DNA from: an uncultured Gemmatimonadaceae bacterium
GTDB lineage: Bacteria > Gemmatimonadota > Gemmatimonadetes > Gemmatimonadales > Gemmatimonadaceae
Direction: 5' to 3'
NCBI GenBank assembly: GCA_963796655.1
Contig: CAWCML010000012.1
Location: 7,401-71,400 of the forward strand
Length of the DNA: 64,000 nt
Shown here: positions 1 through 64,000 of the stretch, piece by piece
Numbering within the stretch: the stretch's first letter is position 1
How the letters are laid out: each line of letters begins with the position of its first letter
Program-made: the position numbers and the translations under genes
Notes under the pieces: generated by a model
The model's input: only the letters and a program-made list of their open reading frames with translations
The model's database searches: none
What the model was told of the DNA's origin: nothing

Positions 1-61
1 GCTCCGCGCAACGGAAATTCCGGAAAATGGCCCGTTTCGGCCCTCCGGCGGGTGAGCGCGC

Positions 62-637
62 TCACGCTCGGGAGCCCAAATTTACCGCCGCCCGGTCGCG
101 CGCCTCGCTCTGCTCTCCCAGGTAGAGGGCCGTCCCGATGACGGCCCCCGCGACGGCGTTCGCGAGCAGGACGCGGGGGAGGCCCAGAACGCCGAGGGCG
201 ACGGGGGCGTCGGCCAGCCGCCCCACGAGGTAGAGGAGGCCGGTGCACGTGACGGTCGCGTAGACGATCCCGCCGATGAGGGATCTCCAGAAGCTCGAGG
301 CCTTGAGCACCAGAGCTCCGCCGGCGCCGACCGCCGTGAACGCCAGCACGTGCAGGGCGGTGTACGCAAGGAGGTCGATGGAGAGCATGAGGAAGGACGG
401 CACCTGGCTGACGGCGCCGGAACCACTGGTCACCCCACCGAACAGGCCCGACCCGAGCGCCACGGGGATGGACAGCGGATGGAGCGTGATCGCGCCCTCG
501 AGGAAGAAGAGAACGGCGAGGGTTATCGCGGCCACGAGGCCCCCGGCGGCCCCAGCCTGGATCCGATGCAGGAGCCGGATGACGCTTCGGCGTCGGCGGC
601 CGCGTGGGGCGCGAGGGGGATGGACGACGTCGGCCAT
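62..637 (-). CDS. hypothetical multi-pass membrane protein
   Basis: ATG at 635-637 inside ORF 62..979(-). About 191 aa with 4-5 hydrophobic helices (LVAAITLAVLFFL, LLAYTALHVLAFTAVGAGGALVL, GIVYATVTCTGLLYLV). No family motif recognised. Confidence 0.45.
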   Translation of the reverse strand: MADVVHPPRAPRGRRRRSVIRLLHRIQAGAAGGLVAAITLAVLFFLEGAITLHPLSIPVALGSGLFGGVTSGSGAVSQVPSFLMLSIDLLAYTALHVLAFTAVGAGGALVLKASSFWRSLIGGIVYATVTCTGLLYLVGRLADAPVALGVLGLPRVLLANAVAGAVIGTALYLGEQSEARDRAAVNLGSRA

Positions 638-759
638 GGACCGACAATGCACCCGGAAGGCGTATTCCGCCAGCACGCTTTCTGAGAATTGCGCGGGGAC
701 GGCGTGGGAGCCGGGAGCGCCGGCGGCTCGGCGATGGACGTCGCGCTCCCGGCGAGGCC

Positions 760-2896
760 CTACCCCCCGCCCTTGCCCTTCACCGGCGGCAGCCCCCGAT
801 GCTCGAGCATGGGCCCGATGTCGGGATCCTTGCCATAGAAGCTGCGGAACATCGTGCCGTAGTCCTCGGTGTGGCCCCGCGACAGGATCAGGTCGCGGAA
901 GCGCTGGCCATTGGCGCGCGTCAGCCCGCCATGGTGCGTGAACCACGAGAAGGCGTCGTCGTCGAGCATCACCGTCCACTGATAGGCGTAGTAGCCGGCG
1001 GCGTAGCCGTTGGCCCAGATGTGCAGGAAGTAGCTCGACCGGTAGCGCGGCGGCACGTTCGGGAAGTCGGTGTGCGTGTCGTGCAGCGCCCTGGTTTCGA
1101 AGGCGTCCACGTCCTGCGTGGCGCGCCCGCCGGCAGCGTGTGCCACTGCATGTCGAGTTCGGAGGCCGCGAGCAACTCGCCCAGCTCGTAGCCCTGATTC
1201 CAGGTCCGCGACTTCTTGATCTTGTCCACCAGCGCCTGCGGGATCGGCTGGCCGGTCTTGTAGTTCACCGCATAGTGCTTGAGCACCTCGGGGTAGAGCG
1301 CCCAGTGCTCGTTGAACTGCGACGGGAATTCCACGAAGTCGCGCGCGACGTTGGTGCCCGAGAGCGTCTCGTACTCCTGGCTCGCGAACAGCCCGTGCAG
1401 GGCGTGGCCGAATTCGTGGAACATCGTGGTCACGTCGTCGAAGGTGAGCAGCGCCGGCTGGCCCGGCGCGGGCTTGGTGAAGTTGGCGACGTTGTAGATC
1501 ACCGGCTTCGTGCCGAGCAGCTGGGACTGCTGCACGAAGTTGTCCATCCACGCGCCGCCCGCCTTGTTGTCGCGCTTGAAGTAGTCGAAGTAGATGAGGC
1601 CGAGGGGCGAGCCGTCCTTGTCGAAAACCTCGAACACCCGCACGTCCTGCTGGTAGACCGGCAGGTCGTGCCGCTCCTTGAAGGTGATGCCGTAGAGCTG
1701 GTTGGCGGCGTAGAACACGCCGTCCTGCAGCACCCGATCGAGCTCGAAGTACGGTTTCAGCTCGTTCTCGTCGAGGTCGTATTTCTCCTTCCGCACCTGC
1801 TCGGCATACATCTCCCAGTCCCACGGCTTCGAGCGTGAACGGCTTTCCGTCCTTGTCGATGGCCGCCTGGATCTGCTTCGCCTCGTCGGCGGCCTTGGCG
1901 GCCGTGGGCGCAACGAGCTGGTCGAGGAACTTGTCGACGGCCTGCGGTGTCTTCGCCATCTGGTCGTGCGAGCACATAGGCGGCGTAGTTCGGGTAGCCG
2001 AGCAGCTTGGCCTTCTCGGCGCGCAGCTCCGCGAGCCGGGCAATGGTGGCGCGGGTGTCGTTGGCGTCGCCCCGTTCGGTCCGCGTCCACGAGTTGTCGA
2101 AGAGCGCTGGCGCACGGCGCGGTCGGTGAGCGACACGAGCAGCGGCTGCTGCGTGGTGTTCTGCAGCGGGATCAGGTACTGGCCCTTGAGTCCGCGATTC
2201 CCGGCGTCGTGTGCCGCCGCGGCGATCTCGGCGTCGCTCAGCCCCGCCAGGTCCGAGCGCTTGCCGGTGACGAACGCTCCCGCCTTGGTGCCGGCGATCA
2301 GCTTCTGCTCGAACGCGGTCTCGAGGGTGGCGTCCTCCTTGTTGATCTCGCGCAGCCGCGCCTGGTCGGCGTCGGAGAGGCCGGCGCCGGCGTGGACGAA
2401 GTCGTCGTAATACACCTTGAGCAGCATCCGCGATTCCGGATCGAGCCTGAGCTTCTCGCGCTCGGTCGTAGATCGCCTTGACCCGGGCGAACAGCTTCGG
2501 GTTCATGTAGATGGCGTCGTGGTGCGCGGCGAGCCGGGGCGTCTCCTCGGCCTGCACCTCATCGAGCGTGGGGTTGGTGTTGGCCTGCACCACGGCATTG
2601 AACGCCTCGTTGACGCGGTCGAGCATCCGCCCCGACTTCTCCATGGCGACGATCGTGTTCTCGAACGTCGGCGGCGCGGGATCGTTGGCGATCGCCTCGA
2701 TTTCGGCGAGCTGCTCCCGCATGCCCTGCTCGAAGGCGGGCTGGTAGTCGCTGTCCTTGATCTGGTCGAATGGCGGCGCCTGGAACGGCAGCGTACTCGG
2801 CTTGGCGAACGGATTGCCCTGGCCGGTGGCGACGGCGGGAATGCCGGCGAGGAGCACGGCGGCGGCGCTGAATACCATTATATGCACGCGTGGCAT
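760..2896 (-). pseudogene. dcp: M3 family peptidyl-dipeptidase / oligopeptidase (Dcp-like), secreted; frame broken about 5 times (about 1125, 1838, 1975, 2100, 2457)
   Basis: The protein is spread over ORFs 1757..3094, 760..2427 and 969..2090 (all minus). Signal peptide MPRVHIMVFSAAAVLLAGIPAVATGQ. Zinc motif HEFGHALH followed by EFPSQFNEHW. C-terminal SSYFLHIWANGYAAGYYAYQW is typical of M3. Confidence 0.8.
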
Positions 2897-2981
2897 GAGA
2901 AGCCTTCTCGGAAGAACCCGTGAGAGATAGATATTCTTGCACCCCGTATCGATCGTTGTCCACCCTTTGCCGTGTGCGCCC

Positions 2982-3542
2982 ATGGACCTCTTCGACGCCA
3001 TCCACACCCGCCGCTCCATCAAGCAGTTCACCGACCGCCCGATCCCCCGCCAGGAGATCGAGCGGCTGCTCGATGCCGCGGCGCAGGCGCCCAATCACCG
3101 GATGACCCAGCCGTGGCGCTTCTACGTACTCGGGCCCGAGGCGCGGCGCGCGTACGGCGCCGCGCTCGGCGCCCGCAAGGCGAAGAAGGTGGAGGACCCG
3201 GAGGCAGCGCGCGTCGTGGCCGAGAAGGTGGCGGCCGCCGAAGCGGCCATGCCCGCCGAGATCGCGGTGGCGGTGGTCCTCGACGAGAATCCGGAAATCC
3301 GCGAGGAGGATTACGCGGCGACGATGATGGGCGTGCAGAACCTGATGCTGGCCGCCGCGGCGATGGGGCTCGCCACACACATCAAGACCGGCGCCGTAAT
3401 GGACGATCCGCGGGCGCGCTCAGCGGTGGGCGTGCGGCAGGGTGAGCGGATCGTGGCGCTGATCCAACTGGGAGAGCCGGCGGAGGAGCGCGAGGCGAAG
3501 CCGCGCCGCCCGGCGGCGGAGCTCACCACCTGGGTGCCGTAA
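2982..3542 (+). CDS. nitroreductase family protein
   Basis: MDLFDAIHTRRSIKQFTDRPIPRQEIERLLDAAAQAPNHRMTQPWRF is the classic nitroreductase N-terminus. 186 aa, intact. Confidence 0.85.
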   Translation: MDLFDAIHTRRSIKQFTDRPIPRQEIERLLDAAAQAPNHRMTQPWRFYVLGPEARRAYGAALGARKAKKVEDPEAARVVAEKVAAAEAAMPAEIAVAVVLDENPEIREEDYAATMMGVQNLMLAAAAMGLATHIKTGAVMDDPRARSAVGVRQGERIVALIQLGEPAEEREAKPRRPAAELTTWVP

Positions 3543-3545
3543 CAG

Positions 3546-3571
3546 GGGGCGGGCGCCGGAGCGCCCGTCCC
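3546..3571. terminator. GC-rich hairpin between convergent genes (possible bidirectional terminator)
   Basis: GGGGGCGGGCGC-cgga-GCGCCCGTCCC: 6-bp perfect core stem, extendable to about 11 bp with one G-U pair. No clear U-tract. Confidence 0.35.
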
Positions 3572-3579
3572 GGTCATGC

Positions 3580-5644
3580 TTACGGCATCCCCCATTTCCG
3601 GAACCAGGCCAGCGTGTAGAGCGTCTTCTCGATCATGTTGCTGGGCTTGAGGGCGATCTCGTGGCCGGAGTCCGGCACCTTCACCATCATCGTCGGGATC
3701 TTCCGCAGCTTCAGCGCCCCGTAGAACTGCTCGGCCTCGTCGGTCGGCGTGCGGTGATCCTCCTCGCCGGTGATGAGCATGGTGGGCGTCGTGACGTGAC
3801 CCACGTAGCTGATGGGCGAGCGCGCCATGTATTTCTCGAGGTTGTCCCAGGGCATGCCCGGCATCCAGTACTTGGCGAAGGTCTGAATGCCGTCGGCGTT
3901 CAGCACGAAGCTGTACCAGTTGATGACGGGCTTGTCCACCACGGCGGCGCGGAAGCGACCGGTGTGTCCCACGATCCACGCCGTGAGCACGCCGCCTCCG
4001 CTGCCGCCGGTCACGTAGAGCTGCTGTGGATCGACGTATCCCTTGGCCACCACCGCGTCCACGCCCGACATCAGGTCGTCGTAGTCGTGGTCGGGGTAGT
4101 CGCGGTCGATGAGGTCGCCGAACGCCTGGCCGTAGCTCGTGCTGCCGCGCGGATTCACGTAGAGCACCACGGCGCCGGCGGCCGCGTAGAGCTGGTCTTC
4201 GGCGGTGAAGCGATCGCCGTAGTTCGAGGAACGGCCCGCCGTGGATCTCGAGGATGAACGGGTACTTCTTCGAGGCGTCGAAGTGCGGCGGCTTGAGTAT
4301 CCAGCCCTGAATCTCGCGGCCGTCGAACGACGACTTGTAGTGGATCTCCTCCGCCGTGGCGAGCGCGATGTGCCCGAAGAGGTCGGCGTTGAGGTCGGTG
4401 AGTCGGTGTTCGGTCTGTCCCCGGCTCCCAACGGCAACGTCGGCGGGATGGTCGGGCAGGCTGTGCGTGAAGGCGTAGACGCCGGTGTTCGACAGGGAGT
4501 AGGTGCCGCCGGGATAGGGCCGGCCGATGGAGAGACCGCCCACGTGGTCGGCGAGCTTCGTGATCTTGCCCGTCGCGACGTCCACGAACCCGATATGGGT
4601 GTCGCCCTGATCGTCGTACTGGAAGTAGAGTCCCTGGCCGTCATGGCTCCAGTTCAGGTTTCCGAAGTCGCGGTCGAAGTCGGCCGCCACCTCGCGCTTG
4701 GCGCTCCCGTCGGCGTTCATGACGTAGAGGTGCCGGACCTGATAGCCCAGGTACTTGTCGTCGAATCCGATGTAGGCGATGCGCGCGCCATCGGGCGACA
4801 CCGTGGGCCCGTTGTCCGGCCCCTGCCGGTCGGTGAGCACCTGGGGCGCGCCCCCGTTTGCCGACACCCGGTAGATCTCGGTGTTCTGCGCGTCGTACTC
4901 CCGGTCCTCGTGCCGATTGGAGGAGAAGTAGAGCGACTTGCCGTCGGCCGACCACGCCGGTGCGGCATCGTTGTAGTCGCCGAAGGTGAGTTGCTGTGGC
5001 GTGCCGCCTTCGGCCGGAAGCACGAAGACGTGGGTGTATCCGCGGGGCAGCCAGCCGACTTCATCCTGGCGATAATGCAGCCGGTCAACCTCGCGCCAGG
5101 GGGGCCCCCAGTCGGCGCCCTTGGGGCTCGGCGGCATGGCGACCAGCGGCTGGTGCGCCTGCGCCACGAACAACGTCATGGCGATCGACTTTCCGTCGGG
5201 CGACCAGGCCACGTTGCCGGGCGACTGATCGGCCAGGTGCGTGAGCTGGGCTTCCTGGCCGGTGTCCATCCAGCGCATCCAGAGCTGATTCGATCCGCTC
5301 CGGTTCGAGACGAAGAGGAGCCGGCTGCCGTCGGGCGACCAGCGCGGCGCCGAGTAGCTCTTGCCGTCGGCGTCGAGGGCGCGCAGGCCGGTGCCGTCGG
5401 CGGCGATGATCCAGAGCGCCGAACGGGTGTCGTCCTTCATGATGTCGTAGCCCTGGCGCACGAACACGACCTGTTTGCCGTCGGGCGAGATCTCCGGATC
5501 GGCGCTCCATTCGAGTTGGAAGACGTCGATGGGCTGGAAGGTGTCGGTGGCCGGGGCGGCGTTCTGTGCAGCGGCCCGGCCCGGCACCAACGCCAGCGCG
5601 CCCACCGTGAGCGCGGCGGCGAAAAGTGCGATCTGCTTCTTCAT
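3580..5644 (-). pseudogene. S9 family prolyl oligopeptidase/dipeptidyl aminopeptidase with N-terminal PD40 (TolB-like) beta-propeller; single +1 shift near 4235
   Basis: N-terminal part in ORF 3311..5737, C-terminal part in ORF 3580..4644. Signal peptide MKKQIALFAAALTVGALALVPGRAAAQ. Repeated SPDG motifs. Catalytic GGSGGG (Ser), EEDHRTP (Asp) and DSGHE (His). The junction reads cac ggc ggg ccg T tcc tcg aac (HGGP|SSNYG). Confidence 0.85.
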
Positions 5645-5755
5645 GAATGGATCCTCGGAGGGCGGGTGACTCGGGCCAACGCTACGGAACCATGGACGGT
5701 GAAGCAAGGCGAGGGGCGCAGGGCGAAAAATGGGCACGACGTCCGCAAATCCGCA

Positions 5756-7861
5756 CTACTGCTTGCCCTCACCCGGCTTCAGATACCGGTCCAGCCAGTC
5801 GATCCAGCGGCGGTACACGTCGGTCTGACGCACGATGTCGCCGGGGAAATGCGTGTCGGCCGGATACGACCAGAACTCGGTCTCCACGCCGTTGTCTCGG
5901 ATGGCATGGTACCACTCGAGGCTGTTCACGATGGGCACGTTGGGGTCGCCGATGTCGCCCATGACGAGCGTTGGCGCCGTGACGTTGCGCGCGTAGGTGA
6001 TGGGCGACTGCTCACGCCAGATGTCCCAGTACTCCTTGGTCCACGGCGAGCCGCCGAAGAAGTACAGGTCGCCGTCCTGATAGAAGGCGATGGTGTAGTC
6101 CATGACCCAGTCGGTGAGCGCGGCGCCGGCCACCGCCACCTTCCACGGATGGTAGTGGCCGGTGAGCCAGGTGGTCATGTAGCCGCCGTACGACCAGCCC
6201 GACACGCCGATGCGGCTGGTGTCCACCACGCCCAGCTTCTCCACCGCGGCCAGCCCGGCCATCACGTCCTTGCCGGGCCCGTCGCCGGTGTTGCGATAGA
6301 TGGCGTGCTGGTAGCGGTCGCCGAGGTTGGTGCTGCCGCGGTAGTTCGGCTCGAACACCAGATACCCGCGTGCGGCGAGGAGTTGCGGCAGCGGAGAGAA
6401 GATGCCCGTGGACGCGCTCCCCGGCCCTCCGTGCACGACGAGCACGAGCGGGAGTTTGGTTCCCGGCTCGTAGTCGGGGGGATAGGTGAGCACGCCGTCC
6501 TCGCGGAATCCGTCCGGCCCGTTCCACGCCACGGTGTCCACACGGCCCAGGTGCAGCGAATCGAGAAAGACGTTGAAATGCGTGAGCTGTTTCGGCGTCG
6601 CACTCGGCGACGCCATGTAATAGAGCTGCCCCGGCTGGCCGGTGGTGCGTCCGATGAACGCCACGGCGCCGCTGTCCGAGACGCTCACCGCGCCCGACGG
6701 CTGCACGTGGCCGAGGTCGACCAGGCGCGCGGCGCGGTCGGCCGGCTTGACCCACATGGCCGTGCGCGCGCCGAGTGGTCCGGTGAGCAGGAACGACCGG
6801 CCGCCGGGCAGCCAGGCGAAGGCGCCGATGTCGCGCGCCATGTCGGCCGTGACGTCGCGGAGCGTTCCGTTCTGGTCGACGTACACCGCATTCCCGTTGT
6901 TCATGTCGCCGCCGCGGGCGCGGCGGAAGGCGAGCGCCGCACCGTCGTGCGCGAACTCGGGGTTGCCGGCGCCCTCGCCGGCGAGCAGCGTATCGCCGGT
7001 GGTGCCGACGCGTACCCGCGCCGTGTCGGGTGTACCCACGGCCAGCGGCGGCATCGAGTCCGCCTTGGCGGCGGTGTCCACGCGCACGAGCGTGGAGCGG
7101 TAGGCGTTGCCGAACCACACGCCCGGATGGCGGACGACGATGAGGGACTTCCCGTCGCGGCTCCAGGCGGGCGGCGCCGCCCCACCGGGTTCGGTCTCCA
7201 GACTCCAGCGGCCCGCGGTGAGGCGCCTGGCCTTGCCGCCGTTCGCGGAAATCATCCAGAGATGCCAGGGCTGCACCGCGGCGCGCGCCTGATAGTTATT
7301 GAGCGTGATCTGGAACGCGTCTTCGTGGTGCTTGATGGCCTTGGGGTCGGGCACCGTATCCTGCGCGACGTAGGCGATCGTGCGCCCGTCGGGGCTCCAC
7401 GAGTACGACGACACGCCGGTTTTGGACTCGGTGAGTCGAATGGGGTCGCCGCCCCGCATGCTCAGCACCCAGATCTGTCCCTTCTTGGTTGCAGTGTCGG
7501 GCGCCACGAAGGCCAGCCGGTCGCCGGCGGGTGACCACTTAGGCGAGCCGACGCCGTCGCGCTCGTACGTGAGCGGGCGGCTGGACCCGTCGGCCACGTT
7601 CACCAGGTCGATCTGGCGGTGCGACTTGTCCTCCTTCCAGTCCCACCGGCTCACGACGATCGCAATGTCCTGTCCGTCGGGGCTGATCTCCGGGCTGCCC
7701 ACCTGCACCAGGGCGCGGAGGTCGGCGAGACGAAAGGTCGTGTGCGGGCCGGCGGTGTCGGCGGCCGTCGTGTCGGGTTTGGCGGCGCCCTGGGCGGATG
7801 CGGCACGCGCCCCAGCGACGACGATGGCGATTGCGAACGCGGTCGAGTTGAGAATGCGCAT
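5756..7861 (-). CDS. S9 family peptidase with PD40 beta-propeller (secreted)
   Basis: Intact, 701 aa from MRILNSTAFAIAIVVAGARAASAQ. SPDG repeats. Catalytic GVSGWSYGGYM (Ser), GDIGDPNVP (Asp) and PADTHFP (His). Confidence 0.9.
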   Translation of the reverse strand: MRILNSTAFAIAIVVAGARAASAQGAAKPDTTAADTAGPHTTFRLADLRALVQVGSPEISPDGQDIAIVVSRWDWKEDKSHRQIDLVNVADGSSRPLTYERDGVGSPKWSPAGDRLAFVAPDTATKKGQIWVLSMRGGDPIRLTESKTGVSSYSWSPDGRTIAYVAQDTVPDPKAIKHHEDAFQITLNNYQARAAVQPWHLWMISANGGKARRLTAGRWSLETEPGGAAPPAWSRDGKSLIVVRHPGVWFGNAYRSTLVRVDTAAKADSMPPLAVGTPDTARVRVGTTGDTLLAGEGAGNPEFAHDGAALAFRRARGGDMNNGNAVYVDQNGTLRDVTADMARDIGAFAWLPGGRSFLLTGPLGARTAMWVKPADRAARLVDLGHVQPSGAVSVSDSGAVAFIGRTTGQPGQLYYMASPSATPKQLTHFNVFLDSLHLGRVDTVAWNGPDGFREDGVLTYPPDYEPGTKLPLVLVVHGGPGSASTGIFSPLPQLLAARGYLVFEPNYRGSTNLGDRYQHAIYRNTGDGPGKDVMAGLAAVEKLGVVDTSRIGVSGWSYGGYMTTWLTGHYHPWKVAVAGAALTDWVMDYTIAFYQDGDLYFFGGSPWTKEYWDIWREQSPITYARNVTAPTLVMGDIGDPNVPIVNSLEWYHAIRDNGVETEFWSYPADTHFPGDIVRQTDVYRRWIDWLDRYLKPGEGKQ

Positions 7862-7913
7862 GGTCGGTTTCCGACAAGGGGTCATGGTTGCGTGGAGTGT
7901 CATGGTGGCCGCG

Positions 7914-9387
7914 CTACGCGGCCTCTTCCCACGGCCCTTCGGTCACCACCGACAACTTCTTCATCAGGGGAATCAACGCGGCGGCAACGACGGTGCCGAT
8001 CACGGCCACGATGCCGAGCTTGATGAAGAGGTTCGTGTACAGCGGCAGCGAGTCCACGGGACTCGTCACGTTCTGCGGCACGCTGGCGTAGGTGGCGACG
8101 TAGCTTCCGAGGTACTGCGAGATGCCCGTGGCGAGGAACCAGACGCCCATGATGAAGCCGCGGAGCGACGGGCCGACGTAGCGCGCGACCATGGCCAGGC
8201 CGAGTCCGCTGATGAGGAGTTCTCCCAACGACTGGAAGGCGTAGCCGATGATCATGAACCAGAACGAGACTTTGCCGGCCACGGCGAAGTGGCCGCTGAA
8301 GCCGTAGATGAAGAAGCCGAGGGCCAGCACGGCGAAGCCCATGGCGAACTTGGTGGAGATGTGGAAGTCGCCGCCCTCGCCCCGCCCGAGGCTGTTGTAC
8401 AACCAGGCGAGTCCAGGGCTCAGGATGAAGATCCAGATCGGGTTCAGCGCCTGCACCTGCCCGGCGGGGACCAGGTATCCGAACAGGTTGAGATCGACGT
8501 TGCGGAACGAGAAGAGGGTGAGCGACGTCGACATCTGCTGATAGAAGATGAAGAACAGCATGCCGAGGCCCGTGAGGATGAGCACCGAGATGAGTCCCTT
8601 GCGCTCGCGCTCGCGTGCCCTTGCTTCCCATGACACCGAAGATGACGAGCATGGCGAGGAATCCGAGGACGACGGTGCCGCGGGCTACGGTGCGGTTCTG
8701 GATGATGAACGACACGAGGACGATGCCGGCGGCCATCCCGACGAGCACGAGCACCAGGCGCGTGACGTTGAGCGGCTCGAAGTCCGGCTGGGAGCCCACG
8801 TGCCGGAGATAGCGGCTCATCACGAGGTAGTTGATGATGCCGACGACGAGCCCGGCCGCGCACACGGCGAAGGCCGCGTGCCAGCCGATCTTGACCGCGA
8901 TCAGGGGGGTCGCGATCTGCGAGATGGCCGACCCGATGTTCACCGCCATGTAGTACATCGTGAACGCGCTGTCGATCCTGGCGGAATCGCCCTCGTACAG
9001 CTTGGAGATGAGGTTGGCCGGGTTCGCCTTGAACATACCACCGCCCACGGCCACGACGGCCAATGCCGGGAAGAGCAGCTCCGGATGGCCGGGAATCGAG
9101 AGCCCGACGTATCCGAGGGCGAGGACCAGCGCCCCGAGCACCGTCGTGCGGCGGCTGCCCAGGAGCTTGTCGCCGATCCAGCCGCCGATCGCGGGCACCG
9201 TGTAGGCCATCGCGGCGAACGCACCGAAGGTGAGGTTGGCGCGGTCATCGGTGTAGCCGAGCTGCTGCACCATGAACAGCACGACCACGGCCGTCATGCC
9301 GTAGTAGCCGAACCGCTCCCACATCTCGACGAGGAAGAGCGTGGTGAATCCCTTCGTCCGCGAAGGCGCCTGCGCGCTGGTGGTCAT
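7914..9387 (-). pseudogene. POT/PTR2 family proton-dependent oligopeptide transporter; one +1 shift near 8620
   Basis: N-terminus FLVEMWERFGYYGM (PTR2 signature) in ORF 7900..9387. C-terminal half (FYQQMSTSLTLF...GLGLAMVARYVGPSLRGFIMGVWFLA) in ORF 7914..8636. Confidence 0.85.
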
Positions 9388-9438
9388 GTGCGAATTCCTC
9401 GGTACGTGAAGTGTCGGGGGGCCTGAGGATGCCCCCTA

Positions 9439-9540
9439 TCATCCCCTGGGGACCGGCCGACCGCCATCCTCCGTTCGCCCCAACTCCCGCTCGATGCGGC
9501 AGCGGCCGGCGAGCGCTGCCGAGAGGCGCTCGATGGGCAT
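9439..9540 (-). pseudogene. decayed N-terminal stub of a Ser/Thr kinase paralog (33 codons)
   Basis: The ATG lies 2 nt after the stop of the upstream kinase. It translates MPIERLSAALAGRCRIERELGRTEDGGRPVPRG*, which matches the array consensus xxLxxALADRYRIERELGQGG and then degenerates. Confidence 0.5.
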
Positions 9541-9542
9541 CG

Positions 9543-12227
9543 TCACCGTCCCGTTCCCGATCCGAGGTGCGACGCCCATGACGTCATCACGCGCACCTCG
9601 CGCAGCGAGGGCGCGGCAAGATGGCGCTTGAAGACGAACCGGTTGCCACCCATCCCCACCGCGTAGTTCCGTCCCGGAAAATCGGCCACCGTCGTGGTGA
9701 ACAGCTTCTGCGGACTCCCGAAGGGCGAGGCGCTCGCGGCGTCGTAGCTGATGAAATAGAACGTCTGCAGCGATTCGGCGCGCCCGTCGACCGCGCGTCC
9801 GATGTCAACCACCGCCGCGATCAGCCCGGTTCCACCGGCCACCATGGTGGGCATGCCGTAATCCAGGGGCGCAATCACGATGCGCCGGGCGCTCCCGTCG
9901 AGCGCCAGCGCCTGCACGGCACCGCCGACGCTCTCCTGCCCGTGCTCGATCAGCCAGCGGCCGTCAGCCGTCACCCCGAAGATCGCATCCACGGGCGCCG
10001 CCACGGCCTGGCCGGCGGGTCGGCCGCCGCGAAGCACGCGCGCCGAGTCGCGGGACCACGCCAGATACGCGCCGCTGTCCGACAGCACATACACCTGCTG
10101 GAGAAGGTCCGTGCCCGGCGGCAGCGGCGTCGGCGCGGCATTCTGGGTCGGATCGCCGATGAGCGCGGTATCGGCGTGGGTGTACACGACGCGCCGTCCA
10201 TCGGCGGTCCAGGCCGGAATGCCGAGTGCGCGACCGGTGAGCCACGGCGTGACCTGGCCCGTGGTCACGTCGATCACCTCGATGCGGTCGCCGCCGGCCG
10301 TGCTCACGTGCGTGACGAGGCGGCGTCCGTCGGGGCTGAGCGAGAATCCGTCGTAGTCGTCGGGCGGCGCGGGGATGGTGTCGATGCGGCCCGAGCGGTC
10401 CGCGCGCACGAGGATCCCCTCGGCGGCCACGTCACCGGGCGCGTAGGCGAGCACTCCCGACGCGCTGACGGTGAACTGCGCGGCTCCCCGCCCCGTTTCC
10501 ACACGGACGCTGTCGGCGATCGAAACGGCCGGACCAGTCACCCGAAACGACGCAGCGTCGAAGGGCGCGGCGTAGAGGCGCCCGTCGAGCGTTGCATAGA
10601 CGAGATGCCCGTGCCCGTCCGGCGCGCCCGCGGCAGCTCGGAGCGGCTCGCTGCCCCCGCTCGCGGCGGGTTGCATCACGGGCGCGCCCTTCCCGGTTTC
10701 GAGATCGGCCACCCAGAGATATCGACCGTCGTCCACCAGCACGTGCCGCCCGTCCGCCAGCACCTTCGGCACTCCGCACGTCGCCATGCAGGTAACCGTG
10801 CGCACGGAGTCGCCCGACGGCGTGAGGACCGCCAGCTCGTTGGCGAGACGCTGCGCGAGCACGATGCGTCCGTCCGCCATGACCGTGCCGCCCCACGCCT
10901 CGCCGTAGAACTCGCCGGCCGGCTGGCGGCGCACCAGCGTCACCCGGTCGTCGGCCAGCGTCAACCGCATCAGTCCCTGGGTCCCGAAGAAATACACCGC
11001 GTCGCCCGACGGCGAGAAGAACGGCGACTGCGCACCCACGGTGCCGTCGAGCGCACGAAAGCCGAACTGCGACAGCGTGCGCAGATACAGCTGCGACGAC
11101 GCGCCCCGGCGGGCAACCACGACCAGCTGCTTCCCGTCGGGCGACAGGGCCAGGGTTTGCGTTCCCTCCGGCATCCTCAGATCGGGCGCCAGCTGTAGCG
11201 AGTCGGGGAGCACGATGCTCGCGCTCACCTCTGGGCGGGCGTTGCCCGAGGTGCGCCCCACGCGACCGATGAGCCAACCTCCGGCGAGCCCGCACACTGC
11301 AAGCGCGAGACCCGCGCCCGCAAGCGCGAGCCGGTGCCCCGGGGCGATCGGTGACGCCATCCCTCCTGCCCCAGTACGACCGCCCGGGCCAAAACCCGGC
11401 GACGAGAGCGCGGCGGAAAACTCGGCGGCCGTCGCGAACCGGTCGGCGGGCAGCTTGGCCAGCGCGCACAGCACCGCCGCCTCGACGTGCGGCGGCACCG
11501 TCTTGCGCACGAGCGTGGGGCGCTCAGGCTCGGCGCTCATCACCTTGGCCACGATCGCCTGCACGCTGGCGCCGGTGAACGGCGGATCGCCGGTGAGCAT
11601 CTCGTACGTGACGGCTCCGAGCGCATAGATGTCGGCGCGGGCGTCGATCTGCTTCTCGCCCATCGCCTGCTCGGGGCTCATGTACTGCGGTGTGCCCAGC
11701 GAGAGTCCCGTCTGCGTCATCCGCGCGCCGGCCGCCGTCTGCACGGCGAGGGCGATGCCGAAGTCGGCGACCAGCGCGTGCCCGCCCTGCAGCAGGATGT
11801 TCTCGGGCTTGATGTCGCGGTGGACGATCCCCTGCGCGTGGGCAGCGCCCAGGGCGTCGGCCACTTCGCGCGCGATGCGCAGGGCGTCGTCGATGGGGAG
11901 CTGCCGCTCGCGCTCGAGCCGCGTGCGCAGCGTCTCGCCGGCGACGTACGGCATCACGTAGTAGAGCAACCCGCCGGCGTCGCCCGAATCGAGCAGCGGC
12001 AGGATGTGCGGGTGCTGCAGCCGGGCGGTGGTCTTGATCTCGCTGAGAAAGCGCTCGCCGCCCAAGACGGCCGCGAGTTCCGGCTTGAGGACCTTGATCG
12101 CGACGTCGCGATCGTGTTTGAGATCGCGCGCGAGATACACGGTGGCCATCCCGCCCTGCCCCAGCTCGCGCTCCAGGCGGTAGCGGTCGGCGAGGGCGGC
12201 GCTCAGGCGGGAAAGGGCGTCTGCCAT
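9543..12227 (-). CDS. Hanks-type Ser/Thr protein kinase with one TM helix and a C-terminal PD40/TolB-like beta-propeller ectodomain (kinase E)
   Basis: Intact, 894 aa. GQGGMATVYLA...AIKVL (subdomains I-II), [28 protein letters not shown] helix LALAGAGLALAVCGLAGGWLIG. Multiple SPDG/SPSG repeats follow. Confidence 0.9.
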   Translation of the reverse strand: MADALSRLSAALADRYRLERELGQGGMATVYLARDLKHDRDVAIKVLKPELAAVLGGERFLSEIKTTARLQHPHILPLLDSGDAGGLLYYVMPYVAGETLRTRLERERQLPIDDALRIAREVADALGAAHAQGIVHRDIKPENILLQGGHALVADFGIALAVQTAAGARMTQTGLSLGTPQYMSPEQAMGEKQIDARADIYALGAVTYEMLTGDPPFTGASVQAIVAKVMSAEPERPTLVRKTVPPHVEAAVLCALAKLPADRFATAAEFSAALSSPGFGPGGRTGAGGMASPIAPGHRLALAGAGLALAVCGLAGGWLIGRVGRTSGNARPEVSASIVLPDSLQLAPDLRMPEGTQTLALSPDGKQLVVVARRGASSQLYLRTLSQFGFRALDGTVGAQSPFFSPSGDAVYFFGTQGLMRLTLADDRVTLVRRQPAGEFYGEAWGGTVMADGRIVLAQRLANELAVLTPSGDSVRTVTCMATCGVPKVLADGRHVLVDDGRYLWVADLETGKGAPVMQPAASGGSEPLRAAAGAPDGHGHLVYATLDGRLYAAPFDAASFRVTGPAVSIADSVRVETGRGAAQFTVSASGVLAYAPGDVAAEGILVRADRSGRIDTIPAPPDDYDGFSLSPDGRRLVTHVSTAGGDRIEVIDVTTGQVTPWLTGRALGIPAWTADGRRVVYTHADTALIGDPTQNAAPTPLPPGTDLLQQVYVLSDSGAYLAWSRDSARVLRGGRPAGQAVAAPVDAIFGVTADGRWLIEHGQESVGGAVQALALDGSARRIVIAPLDYGMPTMVAGGTGLIAAVVDIGRAVDGRAESLQTFYFISYDAASASPFGSPQKLFTTTVADFPGRNYAVGMGGNRFVFKRHLAAPSLREVRVMTSWASHLGSGTGR

Positions 12228-12365
12228 GGCTCGAAGATGCCCCGGCGGAAGGCGGAGCGCCAGCGCGGTGTCTCGCCATCATCTCGCGTCGGCCGGCCGG
12301 GCGCCACTCGCACGACGCGCCCAGCCGATGCATCTTGGGAGGGAACCCCGCCCGGGCACGAACCA

Positions 12366-13217
12366 ATGTCTCAACCAGCGCGCAAGCCGACCGATGCCGA
12401 CATCGATGCGTACGGCGTCACGCACGTGGGCAAGGTGCGCCGGGAGAACCAGGACCACTTCCTGATCTCGACGCTCGCCAAACAGGTGCGGGTCGACCAG
12501 ACGAGTCTCCCGGACATCGCGGGGCTCAGCAGCGCCGTCGATCGGGTGGCCTCGCTCACCATGGTCGCGGACGGTGTGGGCAGCGGCGCCGGAGAGGAGG
12601 CGTCGCGCTTCGCGGTCCAGGCCATCGCGTCCTACGTGGCGCGGAGCACGCAGGTGTTCTACGCCGCGGACGCGGCGGAGCCCGGAAACTTCGCCCGGCT
12701 TCTCGAAGACGCCGCCATGCGGTGCCACACCGACCTCCTCGAACACGCCGCCAGCGAAGGCAAGTCTGGACGCCTCGCGACGACGCTCACGCTCTGGCTC
12801 GGCCTCTGGCCACAGGCGTACGTGCTGCAGGTGGGGGACAGCCGCTGCTACCTCTATCGCGACGGGCAGTTGACCCAGATTTCGCGCGATCAGACGATGG
12901 CCGAAGATCTGGTCGAGAAGGGGATCCTCACGCGTGACCGGGCCGCGCACAGCCGGTATGCGGATATCCTCTCCAGCGCCATCGGGGGCCCCGAAGCCGC
13001 GCCGGTGGTGACGCGGGTGGTGCGCGACTGGGGCACGATCGTGCTGCTGTGCAGCGACGGGCTCACCAAGCACGTGTCCACCGAACGCATTGCCGAGCGG
13101 CTCGGCGCCCTCAGGAGTTCGAAGGAGACGTGCGAGGCGTTGTTGCAGGACGCCCTCGACGGCGGCGGAACGGACAACATCACCATCGTGATCGGCCGGA
13201 CGGTGCCACCCGGCTAG
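12366..13217 (+). CDS. PP2C-family Ser/Thr protein phosphatase
   Basis: 283 aa. THVGKVRRENQDHF, MVADGVGSGAGEEAS, LLCSDGLTKHV and GGGTDNITIVI are the PPM motifs. Confidence 0.9.
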   Translation: MSQPARKPTDADIDAYGVTHVGKVRRENQDHFLISTLAKQVRVDQTSLPDIAGLSSAVDRVASLTMVADGVGSGAGEEASRFAVQAIASYVARSTQVFYAADAAEPGNFARLLEDAAMRCHTDLLEHAASEGKSGRLATTLTLWLGLWPQAYVLQVGDSRCYLYRDGQLTQISRDQTMAEDLVEKGILTRDRAAHSRYADILSSAIGGPEAAPVVTRVVRDWGTIVLLCSDGLTKHVSTERIAERLGALRSSKETCEALLQDALDGGGTDNITIVIGRTVPPG

Positions 13218-13242
13218 CTCATTGGTGCATCTTGGCTGGCGA

Positions 13243-13314
13243 TCACCCCTGCCCCAGTCCGCGCTCGATGCGGTAGCGGTCGGCGAGGGCTTCCCGGAGG
13301 CGATCAACGCTCAT
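13243..13314 (-). pseudogene. decayed N-terminal stub of a Ser/Thr kinase paralog (23 codons)
   Basis: MSVDRLREALADRYRIERGLGQG*. It starts 9 nt downstream of the TPR-kinase stop. The DNA ctcgatgcggtagcggtcggcgag is identical to the same segment in the full-length paralogs. Confidence 0.5.
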
Positions 13315-13323
13315 GTGCACCAC

Positions 13324-15508
13324 TCACTTGATGAAGTTCAAGCGCCTCATCAGCGCAGTGAACCGTGGCTCGGATCCCAACGGACCGAATGTCGGGGCCA
13401 CCTTCAACCAGACGAGCTGCTGTGAGTTGGCCGCGTAGGCCTGTTCGAGATAGTCGAGCGCACGCGCGTGATCTCCGAGGCCGAGGTGTAGCAGCGCCAG
13501 GTTGAACGGCGCCACCTCGCCACCGGGTGAACTCTGCTTCAACTCCGCGACCGTCGCCAGCGCGCCGGCACGATCGCCGGACTTCGCCTGCGCATACGCC
13601 AGATCGGCGGTCACGAACGCCGGGGCGCCCAGCGCCCGCGACTCCTTCAACTTCGTGATCGCCTCGCCGTAGTGCCCGGCGTACAGCGCTATGATCCCTT
13701 CCTCCTGGACGGGGAAGTAGAAGGTCGGGTCGAGCTCCGCCGCCTTCCGGTCCAACTCCAGGGGTTCGCTCGTCCGCCCCCGGTAGAGGTACGCACATGC
13801 TGCGTCGACCAGGATCGACGGCGAGAGCGGGTCGAGCGCCATGGCGCGCCGGCCCTCGGCGACTGCCTCATCGAATCGCCCGACGATCGAGAGGATCAAG
13901 CCGAGTTGGTCGTGCGCGAACGCGTAGTTGGGATTCAGGGCTATGGCCCGGCGGAGTTCCTGCTCGCTTCCGTCCCAATCATAATCGAACCACCCCTTGA
14001 ACACCCCCAGTGACGTGTGCGCCTCTGCCGACATACTGTCGAGTGCGACGGCGCGTTCGGCGGCTTCCCTGGCCAGCGGTTTGGCATCGGCCACCGACAT
14101 GAACCCCTCGTTGAACGCCGCCCAGGCATGGGCATCCGACAGCCCCGAGTACGCCGGGGCGAATGTCGGGCTCAGCGTGACCGCGGTATCGAACTGCGCG
14201 ATCGCCTTCTGGAGGTTCTCATCGCTGGGGCGATTGAAGAAATACCGGCCCTTGAGATAGGCGTCGTGTGCCGCCGGGTCGACGCTCGGTGCGGCGGCAA
14301 GGCGCGACTGATCGCGCTGTGTGAGTTGGACGTTGATCGCGCTGGCGATGGCCGACGCCAACTCGGCCTGGAGCGCCAGCACGTCGCTCGACTTCCGCTC
14401 GAAGGTCTGGGCCCACAGGTGCTTGTCGGCCCGGGCATCGATGAGTTGTGCGTTGATCCGTACCGCGTCGCCGACCCGGGTCACCGAACCCTCGACGATG
14501 GCATCGACGTTGAGCGTCTTGGCGATCTCCGGCGTGGGCGGGCGATGGCTTCCCTTGAACTGCATCGCCGAGCCGCGCGAGGTGACCCGCAGCTGACTGA
14601 TCGTCGCCAGGTCGCTCGTCAGCTCGTCCGTCATCCCCTCGGTGAAGTAGTCCTGGGTGGAGTCGGAGGAGTAGTTGTCGAGCGGCAACACGGCGATAGA
14701 GCCGATGGTGCCGGCGGCGGGCGAACTGGACGACCGGCCAACGCGGGTGAAGATCGCGACAATCGCCAGTACTGCCACGGTCCCACCTACCGCGATCCAT
14801 CTCCAACGGCGGCGACCGGCGGACTCCGTGGGCACGCCCCCGCCTCTCGCGGCGGCACCATCAGTGCGTGCCGTGAGCACGTCGGCGAATTGTGCCACGG
14901 GATTGAACCGGTCGGCGGGTTGCTTGGCGAGCGCGCGCTGGAGCGCCGCCGCCACCGCCGCCGGCACCGCGGGCCGGAGATTCGTGACCGGCTGCGCCTC
15001 GACGATCATGTGTTGGTGCACCACACTCTCGACCGTGGGACCCGTGAACGGCGGCTGGCCGCCGAGCATCTCGTACAGCACGCAGGCCAGGCTGTACAGG
15101 TCGCTGCGACCATCGAGACTCTTCTCGCCCGCCGCCTGCTCGGGACTCATATACTGGGGCGTCCCGATCGCCATCCCGGTCTGCGTAATTGACTCCGCCC
15201 CGGTCACGCAGCGACTCGCCTTCGACGTACGGCATCACGTAGTAGAGGACACCACCGGCCTCGCCCGAATCGTAGAGCGGCAGAATGTGCGGATGGCGCA
15301 GGTTGGCGGTGGTGGTGATTTCGCGGAGGAACCGCTCGGCGCCGAGCACGGCGGTGAGCTCCTGCTTCAGCACCTTGATCGCGACCTTGCGATTGTGCTT
15401 GAGGTCCTCGGCCAGATACACCGTGGCCATGCCGCCCTGCCCGAGCTCGCGCTCGATGCGGTAGCGGTCCGAGAGGGCCGAAGCGAGTTGGGCGGGGGCG
15501 GTCGTCAT
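13324..15508 (-). pseudogene. Ser/Thr kinase paralog with TolB-N/CsgG-like module and TPR ectodomain (kinase D); internal deletion removes the catalytic loop and DFG, and shifts the frame
   Basis: N-terminus MTTAPAQLASALSDRYRIERELGQGGMATVYLAEDLKH...YYVMPYVEGESLRDR (ORF 14861..16159) joins directly to TGAESITQTGMAIGTPQYMSPEQ (ORF 13324..15207). No HRDxKxxN or DFG is present in any frame. Downstream: a TM helix, then IAVLPLDNYS...VRINAQLIDA, then TPR repeats. Confidence 0.8.
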
Positions 15509-18162
15509 CGGTTGGCCGCGTCCACGGCCCGCTCCATCTGCGTCACCCAGTGGGGAATCACGCGGAAATAGCTTGCGCGCAGGTCCTCGGGGCCCTGGAG
15601 GTAGATGATTCCGCCGCGCCAGTCGGGCCGGTTGGACCACCCGAACGTGTCCGCGAAGCGCGGGTCGCTGCCCCACACGACGGCCGATCCCGTCGGCTCT
15701 CCGGTGGCCGGGTTGATGCGCACCACGTGCCAGGTGAATCCAGACCGGTAGAGTATCTCCGAGTTGGAGAGCCAGATGGGCTCCACGGCACTGGTGGCGA
15801 TCTGACGCTCCGACGATCCCGGCGGATTGTCGGTCAGGACCACGCGGCTGCCCGCCGACTGACTGAACACGATGTGGCGCCCGTCGGGAGAGATCATGGT
15901 GTAGACCCGGTCGACAGCGATGCTGTCGAACCGGACAGCGGGTGCGGCGGGATCGAAGCGGACGATCCGGCGCGGCGTACCGATTCCACCCAACGCCAGA
16001 TGGGGAGCGGACCAGTCCAGCAACACGGGAGTCGCGGCTGCGTCTTGCGACGCATAGATGGTGTCTGGCTGCGCAGCGGACGAGGGCGACCCCCGCAGGA
16101 TCGCGGCGCCCGTTGGGTTCTGCACCTGCACAATCAGCGTCGAGCCGTCGGCGCTCCACAGCGGCTGGTCGACGTACGCCGCACGCAGCCAGGTGAACGA
16201 CTGCCCGCTGCCCAGGCTGAATACTCGGAGCTCATAGTAGCCGGGTCCCTCGACGACGGCGGCGAGCCGGCGTCCGTCGCGGCTGAGGTCCCAGCGCTGG
16301 TACGCGCCGGCCGGGACATCCAAGGTCCGCGTGGACCCGTCGGCGGAACGGTCCACAAGCCTGCCGATGTGCGTGTTACCGCCGGGGGCGAAGAGCAGCA
16401 TGCCCGTCCGGCCCAGGTCGAAGTCCGCCGCCCTGACGCCAGCCGTCCGGATGCCGGCCAGCAGCGACGCCGATCGCCCAACCGTGTGGGTGGACCCATC
16501 ATACGGCACCGCCTGCAGCTCGCCCTGCGACGATTCGTAGACCAGGTATCGGCCGTCGACCAGGCGGAACGCGAAGCCTGCCAGCGGACTCGCTGGCTGC
16601 CCGCCGGTGGTCCGCGTCTTCACGGGCCAGGTCTTGCCGGTGGCCGGGTCGACGGCGGTCAGGACTCCGCGAGCGTCGCAGAGCGCCTGGCGATCGCGGG
16701 CAATCCAGCTGCCGTCGAAGCACCACGGGACGGCGTGGCTGGCAATCATTCCCGCATCCGTGTCGAACTGGCGAAACCGGAGCCCGCCCTGATCGACGAC
16801 CATCAGGGTCGTCGGGGTGATCCAGTTGAGCGCGTACGGGTCGCCGTCGAGATCCGCGATGGTGCGGGATTGCCCGCCCGTGACCGGCGCGATCAGCAGG
16901 CTGGCATTGGCGACGAACGCCAGCTTGGACCCGTCGGGCGAGACGCGCGGGGTGCTGGCGCCCTCGGTGCCCTGGATGGGCGCCGCAGTGGTGTCGCGTA
17001 CGCTGCGCCGCCACAGCACGGTGGAGTTCCCCTGCCTGACCACGTAGACCACAAAGCGCTCGTCAGGCGAGAGCGCGAGGCCACCTAGCGGTGACCCATA
17101 CGGCGTACTTGGCGTCAGGCCGGTGAAGTCCATCGCCGCGCTGTCGGCAAGCGCGACGTCGTAAACCTCCGGTCCATTCCCGCCGCTGCGGTGGTCGAGC
17201 GCCCAGCCCATAAGGACCAGTGAAAATACGGCGACTGCGGCGAGCACGAGTGTGCGAGGATCCCTCAGCCAGACACGCGCGCCGGGCGGAGTCGGCACCG
17301 CGAGTTGCCCACGCGTCGTGTTGAAGTGAGGATCGGCGAGCGCGTTGGCAAAGTTCTCCGCCGTCACGAACCGGTCGGCAGGGAGTTTTTCCAGAGCTTT
17401 TGCCACCGCCGCCGCCACATTCGGCGGCACCGACTTTCGGAGCGCGGTGACCGGCGCCGCCGCTTCGGTCACGATCTTCATGATGATCTGCTGCGCCGAC
17501 GCGCCGGTGTGCGGCGGGTCGCCGGTGAGCATCTCGTACAGCACAGTGGCCAGCGAGTAGATATCGCTGCGCGCCGTGATCTCCTTCTCGGCGGTGGCCT
17601 GTTCGGGGCTCATGTAGTGCGGCGTGCCGAGACTGAGCCCCGTCTCGGTCATCCGCCCGCCCGCCGCCGCCGAGACCGCCAGTGCAATCCCGAAGTCGGC
17701 GACCATCGGCCGGCCGTCGTGCAGCAGGATGTTCTCGGGCTTGATGTCGCGGTGGATCACGCCGTGCCGGTGCGCGTAGTCCAGCGCGTCGGCCACCTCG
17801 CGTGGTGATCTCACCGCCTCGTCGATGCCGAGCTGCGTCTCGCGATCGAGCTTGGCGCGCAGCGTCTCGCCTTGCACGTACGGCATCACGTAGTACAGGA
17901 AGCCGTCGGCGGTGCCCGAGTCGAACAGCGGCAGGATGTTGGGATGCTGCAGCGCTGCCGTGGTCGCGATCTCCTGCACGAATCGGTCGGCGCCAAGCAC
18001 GGCCGCCAGCTCGGGCTTCAGCACCTTGATCGCCACCTGACGATGGTGCTTCAGGTCCCCGGCGAGATAGACGGTCGCCATGCCGCCCTGCCCGAGCTCG
18101 CGCTCGATGCGGTAGCGGTCGGCGAGGGCCGAGGCCAGACGGGGGTTCACGGCGTCCGTCAT
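15505..18162 (-). CDS. Hanks-type Ser/Thr kinase with TM helix and beta-propeller ectodomain (kinase C)
   Basis: 885 aa from [55 protein letters not shown] helix LVLAAVAVFSLVLMGWAL. SPDG repeats. ATGA overlaps at both ends (15505-15508 and 18159-18162). Confidence 0.9.
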   Translation of the reverse strand: MTDAVNPRLASALADRYRIERELGQGGMATVYLAGDLKHHRQVAIKVLKPELAAVLGADRFVQEIATTAALQHPNILPLFDSGTADGFLYYVMPYVQGETLRAKLDRETQLGIDEAVRSPREVADALDYAHRHGVIHRDIKPENILLHDGRPMVADFGIALAVSAAAGGRMTETGLSLGTPHYMSPEQATAEKEITARSDIYSLATVLYEMLTGDPPHTGASAQQIIMKIVTEAAAPVTALRKSVPPNVAAAVAKALEKLPADRFVTAENFANALADPHFNTTRGQLAVPTPPGARVWLRDPRTLVLAAVAVFSLVLMGWALDHRSGGNGPEVYDVALADSAAMDFTGLTPSTPYGSPLGGLALSPDERFVVYVVRQGNSTVLWRRSVRDTTAAPIQGTEGASTPRVSPDGSKLAFVANASLLIAPVTGGQSRTIADLDGDPYALNWITPTTLMVVDQGGLRFRQFDTDAGMIASHAVPWCFDGSWIARDRQALCDARGVLTAVDPATGKTWPVKTRTTGGQPASPLAGFAFRLVDGRYLVYESSQGELQAVPYDGSTHTVGRSASLLAGIRTAGVRAADFDLGRTGMLLFAPGGNTHIGRLVDRSADGSTRTLDVPAGAYQRWDLSRDGRRLAAVVEGPGYYELRVFSLGSGQSFTWLRAAYVDQPLWSADGSTLIVQVQNPTGAAILRGSPSSAAQPDTIYASQDAAATPVLLDWSAPHLALGGIGTPRRIVRFDPAAPAVRFDSIAVDRVYTMISPDGRHIVFSQSAGSRVVLTDNPPGSSERQIATSAVEPIWLSNSEILYRSGFTWHVVRINPATGEPTGSAVVWGSDPRFADTFGWSNRPDWRGGIIYLQGPEDLRASYFRVIPHWVTQMERAVDAANR

Positions 18163-19492
18163 GCGATCTCCGAGTCCACGCCGACGGGCGCCGGCTGCAA
18201 CCGGCCCAACCGCGCGTTCAGGGCATAGTATAGAACGGCCAGCGCCATGACGCCGCCAACCGCCACCGCCGCCTGCCAGCCCGAGTGCGTGAGCAACCAG
18301 ACCACGGTGGCCGAGCCAAGCACCGCCGCCGCCGGGCCGCCGGGCGCCCGGAAGGTACCCCGCACCGCCGGCCGCGTGTAGCGCATGCGCAATGCCGCGA
18401 GGCACACACCGAGGTAGATCAGCAGCAGCGCCATTCCCGCCAGGACGGCGAGCGCCGCGAATCCGCCGCTCACCGCCAACGTGAATCCGATCACGCCGTA
18501 CACGATGATCGCCACCCAGGGCGTGTGGAAGCGCGGATGGATGGAGGCGAGTGACCGCGGCAGCAGCCCCCGTTCGGCGATGGGAATGAACGCGCGCGGC
18601 GAGCAGACGTAGTCCGCCGCGATCGCCCCGAATCCGGCGATCGTCGCGCCGGCAAGCACCATGGACCGCCCGACGCCACCCATCACCAGGCCGGCGGTGG
18701 CCGCGAGGGGGGCCTCGGTCTGGGTGGCCAGCGTGGCGCCGAGCACGCCCTGCGATACCACCTGCAGCGCCAGATACAGCACCACCACCGCCACCACGGC
18801 GCCGAACACCCCGCGCGGCACGGTGCGCGCCGGATCGCGCACCTCGCCACTGGGCGTGAGCGCCGTCTCGATGCCGCCGAACGCGAAGAAGAGCGTGAGC
18901 GCCGCGGTGCCGAAGTCGCCGATCGGCGGGCATTCCGTGCCAGGCGAGATTGGCCCCGCGGATGGAGAACGCGCCGACCACGGCGAGCAGCACCAGCGGC
19001 ACCAGCTTGGCCACGGTCGTGGCCACCGACAGGCCGAGGCCCTGGCGAACCCGCGCACGTTGACCGCTACCAGTCCGCCGAACATCAGCAACAGCAGGGC
19101 GACTCGCGTGGCCGGGCCGCCGAGCGCCGGCACGAGCCCTACCAGCGAATCGATCACCACCACCGCGATCGCCGCATCGGCCGCCGGCTCGTACAGGATG
19201 ATGAGGACCACCCAGGCGAGGAATCCGGCCAGCGGGCCGAATGCGTCCTCGATGTACGCCACGGCGCCGCCCGAGCGCTTCGTCCGACTCCCCACTTCGG
19301 CGAAGCATGCCAGAACACATATGATGAGCGCCGCGCACAAGCAGGTAGGCGAGGATCGCCGCCGGTCCGAGGATGGCGGCCACAGCCGCCGGCAGCGCGA
19401 AGATGCCCGGCGCCCACCGTGAGGTTCACCGCGTTGGCGCCCAGCGCCCAGGGGCCGATGGCGCGGTCGAGGTGGGCGCCGGACGTCGTCAC
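18159..19492 (-). pseudogene. APC-superfamily amino acid permease; about 4 +1 shifts (about 18940, 19050, 19337, 19405)
   Basis: GTG start overlaps the upstream kinase stop (GTGA, 19489-19492). LDRAIGPWALGANAVNLTVGAG|IFALPAAVAAILGPAAILAYLLV|CAALIICVLACFAEVGSR...FFAFGGIETAL is spread over three frames. 12-TM-like hydrophobicity. Confidence 0.8.
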
Positions 19493-22178
19493 TTCCCCTT
19501 CTCGGTCACCCGCTCGACTTCCACGCGCCAGTTGAAGATCACGTTCAGGTCGGCCGCCGCATCGCCGCCGGTCGGCACCATCAAGAACCGTTTGCCGTTC
19601 GGGGTCACGCTGTAGTCGCAGTGGAAGAGATCCTGGACCAGACCAGGCAGCGTGAACAGCAGCTTGGGCGTACCATGCGTGAAGCGCGCCCCCGTGGTAA
19701 CGGGCGTCGCGAACATCTCTCCGCGCTGGCCACGGAAGAAGAGTTCGGTGCCGTCGCGGCTCCACACCGGCTCCACGCCGCCGGCGACCGAGATCGGAAC
19801 GCGCGCGGAGTCGACGTTCGGGAACGGACGTACGTATACCTCGGCGATGCCCGATTCCTCGGAGACGTAGGCAAGCCAACGTCCGTCGCGCGAGAGCTTC
19901 ATGGCGTAGTGGTCGAAGCGCGACTGGATGAGCACCCGCGCCACGCTGTCCGTCCCGGGTTCCGCCACCAGGAGGTGCCGGCTGCCCACCCCCGAGCCCT
20001 CGGTGCGGAAGAGCGTGAATCTCCCTGCGGGGTCAAAGGCGACTTCATCCAACTTGGGCCGGCTCGGCAACACCGGCTGCTCGCCGTCGGTTCCGTCTGC
20101 GCGTCGAACGAACGCCGTTCGCACTCCGTTCACCGTGGCCATGTAGGCCACGCGGCGCCCGTCCGGCGACCAGTCGGGACGGTCCGCGCCGCCCGGATCC
20201 GACGTGAGCCGGGTGAACGCGCCGGTCGGCAACTGCTTCACCCAGACTTGCGGCGACGTCTGATCGAGGCGCACCACCACGAACTGCGTGCCGTCCGGTG
20301 ACAGCACCGGATCCTGGAACGCGCCATGCAGGCTCGTATCGACGGCGGTCATCGCGCCGGTCCGGTCCACCCAGACGAGTCCGCCGCCCTCGCCTGCCGC
20401 GCGCTCATACACCATGGCCCCGGTGGACGAGACCGCGAATTGCACGGTGCCGTTGGTGCTCTCCGTCTGCACGTTCTGCGTGACCGGGAGGGGCGTGCTC
20501 GTGAGGCGAGCCGACGCGACATCGAAGCGCGCGCCGAGGATGCGGCCGTCCGCCGTTCCGATTGCCAGATATCCGGGCGCCACATAGCGAGCGATCGTCC
20601 CGGGTGTCAGGTCGCGCGCATGCCCTGTCGCCACGTCGACGACGGCGATGTGCGAGGCACCGGCCGAACCGCGCCATACCATCACCAGAACCTTGCGGCT
20701 TCCGGGCAGCACCTCGGGAAAGTCGAATTCGGACCCGCCGGTCACCGAGTCCGGTCGCGCAATCGTCGTCACCGGGCCCCCGGCCGCCGCGACCGACGCG
20801 AGAGCCGAGTTGTACGAGAAGTAGATCCGGCCATCGTCTCCCCACGCACCACCGCCGTAGAACGGCAGAGAATCGTGAACGATCGTCCGGACCGTCCCGC
20901 CGCCAAAGTTCACGGCCTTGAGCTGCGCCTGCGATCCGGTGCCGGTATAGAACCCGATCGACTCTCCGTCCGGGGAGAAGAAGGGATCGCCGGCACCCTC
21001 GGTGTCGGCGAGTGGATGCGCGGCGGCGTCCCCGAGTTCGCGCACCCAGAGTTGCGCGACTCCATTCTTCTCTCCCACGAAGGCAATGCGCCGTCCCGAG
21101 CGCGACATCGCGAGGCGCACCGTCGCCAGCGGTGGAACGGTGACGCTGTCCGCGAGCCCCAGCGTGGCGTGCACGACGTCCGACGGCCCGACGCTGCCCG
21201 GATCGCCGCCTCGCTTGCCGATCAGCCAGCCCGCGGCGAGCGCGACGACCACCGCAGCGGCCGCGACGGCCATGACGACGCGCGACGGGCCCGCCGGTAC
21301 GCCGGCGAACGAACCCGCCGTGATCGCCTGCGTGGCGAACCCCGGATTGTTGAGCGCATCCGCGAACGCCTTCGCCGTCTCGAACCGGTCGGCCGGGCAG
21401 CTTCTCCACCGCCTTGGCCACCGCCGCCGCCACGTTCGGCGGCACACTCTTGCGCAGCTTCGTGACCGGCGCCGCCTCCTCGGTCACGATCTTCATGATG
21501 ATCTGCTGCGCCGAGTTCCCCATGTGCGGCGGCTCGCCGGTCAGCATCTCGTACAGCACGCTCGCCCAGCGAGTAGATGTCGCTGCGGCCGGTGATGTCC
21601 TTGTCGGCCGTCGCCTGCTCGGGGCTCATGTAGTGCGGCGTGCCGAGCGACATCCCGGTCTCGGTCATCCGCCCGCCGGCCGCCGCGCTCAACCGCCAGC
21701 GCGATGCCGAAGTCGGCCACCATCGGCCGGCCGTCGTGCAGCAGGATGTTCTCGGGCTTGATGTCGCGGTGGATCACGCCGTGCCGGTGCGCGTAGTCCA
21801 GCGCGTCCGCCACCTCGCGTCGTGATGCGCACCGCCTCGTCGATGCCGAGCTGCGTCTCGCGGTTCAACTTGTCGCGCAGCGTCTCGCCCTCGATGTAGG
21901 GCATCACGTAGTACAGGAAGCCGTCGGCGGTGCCCGAGTCGAACAGCGGCAGGATGTGCGGATGACTCAGCGCCGCGGTGGTCTTGATCTCGCTCACGAA
22001 CCGCTCGGCGCCGATGACGGCGGCCAGCTCGGGCTGCAGCACCTTGAGCGCGACCTTGCGGTCGTGCTTCAGATCCTCGGCCAGATACACGGTGGCCATG
22101 CCGCCCTGCCCCAGCTCGCGCTCGATGCGGTAGCGGTCGGCGAGCGCCGGCGGCGAGACGGTCGGGAGCCGCGGTCAT
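19489..22178 (-). pseudogene. Hanks-type Ser/Thr kinase with PD40 propeller ectodomain (kinase B); about 5 +1 shifts, all inside the kinase domain (about 21400, 21565, 21695, 21820, 22145)
   Basis: Fragments: MTAAPDRLAA|ALADRYRIERELGQGGMATVYLAEDLKH...|[40 protein letters not shown]|[25 protein letters not shown]|[12 protein letters not shown]...|PADRFETAKAF. The TM helix and propeller then follow in intact ORF 19489..21447. Confidence 0.85.
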
Positions 22179-24902
22179 TGGCCGGCCATCCGGCGCTTCA
22201 GCTCGTCGAGGAAGTTGAACACCACCACCACGTGCACCGCGTCGCCCGTGGTTCCCTGGATCATGAGAAACCGCTGCCCGTTGGCCGCCACAGCCCACTC
22301 CTGTGAGAACGCGTTCAGGAAATACCCCCCGGCCGCGAACAACACCCGCGGCTGCCCCATCTGGAACGCCGGCCCCGGGATCACCGGCACCGACACCATG
22401 TTGTTTGCGGCGTCGATATAGAACAGTTCCTTGCCGGTCGGATTCCACGCCGGATTCGTTCCACCCGTCGTGGACACCTGGTACGGCGTGCCTGCGGCGT
22501 CGGGAAAGGAGCGTACGTAGATCTCGCGCCGGCCCGACACGTCGGAGCTGTACGCCATCCACCGGCCATCGGGCGATATCTCCGGCAGCAGTTCTTCGGC
22601 CGGCGTGGCCACCAACGCGCGCGGCACGGTATCGACACCGGGGCGGATGGCCAGGATGTCGCCGTTGCCGGGTTCCTGGTTATCGGTGCGGAACACCAGC
22701 CACTTGCCGTCGGGCGACCAGGTAGCGCCGCCGATGGTACGCGGGTCGTGCAGATCCGGCTGCGTGATGCCCGCGTGTCCCGTGAGGTTGAGCAGGAACA
22801 ACCGCAGGCTCGTCGCGCCGAGCTTCGCCCGATCGGAGAGATACGAGACCTGATTCGTTCCGGGCCGCCAGGCGGCGCGCCAGTTGGCGGTTCCGTCGAA
22901 GGTGACGCGCACCTTGGGGCTGCCGTCCAGCGCCTTCATCCAGAGGCTGAACTTGCCATCGGGACCGGCCATGGCGACGACGATCCGCTTGCCGTCCGGG
23001 GAAAGCGCCGGGCTGTCGACCCCGTCGTCCACCAGGTCGCTGGCCACCGGCGTCGCGTCGCCGTTCCGGTTCACCCACACCAACCGGTACGACTGGACGA
23101 CGCCCTTCACGTAGGCAAGCGTGCCCCCCGGCGAAAGGGAGAGATCCCCAACGGCCTGCGCCCCGGTGGCCAGCGTGTCCGCCAGTTCGCGGGCCGGCCC
23201 GGTGGTGGTCAGCGACTTCTCGTCGAACGGGACCGCCCAGAGCACCCCGTTCGCTTTGGAAAAGATCACATCGCCGGTTGGGGCGTAGATGGCCCGGGTG
23301 CCCTGCAGGACCAGCGACACCTTTCCCGTGCGGAAATCCACGGCGCCGATCGCCACTGCGTCCTGGCTGGTGGGATTCGATGCTGGTACGACCGAAACCA
23401 GCGCGCCCCGCGCGCCCGGAAGCACGGCCGGCCACATATAACGGAGATCGCCGCGCTGCGCGTTCAGCGGAGCCACCACCTGAGGAGTGCCGCCGCGGGG
23501 CGAGACGCGGAGCAGCCCCTTCAAGCCGCTCACATACAGCATGCCGTCCGATCCCCAGTCCACGCCGCCGCCCAGGTCGGACACCGAGGTGAGTCCCGAG
23601 TCCGCTACCGTCGCCGGGAACCCACCGGTCAACGGCAAAACCTGTAGCGTGTGCGGTGGGGCCAGGTAGGCCACCGAATCACCACCGGGCGAGAACACCG
23701 AGCAGCAGGCCCCGCCCAGCGTTTGCGAATATCGAGTGGCCCCCAGCCGATCCCACCGGCGCATCCAGAGCTGCGGCTGCCCGTTGGCGCCGATGCCGGA
23801 GTAGACCAACCCGCTGCCGTCGGGGCGGAGCGCGAGGAACGGCGCGGGAACGCTCCCGTGCTGCGGCTGCTCGTTGGCCGGAAATTCCAGCATCACGCGC
23901 GTCGTGCCCCGTTCGGGCACAGGCCCGCGGCGCAGCAGCGCGGTAGCTAACGCGCCCACGGCGAGCGCTCCCAGCACCAACGCCACCACGGCGGGTACGC
24001 CGAGCGCCCGCTGCGACTTCATGAACGGCGCGCCGGCGGCCGGTGGCGTTCCCCACGCTCGCCCCCGACGTATCCGCCAGCGCCGCCGCGAACTGCGCCG
24101 CCGTGGCGAACCGGTCGGCCGGCAGCTTCTCCAGCGCCCGCAGCACCGCCGCCTCGACGTGCGGCGGCACCGTGTGCCGCTGCGCGACGATCGACGCCGG
24201 CTCCTCCGTCATCACCTTGGCCACGATGGCCTGCGCCGTGGTCCCCGTGAACGGCGGCTCGCCCACCAGCATCTCGTACAGCATCGCGCCGAGCGCGTAG
24301 ACGTCGCTCCGCGGCGTGATCTCCCGCTCGCCCATCGCCTGCTCGGGACTCATGTACGTGGGCGTGCCGAGCGACATGCCCGTCTCGGTCATCCGCGTGC
24401 CGCCGTCGCTGCGGCTCACCGCCAGCGCGATGCCGAAGTCGGCCACCAGCGCATGCCCGCCGTGCAGCAGGATGTTCTCCGGCTTGATGTCGCGGTGGAT
24501 CACGCCGTGCCCGTGCGCGTACTCCAGCGCGTCGGCCACCTCGGTCGCGATGCGCACCGCCTCGTCGACCGGGAGCTGCTTCTCGCGCGTCAGCCGGTCG
24601 CGCAGCGACTCGCCCTCCACGTACGGCATCACGTAGTAGACGAAGCCGTCCGCCTCGCCCGAGTCGAACAGCGGCAGGATGTGCGGGTGCTGCAGGTTGG
24701 CGGTGGTCTTGATCTCGGTCAGGAACCGCTCGGCGCCGATCACGGCGGCCAGCTCCGGCCGGAGCACCTTGAGCGCGACCTTGCGGTCGTGCTTGACGTC
24801 GTGGGCCAGATACACGGTGGCCATCCCGCCCTGCCCGAGCTCGCGCTCGATGCGGTAGCGGTCGGCTAATGCGCGGCCAAGGCCTGTTGCGGCGTCGCTC
24901 AA
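22175..24902 (-). pseudogene. Hanks-type Ser/Thr kinase with PD40 propeller ectodomain (kinase A); one +1 shift near 24040; only a TTG start is available
   Basis: Kinase domain in ORF 23679..24902 ([26 protein letters not shown]). TM helix and propeller in ORF 22175..24022 (ALGVPAVVALVLGALAVGALA, SPDG repeats). Its stop overlaps the kinase B start (ATGA, 22175-22178). Confidence 0.85.
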
Positions 24903-24944
24903 GGCGTGCTCGTCATGGAGTCGGCGGGGTCACGGAATACGGAA

Positions 24945-24969
24945 ATCGGACGCAGGGGGCGCGTCCGAT
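24945..24969 (-). terminator. perfect 9-bp hairpin downstream of vapC and upstream of kinase A
   Basis: ATCGGACGC-agggggc-GCGTCCGAT. On the minus strand it is followed by TTTCCGTATTCC (weak U-tract). Confidence 0.25.
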
Positions 24970-25092
24970 CAGGAGGCGAGATTTCGGGCTGTCTTGAGCC
25001 GACCGGTCAGGCGGGGAATGGAGGCGTACCGACTGGACTCAACATGGGCCACTTAGCCCCCCGGGGCAAGGAGCACTCTATAGTTGCGAATT

Positions 25093-25476
25093 TCAACCTG
25101 GGGCGAACCCAAGCGCGCGAGCAACCCGGCCCTGCGCCTCGTCCAGCGTCACGAACGAAATTGTCGCGGCGTCTCCGGCCACATACAGCGCCGTGGCCAG
25201 GTGCCAGCAGTCGGCGCCGCGCACGTACCCCGCGTCGAGCACGCGGCCGATCTCCGGCGAGAGGGGTCGGTCGGGAACGACCCACGAGATCGACCGCAGC
25301 GCGTCGACCGGTCCGTCACGCCCCTCTCGGAGGCAGGCCGCCCGCAGTTCGGCCTCCAACAGATTGGCCGCAACCAGGCGATCGAAGCCGCCGAGCCGCC
25401 GCACCAGTGCCGCCGCGCCCCGTTCACCGAATTCGAGCGCCACGAGGCACGACGTATCGACGTAGGCGACTCTCAT
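25093..25476 (-). CDS. vapC: type II toxin, PIN-domain ribonuclease VapC
   Basis: 127 aa. MRVAYVDTSCLVAL (first acidic residue), LLEAEL, GADCWHLATAL and FVTLD fit PIN spacing. ATGA overlap with the upstream antitoxin. Confidence 0.85.
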   Translation of the reverse strand: MRVAYVDTSCLVALEFGERGAAALVRRLGGFDRLVAANLLEAELRAACLREGRDGPVDALRSISWVVPDRPLSPEIGRVLDAGYVRGADCWHLATALYVAGDAATISFVTLDEAQGRVARALGFAPG

Positions 25477-25748
25477 CCGTCGCGATCGGCGAGGAAGCGC
25501 TTGAGCGCGCCACGCTTCGGCGTCCCCGGGCTGAGGACTGCCCGCGGTTCCGCGGGTTCCACGAGGATGCCCCGTTCGGCGAGCGCCGTCAGTCGGGCGC
25601 TCAGATCTTCCGACTCGGCGGCGAGGGGCCGGATCTCGACGGCCGGCTCGCCGTGCACCGTCACCACCACCGTGTGCCCCTCGCGCACGCGTCGCACGAT
25701 GGCCGACAGGTGCGCCTTGGCTTCGTACAGCGAGTAGGTGTCACGCAT
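25473..25748 (-). CDS. type II antitoxin, Phd/YefM-type
   Basis: 91 aa. YSLYEAKAHLSAIVRRVREGHTVVVTVHGEPAVEIRPL is a typical Phd/YefM N-terminal fold sequence. Confidence 0.8.
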   Translation of the reverse strand: MRDTYSLYEAKAHLSAIVRRVREGHTVVVTVHGEPAVEIRPLAAESEDLSARLTALAERGILVEPAEPRAVLSPGTPKRGALKRFLADRDG

Positions 25749-25755
25749 ACCGCAA

Positions 25756-25790
25756 ACTAGTCGATTATGGTCAGACTAGTCAAACCATAA
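25756..25790. promoter_or_regulatory. candidate toxin-antitoxin operator/promoter: two ACTAGTC repeats interleaved with the inverted repeat TTATGGT/ACCATAA
   Basis: ACTAGTC at 25756-25762 and 25775-25781. TTATGGT at 25765-25771 pairs with ACCATAA at 25784-25790. This is an AT-rich island 8-42 nt upstream of the antitoxin ATG. Confidence 0.4.
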
Positions 25791-25863
25791 CCTTCCCGGC
25801 CGGGGCTCGGCCACGCCGTGGGACGGCGGCCCCATCGGGCCGCCGCCCCACCCGCTGACCCTT

Positions 25864-28800
25864 CTACCGTTGGTCCAGCACCCGACCCGCGTTCAGGTTG
25901 TCCCAGTTCATCATCGCATTGAACACCAGCGCGTAGCTGCCGATCGTCTCGCCGCGATACACGGGGTTGTTGGCGAACAGCACCACGTGCCCCTTCCCCA
26001 CGGGATCGTCCACGACCACCGCGCGCTGGGCGATGTCGTTGCCCCCACTCAGCAGGCCCGACACCAGCAGATCGCTGCTGGTCGGTGTAGCGCAGCACCA
26101 CGCGCGGCCGCTGGTCGGGCGGAATGATGTTGAGCGGGTTGCGCAGCTGCTCGTCGGTGATCGGCTGCGCCTGCCAGGGCTCGACCTTCGGCGGAATCGG
26201 GCGCCTCGAACTGCGGCGTCAGCGCCGGCCGCCCCTGCACCACATCGTGATCGTCCACGGTGCCGCGCCCCGTCTCGCGCGCCTCGCCCCCGCCGCCGAA
26301 CCGCCCACCGCCGCCGCGTCCGCCCCCGCGTGTTGCTCACGCCGAACGTCTCGCCCTCGTCGCTGTACACGGCCAGACTGTCCTCGATGCCGTAGGCGAT
26401 CGGGCTCGCGCCGTCCACGATCCGCGTGCGCAGGAGGCTGCCCACCACCTCCTGCCCGCGCGGCCGGCTGTTGCTCACACCGCTGGTCACGCCGAACTGC
26501 ATGGCGAAGTCGGCGGTGTTGCCGGCGGTGATCAGCAGGCCGCCGTTGTTCACGAATGCCTGCAGATGCTCCAGTCCATCCCAGCCCATGCCGGGGCGGA
26601 TGTCGTCCGTGCTGTCGATGACCCCGATGTTGGGCGTCAGGGCGGTCTTCTTCCACGGCAACGGATTGCGCCACATCGGCATCCCATCGATGATCGACTG
26701 CGCGCTGCCCCCGCCCGGCGGGAACACGATCACATCGTACTTCGCGTTCAGGTCGGCGGTCTGCTCAATCACCTGCGTGCTGATGTTCTCATAGGGCACC
26801 TGCTGTTCGTCGAACCCGATCCGCCACCACCCCATGGTCTGCGTGCTCTGCCACGTGTGCAGCATCGCGATGCGCGGCGCCCGCGCCGGGTGCATCTTCA
26901 CGCTCGGCGCCGAGGCGAGCGCGGTGATCTCGATGCCGAGCGCCTTCGCGGCCTTGTCGAGATCGGCGGCCGCAACGTCGCGCACCAGGAACGACCCGCG
27001 GTTGAAGTGCCGCCCCGCCGCCGTGAACGAATCTTCGGCGGCCTGGAAGTCCGCGGTCTTGAACTGATAGCGCAGCGTGATGAGCGCGTTGTCGCCCTCG
27101 TTGTCGATCGCGTACACGGCGCCCGTTCCCTGCACGCCGCCCGGCGCCACGATGGCCGCCGGTGACCTTCTCCATCGGCGCCTTGAGCACGGTGGGGTCG
27201 GTCACCCGCACGCACTCGACGCCGAAGCCTTCGGGGAAGGTCCAGCCCGTGTCGTCGTACGGATGCTTCTGCGGATCGTCGGGCGACCAGAACTGGTAGT
27301 CGAGCAGCGCGTCGGCGATGCGCGAGTAGGGCTGGTCCATGCGAATGATGTAGCTGCCGGCCGGGAAGGTGCGCGGCTCGGTGGCCGGCGGCTTGGGCTG
27401 CATGGCCGTGTCGGCCGCCGAGCCCGGCGCCGGTGCCTGGGCGCCGCCGCGTCCGTTGCGGGCGCCACGCCCGTTGCCGTTGGCCGGCTTCTTCACCGGC
27501 ACCTGCACCGTGAACGGCGCCGTGGCGCGGGAAATCTCGACGTGCTGGCGCTGCATGATCTTGAGCAGCTCCGCCTGCGACTGCAGGCGCGGATCGTCAC
27601 CGGGCAGGACGTACGCCGCCGGCCCCTCGGTGGTGGCCTTGGCGATGGAGCGCTTGGCCTTGGTGTAGAAGTTCTCCAGGAAGAGCCCGCGGTTGTTGGC
27701 GAAGTACTCGAGCGAGACGAGGAGTCCCGTCTGCTCGTAATTGTTGTTGTCGCGCAGCGACCACTGCACGTGGGGGAGCGGCGGGTCCTGGCGGTACCAG
27801 GTCTTTTCGGTCTCGCTCGGTGAGAGCGTGCGCTCCACCGTCTCGGCGGTGCCGCCGTTGCCGAACGTCTCGTACAGCCGGCTGATGCCGTTGTGCATGG
27901 CGGCGATGAACATCAGGTAGCCGGGCGACCAGGTGTCGAAGTCGCCGTGGGCGAACACGCCGGGCATGCCGAAGCGCGTCATCTCCTGCACGTTGTTCCA
28001 CCCGATCATCTGCCATTCGTTGGCCAGCAGCGGGTCGATCCAGGCGTTGTAGGGGCCGTCGCCGATGGTGTTGTCGTACAGGAACGGCACCGATTCGTGC
28101 AGGTCGTGCAGCACCTGCGCGTTCCAGCGCACGTACGTGTTGAGCACGTTCTGCGTGAGGTCGAGCGTGGCGCCCATGGCGTCGCGGTTGTTGTCGTGCG
28201 CCACGTAGTGGCCCCAGTAGACGAGCGGGAGCGGCGTGTCCTTGGGGTGCGCCATGTGCCAGCGCACGATGTCCACTTCGCGGTCGCGGCCGTCGACCTC
28301 GACGATCGGCGTGATGAGCGTGATCAGGTGGTCGCGGATGTTCTGGATGTACGGGCTCTCGTCCACCGCCAGGCGATAGGCCAGCTCCATGAGCGCCGTC
28401 GGCGCGCCGGACTCGGGCGAGTGGATGGTGCCGGTGATGTAGTACACGGGCACCGTCTTCGGGATGAGCTGCTCGGCGACGGCGTCGTTCATGCCGATGG
28501 TGCGCGGGTCGGCGAGCTTGGCGAGGTTGGCCTTGTTCTGGTCGAGGTTCTTCCAGATGGCCTCCGACGCGACGCCCACAGCGATCATCTCGCGCCCTTC
28601 CTCGGTGTGGCCTATGGTCCAGACGCGCACGCGCGGGCTGGCCTTGGCGAGCATGCGCATGTAGGCGTAGACCTGCGACGAGTACGGCAGGTTGTCCCTG
28701 CGCGCCCGGCGATGTCGCCGAGTTCGGCCATCGGCGTGGGCACGGTCTTGGACGCCGGCAGGTAGTCCACGAGGGGCGAGCTGAAGAAGGGCTCGGTGGT

Positions 28801-28962
28801 GTACTCGCGGATCTTGGCGGTGTACGCCGAGTCGATGGGCTGGTGCGGGTCGCGGCCGGGCTTGAGGCCGTGCAGCTCGCCCTGGGCCCGCGCGGCGGGA
28901 GCGGTGACCGAGAACGCGGCAAGCGCGGCCGCGGCGGAGAGGACGTGGACAAGGCGCTTCAT
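25864..28962 (-). pseudogene. large secreted M14 family metallocarboxypeptidase (about 1030 aa); about 5 +1 shifts (about 26075, 26180, 26330, 27155, 28705)
   Basis: Signal peptide MKRLVHVLSAAAALAAFSVTAPAARAQ (ORF 28612..28962). Core in ORF 26789..29044 with HSPESGAP (HxxE zinc ligands) and HDNNRD. C-terminal domain in ORF 25864..27150 plus two short frames. Confidence 0.85.
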
Positions 28963-29149
28963 GACGAGCCTCGAGATCGGGGGACCGGGACGGGAAGACC
29001 CGGTGAAATTGGCCGTGGTGCATGGGCCGCGCCAGAGCGGGCATCAGGATCGGAGGGTCTGGACCTGATGATCCGGATGAGACGGATGGAGTGATTTAGG
29101 GTGCGGAAATCGGGTGCCGGTGCGCCTGGCCGGAGTTCCATGTTGCGGG

Positions 29150-29564
29150 ATGGCTTCGGAACTCAAAGGAAGCGGAAACCACGGGCGCGATCGTCGGCGC
29201 GTTCTACGAGGTGTACAATGCGCTCGGGTATGGATTCCTGAAGAGCCTGTACCTGGCGGCGCTGGAGCGAGAATTGCGCGCCGGGGGACACATCGTGGGG
29301 CGCGAGGTTTACGTGCCCGTCACGTACCGTGGGGCGGAGCTTGGCCGGCAACGGTTGGACATGGTGGTGGATGAGAGAGTTGTCGTCGAGGCCAAATCGA
29401 CGGAGATTCTCCATCCGAATGCCTCGCGGCAGCTCTTCGCGTACCTCCGGGCCACGAGGCTTGAGGTCGGCCTCCTCCTCCACTTCGGCCCGCACCCGCG
29501 GTTTCATCGCGTCGTCTGCCTGAACGACTCCACGGTCGGTCTTCCCCACATTCGTTCGGTCTGA
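29150..29564 (+). pseudogene. GxxExxY protein (PD-(D/E)XK-like); probable +1 shift near 29172 separates the ATG from the body
   Basis: ETTGAIVGAFYEVYNALGYGFLKSLYLAALERELR...VVEAKS...YLRATRLEVGLLLHFG matches the GxxExxY family. The body frame has no start codon upstream of the GTG at 29211. ATG at 29150 is in the adjacent frame. Confidence 0.6.
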
Positions 29565-29630
29565 CCGCCACACGGGCTCGTCGCCGCCGGACGCCCCTTC
29601 ACGCCGTTCGCCGAGATATATTGAGCGTCC

Positions 29631-31971
29631 ATGATTCTCGCTCTCCTTGGCGCGTTCCAGGTGGCCGCCGCCACCCCGCGCGTGCCGGAACCGCTCATAT
29701 ACAACGGTCGCCTCGGACAGACCAACGTCCGGGCGCCGCAGCTCGACGCCTCGCCGACCATCGACGGGCGACTCGACGAACCGGTGTGGCAACGCGCCGC
29801 CGTGCTCACCGGGTTCTCCGAGTACGCCCCGGCCGACCAGCGGCCCAGCCCCGACTCCACCGAAGTCCTGGTGTGGTACTCGCACGAGGCGATCTACTTC
29901 GGGATCAAGGCGTACGAGCCGCACGGCGCGGTGCGCGCCACACTCGCCGAACGCGACAACGTCAGCGCCGACGACAACACCGAGATCCACCTCGACACGT
30001 ACCACGAAGGCAATCGCGCCTACGTATTCGTCGTCAATGCGCTCGGCGTGCAGGCCGACGGGCTCAAGAACGAACAGGGCGGCTACACCCCCGGCTCCAA
30101 CGTCGCGCCCGGACAGAACGATCTCACCCCCGACTACATCTGGGAGTCCAAGGGGCGCGTCACGTCGTGGGGGTACGAGGTCGAAGTCCGCATCCCGTTC
30201 AACTCGCTGCGCTACCCCAGCGCGTCGCTGCAGGACTGGGGCATTCAGATCGAGCGCAACGTGCAGCACAACGGCTATCAGGAAACGTGGACCGAGGCGC
30301 ACAAGGCGTCCGCGAGCTTCATCGCCCAGGAAGGCACGCTGGTCGGCATGTCGGGCATGCATCACGGGCAGGTCGTGGGCTTGAACCCCGAGTTGACCAA
30401 CACGACCACCGGATCGCCGTGCTGCGCCCCCGCGGACGCCGGGTGGCGCTACGCCTCCAAGCAGAACCTGGGCGGCAACGTCCGGTGGGCCATGGGCAGC
30501 AACTTCGTGCTCAACGGGACCGTGAAGCCCGACTTCTCGCAGGTCGAGGCCGACGCCACCCAGATTGCCGCCGACGAACGGTTCGCCCTCTACTATCCCG
30601 AGAAGCGCCCCTTCTTCGTGGAGGGCTCCGATCAGTTCAACGTGCCGAACACGCTGTATTACACGCGCACCATCGTGCAGCCGAACGCGGCGGCCAAGCT
30701 GACCGGTAAGCTGGGCCGCACCGACATCGCGTTCCTGTCGGCCGTCGACGGCGGCGCCACGACGCCCACCGGCGCGGCCCCGCTCGTGGACGTGCTGCGC
30801 CTCCGGCGCGGGTTCGGCACCCAGAGCACCTTCGGGATGATGTACAGCGACCGCGTGGGCGGCGGGCGGTCGAACCGCGTGGCGGACGCCGACCTGCACT
30901 GGGTGTTCGATCCGCGAACCTACGCCCAGTTCCAGGCGGTGATGAGTTCCACCACCCAGGGCGGGAGCACGCAGAACGCGCCGATGTGGGAAGCCGTGAT
31001 GGACGGCACGGGCCGCAGCTTCGGCTTTCACTACAACCTGCTCGGCGTCGGCAACGGGTTCGCCGACGACAACGGGTTCGTGCAGCGTACGGGGATCGTC
31101 CAGCCCGGGATGTCCAACCGCCTCTCGATCTACGGCGCCCCGGGGGCGTTCCTGGAACGGGTCAACGTCATGCTCATGACTTCGGCGGTGTTCCGCTACG
31201 ACGACTTCTTCGCCGGCCGGCACCTGCTCGAGGACAAGATCGATCCGAACACGTCGTTCACGTTTCGCGGCGGCTGGTCCTTCTCCGTATCGCCGAATCT
31301 GGCCAGCTACGCGTTCGACCCCTCGGCGTACACGTCGGACTTCGTGGGCAGCGCGACGTCGGCGACCCCCTTCGTCCCGTCGCCGCGTATCACGACCTTC
31401 ACCACGCAGTGGAAGCTCTCCACGCCGCAGTACCAGCACTACGCGGCGTCCGCCTCCGTGACCAGCGGCAACGACGTGGACTTTCTCGAGACCGCGCGCG
31501 TGCACCGGCTGGACTACACGGCCGGCCTCGACCTGCGTCCCACCCAGCAGCTCCGCGTCAGCGCCACCTATCAGAGCAGCAGCTTCACCCGGCAGCGCGA
31601 CGGCGTGCGCTCGCTGCTCGACGAGCATCCCGTATCTCAAGGTCGAGTATCAGCTCAGCCGCTCGATCTTCTTCCGCGTCGTGGCGCAGTACACGGCCAG
31701 TAAGCGCGAGCCGCTCCTCGATTGGCAGACGGGAGCGCCGATTCGGTACGACAGCAGCGGGACCTTCGTCCCCTATGGCGCGTCGGTGTCGAATGCGCTC
31801 CGCGCCGACTGGTTGTTCTCCTACCGGCCGACGCCGGGGACCGTGTTCTATTTCGGCTACGGCAACACGATGACCGAGCCCGATCCGCTGCGGTTTCAGG
31901 AGCTGCGTCGGGTAAGCGACGGGTTCTTCGTGAAGGGGAGTTATCTGTTCCGGGCCCTCGGCGGAACGTGA
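29631..31971 (+). pseudogene. DUF5916 / CBM9-like domain outer-membrane-type protein; one +1 shift near 31635
   Basis: IDGRLDEPVWQRAAVLTGFSEYAPADQRP...VLVWYSHEAIYFGIKAY (CBM9-like), then a long beta-rich region. C-terminus YFGYGNTM...GFFVKGSYLF in ORF 31681..31971. Confidence 0.75.
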
Positions 31972-32066
31972 GGCGGCGTGGCCGCCGGTCGGTCCGGGGA
32001 ATTGAGCTCCCCATGCCCCAACGATCGGCGGCAACGGTCGGGCCGCCCCTGGTGTCCCATAGGCAG

Positions 32067-32085
32067 CCTTGGTATGATACCTAGG
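32067..32085. promoter_or_regulatory. 19-bp near-perfect palindrome upstream of padR (candidate operator, contains a TATGAT -10-like hexamer)
   Basis: CCTTGGTATgATACCTAGG, with one mismatched pair. Its 3' end is 47 nt upstream of the PadR ATG. Confidence 0.35.
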
Positions 32086-32131
32086 TCCGCTATGTGAACC
32101 ACCGCGTCACCTGCTTTCGGGACCGACCGTC

Positions 32132-32476
32132 ATGGCCAACCGCTCGCTCGACTTCCTTCGCGGCACGCTCGACCTGATGATTCTCAAGACACTCTCGTGG
32201 GGGCCGGCGCACGGCTACGGCATCGCCCGCTGGATCGAGCAGTGCACCGACGACGTCCTGCAGGTGGAGGAGGGTTCGCTCTACCCTGCCCTGCACAAGC
32301 TCGAGGACCGGGGGCTGATCGGCGCCGACTGGGGCATCACCGAGCACAACCGCCGCGCCAAGTTCTACCGGCTGACCGCCGCCGGGCGGAAGGAGTTGCA
32401 GGCGTCGCGCGACAGTTGGACGCGGTTCGCCACCGCCGTGGCGCGGGTCCTCGATACGGCCCCAGCGACCGCCTGA
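32132..32476 (+). CDS. PadR family transcriptional regulator (acidobacterial-type, ADOP-associated)
   Basis: 114 aa. LRGTLDLMILKTLSWGPAHGYGIARWIEQ...EGSLYPALHKLEDRGLI...GITEHNRRAKFYRLTAAG. Confidence 0.9.
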   Translation: MANRSLDFLRGTLDLMILKTLSWGPAHGYGIARWIEQCTDDVLQVEEGSLYPALHKLEDRGLIGADWGITEHNRRAKFYRLTAAGRKELQASRDSWTRFATAVARVLDTAPATA

Positions 32477-32571
32477 CGCGCGACCATCCAGCATGCCCCG
32501 GCACCCCAGCGCCCCCGAACCCCCGACACCCGCAGGACCTGTCTCCCGCGCCCAACGCGCGCGCCGCGGCG

Positions 32572-35196
32572 ATGTGGGGCCGATACCTGCGCTTCTGGGG
32601 ACCGCGGGCGGACGCCGACGTGGACGACGAACTGGAATTCCACCGTGACATGCGCGTGCACGACTACGTGGCGCGTGGGATGACCGAAGCCGAGGCGCGC
32701 CGCGCGGTGGCGCGCCGGCTGGGAGACCTTCACCGCGTTCGCACGGAATGCATCGCCATCAACACGAGGAGGAACCGTCGTATGGCTCGCGCGCATATGA
32801 TCGACGCCGCCCTGCAGGACATCCGCTTCGGGGCGCGCGCCATGCTGCGCCAGAAGGGATGGACGGCGGTGGCCGTGATCACCCTCGCCCTCGGGATCGG
32901 CGCGAACACTGCCGTGTTCAGCGTGGTGAACAATCTCGTGCTCCACCCGATCGACTACCCGAACGCCGACCGTCTCGCGGTGGTGTTTCAGCAGCCGCGA
33001 CAGAATTCGGTGAGCGGCGTGAGCGTGTATCTCGTGCCGCAAACGCCGGTGCTCAGGGCGTGGCGCGCCGGTTCGCACGCCTTCGAGGACCTGGAAGGGT
33101 TCTCGCCGATGACTCGAATCCTGCGGTCGGGGAACGGCGACGCGCAGACGGTCAACGCCGCGCTGGTGGAACCCGGGCTGGCGGCGTTCACGGGAAAGCA
33201 TCCGCTCCGCGGACGCTACTTCACCGACCGGGACGTGGAGTCGCGGGCCGACGTCGCGATTCTCAGCGAAGGATTCTGGCACACCCGCTTCGGCGGCGCC
33301 GACAGCACGATCGGCCGTACCATATCCCTCGACCGCAAGTCATACACGGTCATCGGTGTCATGCCGGCGGGGTTTCAACTGCCATCACTCCTCCAGACCT
33401 CGACGGACGTGTTTCTTCCGCTCGACGTGCACGACGATCAGATCGGCGTGACGATGATCGGACGCCTGCGCCCGGGGGCGACGCCCGATGCGGCAGCGCG
33501 CGAACTCGACACGATCTCCGCGCACATGCCGGGCGCCGGGAAACAGCTCGACTACGTGGCGTCGGTGGTGCCACCAGGGCGCGTACTGCGCTTCCGCGAC
33601 TCGCTCATGCTCTTTGCGGCGGCCGCGGCCCTCGTCTTGATCATCGCCTGCGCCAACGTCGCGCATCTGTTGCTGGCGCGCGGTGCGGCACGCGAACGCG
33701 AGATGGCAATCCGGGCGGCCGTCGGCGCCGGACGCGGCCGGCTCGTACGCCAGCTGCTCGCCGAGAGTCTGCTGTTGGCCAGCGTCGGGTGTCTGGCCGG
33801 GATCGGATTCGGATGGCTCGGCCTGCGCGCCGTCGTCGCCATGCGCCCCCAGTCGCTCTCGCAGCTGTCGGCCGTGCGCCTGGACGGGCTCACCCTGCTG
33901 GTTGCCCTCGGGCTCGCAGTCGTCACCGGCGTGGTGGTGGCGCTCGTCGGGGCGTGGCAGGCCGCGCGCCTCGCGTCACCCGAAGCGCTGCGCGTGGGCG
34001 CGCCGACATCGGCTGGCGTGCGCCACGCGCGCGTGCGCTCGGCGCTGGTGATCACCGAAATGGCGCTCAGCACCACGCTCCTCGTGGGTGCGGCGCTCCT
34101 CATCAAGAGCTTCGCCCATCTGCAGTTCACGGATCCCGGGTTCCAGCCGCAGGGGCTCTACGCGCTGTCCCCCGATCTTTCGGCCACGTCGGACACGACG
34201 AACGCCCTGCGATGGGCGTTCGCCGACCGCCTGGCCGAGCGCGCGCGCGCGATCCCGGGCGTTCGAGGGGTGACCGTGGCGACCACGTCGCCGCCGGGGC
34301 GCAACTTCACCATCGGCGCCCTGCAGATCGAGGGACAGCCCGTGCCGGACGGGAGCGCGACGAGCTTCGTGAACACCCTCGGCGTTCGCCCGGACTTCTT
34401 CTCGCTGGTCGGACTGCGCTTCGTTGCCGGCGGAACGTTCACCGACACGACCGCGGTCGGCGCGCAGGTGATCGTCAACGACGGGATGGCGCGCAGGTTC
34501 TGGCCGCGCGAGTCGGCGCTCGGTCGGCGGTTGCGGGTCACGCACCAGGGCCAGGGAAATTGGCTGACGATCGTGGGGGTGGTGGACGACGCGGCCACGG
34601 GCGGGATGTTGATGCAGCGCACCGATCCGGTGCTGTACGTGCCACCCCAATCATACTTCTCGCCGACGCTCATCGCGCGCGTCGACAACCCGGCTGCGGC
34701 CCTCCCGGCCATCCGCGGCATCGCGCGAGATATGAACGCTGCGATCCCCCCCGTCGACCTCAGCAACGTCGCCGACGACATGGCCGGCAGTCTGGCCAGC
34801 ACGCGCTTCACGATGCTCATGCTCGTCGTCTTCACCGGCATCGCCGTCCTGCTCGCGTCGGTGGGCTTGTACGGCGTGATGGCCTACTCGGTGGCGCAGC
34901 GCTCGCGCGAGATCGGCATCCGCATCGCGCTCGGCGCCACGGCGGGGCGTGTAGCGCGTGGCGTCGTGGGACGCGGCGCGGCGCTCGGCGTGATCGGTGT
35001 CGTGCTGGGGCTCGTCGCCGCGAGCTGGGCGACGAAGCTGCTGTCGAATATGCTGGCGGGGGTTGCGCAGCACGACCCGGCGTCATTCGGCGCGGCGGCG
35101 GTCGTGCTGCTGCTCACGGCAATCCTCGCCTGCGTGGCGCCTATGATGCGCGCCGCGCGTGTGGACCCGATCGTGGCGATGCGCGCCGACATCTGA
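32572..35196 (+). CDS. ADOP family duplicated permease (permease-prefix domain, MacB-like periplasmic domains, two FtsX modules)
   Basis: 874 aa from [55 protein letters not shown]. Two FtsX-like 4-TM blocks. C-terminus AARVDPIVAMRAD. Confidence 0.85.
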   Translation: MWGRYLRFWGPRADADVDDELEFHRDMRVHDYVARGMTEAEARRAVARRLGDLHRVRTECIAINTRRNRRMARAHMIDAALQDIRFGARAMLRQKGWTAVAVITLALGIGANTAVFSVVNNLVLHPIDYPNADRLAVVFQQPRQNSVSGVSVYLVPQTPVLRAWRAGSHAFEDLEGFSPMTRILRSGNGDAQTVNAALVEPGLAAFTGKHPLRGRYFTDRDVESRADVAILSEGFWHTRFGGADSTIGRTISLDRKSYTVIGVMPAGFQLPSLLQTSTDVFLPLDVHDDQIGVTMIGRLRPGATPDAAARELDTISAHMPGAGKQLDYVASVVPPGRVLRFRDSLMLFAAAAALVLIIACANVAHLLLARGAAREREMAIRAAVGAGRGRLVRQLLAESLLLASVGCLAGIGFGWLGLRAVVAMRPQSLSQLSAVRLDGLTLLVALGLAVVTGVVVALVGAWQAARLASPEALRVGAPTSAGVRHARVRSALVITEMALSTTLLVGAALLIKSFAHLQFTDPGFQPQGLYALSPDLSATSDTTNALRWAFADRLAERARAIPGVRGVTVATTSPPGRNFTIGALQIEGQPVPDGSATSFVNTLGVRPDFFSLVGLRFVAGGTFTDTTAVGAQVIVNDGMARRFWPRESALGRRLRVTHQGQGNWLTIVGVVDDAATGGMLMQRTDPVLYVPPQSYFSPTLIARVDNPAAALPAIRGIARDMNAAIPPVDLSNVADDMAGSLASTRFTMLMLVVFTGIAVLLASVGLYGVMAYSVAQRSREIGIRIALGATAGRVARGVVGRGAALGVIGVVLGLVAASWATKLLSNMLAGVAQHDPASFGAAAVVLLLTAILACVAPMMRAARVDPIVAMRADI

Positions 35197-35208
35197 CGCG
35201 CCGAACCG

Positions 35209-35484
35209 CTAACCCCGACCGTTGAGGAACCGTGCGGCGAGTGTCACCATGCGCTCGTTCCCCTCGGCCTCGGCGCGCACCATGAGCTTCCGCACGTGCG
35301 TCTTGAGCTTCTCGTCGCCCCACCTGTAGCCCGTGGCCTGCTCGGCGCTGTACGAGTTGCCCACGTCGGCACCCTCGAGCAGCGCCTGCGCGGCAGCCTC
35401 GTCGTAGCCGGGGTCGTCGCGCGGTGGGAGCACGTAGCGCGGCTCGGGCTCGTTGGCGTCTTCGTTGACGAATGCGCGAGACAT
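35209..35484 (-). CDS. hypothetical small acidic protein (91 aa)
   Basis: MSRAFVNEDANEPEPRYVLPP... Good GC3 codon bias. No family recognised. Confidence 0.4.
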   Translation of the reverse strand: MSRAFVNEDANEPEPRYVLPPRDDPGYDEAAAQALLEGADVGNSYSAEQATGYRWGDEKLKTHVRKLMVRAEAEGNERMVTLAARFLNGRG

Positions 35485-35603
35485 GTCGCACGTATAGCGA
35501 CTTTCGCCGGGAAGTGTAAGATGGGGGCAGTCGACGGTTGGACAGTCACCCCACGCGTGTCGCTTCCCCACCGGCTCACCCCCTCCCCCTTCCTCCACCT
35601 CCC

Positions 35604-36443
35604 ATGCCCTCCTCGGCCAAACGCAATCTCACGACGTACCTCGTCCTCACCTTCGGCCTGAGCAGCATCTTCTACACGCTGATCATCCGGGCCGGGACGC
35701 TGTCCGCCGGGCACGGATTGTACGTGTTCGGCCTCATGTGGTGCCCCGGCACCGCCGGCATCCTCACGATGCTGATCAACACGCACAGCCTGCGCGGCAT
35801 GGGTTGGGGGTTGGGCCGCCCCAAGTGGCTCGCGCTCGCGTATCTGCTCCCCGTCGCGTACGCGGGAGTCGCCTACGGCGTGGTGTGGGCCGCCGGCTGG
35901 GGCGCATTCACGACCGCGCACCTGCCGCAGGGCACGACGATCGCGAAGTTCGTCGGCGTCTCCGCCACGCTCGGCGTCTGCATGTCGCTGCTCAGTGCCA
36001 CGGGCGAGGAGATCGGCTGGCGCGGTGTGCTCGTGCCGCAGCTCTCCCGCGTGACGGGGTTCACCGGCACCGCACTCATCAGCGGCGGCATCTGGGCGCT
36101 CTGGCACACACCGGTGCTGCTGTTCGCCGACTACAACTCCGGTACCCCCTGGTGGTTCGGCCTGACGTGCTTCGCCGTCATGGTGCTGGGCATCGGCACC
36201 GCCTTCGCGTGGATCCGCCTGCGCTCGGGCAGCCTGTGGACCGGCGCCCTCCTCCACGCCAGCCACAACCTGTTCATTCAGGGCATCTTCGACCGCATGA
36301 CGGCCGATACCGGACACACGGCGTGGATCACCGGCGAGTTCGGGGCGGCGCTCGCGCTGTGCGCCATCGTGGTCGGATTGCTCTTCTGGCAGCGTCGGGC
36401 TGCCCTCGGACCGCTGCCGGCGGAGCCGCAACCCGCGGCATAG
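35604..36443 (+). CDS. CPBP family intramembrane glutamic endopeptidase (CAAX protease-like)
   Basis: ATGEEIGWRGVL (EExxxR), IWALWH and LLHASHN are motifs 1-3 of CPBP. Polytopic. Confidence 0.85.
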   Translation: MPSSAKRNLTTYLVLTFGLSSIFYTLIIRAGTLSAGHGLYVFGLMWCPGTAGILTMLINTHSLRGMGWGLGRPKWLALAYLLPVAYAGVAYGVVWAAGWGAFTTAHLPQGTTIAKFVGVSATLGVCMSLLSATGEEIGWRGVLVPQLSRVTGFTGTALISGGIWALWHTPVLLFADYNSGTPWWFGLTCFAVMVLGIGTAFAWIRLRSGSLWTGALLHASHNLFIQGIFDRMTADTGHTAWITGEFGAALALCAIVVGLLFWQRRAALGPLPAEPQPAA

Positions 36444-36578
36444 CGGCCCCCCGCCCCCGCCACCGCCCGTGACGCCGGTCACGGGCGCCCTGCCGTTCGC
36501 CCCGTCCTTTCGCCTGTCCGACGGGCCGACTGCCTCAATTTCCGACGGTCCGGCTTGACAATCTCCGACTCGGCCCCT

Positions 36579-36602
36579 AGTGTACCAGCGCACTAGTACA
36601 CT
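36579..36602. promoter_or_regulatory. candidate YtrA/GntR operator: inverted repeat AGTGTAC ... GTACACT
   Basis: ctAGTGTACcagcgcactaGTACACTgg, 11-34 nt upstream of the GntR ATG. It is unusually AT-rich for this sequence. Confidence 0.4.
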
Positions 36603-36612
36603 GGTTCTCGGA

Positions 36613-36999
36613 ATGCTCATAGCCATCGATCCCGCCGACCCCCGCCCCATTTACGTCCAGATCATGGACGAGGTCCGCCGCGCCCTGGTCGTCGGCACGC
36701 TGTCGCCCGACGACGCGCTGCCGTCGGTTCGGCAGCTCGCGGTGGACCTGCGCGTCAATCCGAACACGGTGGCCCAGGCGTACCGCGAGCTGGAGCGCGA
36801 CGGCGTGGTGCACGTGAAGCGCGGCCAGGGCACGTTCGTGAACGACGTCGGCGTGAACGGCAAGCAGAAGCGCACCATTGCCCGTGAGGTCGCCACGCGC
36901 GCGTTGCGCGACGCACACCGCAACGGGGTGGGCGCCGACGATCTGATCAAGGCGATTCAGGCGGCTTCCAGCAAATCCAACGGAAAGGACGGCCGATGA
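36613..36999 (+). CDS. GntR family transcriptional regulator (YtrA subfamily)
   Basis: 128 aa. PIYVQIMDEVRRALVVGTLSPDDALPSVRQLAVDLRVNPNTVAQAYRELERDGVVHVKRGQGTFV. Short C-terminus typical of YtrA. Confidence 0.85.
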   Translation: MLIAIDPADPRPIYVQIMDEVRRALVVGTLSPDDALPSVRQLAVDLRVNPNTVAQAYRELERDGVVHVKRGQGTFVNDVGVNGKQKRTIAREVATRALRDAHRNGVGADDLIKAIQAASSKSNGKDGR

Positions 37000-37928
37000 T
37001 GACTTCTCTCCCCACGAAGCTGGCGGATGGGCCGTTGGCGGTGGCCACCCGCGAACTGACGAAGCGCTTCCGCACGGTGACGGCGCTCAACGGGCTGGGA
37101 CTGCAGGTGCCGGAAGGTGCGGTGTACCTGCTGATCGGCCCCAACGGAGCGGGCAAGAGCACGACGCTGCGCCTGCTGCTCGACCTCGTGCGCGCCGACG
37201 CCGGCTCGGCGTCGGTGTTCGGGCTCGACGTGGTTGCCGACGGTTCGCGCGTGCGCGCCAACGTGGGCTACGTGCCCGAGCACCACGAGTGGGGCTACGG
37301 CTGGATGCGCGTGGGCCAGTTGCTGCGGCATCACGCCGAGTATTTCCGCGCCTGGGACGAGGCGTACGCCCTGCGACTGGCGGCCCAGTTCGAAGTCGAG
37401 CCTGACCGCAAGATGGGAGATCTGTCCAAAGGGCAGTCGCGGCGGGTGCACCTCATTATGGCCTTGGCGCACCGCCCCCCGCTTCTGCTGCTCGACGAGC
37501 CGATTGACGGACTCGACCCGATCATGCGCGACGAGACCCTCGGCGTGCTTGCCAATCATCTGAGTGAATCGCCGACGACCGTGGTGATCTCGACGCACCA
37601 CGTGGACGAGATCGACAGCCTGGTGGACCACGTGGGCGCCATGCGCGGCGGCGAGTTGCGCGCCCAGCTCTCCCTCGCCGACCTGCAGGCCGGGCTCCGC
37701 CGCTACCGGGCGGAGGTGCCCGTCGGCTGGGCAGGCGTCCCGACGCTCAACGGTGCCGTGCTGCGGCGCGTCGACGGCCCGCGCGAGGTGCAGTGGACGG
37801 TGTGGGGCCGCGAGGCGGACGTCACCACTCAATTTTCGCGGGCCGGCGCGACGCTGCGCGACGTGGCGCCGGTGACGCTGCACGAAGCGACGCTGGCGCT
37901 GTTGAACCCCAAGGTGGAGCGGGTATGA
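36996..37928 (+). CDS. ABC transporter ATP-binding protein
   Basis: Walker A GPNGAGKST, signature LSKGQSRR, Walker B LLLLDEP. ATGA overlap with the GntR gene. Confidence 0.9.
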   Translation: MMTSLPTKLADGPLAVATRELTKRFRTVTALNGLGLQVPEGAVYLLIGPNGAGKSTTLRLLLDLVRADAGSASVFGLDVVADGSRVRANVGYVPEHHEWGYGWMRVGQLLRHHAEYFRAWDEAYALRLAAQFEVEPDRKMGDLSKGQSRRVHLIMALAHRPPLLLLDEPIDGLDPIMRDETLGVLANHLSESPTTVVISTHHVDEIDSLVDHVGAMRGGELRAQLSLADLQAGLRRYRAEVPVGWAGVPTLNGAVLRRVDGPREVQWTVWGREADVTTQFSRAGATLRDVAPVTLHEATLALLNPKVERV

Positions 37929-38731
37929 CGACGATATCGTTGCACGAGACGCCCGAGTGGTCCGCGGTGGTCCGCCAGCAGTTGCGGGCGGTGGGTGGAT
38001 CGCTGCGCTGGGCCGGTCTGTTGTTGCTCGGCATCGCGGTGGTCCTCTGGATCGCCGTGGCGGTGGCCGCGGGGCAGGCGGCCGCGCACGCATCCCCGCC
38101 CCTGGGGTTTGCCTTCGATCCGGCCATGACGCTACCCGTGTTCCTCCTCGGGATGTTCGCCGCGGCCGCCGTGTGGCAGCGCGAGGAGCCGTCCCGACGC
38201 GGCTACCATCTCGCCATGCCCATCGCCGGGCCCTCACACACGGTGATTCGCGTGTTCGCGGGTTGGGCGTGGTGCATGGTGGCCGTGGTCGGCTACTGGG
38301 TTGCCCTCTGGACATTGGGCGGGCTGATCGTCCTCATCGCCAAGGGCACGTTCGCGGCGAATCTCACGCCGTGGCTCTTCGCCGAACCGTTCGCAGCCGC
38401 AACGATGACCTACCTGCTCACGTCGATCGTCATGATCCTCGCCGAACGTCCCGGCGCGTGGATCGTCTCACTCCCCGTGGGACTGATGGTTCTGTTCGCG
38501 CTACCCGACGTGTACCACGCACGCGCGCTGTCGGCGCTCTTCGCGCGAATCCTCGACTCGCCATTCAGTCCGACCACGCCATTCTGGGCGGTCTATCGGA
38601 CCATGTCGGCCGACCACCGCCACTGGCTATATCACTGGCAGCACGACATCGCCGGTACGGCGATCTGGACCACCGTCGGCCTCGTCGGCGTCTGGTTCGC
38701 CGCTAGGCGCCGGCCGTCGGCGACGAAGTAG
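37925..38731 (+). CDS. hypothetical polytopic membrane protein (probable permease partner of the ABC ATPase)
   Basis: 268 aa with about 6 hydrophobic helices. ATGA overlap with the ATPase stop (37925-37928). Confidence 0.55.
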   Translation: MTTISLHETPEWSAVVRQQLRAVGGSLRWAGLLLLGIAVVLWIAVAVAAGQAAAHASPPLGFAFDPAMTLPVFLLGMFAAAAVWQREEPSRRGYHLAMPIAGPSHTVIRVFAGWAWCMVAVVGYWVALWTLGGLIVLIAKGTFAANLTPWLFAEPFAAATMTYLLTSIVMILAERPGAWIVSLPVGLMVLFALPDVYHARALSALFARILDSPFSPTTPFWAVYRTMSADHRHWLYHWQHDIAGTAIWTTVGLVGVWFAARRRPSATK

Positions 38732-38777
38732 CAACCCGGGAACGCCGCATGGCGACCCGACTCCCCGACGCCCCCCG

Positions 38778-41258
38778 TCACTCCCGCCGCAACGCGTCCG
38801 CCGGATCGAGCGCCGCCGCCCGCCGGGCCGGCAGCCAGCACGCCAGCGCCGCGATCGCCACGAACAGCAGGGCGATGGCGGCGAACGTGGCCGGATCGGT
38901 GGACCGCACGCCCACGAGCATGCTCCGCATCGTCCGGGTGAGCACCAACGCGGCCACCAGCCCCACCAAGATCCCGACGCCGGCCAGCCGCATTCCCTCG
39001 CCCACCATCTGCCCGAAGATCCGCGTCTTCGGCGCACCGAACGCCATGCGCACGCCGATTTCGGCGGTGCGCTGGCGGACGATGGTCGAGAGCACGCCGT
39101 ACAATCCCACGGCAGCGAGTACGAGCGCGATCGCCGCGAACGCGCCCACGAGTGCCAGCGCGAACCGGGTGGCAGCATACGCGTCACGCACGTACGCGCG
39201 CATCGGCTTCATGTCGACGATCGGAATCTTCGGATCGATCCGGGCGATGGTGGACCGCACCGTCGACTCCAGGCGCGCCGGATCGCCCGACGTCCGCACG
39301 ATCCACGTCCCGATCCCGAATCCGATCTCGCCGTTGGTCACGTACATCTGCTCCGGCCCGTCGGCCGCCGGCGAGTCGCGCCGCACCTGGTCCACCACGC
39401 CGATGATGTCCACCCACTCCGGCTCGTTGCTGCGGTAACGTACGAAGAGCCGCTTGCCTACCGCCGGCTGCCCGGGGAATGCGCGCGCGGCGAGGGCCCG
39501 ATCGACGACCACCGACGTGGCCGTCGGCACATTGTCCGCCTCGGTGAACGCACGGCCGGCCAGCAGTTTCGTGCGCATCACGCGGAAGTAGCCGGGCGTC
39601 ACGATGCCGAGATCGGCCTCGCGGAAGGCGGCGGGGTCGTTGACCGCGACCTCGGTGCCCCAGCGCGCCGTGAGGTCCCCGGCACCGAACGGCACCGGCA
39701 CGCCGGCCGCGACGCCGGTGACCCCGGGCATGCCCGCCAGCCGTTCCGCCATGAGACGGCTGAACGCTTGGCGCTCCGCCGGCGGACCACCCCCCAGTCG
39801 CTGCGCCTGAAAGGTCAGCAGTCCCGTCGGGTCGAACCCGGGATCGGCGCGCGTCAGCACGGCGAAGCTGCGCAGCATGAGCCCGCTGCCCACTAGCAGC
39901 ACGAAGGCGAGCGCCACCTCGGCGGTCACCACGCCATTGCGCAGCGCGCGCCCCGCCCCGAGCTCCGACGTGCGGCCGCTCGAGCGCAGCACGCCCACGA
40001 TGTCCGGCCGCGAGGCGCGCCACGCCGGCATGACCCCGAACAGCACGGCCGCCAGGACGCCGGCACCCACGGCGAACGACGTCGCGATCGGGTCGATCGC
40101 CACGCGGCCGATCGTGGGGAGATCCTGCGGGCCGATGGCGACGAGCAGCTTCACCGCCAGCTCGGCGAGCCCGAGCCCCAGCAGTGCGCCGCCCACCGAG
40201 AGCAGGAGCGACTCGGCGAGCATCTGCCGCACGAGCCGCGACCGGCTGCCGCCGAGCGCGGCCCGCACGGCCAACTCGCGCTCGCGCCGGGAGGTGCGGA
40301 CCAGCAGCAGGTTGGCGACGTTGGCGCAGGCAATGAGCAGCACGAAGATGACGCCGCCCATGAGCGCGAGCACGGCCGGCCGCGCCTCGGCGACCAGCTC
40401 CTGGTGCATGGGCACCACGCGAAGCCGGAACCCCGCCGTCTGCTTGATCGGCACGAGCTGGTCCAGGTCGGCCGCCACGGTGTTCATCTCGGACTGCGCA
40501 GCCGCAACCGACACCCCGGGCTTGAGCCGCCCGAGGGTGCGAAACCCGACATTGATGTGCGACGCCGTGGCCCAGTCGATGCGCGCGGCAACGTAGACGT
40601 CCGGCGACCGTTCGACGCGGAAGCTCGGCGGGAAGAGGAGCTCGAGCCCGGGAGACGCGATGCCCACCACCTCGCCGCGGGCGGGCCCGACGGGGATCAC
40701 CGTGCCGACCACCGACCGATTGCCACCGAAGTGGCGCTGCCAGTAGCCATACCCCAGGATCACCACCGGCGGGGGCGGCGGCGTGGTCGGCGCCTCCGGC
40801 CGGCCGTTGGGGCCCAGCGTCACCGGCTGCGGCGTTCCGTCGGCGTCGGTGAACTCGCGCCCCGCCATCAGGTGCGCGCCCAGGACCGAGAACAGGTTGG
40901 TGGTAACGACGGCACCGTGGATCTGCTCGGTTTCCCCGCGGTCGTTCACCGTCGGCTGGTCGAAGGTGAGGACCGCCGCAATCCCGGCAAACAGGCTTCC
41001 GCCGTCGCGCATCTGCTTGATGTCGCCGGCCGCGATCGGGAAGTCGTTCACGTCGCGCGCGACCATATCGGACGTGATGACCACGAGGCGGTCCGCTTCG
41101 GTGTACGGCAGTGGGCGCAGCAGCACCGCATTCACCACGCTGAAGATGGCGGTCGTGGCGCCGATGCCGAGCGCGAGGGTTACGAGCGCCGTGATGGTGA
41201 AGCCCGGATTCTTGCGGAGCGATCGGGCGCCGTAGGCGAAGTCGCGGAAGAGGCTCAT
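38778..41258 (-). CDS. ADOP/MacB-like duplicated FtsX permease (no adjacent ATPase)
   Basis: 826 aa from [42 protein letters not shown]. Two FtsX blocks. C-terminus [13 protein letters not shown]. Confidence 0.85.
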
Positions 41259-41408
41259 GGCCGGCCGGTTGGGGACACCTGTGGGACAAGGTGCGCCGCG
41301 AAAGCGTTGCCCGGAAGGTAGAGGGTTGAGGACAGGGGGCGGAGGGTGCGGGCCTCCTGCACCCGCGTCATCCTCCACCTTTCACCCTCGACTCTCAACC
41401 CGTAAGGC

Positions 41409-43792
41409 TCAACCCTTCTCCCCCAACCGCATCCACGTCTCCACCACCGTATCCGGATTCAACGAAATCGTCTGGATCCCCTCGTCCATCAGCCACTTCG
41501 CGAAGTCGGCGTGGTCGCTCGGTCCCTGCCCGCAGATGCCGATGTATTTGTGGAGCCGGTTGCACGCCGAGATCGCCATCGAGAGCAGCTTCTTCACCGC
41601 GCCGTCCCGTTCGTCGAATCCCTGGGCCACGAGTCCCGAGTCGCGATCCAGTCCCAGCGTCAGCTGGGTGAGGTCGTTGGAACCGATGGAGAATCCGTCG
41701 AAATATTCGAGGAACTCGTCGGCGAGCAGCGCGTTGGACGGGATCTCGCACATCATGATCAACCGCAGTCCGTTCTCGCCGCGCTGCAGTCCGTGTTCGG
41801 CGAGCAGTTCCACCACGCGCTTTGCCTCGCTCACCGTGCGCACGAACGGGATCATCAGTTCCACGTTGGTGAGCCCGATCTCGTCGCGCACGCGCTTCAT
41901 GGCGCGGCATTCCATCTCGAAGCAGTCGCGGAAGCTCTCTGCCACGTAGCGCGACGCCCCGCGGAACCCGAGCATCGGGTTCTCCTCCTCGGGCTCGTAC
42001 ATCTCGCCGCCGAGGAGCTTCCGGTACTCGTTGGACTTGAAGTCCGAGAGGCGCACGATCACCGGCTTCGGATAGAACGCGGCACCGATGGTGGCCACGC
42101 CCTCGACGAGCTTGTCGACGAAGAACGTCCTCGGGACTCGCGTAGCCGCGCGCCCGGCGCGTGATCTCATCGCGCAGGCTCTCGCGCACGTGTTCGATGT
42201 CGAGAATGGCCTTGGGGTGCACGCCGATCACGTTGTTGATCACGAACTCCAGCCGCGCCAGCCCCACGCCCGCATTCGGAATCAGCGCGAACTCGAACGC
42301 CAGTCTCCGGGTTGCCGACGTTCATCATGATCTTGGCGGGCAGCTCGGGCAGCTTCGCCGACCTCGGCGCGCGTCACCTCGTAGTCCAGCGCCCCGCGAT
42401 ACACATAGCCCGTATCGCCCTCGGCGCAGCTCACGGTCACCGGCTCGTCTTCCTCGAGCTTGGTGGTGGCGTCGCCGGTGCCGACGATGGCGGGAATGCC
42501 CAACTCGCGGGCGATGATCGCGGCGTGGCAGGTGCGGCCGCCGCGATTGGTGACGATGGCGGCGGCGCGCTTCATCACCGGCTCCCAGTTGGGGTCGGTC
42601 ATGTCGGTGACGAGCACGTCGCCGGCCTTCACGCGGTCCATTTCCTTGGCGCTCTTGCACCACGCGCGACGGGCCGGCGCCGATCTTCTGCCCGATGGCC
42701 CGTCCCTTCACCAGCACCTTCCCGTGCTGCTTGAGCGTGTAACTTCTCGGTACTCCGGCCCGCCGTGCGACTTCACGGTTTCCGGACGCGCCTGCAGCAT
42801 ATAGAGCTTGCCGTCCTCGCCGTCGCGCCCCCACTCGATGTCCATCGCGCGTCCGTAATGCTTCTCGATGATCACCGCGTAGCGGGCCAGCTCCAGCACG
42901 TCGGCGTCGGTGAGCGCGAAGCGGTAGCGATCGGGCTCCGGCACGTCCACGGTCTTCGTGCTCTTGCCCGCTTCGCGATCGTCGGTGAACACCATCTTGA
43001 TGAGCTTGGAGCCAAGGCTGCGCCGCACGATGGACGGCTTGCCCTGGGCCAGCGTCGGCTTGTGTACGTAGAACTCGTCGGGGTTCACGGCGCCCTGCAC
43101 CACCGTTTCGCCCAGGCCGTAGCGGCGGTGATGAACACCACCTGGTCGAACCCCGATTCGGTGTCGAGCGTGAACATCACGCCCGACGCCCCCGTGTCGG
43201 AACGCACCATGCGTTGCACGCCGGCGGACAGCGCGACGTCGGCGTGGGCGAAGCCCTTGTGCACGCGATAGGCGATGGCGCGGTCGTTGTAGAGCGACGC
43301 AAAGGTTTCCTTCACCGCGGTGAGGATGTTTCGTACGCCATGAATGTTCAGGAACGTCTCCTGCTGGCCGGCGAAGGAGGCATCGGGGAGGTCCTCGGCG
43401 GTGGCCGACGAGCGCACGGCGAAGCTCATGTCGTCACTGCTATCGGCGACGAGCTTCTCATAATGTGACTTGATTGCCGATTCCAGTTGCGGCGGCAGCG
43501 GGGTATCCAGCACCCACTTCCGGATCTGCTCCCCCGTTTCGGCCAGGGCGTTGACGTCCTCGATGTCCAGCGCGCTCAGCGCCTTGTCGATCCGTTTGGC
43601 CAGGTCGTGCTGCCCCAAAAAGTCGCGGAACGCCGCTGCCGTCGTCGCGAACCCGCCCGGGACCCGCACCCCCGAGGACGCGAGTTGCCCGATCATCTCG
43701 CCGAGCGACGCATTCTTTCCCCCCACCCGGTCCACGTCGGTCATGCGAATGTCTTCGAACGGCAGCACGTACGCAGTCGTCTTCTTCGTCAT
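41409..43792 (-). pseudogene. ppsA: phosphoenolpyruvate synthase; about 6 +1 shifts (about 42132, 42300, 42348, 42660, 42750, 43120)
   Basis: N-terminus VGGKNASLGEM. Phosphohistidine loop [19 protein letters not shown]-terminal PEP-utilising domain [14 protein letters not shown]. Pieces lie in ORFs 43085..43828, 42708..43103, 42325..42834, 42282..42641, 41395..42267 and 41409..42170. Confidence 0.9.
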
Positions 43793-43879
43793 AGGCGGTA
43801 GCCTTTCATCGTGATTGGGGGTTTCCATGCGCGAACCACTACAATTAGTCTAACCCATCCGCGTGCGAGTCTCGTTTTC

Positions 43880-44704
43880 ATGCCCGCCAAACGTACCGTC
43901 TTCTTCATTTCCGACGGCACCGGCATCACCGCCGAGTCGCTGGGCCATAGCCTGCTCTCCCAATTCGAAGGCATCACCTTCCGACAGGTGCGCATCCCCT
44001 TCGTGGACACCACCGAGAAGGTGCTCGACTGCGTGGAGCAGATCCGGGCCGCCCGCACCCTGGACGGGGTGCGCCCCGTGGTGATCTCGACGCTCGTAAA
44101 TCCCGACGTGGCCGACCGCCTGCGAGAAGCCGATGCCCTGATCCTCGACTTCTTCTCGACCTTCATCGCCCCGCTCGAAGCAGAGTTTCATGCACGCAGT
44201 TCTCATGCCATCGGGAAATCCCGCAAGGTGGCCACCAGTCTCGACTACACCAACCGCATCGACGCCGTGAACTTCACCCTGGCGCACGACGACGGGGTCA
44301 CGAGCACGGACCTCGACCAGGCCGACCTCATCCTGGTCGGGGTCTCGCGGAGTGGAAAGACGCCGACGAGCCTGTATCTGGCGCTCCAGTTCGGCGTGAA
44401 AGCCGCGAACTTCCCGCTCATTCCCGAGGATTTCGAGCGGAAAAAGCTCCCCGACGACCTGGAACGGCACCGGGCGAAGCTGTTCGGCCTCTCCATCAGC
44501 CCCGACCGCCTGTCGAGCATCCGCCACGCACGCCGGCCCAACAGCAACTACGCGTCGCTGGAGAACTGCCGCTACGAGGTGGAAGCGGCCAAGCACATGA
44601 TGAGCCGCGAGGGGATCCAGTGGCTCGACTCCTCGACCAAGTCCATCGAGGAACTGTCGGCGACGATCATGCAGGCCGCGAAGTTGGACCGGCCGTCCTA
44701 CTGA
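43880..44704 (+). CDS. ppsR: PEP synthase regulatory protein (bifunctional kinase/pyrophosphorylase, DUF299)
   Basis: 274 aa. [12 protein letters not shown] and the P-loop [15 protein letters not shown]. Divergent from ppsA. Confidence 0.9.
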
Positions 44705-45443
44705 ACGCCGGGCGGTCGTCGAAGTGATACACCTTCGCCACGTCGATCTCGAACCGTTCGAACCACCGGTTCCGGAAGATCGCAAGCCCCAGTAGCGTAC
44801 CGATCACCGGACCCACGAGGTAGATCCACCATCCGTGCCACACCCCGGACACCACGGCCGGCCCGAAGGTGCGGGCGGGGTTGGTGCTGGTGCCCGACAG
44901 GGGGGCCTCCACGGCAACCATCACGGCGTACAGCGCGGGGAACAACAGAGGCGTGAAGCGGCGAAGCGTTCGGTGCCCAATGAAGACGAACAGCCCGACG
45001 ATGAGGGCGCACGTGGTGCCGACCTCGCCGCCGAGGGCCGCCCAGATGGAATAGCCGCCCCCGGGGGTCGTGCTTCCGAACGCCACGCTCCGGCCCATCG
45101 CTCCCCAGAGCAGCAGGGGCGCCGCGCCGAGCAGCGCACCGGCGCATTGCGCCGCCACGTACCCGATTGCGTCCCGCGTGCACAGCGTGCCCCGGAGTCG
45201 GAACGCGAGCGTGACCACGGGGTTGATGTGCGCGCCGCTCACCTTGCCCACGCGCGAGATCGCGATGGATGCACCGGTGGCGCCGAACAGGAATCCCGTC
45301 AGCGCGCGGCGCAGCAGCGGGTCGGGAATGGCCGCGACCACCGGGCTCCCGACCCCGAAGTCGACGATCACGAACGACAACCCGACGAGAATCAGGATCG
45401 CCGTGCCGATCAGTTCCGCGAAATACGCCGGCCACCGCGTCAC
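44667..45443 (-). CDS. MIP/aquaporin family channel
   Basis: [10 protein letters not shown] and [13 protein letters not shown] (NPx boxes). 6 TM. Its 3' end overlaps the ppsR 3' end by 38 nt. Confidence 0.85.
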
Positions 45444-45472
45444 CCTCCCGCCCTCTCGCCCTCTCGCCCTCT

Positions 45473-46946
45473 CAGTACAACCCCACCTTCCCCTTCACCG
45501 AGTCGATCAGCTTTTGCCGGGTCGTACCCGACGCCCTGCTTGAACACCAACTCCACCTTCGCGATGTCGTCGATGTTCGCCGCCGGGATTGCCGTCGATC
45601 ACGACCAGGTCGGCCTGCTTGCCCGTCGCGATGGAGCCGATGCGGTCGGCGCGGCCCAGGTACGTGGCGCCGTTGAGCGTGCAGATCCTGATCGCTTCGA
45701 GCGGCGTGAACCCGCTCCCCACCAGCAGCTCCACCTGGCGCTGATCGGCATAGCCGGGAATCACGCCGCCGCCGCCCGTGGGATCGGTGCCCGCCATCAA
45801 CAGTCCGCCGGCGCGCACGAACGCCACCTCCATCGCCCGGTCCTCGGCGAACAGCTTCTTGTACGGGGAATTGGGGCGGCTCTGCGTGCGCTGCGTAGTT
45901 CGCGCAGGAACTGCTCCTTGAGTATCGGATCGAGCACGTCGAGGCCCGGCGGGATCGGCTGCCCGGGCGTGAAGGTCTCGAACACGGTGAGCGTGGACGT
46001 GATCGCGACGTGCTTCGGCCACGAGGTGCTGCACCAGCGACTTGAACGCGGCGCTGCCCGTATCCACGGTCGCCAGCGCCTGCATGCCCTCGCCCTGCCC
46101 CGGGCAGACGTCCGGCTGCTTGTCCTGCACGAAGTCCGTGGACACGAAGAAGCCGTGCTCGAGGTCGTCGATGCCGAGGTCCGCCGCCTCGCGGTAGGTC
46201 ACCGAGCAGAGGTGGCCGGTGATCTTGAGCCCGCGTTTGTGGGCGGCATCAACGGCCGCGGCCAACTCGGGACGCGTGATGTTCATGTACGCCTTGAACG
46301 ACGTGGCGCCGGCGTCAGCCCAGAAGTTCACGTAGCGGCGCGCGTCGGCCGAGTCCTTGAGCGCGTACATCTGGAAGAAGGGCGACGGCCCCTGCACGTA
46401 CGGCGCCGTGGCGTCGATCCACGGACCGGGCTGGTCGCCCGCGTTGATCGCGGCCGCCATGCGCAGGTCGCCGTAGCCGCTGACGTTGCCCGTGGTGCGC
46501 ATCGCAGTGACGCCGCCCGCCAGATACAGCCGCGGGAAGCTGACGAAGTCGCTGCCGTACACGCCGGGCCCGCTGGGATAGAACAGATGCTCGTGCATCA
46601 TCACGAGTCCCGGGATCACCGACTTGCCGGTGAGGTCCAGCACCTGCGCGCCGGCGGGGATCGGCACCGAACCGGTGGCGCCGAGCGCGGCGATGTTCCC
46701 GTCGCGGATGATCAGCGTCTGATCGTCGCGGACCGGTGCGCCGGTGCCGTCGATCACGCGCACGTGCGTGAGCGCGACGACGGTGGTGTCCACGCGCACG
46801 TATTGCCGCACGTTGGGAGAGAGCGCGGGACGCTGGGCGGTGGCGGGCGCGGCGACGGCGGCGAGGAGCAGGCTGGCGATCGCGGCGGTGGCGACGCCGG
46901 CGACGAGGGGAGAACGAGGGGAGCGGAGAATGGGTGTGGTAGGCAT
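45473..46946 (-). pseudogene. secreted amidohydrolase family protein (imidazolonepropionase/Xaa-Pro dipeptidase-like); about 4 +1 shifts (about 45515, 45590, 45900, 46010)
   Basis: Signal peptide. RVIDGTGAP...PGLVMMHEHLF (HxH). GTDP...IPGY. Restored C-terminus GKQADLVVIDGNP|AANIDDIAKVELVFKQGVGYDPAK|LIDSVKGKVGLY*. One junction is an AAAA run. Confidence 0.75.
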
Positions 46947-46955
46947 GCGGTGAGC

Positions 46956-47525
46956 TTACCGCGCGCCGGCCGCGCCGTCCACCTCGTCCGCGGGTGCCGG
47001 CGGGCGTACGGCCGCCAGGTACCCCCGTACCAACGCGATCAGGAAGATCAGCATGCCGAGCCCACGCACGTTGGCCGCGATCGACGTGTCGTGCGCCAGC
47101 AGTCCGAAGCGCCCGAACAGATACGCCCAGTCGTGCTCGCCGCCGCCCACCAACGGCAACGCCTTTGTGCGTGCGTCGGCCATGTAGGCGGCGATGTTCC
47201 AGAGGTTCACGGCTATCCACCAGAGCATCACGGACGCCGCGAACTCGTCACGCGTGGGCGCGAACCGCAGAAAGTAGACAAGAAACGTCACCGGCACGAT
47301 CAGCTGGAAGAGCGTGCCGCCCGCGAATTGGATCACGTCGCCGAACGGGCGGAAGACCAGGTGCCCGGTCTCGTGGATGGCGAGGTCCACGCCATCAATC
47401 AGATGTCCGCCCATGGGATCGCGCAGGCACATCACGCCGTACACGGCCAGCACCAGGAGCAGCGCCAGCCGCGCGTTGCGGGCCAGCGACGACGTGCCCT
47501 GCGCTTCGGTGGACGGTGCCGGCAT
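46956..47525 (-). CDS. hypothetical polytopic membrane protein with an HExxH motif
   Basis: 189 aa. DLAIHETGHLVF at the edge of a TM helix, with 4-5 helices in total. 7-9 nt gaps to both flanking genes. Confidence 0.5.
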   Translation of the reverse strand: MPAPSTEAQGTSSLARNARLALLLVLAVYGVMCLRDPMGGHLIDGVDLAIHETGHLVFRPFGDVIQFAGGTLFQLIVPVTFLVYFLRFAPTRDEFAASVMLWWIAVNLWNIAAYMADARTKALPLVGGGEHDWAYLFGRFGLLAHDTSIAANVRGLGMLIFLIALVRGYLAAVRPPAPADEVDGAAGAR

Positions 47526-47532
47526 TGCCCCG

Positions 47533-48657
47533 CTACCGCTCCGGCCCCGCCGTCACGGTCTCGCCGCGCAGGAAGCGCCCGATGTGGTCGTTCAGGAACT
47601 TGAGGTCGGCCGGATCGACCCCCGCGCCGGCGGGATGCCCCCACAGCGACGGGATCGGCACGAACGACACGGTGCGCATGAACTGCTCCTCGTGGCGCGC
47701 GTCGGTGATCGGGAAGTACATGTCGGATTCCGACGGCATATAGAGGAAGGGAACGCGGATCGAGCGGAGGGCCGCCTCCTCGCTGCCGTGGAACCCCGGC
47801 GTCTGCCCGACATCGTTCTGCTCCCAGGTGCGCGCCTGCAGGATCACGTCGTTGGCGTCGGCGCCCTTGAGGAAGTTGGTGCGGAAGTTGTTCACCACCT
47901 GCTCGAACGTGGTGCCGGGCGGTGTATTCGTGCGCCACAGCTCGCGGCGCCACCACTCCTGCGAGTAGAGCCACCCGGCCCACACCATGCCGAAGGCCTG
48001 CATTCCCTTCGCCGGCTCCGCGGTGTAGTCGCCGCCGTTGAAGGTCTGGTCGGCGGTGATCGCCGCGATCTGCCCCTCGAGCCGCACGATCCCGTGGCCG
48101 TAGGTCTTGGCAGTGCCCGACGTCGCCACCACGCGGTCGGCGAAATCGGGATAGCTCACGGCCCACTGGAACGCCTGCTGCGCGCCCATCGAGAATCCGA
48201 TGATGGCCCGGACGTGCGTGATCCCGAGCTGCTCGGTGAGCAGCCGGTGCACCGCCTCGACGTTGTCGCGGATGGTCGTCACCGGGAAGCGCGGCCCGTG
48301 AAAGGGCTCGGGCGTATTGCTCGGCGACGACGAGTGGCCGTTGCCGAACAGTTCGGTGGCCACCAGGAACAGGCGCGTCGTATCGAGCGCGCGTCCGGGG
48401 CCGATGAGCCACTCGTACCCGCGGTGGTTGGCCATGTAGTGCGACGGGAGCAGCACCGCGTTGTCGTGCGCGGCGTTCAGGTGCCCGTACGTGCCGTACA
48501 CGATGTGCGCCGATGGGAGCACGACCCCGCTCTCGGTATGGAAGTTCGTGATCACGAACGTGTCGACCTTCGACGGATCGGGGCGCTGCTGGGCGGCGGC
48601 GGTCGAGGCGCCGAGGCCCATCAGGACGGGAATGGCGAACCGGAGGAAGCGGGGCAT
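47533..48657 (-). CDS. alpha/beta hydrolase of the homoserine O-acetyltransferase (MetX-like) family, with a signal peptide
   Basis: MPRFLRFAIPVLMGLGASTAAAQ. Nucleophile elbow GFSMGA. Overall MetX-like layout (LPSHYMANH...ATELFGNGHSSSP). Confidence 0.7.
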   Translation of the reverse strand: MPRFLRFAIPVLMGLGASTAAAQQRPDPSKVDTFVITNFHTESGVVLPSAHIVYGTYGHLNAAHDNAVLLPSHYMANHRGYEWLIGPGRALDTTRLFLVATELFGNGHSSSPSNTPEPFHGPRFPVTTIRDNVEAVHRLLTEQLGITHVRAIIGFSMGAQQAFQWAVSYPDFADRVVATSGTAKTYGHGIVRLEGQIAAITADQTFNGGDYTAEPAKGMQAFGMVWAGWLYSQEWWRRELWRTNTPPGTTFEQVVNNFRTNFLKGADANDVILQARTWEQNDVGQTPGFHGSEEAALRSIRVPFLYMPSESDMYFPITDARHEEQFMRTVSFVPIPSLWGHPAGAGVDPADLKFLNDHIGRFLRGETVTAGPER

Positions 48658-48767
48658 GGCGGCGGGATGAGAGAGGCGGGCGAAGACGCCTAGCGCGGGA
48701 CGCGGCGGCGCTTCAATTTGGCCCGGTCCCTCCCCGCCCGCCACCGTACGCACAACCCCTTCCCGCC

Positions 48768-51055
48768 ATGATTTCCCGACTCGCCCTCCCCACCCTCGCC
48801 GCCCTGGGCGGACTCACCCTGCTGCCCGCGCGGTTCGCGCCCGAGCCGGCGCCCCTGCGCGGATTCACGCCGGCCTCATCGCGCGTCGAGCGCAATTGGG
48901 AAGCCAAGTTCGACTCCATTCCCGACCCCGCCCGCCTGCGCGCCAACATGAAGCTTCTCTCGGCGCGTCCGCACCACGTGGGCTCGCCTTACGACCTGCA
49001 CGAACGCCGAGTGGATTCTGGCGCAGTACAAGTCGTGGGGGTGGGACGCGCACATCGAGACCTTCGACGTGCTCTTCCCGACCCCGCGGCAGCGGCTGGT
49101 GGAGATGATCGCGCCCACGCACTACACCGCCAAACTCCAGGAGCCGGTGGTGCCGGAGGATCCGACCTCCAACCAGACGGCGGAGCAACTCCCCACCTAC
49201 AACGCATACTCAGCGGACGGCGACGTCACCGGTCCGTTGGTGTTCGTGAATTACGGCATCCCGGCCGACTATGACGAACTGGCGCGGCACGGCATCTCGG
49301 TGAAGGGCGCGATCGTGATCGCGAAGTACGGCGGTTCGTGGCGCGGCATCAAACCCAAGGTGGCCGCCGAGCACGGCGCGGTAGGCTGCCTCATCTACTC
49401 CGATCCCGGCGACGACGGCTATGCCGACGGCGACGTGTTCCCCAAGGGGCCGATGCGTCCGCCGCAGGGCGTGCAGCGCGGCAGCGTGGAGGACATGCCC
49501 ACGTATCCCGGCGACCCGCTGACGCCCGGCATCGGGGCGACCAAGGACGCCAAGCGGCTGCCGGTGGATCAGGCGCCGACGCTGACCAAGATCCCCGTGC
49601 TGCCGATCTCGTACGGCGACGCGCAGCCGCTGCTCGCCGCGATGGGCGGACCGGTGGCGCCGGCCGCCTGGCGCGGCGGCTTGCCGATCACCTATCGCCT
49701 GGGGTCGGGCCCGGCCCGCGTGCATCTCGTCGTCAAGTCGAACTGGGACCTCAAGACGCTGCACGACGTGATCGCCAGGCTGCCCGGTACCACGGAAGCC
49801 GACCAGTGGGTGATCCGCGGCAACCATCACGACGCGTGGGTGAACGGCGCCGCCGATCCGACTGTCGGGCCAGGTGGCCGAATTGGAGGAGGCCCGCGCG
49901 CTGGGCGAGCTGTACCAGCAGGGATGGCGTCCCAAGCGCACGATCATCTACGCGGCGTGGGACGGGGAGGAGCCCGGACTGCTCGGCTCCACCGAATGGG
50001 CGGAGGAGCACGCGGATGAGCTGGCGCAGCACGCGGTGGCGTACATCAACACCGACGGCAATGGCCGCGGTTTTCTGGGCGTGTCCGGCTCCCACTCGCT
50101 CGAGGCGTTCGTGAACGAGGCCGAGAAGGACGTGACGGACCCCGAGGCGCACGTGAGCGTCTGGAAGCGCACGAAGGCGGCGCAGGCGGTCCGCGCCGCC
50201 CAGGGCGGTGGCGGACGCGGCGGCGCGGGTGGTGACGGGGGGCCGAACGCCGACATCCGCATCGGCGCACTCGGCTCCGGGTCCGACTACACGCCCTTCC
50301 TGCAGCATCTGGGCATCGCGTCACTCAACCTCGGCTTCGGCGGCGAGGACCAGAGTGGCATCTACCATTCCGTCTACGACGATTTCTACTGGTACACGCA
50401 CTTCAGCGATACCTCGTTCGTCTACGGACGCGCGCTGGCGCAGACCGCCGGCCGCATGATCATGCGCCTCGCGGACGCCGACGTGCTGCCGTTCGTGTAC
50501 ACCAACCTGGCGCAGACCGTGCAGCGGTACACCACCGAGTTGCAGCAACTCCGCGATCAGCGCGCGCGGGAGATCGAAGCGACCAACCGTGCCATCAAGG
50601 CGGGCGACTTCGCGCTCGTCAGCGACCCCCGGGATCCCACCGGCGCTCCGGAGATGAAGGTGCCCCCGCCGCAGTTCAACTTCGCCCCACTGCTCAACGC
50701 GGTGGACACGCTGACCGCCGCAGCGGCGCGATTCGAGAAGGCCTATGGCCAGTGGGACGCGGAGGCCGACACGGCCGAGGCGGCGCTGCGAGCCGTGAAC
50801 GAGCAGCTCCTCAAGTCGGAACGCGACCTCACCTCACCGGACGGCCTGCCCAGGCGGCCGTGGTACAGGCACCTGCTGTACGCGCCGGGGTTCTACACCG
50901 GCTACGGCGTGAAGACGATGCCGGGGGCGCGGGAAGCGATCGAGCAGGGCGAATGGAGCGACGTGAACGCGCAGATCGCACGCATCGCCAACGCGCTCAG
51001 CGCGGAGGCGGCGCTGGTGAACGATGCCGCCTCCACGCTGGAACGCGCCAAATGA
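48768..51055 (+). pseudogene. M28 family peptidase with PA and transferrin-receptor-like dimerisation domains (glutamate carboxypeptidase II-like); +1 shifts near 49000 and 49869
   Basis: PA domain GAIVIAKYGGSWRGIKPKVAAEHGAVGCLIYSD. Metal ligands HHDAW, WDGEEPGLLGSTEW and SGSDYTPF. C-terminal helical domain. Confidence 0.85.
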
Positions 51056-51059
51056 CGAA

Positions 51060-51641
51060 CTAGAACCCGAGGCCCAACAGGACCATGAACGTGCGGCTCT
51101 TGTAGCTGTCGGTGTTCTGCACCGTGGACAGCTTGAGATCGGTGAGGCCGTACACGTAGCGGCCCTCGATCGTGAGCCCGCCCATCAACCGTACGCCGGC
51201 ACCGATGACGCCGGAGTAGGTCGTCTTCGGGCGGCCGGTGTCGGGGCAATTGCTGCCGCCCGCCTGGCACGCCATCTCGAACGACGCCTGCGGTCCGGCA
51301 TACGCGAAGGGCGAGATGCCCGGCACGGGCATGCTCAGCCGCAGATAGACCGGCACGTCGACGTAGTTGAGTTCGCGCGAATCGCCGGGCGTGCTGCTCG
51401 TCACGCCCTGCTGCGTGTACAGGCCCTCGATGCCGAGCCCGAGCGGGGAACCGCTTTCGTACCCGAGACCGATGGCGTAGCCGGTGCGCGACTGCAGGGC
51501 GCCCGGCAGCACGCCGGAGCCCGAGACGCTGCTGAACGAAGCCCCACCTTTGATTCCCAGACCGCTCTGGGCGTGCGCCGCAGTGGCGACGCTCCCGATC
51601 AATGCGGTCACGACCGCCAGACTCACGAATGCACGCTTCAT
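51060..51641 (-). CDS. outer-membrane beta-barrel (porin family/OmpA-like barrel) protein
   Basis: Signal peptide MKRAFVSLAVVTALIGSVATAAHAQ. Alternating beta pattern. C-terminal ...FMVLLGLGF. Confidence 0.8.
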   Translation of the reverse strand: MKRAFVSLAVVTALIGSVATAAHAQSGLGIKGGASFSSVSGSGVLPGALQSRTGYAIGLGYESGSPLGLGIEGLYTQQGVTSSTPGDSRELNYVDVPVYLRLSMPVPGISPFAYAGPQASFEMACQAGGSNCPDTGRPKTTYSGVIGAGVRLMGGLTIEGRYVYGLTDLKLSTVQNTDSYKSRTFMVLLGLGF

Positions 51642-51664
51642 GCGACTCCTCCGGAACGGGTTTC

Positions 51665-51672
51665 GGGGGGGG
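51665..51672. repeat. G8 homopolymer (C8 on the coding strand) in the 5' leader of the OMP gene, embedded in the palindrome GGGGTACCCC
   Basis: tttcGGGGGGGGtacccctc, 24-31 nt upstream of the OMP ATG and just 5' of the GGAGGA ribosome-binding site. Confidence 0.9.
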
Positions 51673-51764
51673 TACCCCTCATTCGGGACGATTGTTGCAC
51701 GTCCACCGATACGAAACCGATCAACCCCGGGAAGCGTGACTTACCGCGTGGGTTGTGACGCGGA

Positions 51765-52508
51765 TTACGCCGTCGTAAGAATCAGGGGACGCCCCTGCCG
51801 CACGACGATGGTGTTTTCGTAATGGGCCGACAGCGCGTGGTTCCGGCTACGAATCGTCCACCCGTCGCGTTCTTCCACCGTGCGCGCAGGGCGTTCCGTG
51901 ATGATCGGCTCGACGGCCAGGACCATTCCGTCGTGCAGGATGGCGCGATCGTGCGGATCCTCGTAGTTGAGCACCGTCGGCGATTCGTGGATGGTGCGAC
52001 CGACGCCGTGGCCGGTGAGTTCGCGCACCACCGAGAATCCGTCACGCGTCACTTCCTCTTCGATGGCGCGGCCGATGCCGCGCACCGGGCGGCCGTCGCG
52101 TGCCTGCCCCATCGCGGCCGTGAAGGCGCGCCGCGCGCATCGTATCAGGCGTCGGGCCACCGCGGGCGCCCCGGGGAGCGCGATGGTGCGCGCCGCGTCG
52201 GCCACGAACCCGTCCAACTCCACCGTGATGTCCAGCTTCACCAGGTCGCCGCGCTGCAGCACGCGCGCGCCCGGCACCCCGTGCACGATCTGATCGTTGA
52301 CGCTGATGAGGTTGAAGCCGGGAAAGCGGTAGGTGATTTGCGGCGCCGATCGGCCGCCGTGCGACCGGATGAACGTCGCGCCGCGTTCGTCCAGTTCGGC
52401 CGTCGTCATGCCGACGGCCACCTGCCGCGCCAGAAAGGCATGCGCGTCCGCCACCAGCCGGCCGACGCGCTGCATGCCCTTGAGGTCCGCCTTGGAACCC
52501 AGCGTCAT
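51765..52508 (-). CDS. map: type I methionine aminopeptidase
   Basis: 247 aa. NDQIVHGVP, GDLVKLDITVELDGFVAD, TGHGVGRTIHE, LAVEP and HYENTIVV. ATGA overlap with the upstream MBL gene. Confidence 0.9.
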   Translation of the reverse strand: MTLGSKADLKGMQRVGRLVADAHAFLARQVAVGMTTAELDERGATFIRSHGGRSAPQITYRFPGFNLISVNDQIVHGVPGARVLQRGDLVKLDITVELDGFVADAARTIALPGAPAVARRLIRCARRAFTAAMGQARDGRPVRGIGRAIEEEVTRDGFSVVRELTGHGVGRTIHESPTVLNYEDPHDRAILHDGMVLAVEPIITERPARTVEERDGWTIRSRNHALSAHYENTIVVRQGRPLILTTA

Positions 52509-53477
52509 CCGGGGCCTCCCAGTTCGCGGTACCAGGCCGTGAAGGCGCGTTCGACGAACGTCTTGCCGAACATCGTCCACGCACCGGTGGCTGCCGGGAT
52601 CGTGTAGGCGGCCGCCGCGTCCTTGGCGCTCGTTCCGGCGGCGTGCGCCGCCCGTGCCGCGCGCTCCACGTCGTCGATCATGGCGGTGTACCGATCGAGG
52701 TCCGCAGGCGTCCCCACGGCGCCGTGGCCCGGCACATACGTCGCAGCGTTCCGCGCCCGGAGCACGCGCACCGACGCCGAGAGCTTGCTCGGAATGGCGT
52801 CCACATAGTTGGGGAACATCGCATTCCAGAACAGGTCGCCGCAGAAGACGAGATTCGCGTCGGTCCAACTCGAGCGCCACGTCACTGTCCGTGTGCCCGA
52901 GCTGGGGCACGATGCGGATGGCCCGCCCCCCCAGATCCAGCGTGCCGACGTCGGTTGGCGACATCAGCACGGCGTCGTCGAGCGCGGCCGTGCGGTCGGC
53001 ATCGGCCGGCTTGTTGCGCCCCAACGTCTCGTCGCGGGTGATCTGGGTAACCCGCACTTCCGGGTGGTGGTCGGCCGTGACGTAACCGGCCACGCCGTTC
53101 GAGTGGTCGGAGTGGTAGTGCGTCACGAGCACGTGCGTGGGCCAGCGCCCGGTGAGCGTGCGCGCCTGCGCGGCGAGCCAGGCGGCGCCCTTGGGTGTCT
53201 GGAACCCTTCGATGGCGAGCACTGCGTGCTTGCCGGCGATGATTCCGCCATTCGAGACGGTCGTGTAGTCGCCGCCGAGCGGCGTCGAAACGAGCGCCCA
53301 GACATCTTCACCCACGCGTTCCAGTCGGGCGAAGGGTTCCGTGGCCACCACGGGGCCCCGCGGCTGGGCGGCCCATAGGTCGCGCAACATGCGCGGCGAC
53401 ACGGCGGCGGCGAGCGCAAGGTGGGCGGCGCAGCTGCCGGAGGAGACGATGAATTCGCGGCGGGAGATCGAGGGCAT
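52505..53477 (-). pseudogene. MBL-fold metallo-hydrolase with twin-arginine signal; one +1 shift near 52870
   Basis: SRREFIVSSGSCAAHLALA (Tat-like). THYHSDHSNG (HxHxDH). The C-terminal part FCGDLFWNAMFPNYVDA...YVPGHG is in ORF 52505..52885. Confidence 0.8.
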
Positions 53478-53488
53478 GGGCGGCAGGG

Positions 53489-53992
53489 TCAGGGCTCGGT
53501 GTAACTCATTCCCGGCAACCCGGCGAGCTTGCGCAGCACCGAGAGTTGGCCGAGATGATACGTGTCGTGCTGGACCATGAAGGTGAGCAGCGCGAACGTC
53601 GTCTGCTCGAACACCGGGAATCGCACGTCGACCGGCGTGCTCAACTGGGCTGCCGACATCGCGGCCAGGCGATCACGCAGGGCCTGCGACGCGTCCGTCC
53701 AGGCGCCGAGGATATCGGCCACCGGCGGCCACTCGCGCACGTCGTCGATGCTCTTGGCGGCCAACAGCGCCGCCGGCAGCGGATTCGCCCGCTCGGCCCC
53801 GAGCCACTTGAGCAGTCCGTACCGCGCCTTCACCATGTGCGCCGCCACCCACAGCGCGCTGTTCGTTTCGCCGGAGGGACGCGCCTCCGCTTGCTGCTGG
53901 CTCATGCCGTTGAGGCAGTTGCGGAAGAGCTTGGTGTTGATGCGGAGGATTTCGGCGGGTGCGACGGCACGGGGATCCATGGCGTGGCTCAC
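53489..53992 (-). CDS. DinB family protein
   Basis: 167 aa. Four-helix DinB pattern ending FMVQHDTYHLGQLSVLRK. Confidence 0.75.
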   Translation of the reverse strand: MSHAMDPRAVAPAEILRINTKLFRNCLNGMSQQQAEARPSGETNSALWVAAHMVKARYGLLKWLGAERANPLPAALLAAKSIDDVREWPPVADILGAWTDASQALRDRLAAMSAAQLSTPVDVRFPVFEQTTFALLTFMVQHDTYHLGQLSVLRKLAGLPGMSYTEP

Positions 53993-54089
53993 GGTGAAAG
54001 TCGGACAGGCCGTCCCGATGATCGGCCATTCGCAGATAGTATCGCCTCCGGGGTATCACGACCAGTCGGACAGGCCCCCGGCTTCTTCT

Positions 54090-54119
54090 TCCGTTCCCGT
54101 CCGTTCCGGTCCGTTCGGT
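54090..54119 (+). repeat. three tandem 10-bp repeats (TCCGTTCNNG)
   Basis: TCCGTTCCCG TCCGTTCCGG TCCGTTCGGT with exact 10-bp phasing, in a 334-nt intergenic region. Confidence 0.85.
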
Positions 54120-54205
54120 CCGGCTCCAATCTCGTGGGGACCTGCTCGGTTGAGCTTCACGGAGGCCATGGGCAACTCTACCGATCCGCGGTCTTCGAAT
54201 GGGAT

Positions 54206-54240
54206 ACGGACTGAACGGAGGCCAACGGACGCGAACGGAC
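54206..54240 (-). repeat. four tandem 9-10-bp repeats of the same TCCGTTC core, in inverted orientation to 54090-54119
   Basis: The minus strand reads TCCGTTCGCG TCCGTTGGCC TCCGTTCAG TCCGTAT. Confidence 0.85.
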
Positions 54241-54326
54241 ACATTGATGGTCGAGGGTAGACCGGTCGGACCCCGCCGCCACGCCTGCGTGCTGACGCCG
54301 GGCACGCCCGGCGGTATGTTCTCGGC

Positions 54327-56183
54327 ATGCGCCGACTCCTCCTACTCTCCCTGATCGCGCTCGGCACCACGGCCGGGGCGCAGACCGGACCACTGACCGC
54401 GGATTCCGGGCACTTCGTCCTGAACGGCAAACCCTTCCAGATCATTGCCGGTTCCATGCACTACGCGCGCGTGCCGCGCGAGTACTGGCGCGACCGCATG
54501 GAGAAGGCCAAAGCGATGGGACTCAATACCATCACCACGTACGTGTTCTGGAACTTCCACGAGCCGGCGCCGGGACAGTTCGATTTCGCCGGCCAGCGCG
54601 ACATCGCCGAATATCTCCGCACCGCGCAGCAGGTGGGACTGCACGTGATCCTGCGTCCCGGGCCGTACGTGTGCGCGGAGTGGGAGTTGGGCGGATATCC
54701 CGGGTGGCTGTTCGCCGATACGAGCATCGTCCTCCGCAGCACCGATCCCAGGTTCACGCGGCCCGCCGAAGCCTGGCTCGACACCCTGGGCAAGGTGGTG
54801 ACGCCGTTCCTCGCCAGCCACGGCGGTCCGATCATCGCCGTGCAGGTGGAAAACGAGTACGGCTCGTTCGACAAAGACAAGGACTACCTGCGCTGGCAGC
54901 TCGGCGCGCTGCGCCATGCCGGCTTCCGCGACGTCTATTTCTACACCGCGGACGGCGACGTCCAGCTTCCCAACGGGACGCTGCCGGGGCTGCCGGCGGT
55001 GGTGAATTTCGGGCCCGGCGAGGCCGACAGCGCCTTCGCGCGCCTGGCCCGGTTCAAGCCAGGCGAGCCGCTGATGAGCGGCGAATATTGGGCCGGCTGG
55101 TTCGACCAGTGGGGACGGCCGCACAACACCACGAACGCGGAAGAGCAGACGCGGGAGTTGAGCGGGATGCTCGGCAAGGGCTACTCGGTGAGCATCTATA
55201 TGTTCCACGGCGGCACGACGCCGGGGTTCATGAATGGCGCCAACATCGATGGGGGGCACTACCACCCGCAGACGTCGAGCTACGACTACGACGCGGCGCT
55301 CGACGAGTCGGGGCGGCCCACACCCAAGTACTACATGTTCCGCGACGCGATCGCGAAGGCGACGGGGGTGACGCCGCCGCCGGTGCCGGCGACGCCGGCG
55401 CCGATATCGGTGCCGGCATTCGGGATGCTCCCCCAACTGTCCATCTTCGACTCGCTACCCACGCCAGTGCGCGTCGAGCGGCCGCGCGGCATGGAGACGT
55501 TCGGCCAGTCGTACGGGTACATCGTGTATCGCACCACCGTCCCTGATTCGACCAGCGGCGAACTCGTCATCCGCGACGTGCGCGACTACGCGCAGATCTA
55601 CGTGGACGGCGTAATGAAGGGCACGCTCGACCGACGGCTCGGCGAAGACAGCCTCCCGATCACCGTGCCCGCCCACGCCCGACTCGCGATCCTGGTGGAG
55701 AACAGCGGACGGGTGAACTTCGCCAAGCCGCTCCGGTACGAAGAGAAGGGGATCACGCATCGCGTGTCGCTGGCCGGCCGCGAGCTCACGGGGTGGAACG
55801 TCTATTCGTTTCCGATGGGCGGCGTTCCGGACGTCGTGTGCCGTGCGGTCCGGACCGTGGCGTGTCCGCAGTCGCTCCGGTGGATGTCGGATTCGATCGG
55901 CACGGCAGGATTCTACTGGGGCTCCTTCGAACTCTCCCGCACTGGCGACACCTTTCTGGATATGCGCGGCTGGGGCAAGGGCACCGTCTGGGTGAACGGC
56001 CACCAGCTCGGCCGCTTCTGGGGCATCGGCCCGGAGCAGACGCTCTACGTACCTGGGCCGTGGCTGCGCGCCGGACTCAACGACGTCGTGGTATTCGATC
56101 TGCTGGACCCCGACCATCACACGCTCCAGGGGCTCGATCACCCGATCCTCGACGACCTGCGCCCCAACGACCGCTCGCACTGA
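54327..56183 (+). CDS. GH35 beta-galactosidase (secreted)
   Basis: 618 aa. GSMHYARVPREYWRDRMEKAKAMGLNT, GPYVCAEWELGGYP, QVENEYG (acid/base) and SGEYWAGWFDQWG (nucleophile region). Confidence 0.9.
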   Translation: MRRLLLLSLIALGTTAGAQTGPLTADSGHFVLNGKPFQIIAGSMHYARVPREYWRDRMEKAKAMGLNTITTYVFWNFHEPAPGQFDFAGQRDIAEYLRTAQQVGLHVILRPGPYVCAEWELGGYPGWLFADTSIVLRSTDPRFTRPAEAWLDTLGKVVTPFLASHGGPIIAVQVENEYGSFDKDKDYLRWQLGALRHAGFRDVYFYTADGDVQLPNGTLPGLPAVVNFGPGEADSAFARLARFKPGEPLMSGEYWAGWFDQWGRPHNTTNAEEQTRELSGMLGKGYSVSIYMFHGGTTPGFMNGANIDGGHYHPQTSSYDYDAALDESGRPTPKYYMFRDAIAKATGVTPPPVPATPAPISVPAFGMLPQLSIFDSLPTPVRVERPRGMETFGQSYGYIVYRTTVPDSTSGELVIRDVRDYAQIYVDGVMKGTLDRRLGEDSLPITVPAHARLAILVENSGRVNFAKPLRYEEKGITHRVSLAGRELTGWNVYSFPMGGVPDVVCRAVRTVACPQSLRWMSDSIGTAGFYWGSFELSRTGDTFLDMRGWGKGTVWVNGHQLGRFWGIGPEQTLYVPGPWLRAGLNDVVVFDLLDPDHHTLQGLDHPILDDLRPNDRSH

Positions 56184-56234
56184 GCGTCACGAGGCGGACG
56201 GAATGTTGTGCGGCCGGCCGGTGCCCGGCGTCCG

Positions 56235-56699
56235 CTAGCGCTCGACCGTGAGCCCCGGCACCCGGCGCTGCAGGGACGCAATGAATGCCTCGCGATCGCG
56301 CGGCGAGATGAGCAGCCAGCCGTACGTGCCGTAGTACACCCGCAACCGGCGCATCGAGAGCGCCGGCGCTGACAACGGACTGCGTGAGTATGCCACACGA
56401 GTGATGTCGCGACAGGGGATCTGCCAGTGCAGTCCCGCACATCGTACGTCCAGCGCATGGTCGTTCAGGATATAGGCCGTGGACCGATAGCTCCACCAGA
56501 ACAGCGCCAGAACCAGCAGGGCCGCGACGCCCGCGATCAAGAGCCCCGGTCCCTTGCCAAGACCAGCGTTGGTTGATGGAATGACCATTGCGGCCGCGAG
56601 CCCGCCGACGGTCGCCACCAGCACGACGACCACCAGCCAGACATCGACTCGGGAACGAAAGATTTCGGCTGACGGCGCCGGCACCGTATGATCGGCCAT
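56235..56699 (-). CDS. membrane-anchored bacterial PH-domain (bPH/DUF304-like) protein
   Basis: 154 aa. Two TM helices followed by YILNDHALDVRCAGLHWQIPCRDITRV...LRVYY. Confidence 0.55.
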   Translation of the reverse strand: MADHTVPAPSAEIFRSRVDVWLVVVVLVATVGGLAAAMVIPSTNAGLGKGPGLLIAGVAALLVLALFWWSYRSTAYILNDHALDVRCAGLHWQIPCRDITRVAYSRSPLSAPALSMRRLRVYYGTYGWLLISPRDREAFIASLQRRVPGLTVER

Positions 56700-56815
56700 G
56701 TGCGATCCGAAGGGACGTCATATTATGCGGTCGCGTGTCCGCCCGGACCAGCCTCCTGGCGCCCCGGGCCCCGCCCCGGCTACTCTCCACCCTCCACCCT
56801 CTACCCTCTACCTCC

Positions 56816-57877
56816 ATGCGGCCCCTCCCCGGCGCCCTCACCCTCGCCCTCACCCTGATCGCCACGGGCGCCGCCGCCCAACGCCCCGAAGCCCTCTGGT
56901 ACTCCACCGGGGGCGACTCGAGCACCGTGCACTTCGTCGAGCACGCCGGCCAGATCGATGTCGTCTCGCCGCAGGTGTTCGCACTGCAGTCCACCGGACG
57001 GATCACCGGCCGCATCGACCCGCGGGTGGTCGCCGCCGCCCGCGAACACCACGTGAAGCTCGTGCCCCTGGTCATGAACCCGGGATTCAGCCAGCCCGCC
57101 ATCCACCGCGTGCTCACCAACCGGAGCGCGTGGCGGCGCGCCATGCGCAGCCTCGCCGCGCTCTGCCGCGATCAGCGCCTGGACGGCATCCAGTTCGACC
57201 TCGAGAACGTGAACGTCGCCGACAAGAACCGCTTCACGGCGTTCGTACGCGAGGCCGTGGATTCGGTGCACCACGCCGGCTGCACGCTCTCGGCCGCCGT
57301 CGTGCCCCGCGCGAACGACGAACCCGGAACGAACAGCTACGACAAATGGATCTTCGCCAACTGGCGGGGCGTGTACGACTACAAGGCGCTGGCCGACACG
57401 CTCGACTTCATCTCGTACATGACGTACGCCGAACACACCGGGGGATCTCCTGCCGGCCCGGTGGCCGGCTACCCGTGGATGGAGGCATGCCTGCGCCACC
57501 TCCTCGCCGCCGGCGTGCCGCCGGCCAAGGTCTCGCTCGGGATTCCGTCGTATTCCGACTGGTGGTTCCCGGCGTACAGCGAGAAGGAGGGCTCGCGCAT
57601 GCGCGGGCGCGACGTCCCGTTCGCGCGCGCCGAGAGCCTGCTCACGGCCAACGGGGTGCGCGCCGTCTGGGACAGCGTGCAGAAGTCACCGTCTGCGGTG
57701 TGGAGCGAGAACGGCGTGTTCCGCTATCTGTGGATCGAGAATACGCGTGCCTTCATGGACAAACTCGCGCTCGTATCGCGCTACCATCTGCGCGGATACT
57801 CGGTCTGGGTGCTGGGAACGGAGGACCCGACGTTGTGGAATGCGCTGGCGCACGCAGGGTCCACCAACCAGTTTTGA
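56816..57877 (+). CDS. GH18-like glycosyl hydrolase family protein (secreted)
   Basis: Signal peptide MRPLPGALTLALTLIATGAAAQ. LDGIQFDLE corresponds to the GH18 DGxDxDxE box with Gln replacing the middle Asp. MTYAEH and GIPSY follow. Confidence 0.7.
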   Translation: MRPLPGALTLALTLIATGAAAQRPEALWYSTGGDSSTVHFVEHAGQIDVVSPQVFALQSTGRITGRIDPRVVAAAREHHVKLVPLVMNPGFSQPAIHRVLTNRSAWRRAMRSLAALCRDQRLDGIQFDLENVNVADKNRFTAFVREAVDSVHHAGCTLSAAVVPRANDEPGTNSYDKWIFANWRGVYDYKALADTLDFISYMTYAEHTGGSPAGPVAGYPWMEACLRHLLAAGVPPAKVSLGIPSYSDWWFPAYSEKEGSRMRGRDVPFARAESLLTANGVRAVWDSVQKSPSAVWSENGVFRYLWIENTRAFMDKLALVSRYHLRGYSVWVLGTEDPTLWNALAHAGSTNQF

Positions 57878-57892
57878 GTGACGCGGCCGGCG

Positions 57893-58297
57893 ATGGCCGT
57901 TGATCGCCTCTCGACCGGAGTGCGGCCGGTGCGAATCCTTGTGGCAGAAGACGATCAGGTCACCTCGCAGGCCATTTGCGCGATCGTGCGCGGCCTCGGC
58001 CATCGACCGATGCAGGCGTTCGACGCCATGCAAACGCTGATGCTCGCCATGCGCGATCCGCATCCCGAGGTCATTCTGCTCGACCTGAACATGCCGGGCG
58101 GTACCGGCCTGGGCGCGCTCGAGAAGCTGCAGTCGTCGAGCCGGACCGCCCACATCCCGGTGATCGTGCTCAGCGGTTCCACGGATCCGGAAGCCCGGCA
58201 GGCCGCGCTCGGCGCCGGCGCCGCGGCCTTCCTGGGCAAGCCGGCCAAGGTGGACGAGCTGAAAGCGGCGCTCGAGGGGCTCACCGAGGAGGATTGA
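57893..58297 (+). CDS. single-domain response regulator (CheY-like receiver)
   Basis: ILVAEDD, LLDLNMPGGTG (phospho-acceptor Asp), VIVLSG and LGKP. The start could instead be the GTG at 57878. Confidence 0.85.
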   Translation: MAVDRLSTGVRPVRILVAEDDQVTSQAICAIVRGLGHRPMQAFDAMQTLMLAMRDPHPEVILLDLNMPGGTGLGALEKLQSSSRTAHIPVIVLSGSTDPEARQAALGAGAAAFLGKPAKVDELKAALEGLTEED

Positions 58298-58334
58298 CCG
58301 CGGCGGCGCGGGACGGACGGCCGCCAGCGCGGCC

Positions 58335-59036
58335 CTAGACCACGGTCCCGAACAGGCGCCCCACGCCCGCCGTGATGCCCATGGCGAGCGCCCCCCAGAA
58401 GGTCACGCGTACGGCGCCCCGCAACACCGGTGCTCCTCCCGTGCGGGCGGCGACGGCGCCCAGCACTGCCAGGAACACCAGCGACCCCGCGATCACCAGC
58501 GGGATCACGCGCGGCACCGGCGCGAGCCAGGCGGTGAGCAGCGGCATGCTCGCCCCCACCCCGAAGCTCGCCGCCGACGCCAGCGCGGCCTGAATCGGTT
58601 TCGCCGTCACCACCTCGGAGATGCCCAGTTCGTCGCGCGCGTGCGCGCCGAGGGCATCGTGTACCATGAGCTGGTCGGCCACTTGGCGGGCCAACGCGGG
58701 CTCCACTCCGCGTTTCACGTAGATGGAGGCCAGCTCCACATGCTCCGCCTCCGGGTCGCCGCGCAGTTCGGAGCGCTCGCGTGCGAGGTCGGCCGACTCC
58801 GTTTCGGCCTGCGACTTCACGGATACGTACTCGCCGGCGGCCATGGACATGGCACCAGCGACGAGTCCGGCGATCCCCGCCACGAGGATCTCGCCGTGTG
58901 CCGCGCTCGCCGCCGCCACACCGACCACGAGACTCGCCGTGGAAACGATGCCGTCGTTGGCGCCGAGGACGGCGGCGCGGAGCCAGCCGATGCGGCCGGT
59001 ACGATGCTGTTCGCGATGGCGGGCGGGGGACTGCAT
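58335..59036 (-). CDS. VIT1/CCC1 family iron/manganese transporter
   Basis: AAVLGANDGIVSTASLVVGV, MAAGEYVSVKSQ, and a C-terminal TM bundle. Confidence 0.85.
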   Translation of the reverse strand: MQSPARHREQHRTGRIGWLRAAVLGANDGIVSTASLVVGVAAASAAHGEILVAGIAGLVAGAMSMAAGEYVSVKSQAETESADLARERSELRGDPEAEHVELASIYVKRGVEPALARQVADQLMVHDALGAHARDELGISEVVTAKPIQAALASAASFGVGASMPLLTAWLAPVPRVIPLVIAGSLVFLAVLGAVAARTGGAPVLRGAVRVTFWGALAMGITAGVGRLFGTVV

Positions 59037-59145
59037 CGGCGGGCCTCGGGATTGGCGTCCCTTTCAATATGCGGTACCGCAAGGTATTTCTGGTGCATCC
59101 GGCGTTCCGGCCGGGTTTGCGATGGACCCCCGATCAGGAGTTTCG

Positions 59146-61252
59146 ATGCGTTCACGACCCTTGGCCGCCCTGGCCGCCCTGGCCGCGCTGGGCGCGCTGG
59201 CGGCGTTCCCCGCAGCCGGCCTGGCGCAGGCGGCGCCGAAGTATCCGGAACGTGCCATCCGGCACGACATCCCGATGACCGACATGATCCAGCGTGCCTT
59301 CGCGGCCGGCACTCGCGACAGCAGCGGCCGCCCCGGTCCCAACTACTGGCAGCTGTGGACCGACTACACGATCAACGCCCGCTTCGATCCGGCCACGGGG
59401 CTCGTCACCGGTCACGAGCACGTGGTGGTGAACAACAACGGACCCAACGAGATGAGCACGATCACGCTGCGCCTCGACCAGAACCTGTTCGCGGCGAACG
59501 TGCCCAGAGCCGAGGTCGTCACCGATATCACCGACGGCATGCAGGTCACGGCACTGAGCGTGGACGGACAGCCGGCCGCGCTGAACGCCGGGCCGCCCCC
59601 GCGCCGATTCTTCGGCCGCGGCGGACGCGGCGCCGCCCCACCGCCGGTGGAGCTCGCGGCCTTCGACCTCTCGCAGACCGTGGCCACGATCACGCTGCCG
59701 AATCCGGTACCGGCGCACGGCCACTTCACCCTCGATGCGGACTGGCACTTCACGGTGCCCAAGGTGGTGGCCCCGACGCGCGGCATTCGCATGGGCGCCT
59801 GGGGCGACACCCTCTACCAGGTGGGCCAGTGGTACCCGCGCGTCACCGTGTTCGACGACCTGCGCGAGGGCGGATGGGACACCGAACCGTACCTGGGGCC
59901 TTCCGAGTTCTACAATAATTTCGGCCATTTCGACCTGAAGCTCGACGTGCCGGCCGGGTGGCTGGTGGGCGCCACCGGTATCCTCCAGAACCCCGACGAG
60001 GTGTACACGCCCGACGAGCGCGCGGGGCTGCAGCACGCCCTCACCGCCGACTCCACCGTGCGCATCCTCGAGCCCCGACCAGTTCGGGCCCGGCAAGGCG
60101 ACCGGCGGCCGGCGACCGGCTGGTGTGGCACTTCGTGGCCGACACGGCCGGCGACGTGGCGTGGGCCACCTCCGACCAGTTCGTCTGGGACGGCTTCCAC
60201 GCCGTCATCCCCGGCTCGGGCAAGAACGTCCCCATCAACATCATGTACCTGCCCGGCCACACCGCGCAGTACGCCGACGCCGGCCCCACGGTGGCGCACG
60301 CGCTGCAGTTCTATTCGCAGCTCTGGATGCCGTACGCGTTCCCGACCATGACCATGGTGGACGGCCCGGAACTCGGCATGGAATACCCGATGTTCATCAT
60401 GTCGAGCGCCGGCGCGTCGGATCACGAGACCGGGCACGAATGGTGGCCGATGACCCTCGGCACGAACGAGACGTGGTACGGCTTCATGGACGAGGGATTC
60501 AACCAGTACATGAACATCCTCTCGGCCGCCGACCGCGCCGGACGGGCGCCCGATCTCGATGGCCGTGGCCAGAGCTACGGACGCATCAGCGGCAACGAGC
60601 GCGAGGCGCCGCTGATGTGGGACGCGAACTACGGCGGCCCGATGTACTCCTTCCAGGCCTACAGCAAGGCGCCGATGATGCTGTCCATGCTCGGCGGCAT
60701 CGTCGGCGACACCGCGGTATGGCACGCGATGAGCGAGTACGCCCACGCCTGGCGGTTCAAGCATCCGTCGCCGTGGGACTATGCGTTCTTCATGAGCAAC
60801 GCCCTGCACCGCGACCTCGGCTGGTTCTGGTACTACTGGCTGTTCACCACACGATGCCGTGGACGGCTCGATCCAGAACGTGAGCGCCATGAGCGGCCGC
60901 ACGACGGTGACCGTGCACCAGGCCGGGCAGATGCCGTCGCCCGTGGTGCTGAACGTCCACTTCGCGCCCAAGGGTCCGGCGCTCCGCCACGTGGCCAACG
61001 CGATGATCGTGGACGACACCACGGCCACGGTCACCTGGCCGGTGGACGTCTGGTTCGACGGCAGCCGCACGTTCAAGGCGACGTTCGACTTCGGGCCGCG
61101 CCAGCATCGAGCGCATCGTGCTCGATCCGCACTGCCGCTTCCCCGATCACGACGTGGAGGACAACACGTGGCCGCGGCAGCCCGCCCCGCCGGAACCCGC
61201 GGGCCGCGGATTCGGCGGCGGCCGATTCGGCGGCCCCGTATGCCACGGGTAA
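59146..61252 (+). pseudogene. secreted M1 family metallopeptidase; about 4 +1 shifts (about 60073, 60108, 60850, 61100)
   Basis: Signal peptide MRSRPLAALAALAALGALAAFPAAGLAQ. HETGHEWW then WYGFMDEGFNQY (HExxH...E). C-terminus IERIVLDPHCRFPDHDVEDNTW in a third frame, ending at the TAA at 61250-61252. Confidence 0.85.
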
Positions 61253-61403
61253 CGGCGCGCTGAGCAGCGAGCAGACGCGGGCGGTGACTCACGGTGAGTC
61301 GCCGCCCGCGTTCGTTTCGTCGCGGCGGTTGCGTCCATGGGTCGATCGGCCCATTACTCCGACGTTGTCGCTCCACGTTTCCATTTCGAATGCCGGAGGT
61401 GCC

Positions 61404-62465
61404 ATGGCCGATTTTCTTCATCCGTCGTCCCACTGGGTCTGGTCGCTCGTCGTGCTCATCGCCGCGCCGTTGCTGGCGCTCGCCATCCACGCGGTACTCG
61501 CCCGGGTCGCCATGCGACTCACGCGGATGACCGCCACCACGTTCGACGAGTCCCTCGTGCGCCACGCACGCCGCCCCACCCAGCTGATCTTCCCGCTGGC
61601 GGCCATCCTGTTCGTGCTCCCCGGCCTGCAACTCTCCGCGGACACCATGGCGCCGGCCCGCCACGCGCTCGGCGTGCTGCTCATCGGCGCCGGCGCGTGG
61701 CTGTTGATCTCGATGTTCTCGGTGGTGGACGACCTCGTGGCCGAGCGCTTCCCGATGGACGTCGCCGACAACCTGCGCGCGCGCAGCGTGCTCACGCAGA
61801 TTCGTGTCCTGCGGCGCATCGCGATCGTGATCGTCACCATCGTCGCCGCGGCGATCATCCTCATGACGTTCCCGACCATCCGGCACATCGGCGACAGCAT
61901 TCTCGCGTCGGCAGGGCTGGCCGGGCTGGTGGTCGGCCTGGCGGCGCGTCCCACGTTGGCCAACCTGATCGCCGGCGTGCAGCTCGTGCTCACCGAGCCC
62001 ATCCGCATCGACGACGTCGTGATCGTCGAGGGCGAGTGGGGCCGCATCGAAGAGATCCGCACCACCTACGTCGTGGTCCGGATCTGGGACCTCCGGCGGC
62101 TCGTGGTGCCGCTCAGCTACTTCATCGAGCACCCGTTCCAGAACTGGACCCGCACCAGCGCCGACATCATCGGCAGCGTGTTCGTCTACACCGACTACCG
62201 GGTGCCGGTGGAGGAGATCCGCCAGGAGGTGCACCGGATTCTCGGCACCACCGAGCTGTGGGACGGCAAGGTGTGGAACGTGCAGGTCACCGATTCCAAG
62301 GAACACACGGTGGAGATCCGCGCGCTCATGAGCGCCGCCGATTCATCGAAGGCGTGGGACCTGCGTTGTCTGGTACGCGAGCAACTGGTGGCGTTCCTGC
62401 AGGAACACCACCCCGAGAGCCTGCCGGTGGTGCGGACCGAGGTCCGCGGGCGGCTCTCGGCGTGA
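61404..62465 (+). CDS. mechanosensitive ion channel family protein (MscS-like)
   Basis: 353 aa. GLAGLVVGLAARPTLANLIAGVQLVLTEPIRIDDVVIVEGEWGRIEEI. Confidence 0.85.
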   Translation: MADFLHPSSHWVWSLVVLIAAPLLALAIHAVLARVAMRLTRMTATTFDESLVRHARRPTQLIFPLAAILFVLPGLQLSADTMAPARHALGVLLIGAGAWLLISMFSVVDDLVAERFPMDVADNLRARSVLTQIRVLRRIAIVIVTIVAAAIILMTFPTIRHIGDSILASAGLAGLVVGLAARPTLANLIAGVQLVLTEPIRIDDVVIVEGEWGRIEEIRTTYVVVRIWDLRRLVVPLSYFIEHPFQNWTRTSADIIGSVFVYTDYRVPVEEIRQEVHRILGTTELWDGKVWNVQVTDSKEHTVEIRALMSAADSSKAWDLRCLVREQLVAFLQEHHPESLPVVRTEVRGRLSA

Positions 62466-62496
62466 AGACGCGGCGGGGCCAAGTGGCCGCGCGGCA

Positions 62497-62522
62497 GGGA
62501 CTCCCGGATGACCGGGAGTCCC
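62497..62522. terminator. perfect 11-bp hairpin between convergent genes
   Basis: GGGACTCCCGG-atga-CCGGGAGTCCC. No U-tract on either side. Confidence 0.45.
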
Positions 62523-62531
62523 CGGGGACGT

Positions 62532-63047
62532 TCAGCCGCCGTGGTGGCTGAGCGAGTAGACGTACGCCGCCACCGCCTTGATCTGGGCGGTCGTGAGCTG
62601 CGCGCCGCCCATGGGTAGCATCGGGGCTGTATACGGCGGGGTCGGTTTGGGCATGCCTTCGGTCACGCGCTTCTGAATGAAGGCGTAGCTGCCGTCACCG
62701 GTGGCCCACACCGTGTCGGTGAGATTCGGCGCCAGCGGACCGCCCTTGGCGTCCAGGCCGTGGCAGGTGAAGCAGAGACCGCCGGCCGCCTGACCGTGAA
62801 AAATGCTATCACCCAGGCTCACCATGGCTGCCGTCGCGCCGGCCGGGGGCGCGCCCAGGACCGGCGCCGCCTCAGCGCTGGCCGCGGTCGAGCCCGCGGG
62901 CGCCGCCATCGGCTTGGCGCTCGTGGTGTCGGTGGCCGCGCTCTTCTCGCCACCGCCGCAGGCGCCCAGGAGCAAGAGCATCGCCGTCGTCGCCGCTACC
63001 GCTTCCGCCAGGCGACCGCGAGTGAACGCGAATTGATCGAGCCGCAT
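62532..63047 (-). CDS. c-type cytochrome (lipoprotein-anchored, class I-like)
   Basis: Lipobox LLLLGAC. Ala/Thr-rich linker. Haem site CFTCHG. Distal Met region PMLPMGG. Confidence 0.8.
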   Translation of the reverse strand: MRLDQFAFTRGRLAEAVAATTAMLLLLGACGGGEKSAATDTTSAKPMAAPAGSTAASAEAAPVLGAPPAGATAAMVSLGDSIFHGQAAGGLCFTCHGLDAKGGPLAPNLTDTVWATGDGSYAFIQKRVTEGMPKPTPPYTAPMLPMGGAQLTTAQIKAVAAYVYSLSHHGG

Positions 63048-63112
63048 CCCTGCCTCCCGTGTGTTGAATCGCGATGTCCGATGCAGGCGCTGGCGGGACG
63101 GAACCGAAAGCG

Positions 63113-63130
63113 GGAGTCAATTTCGACTCC
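63113..63130 (-). terminator. small hairpin after the partial gene
   Basis: GGAGTC-aatttc-GACTCC, followed on the minus strand by CGCTTTCGGTT. Confidence 0.2.
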
Positions 63131-63238
63131 GAGCCCCCGGTTCGCGCGCCGCAGAGCCCAGCCCCTGGACGTTAAGCGACACGTCCGCAGCCTGTAAAGG
63201 ACCGATTCCCCGACGGCCGATCGGCGGGCCCGCGCGGT

Positions 63239-64000
63239 CTACTTCATCCGCGCCCGTTCGAGGTGCACCGCCCCGGTGCTGTCGGTGACGCCCATGTACA
63301 CCACGCCCTTCCCGAACCCGGCAATCGTCCGGAACGCGGGAAGCTGCACGCGGTCCACGAGCACGCCCTGGTCGTTCACGACGTCGTAGATCGGGCGGCC
63401 GCCCGTGGCCTGTGAGGTGCGGATCCACAGGTTGCCCTGCTCGTCGCACTTCGTGGCCCCGACGGTGAAGGCCGGCCGGTAGTCGGGCAGCTCGTAGGGC
63501 GGCACGAACTGCATCGGCGGCATCGTGATCTGTTCGGCCGAGCCGCCGCGCATGGGAGGCGCGGCGCCGCCGCCGGCGTCGTCCCTGCGCACGATCATCA
63601 CCATGCCGCCCATGCCCGCGCCGCCTCCGGCGTCCCCTCCCGAAGCGGTCACGCGATTCTGGGTCCCGGCACCCGTGGCCGTGCGGGTCTGCGTCAGCGC
63701 CGCCATGCGGTCGGCGCGGCGCTTCTCCAACACCTGCTTCGCCGAGTCGAGCACCGCCACTTTCTGGTCGTCGGTGAGCCGTTGCCAGTCGAAGGGGATC
63801 TTGGCCGTCGAGGTCTCCGTGCCGTCGGGATGGAACCAGTCGATGTGGAAGTCGCGGCCGCGGACGACCGCGATGGTGCCATCCGGCAGGAGCGCCCAGT
63901 CATCCACCACCGGCATGGGATTGATCGTCGACGTGGCCACGAAGCCGTTGTCGGTGCGCGTAATGGACATCTTGGTGGGCGGAATCTTGAAGTACGCCAC
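63239..64000 (-). CDS. hypothetical protein, C-terminal part only (continues beyond the window)
   Basis: The ORF is open to the window edge. Beta-rich sequence with a Gly-rich insert (SGGDAGGGAGMGGM...DDAGGGAAPPMRGG). No family recognised. Confidence 0.45.
   Translation of the reverse strand: MAYFKIPPTKMSITRTDNGFVATSTINPMPVVDDWALLPDGTIAVVRGRDFHIDWFHPDGTETSTAKIPFDWQRLTDDQKVAVLDSAKQVLEKRRADRMAALTQTRTATGAGTQNRVTASGGDAGGGAGMGGMVMIVRRDDAGGGAAPPMRGGSAEQITMPPMQFVPPYELPDYRPAFTVGATKCDEQGNLWIRTSQATGGRPIYDVVNDQGVLVDRVQLPAFRTIAGFGKGVVYMGVTDSTGAVHLERARMK

Follow-up and report, generated by a model that had tools for sequence, protein, structure and literature searches.

Why should the gene of an amino-acid permease lie within a row of genes for receptor Ser/Thr kinases? 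This question is raised by a fragment of a soil Gemmatimonadaceae genome, of which we analysed a stretch of 64,000 nucleotides (in the following called the window), taking up an initial annotation of the same DNA and comparing it with related loci. For bacterial receptor Ser/Thr kinases, a ligand or physiological input is known in very few cases. In open-access papers we found no description of such an architecture, of its occurrence in Gemmatimonadota or of a kinase-permease operon.

Organization of the locus

The array and its surroundings comprise the following features (strand in brackets):

3311-5737 region (-): second S9-family peptidase gene, with a PD40/DPPIV_N propeller, frameshifted
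5756-7903 (-): first S9-family peptidase gene, intact; the pair spans 3311-7903
7914-9387 (-): POT/PTR2 di/tripeptide transporter, 490 aa once an extra base at 8614 is removed
9543-12227 (-): kinase E, intact, 894 aa; Pkinase domain, TM helix, PD40 ectodomain
12366-13217 (+): PP2C-type Ser/Thr phosphatase, 283 aa; converges on kinase D, diverges from kinase E
13324-15207 (-): remainder of kinase D; C-lobe remnant, TM helix, TolB_N-like plus TPR ectodomain of predicted CadC-like fold
15200-15508 (-): N-terminal fragment of kinase D; covers G-loop to subdomain V and leaves the frame after 103 codons
15505-18162 (-): kinase C, intact, 885 aa
18159-19492 (-): APC-superfamily amino-acid permease; GTGA overlap with kinase B, ATGA overlap with kinase C
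19489-22178 (-): kinase B, 894 aa after removal of five single inserted bases
22175-24902 (-): kinase A; Hanks kinase domain, one TM helix, PD40/TolB-like propeller ectodomain
24945-24969 (-): GC-rich hairpin of 10 bp with a U-rich tail after it; the start of kinase A lies about 45 nt downstream
25093-25476 (-): VapC, PIN toxin, of the toxin-antitoxin module (25093-25748) directly upstream of kinase A
25473-25748 (-): VapB, Phd-type antitoxin, of the same module

The nearly invariant kinase N-terminus that the initial annotation had noted on the minus strand was located in all five genes as ALADRYR(I/L)ERELGQGGMATVYLA (at approximately 24836, 22111, 18093, 15442 and 12161). Likewise, the four stop/start overlaps of 4 nt that chain A-B-permease-C-D were read at the coordinates given there: ATGA at 22175-22178, GTGA at 19489-19492, ATGA at 18159-18162 and ATGA at 15505-15508. 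The APC permease and the PP2C gene were found as well, as were the POT transporter and the peptidases in the flanks (two S9 and one M3 peptidase, together with an M14-like gene). The proposal of a single polycistronic unit had to be narrowed, since kinase E and the PP2C gene are separate from the overlap chain; such a unit could hold only for A-B-permease-C-D. A scan of positions 7800-25900 for sigma-70 promoters and intrinsic terminators returned no promoter and two internal terminator-like sites, which is below the level of shuffled sequence; on operon structure the scan is uninformative. Rfam had no match in the entire window at gathering threshold.

Upstream of kinase A, the stretch holding the hairpin aligns to the related locus L006 at 87% identity, and the succession of a toxin-antitoxin module and a kinase is found in L001, L002 and L116 as well. 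In a natural deletion variant (L006, P0002), the 5' region of kinase A together with its first codons is joined in frame to the permease, such that the permease keeps the upstream signals of the array.

The phosphatase gene on the opposite strand matches the PP2C_2 profile with 51 bits (cut-off 24); its Stp1/IreP match of 156 bits lies under the cut-off of 230. It had been thought to complete the locus as partner of the kinases. By tblastn, none of 114 related loci yielded a PP2C homologue. The genomic linkage is thus not conserved, and we rejected a role as conserved kinase partner.

Frame disruptions in the deposited sequence

All five kinases and the permease had been treated as open genes, passing over 11 frameshifts without mention. 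As deposited, the frame is disrupted 11 times within A, B, the permease and D, and of the kinases only C and E have an uninterrupted ORF. Kinase A, which has a TTG start, requires one frame correction, giving approximately 908 aa once one base near 24040 is removed. Kinase B contains extra bases at 22149, 21819, 21690, 21564 and 21398. The permease gene has one base too many at each of 19409, 19339 and 18924 and lacks one at 19047; mending these four indels yields a protein of 443 aa. Its full-length homologues have 443 and 453 aa, are 90-92% identical and are annotated with PF13520 and PF00324. Gene calls from the contig are unreliable, as seen e.g. for the deposited 367-aa "permease".

Compared with intact relatives, every frameshift comes down to the gain or loss of a single base. 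Indels of this kind, mostly insertions, are found across the window in the M3, M14-like, POT and M28 genes. Over the roughly 14 kb that were compared with relatives, the contig has about 1-2 single-base indels per kb. Since the frameshifts are absent from intact relatives and comparable indels occur in unrelated genes throughout the window, assembly error is the likely cause. Judged from these sequence comparisons, the disrupted frames of A, B, the permease and the POT gene are most likely due to errors of the assembly consensus and not to pseudogenisation.

If instead A, B, the permease and D were decaying in this organism, only C and E would be functional. Such decay would account for the 11 disruptions as well as for the loss of the catalytic core of D, and the indels indeed concentrate in B and in the N-terminus of the permease: five fall within 0.8 kb of B and none within the 5.3 kb of C and E. 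This clustering is not predicted by uniform noise and counts against assembly error. However, the indels are mostly +1 insertions, and after frame correction the genes show no decay at conserved residues, the invariant ones being undamaged by substitutions. Moreover, relatives at 90-94% identity are intact, and other MAGs of the same naming series (L006, L005) have different frameshifts in other kinase genes. Together with the indels in unrelated peptidase and transporter genes this makes genuine decay distinctly improbable. Programmed frameshifting was rejected, because the indels are scattered, affect unrelated genes too and are absent from relatives.

Kinase domains

Hanks kinase subdomains had been assigned to all five kinases, which holds for A, B, C and E. 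Their matches to Pkinase (PF00069) reach 175 bits for A, 169 for B (frame-corrected), 160 for C and 157 for E at a gathering cut-off of 31.7 bits. The G-loop, VAIK lysine, alpha-C glutamate, HRD loop, DFG and SPE motifs are complete in all four, those of B being intact once its frame is corrected. In kinase D about 60 codons are absent, including the HRD loop and DFG, and its C-terminal part matches Pkinase with 38.9 bits over profile positions 155-253 only. As read, kinase D is by these motifs predicted to be catalytically dead, leaving at most four catalytically competent kinases in the array. The internal deletion may be real, in which case D is a dead paralogue, or may stem from mis-assembly.

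The description as four PD40 kinases and one TolB-N-like/TPR kinase was borne out by profile matches (Pkinase and PD40 in A, B, C and E; TolB_N and TPR in the C-terminal part of D). So was the single TM helix of each kinase: a hydropathy scan, used in place of a dedicated topology predictor, gave one peak per protein, at residues ~300-323 in A, B, C and E and once in the C-terminal part of D. Looking up the exact product of kinase C among encoding contigs returned no record, though the sequence is present in the clustered collection.

Ectodomains

Divergence is much greater in the ectodomains than in the kinase domains, as had been proposed: between paralogues the kinase domains are 69-86% identical, the ectodomains only 26-33%. 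The ectodomains of A, B, C and E comprise about 560 aa and are PD40/TolB-like. Structure prediction gave an all-beta model for kinase C (pLDDT 91.6), for which tandem double propellers are the best PDB matches. A sequence search of the PDB with the C ectodomain returned solely a short match to actinohivin, which we regard as spurious. For kinase D the model is likewise of high confidence (pLDDT ~92) and superposes on the periplasmic domain of CadC (3LY7/3LY8) over 307 aligned columns with an E-value of ~1e-8. Against 3LY7, 3LY8, 3LY9 and 3LYA the TM-score is 0.66 (CadC-normalised) at an rmsd of ~5 Å, with E-values of 1e-8 to 3e-7; the NCBIfam CadC match is weak. Cys157 and Cys171 are nearly invariant in the ectodomain, consistent with a periplasmic disulfide. 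This pair and the single TM helix fit an extracytoplasmic location, which we infer for the ectodomains.

Comparing the kinase C ectodomain by sequence with the neighbouring S9 peptidase revealed a resemblance confined to the PD40 repeat motifs (E ~0.01), and a recent borrowing of the kinase propellers from these peptidases was rejected. The kinase C ectodomain belongs to a large family, being matched by thousands of 50%-identity clusters. Elsewhere this ectodomain family is fused to wHTH output domains, a behaviour expected of a modular sensor. In addition, the histories of kinase domains and ectodomains disagree, which indicates frequent recombination.

TolB binds Pal and colicin peptides. 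By analogy, the TolB-like propellers could watch the status of the cell envelope or of periplasmic proteins instead of nutrients, and the transporter neighbours would be coincidental. In agreement with this idea, TolB is the best PDB sequence match of the C-terminal propeller of kinase A (E 1.5e-11), and a TolB_N domain is found in D. The recurring neighbours, however, are peptidases and amino-acid or peptide transporters and not Tol-Pal or cell-wall genes: POT orthologues of 88-92% identity sit inside the kinase arrays of L002 and L006, and POT or peptidase genes lie within the arrays of L002, L006 and L032. We consider envelope surveillance quite unlikely.

Conservation of the kinase-permease linkage

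The NCBIfam subfamily matches of the permease (TIGR00909, 173 bits) all fall under the equivalog cut-offs and thereby do not assign a substrate. Of 30 Gemmatimonadales loci with a permease of at least 55% identity, about 22 have kinases on the same strand that abut it, in many cases through an ATGA or GTGA junction. For permeases of at most 51% identity, this was the case in none of 56 loci. The linkage persists down to approximately 58-60% permease identity with tight overlapping junctions kept. The kinase-permease-kinase synteny thus recurs in relatives, and the refutation that had been named, its absence there, fails. By this comparison of gene order, the arrangement is no accident of one genome.

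Positional orthology of the ectodomains around the permease is limited to the closest relatives (82-88% for A, 74% for B) and is not clade-wide, and a fixed kinase-permease pair was rejected. The type of ectodomain beside the permease varies from one genome to another, which makes a dedicated pair less plausible. Within the same lineage there are large kinase arrays without any permease as well as permease orthologues without kinases (e.g. in L033), such that the link could be structural and not one of signalling.

This bears on the possibility that permease and POT transporter merely sit in an expansion-prone array, co-transcribed for compactness, while the kinases would not sense their substrates or regulate the transporters. 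The composition of the arrays is fluid: how many kinases and which types of ectodomain surround the permease varies, and deletion variants occur; other arrays contain toxin-antitoxin pairs or lack a transporter, and the discordant histories of kinase domains and ectodomains point in the same direction. On the other hand, such passengers would not be expected to show a linkage that is specific to one permease clade, extends down to ~58% identity and conserves overlapping junctions, nor peptide and amino-acid genes that recur in independent arrays. We regard the passenger role as somewhat doubtful.

Possible coupling of sensing and transport

We take the locus to be a real, conserved and uncharacterised kinase-transporter array, in which kinases and transporters may be functionally coupled. 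The arrangement suggests nutrient sensing tied to uptake. The best explanation overall, which we hold at about even confidence, is a co-directional kinase array specific to Gemmatimonadales, in which an APC permease is embedded by overlaps and which would serve nutrient sensing. In each kinase a single TM helix would connect a PknB-like kinase domain in the cytoplasm with a sensor in the periplasm. The diversified ectodomains may differ in the periplasmic ligands that they bind, plausibly peptides or fragments of proteins, and the near-identical kinase domains would relay the signal, tuning the uptake or catabolism of amino acids and peptides. Co-transcription with the permease would match the levels of sensor and transporter. 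A functional coupling of this kind would provide a natural panel of sensors with one common output domain and, in a phylum abundant in soil, would connect the transport of nutrients with signalling by Hanks kinases. In any case a large uncharacterised kinase family gains a conserved, testable context of amino-acid/peptide transporters and peptidases.

Known systems share parts of this architecture. PknD of M. tuberculosis, whose propeller is of the NHL type, resembles the array kinases in its N-terminal Hanks kinase, one TM helix and extracytoplasmic beta-propeller sensor. It is not known to lie in a paralogue array or to overlap a permease gene. Its sensor is a single six-bladed propeller, and phosphorylation of the transporter MmpL7 by PknD has been reported (PMC2877116); the ~560 aa of PD40/TolB-like repeats found here are predicted to form two propellers. 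In the same organism the receptor-type Ser/Thr kinase PknF is functionally paired with the transporter Rv1747 (PMC2877116). There a single kinase without propeller sensor acts alongside an ABC transporter with FHA domains, and no APC permease is involved. In the PknG-GlnH-GlnX system of Actinobacteria the gene of a Ser/Thr kinase shares a conserved operon with those of membrane and periplasmic components, and the kinase reports amino-acid availability (PMC8546545). The joint encoding with membrane components is similar, but PknG is soluble, carries a TPR domain and senses via the lipoprotein GlnH and the membrane protein GlnX, whereas the window kinases have their own ectodomains; that system has neither an APC permease nor a kinase array.

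A concrete analogy is offered by the CadC-like sensor domain beside an APC permease. In E. coli, CadC is a single-pass receptor with a periplasmic sensor, for which the APC-family permease LysP acts as co-sensor (PMC6978683). Correspondingly, the APC permease, perhaps together with the POT transporter, might serve as trigger transporter or co-sensor for the receptor Hanks kinases, including the one with the CadC fold, such that flux would be converted into Ser/Thr phosphorylation. This would be CadC-LysP-like logic on eukaryotic-like kinases, multiplied into arrays with diversified propeller sensors; we think it unlikely. While the output of CadC is a wHTH DNA-binding domain, a ToxR/OmpR-type wHTH is absent from the window kinase, whose N-terminus is a Hanks kinase domain, in the D copy without catalytic core. 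Of the related loci checked, only L002 and L049 have a D-type kinase directly adjoining the permease.

Layout of the kinase array

The initial annotation had described a tandem array of five minus-strand receptor-type Hanks Ser/Thr kinases (A to E) with an APC-superfamily amino-acid permease between B and C. In the window, which has a G+C content of approximately 69%, the motif ALADRYR(I/L)ERELGQGGMATVYLA was seen as claimed at five minus-strand ORF starts. All four proposed 4-nt overlaps were likewise recovered in place, reading ATGA, GTGA, ATGA and ATGA. Regarding the five long kinase genes, the description holds for C and E, which are open from start to stop, while A, B and D are broken in the ORF table.

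Features of the window, in the 5'-to-3' order of the minus strand
25864-29044: M14-like carboxypeptidase gene, first in this order
25748-25093, minus strand: VapB and VapC
24969-24945, minus strand: conserved hairpin, between VapBC and kinase A
24902-13324, minus strand: kinases A and B, the permease, kinases C and D
15505-18162, minus strand: kinase C (within the preceding stretch), open ORF of 885 aa
12366-13217, strand opposite to the kinases: PP2C_2 phosphatase (Pfam), between D and E
9543-12227, minus strand: kinase E, open ORF of 894 aa
9387-7914, minus strand: POT, a di/tripeptide transporter gene
7903-3311, minus strand: two S9 peptidase genes
between the S9 genes and the M3 gene, opposite strand: nitroreductase
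last in this order: M3 peptidase

Further along the window, at 29-64 kb, an M28 peptidase with a PA domain, an M24 peptidase and an amidohydrolase are encoded. Together with the M14-like, POT, S9 and M3 genes they make the neighbourhood rich in functions of peptide and amino-acid breakdown and import. The same region holds two MacB/FtsX-type permeases with an ABC ATPase, a GH35 beta-galactosidase, an MscS-type channel, and fragments of PEP synthase or PPDK with their regulatory kinase.

The GC-rich 10-bp hairpin is followed by UUUCCGUAUU, with a tail to 24933, and is located about 45 nt upstream of the TTG start of kinase A. It lies inside a stretch that aligns to the related locus L006 with 87% identity, and an Rfam search returned no match for it. 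It could terminate transcription of the genes upstream or have a regulatory role.

Interrupted reading frames

Frame breaks were located by three-frame reading and by tblastn with kinase C. Kinase A contains one frame change near 24040, kinase B five inside 0.8 kb of the kinase domain and the permease four. DNA alignment to the closest relatives, which are Gemmatimonadaceae MAGs, revealed extra single bases in kinase B at 22149, 21819, 21690, 21564 and 21398, and in the permease at 19409, 19339 and 18924 together with a missing base at 19047. After base correction kinase B comprises 894 aa with every Hanks motif intact, and the permease 443 aa, being 90-92% identical to homologues with lengths of 443 and 453 aa. 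The database protein P0005 (367 aa) is exactly the frameshifted permease ORF of the window, with about 40 residues out of frame, and the database records of kinases C and E and of the D remnant all lie on one 74,197-nt contig (NCBI, ENA).

Such breaks may reflect true pseudogenisation of the array genes or errors in the sequence. Isolated single-base indels also interrupt unrelated genes: POT is hit at 8614, the M14-like gene at seven sites and the M3 peptidase gene at five. Further genes, among them those for the PA/M28 peptidase and for a PPDK fragment, are split as well. In window regions comparable with relatives the indel rate is about 1-2 per kb, with insertions prevailing (sites across the window include 1111, 1828, 1967, 2103, 2466, 8614, 26076-28705, 49069-51055 and 43085-43828). 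In L006 and L005, related loci from two MAGs of the same naming series, different frameshifts occur in other kinase genes. We consider it quite likely that the single-base indels stem from consensus errors in a noisy assembly rather than from gene decay specific to this locus; from the contig naming and the Mb-scale contigs of related MAGs we infer a long-read assembly. The clustering of the indels, with five in B and none in C or E, is a caveat to the assembly-error reading.

Kinase D differs in kind. Its 103-codon N-terminal piece (15508-15200) abuts, out of frame, an ORF at 15207-13324 that picks up again in the activation segment, so that some 60 codons are lost, among them those of the HRD loop and DFG. 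A deletion of about 200 nt is not a typical error type, and D-type orthologues that are intact (760-800 aa) have a complete kinase domain. D may therefore be a truly dead paralogue, or the product of a mis-assembly between repeated kinase domains. Hidden errors may be present even in the apparently intact kinases: at 17802-17811 kinase C differs from L005 by a missing base that is compensated by an extra one at a distance of 9 nt; the pair alters about three residues (AVRSPREV versus an AVRITSEV-type consensus) and leaves the ORF unbroken.

Conservation and fluidity of the kinase-permease linkage

The conserved kinase-permease order for which the initial annotation had suggested a search was clearly found in relatives. 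In L001, whose permease is 79% identical, the order is kinase-kinase-permease with a 4-nt overlap. L002 (68%) carries kinase, kinase(TPR), TA module, kinase, kinase, permease, kinase(TolB_N/TPR), POT and kinase, with overlaps at nearly all array junctions. At about 60% permease identity kinase-permease overlaps were present in two of three relatives (L032 and L034, not L033). A metagenome scan provided 80 permease loci, which were pooled with the genome-derived loci. Same-strand kinases abut the permease in about 22 of the 30 pooled loci with at least 55% permease identity; there the upstream kinase stops often end in GTGA or ATGA and the downstream kinases start at most about 12 nt from the permease stop. 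At a permease identity of 51% or below, none of 56 metagenome loci had a kinase. For the PP2C phosphatase, which had been counted as part of the locus, tblastn gave no homologue in any of the 114 related loci searched.

The arrays are fluid in composition. L005 contains additional kinases. In L006 (database protein P0002) kinases A and B were lost via a 5.4 kb deletion, which fused the upstream region and first 12 codons of kinase A in frame to the permease (L006 9877-10020 versus window 24978-24842 and 19472-19455); the junction lies near permease codon 8 at a short shared GACCGC-type homology. The permease in this variant thus keeps the 5' signals of the array. A rival reading sees the permease as a passenger in a kinase array prone to expansion: some arrays, with six to eight kinases and frequently VapBC pairs, have no permease at all, and only the closest genomes share the ectodomain type beside the permease. 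On the other side stand the tight kinase-permease junctions of the pooled loci.

VapB(Phd)/VapC(PIN) pairs recur directly upstream of, or within, kinase arrays; in a further locus, L116, the PIN gene and the start of the following kinase share 8 nt.

VapB/VapC pairs
window, 25093-25748, minus strand
L001, 941-1590
L002, 4108-4755
L116, 9299-10008 and 14722-15422

Kinase domains and ectodomains

Pfam assigned Pkinase and PD40 to A, B, C and E, and to the D remainder a kinase C-lobe only, plus TolB_N and TPR. The kinase domains are PknB-like with a TxT activation loop, and each kinase has a single hydrophobic helix at about residues 300-323. Because the N-terminal domain is ATP-dependent and one helix follows, the C-terminal 560-585 residues are expected to lie in the periplasm. 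Two nearly invariant cysteines of the C-type ectodomain are in line with this placement.

Between paralogues the kinase domains are 69-86% identical, the ectodomains only 26-33%. The kinase domain of B (21400-22150) is 90-93% identical to non-orthologous kinases in L032 (1816, 11323) and L005 (4514-5332) with ectodomain identities of about 30%; the ectodomains of the L032 kinases with this B-like domain (90-91%) are only 32-34% identical and the L032 permease only about 60%. As judged from these sequence comparisons, the discord implies that the sensors turn over fast and that the kinase domain is either very strongly constrained or exchanged by recombination; the tandem paralogues may have undergone gene conversion or domain shuffling.

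AlphaFold predicts an all-beta C ectodomain (pLDDT 91.6) whose best PDB matches are tandem two-propeller proteins, e.g. LRP6 E3E4 and EML- or UTP-type. Kinase ectodomain and neighbouring S9 peptidase resemble each other only in the PD40 repeat motif. The C-terminal propeller of kinase A matches TolB by sequence (E 1.5e-11), and envelope surveillance via TolB-like domains is a rival reading of the sensor function. In the D ectodomain model (pLDDT 91.9) helical repeats come after an alpha/beta subdomain. Among the PDB matches listed for it, the top one by TM-score is the periplasmic domain of CadC (3LY7, 3LY8; TM 0.66 normalised to CadC, 307 aligned columns, E ~1e-8), in agreement with a weak NCBIfam CadC match.

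Possible function and relation to known systems

In an array of this architecture, with conserved tight linkage and divergent sensors, the kinases would act as receptors of periplasmic ligands, and their common output would control how amino acids and peptides are acquired. Joint transcription with the permease would serve co-expression, and the permease itself may be a target of the kinases or, by analogy with CadC-LysP (PMC6978683), a co-sensor. PknD (propeller sensor and transporter substrate), PknF-Rv1747, PknG-GlnH-GlnX (amino-acid sensing; PMC8546545) and CadC-LysP are analogues but not homologues of the whole arrangement. Searches of an open-access library brought up no account of a permease placed within an array of receptor kinases, nor of a Hanks kinase bearing a CadC-like sensor. 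The value of the finding, tempered by the poor quality of the contig, lies in the conserved context and a testable co-sensor hypothesis.

Pkinase with PD40 is already listed among common prokaryotic kinase architectures (PMC2877116), such that the individual proteins belong to a known, though uncharacterised, kind. At E <= 1e-3 the C ectodomain has matches in 8,679 representatives of 50%-identity clusters; among the matches listed, most full-length proteins have about 880 aa with the match in the C-terminal two-thirds. Other proteins, about 731 aa long (P0203, P0204, P0206, P0213 and others), combine the same PD40/Tricorn-like ectodomain with a Trans_reg_C winged-helix domain. These are one-component membrane regulators, and the sensor module is common to kinase and DNA-binding outputs.
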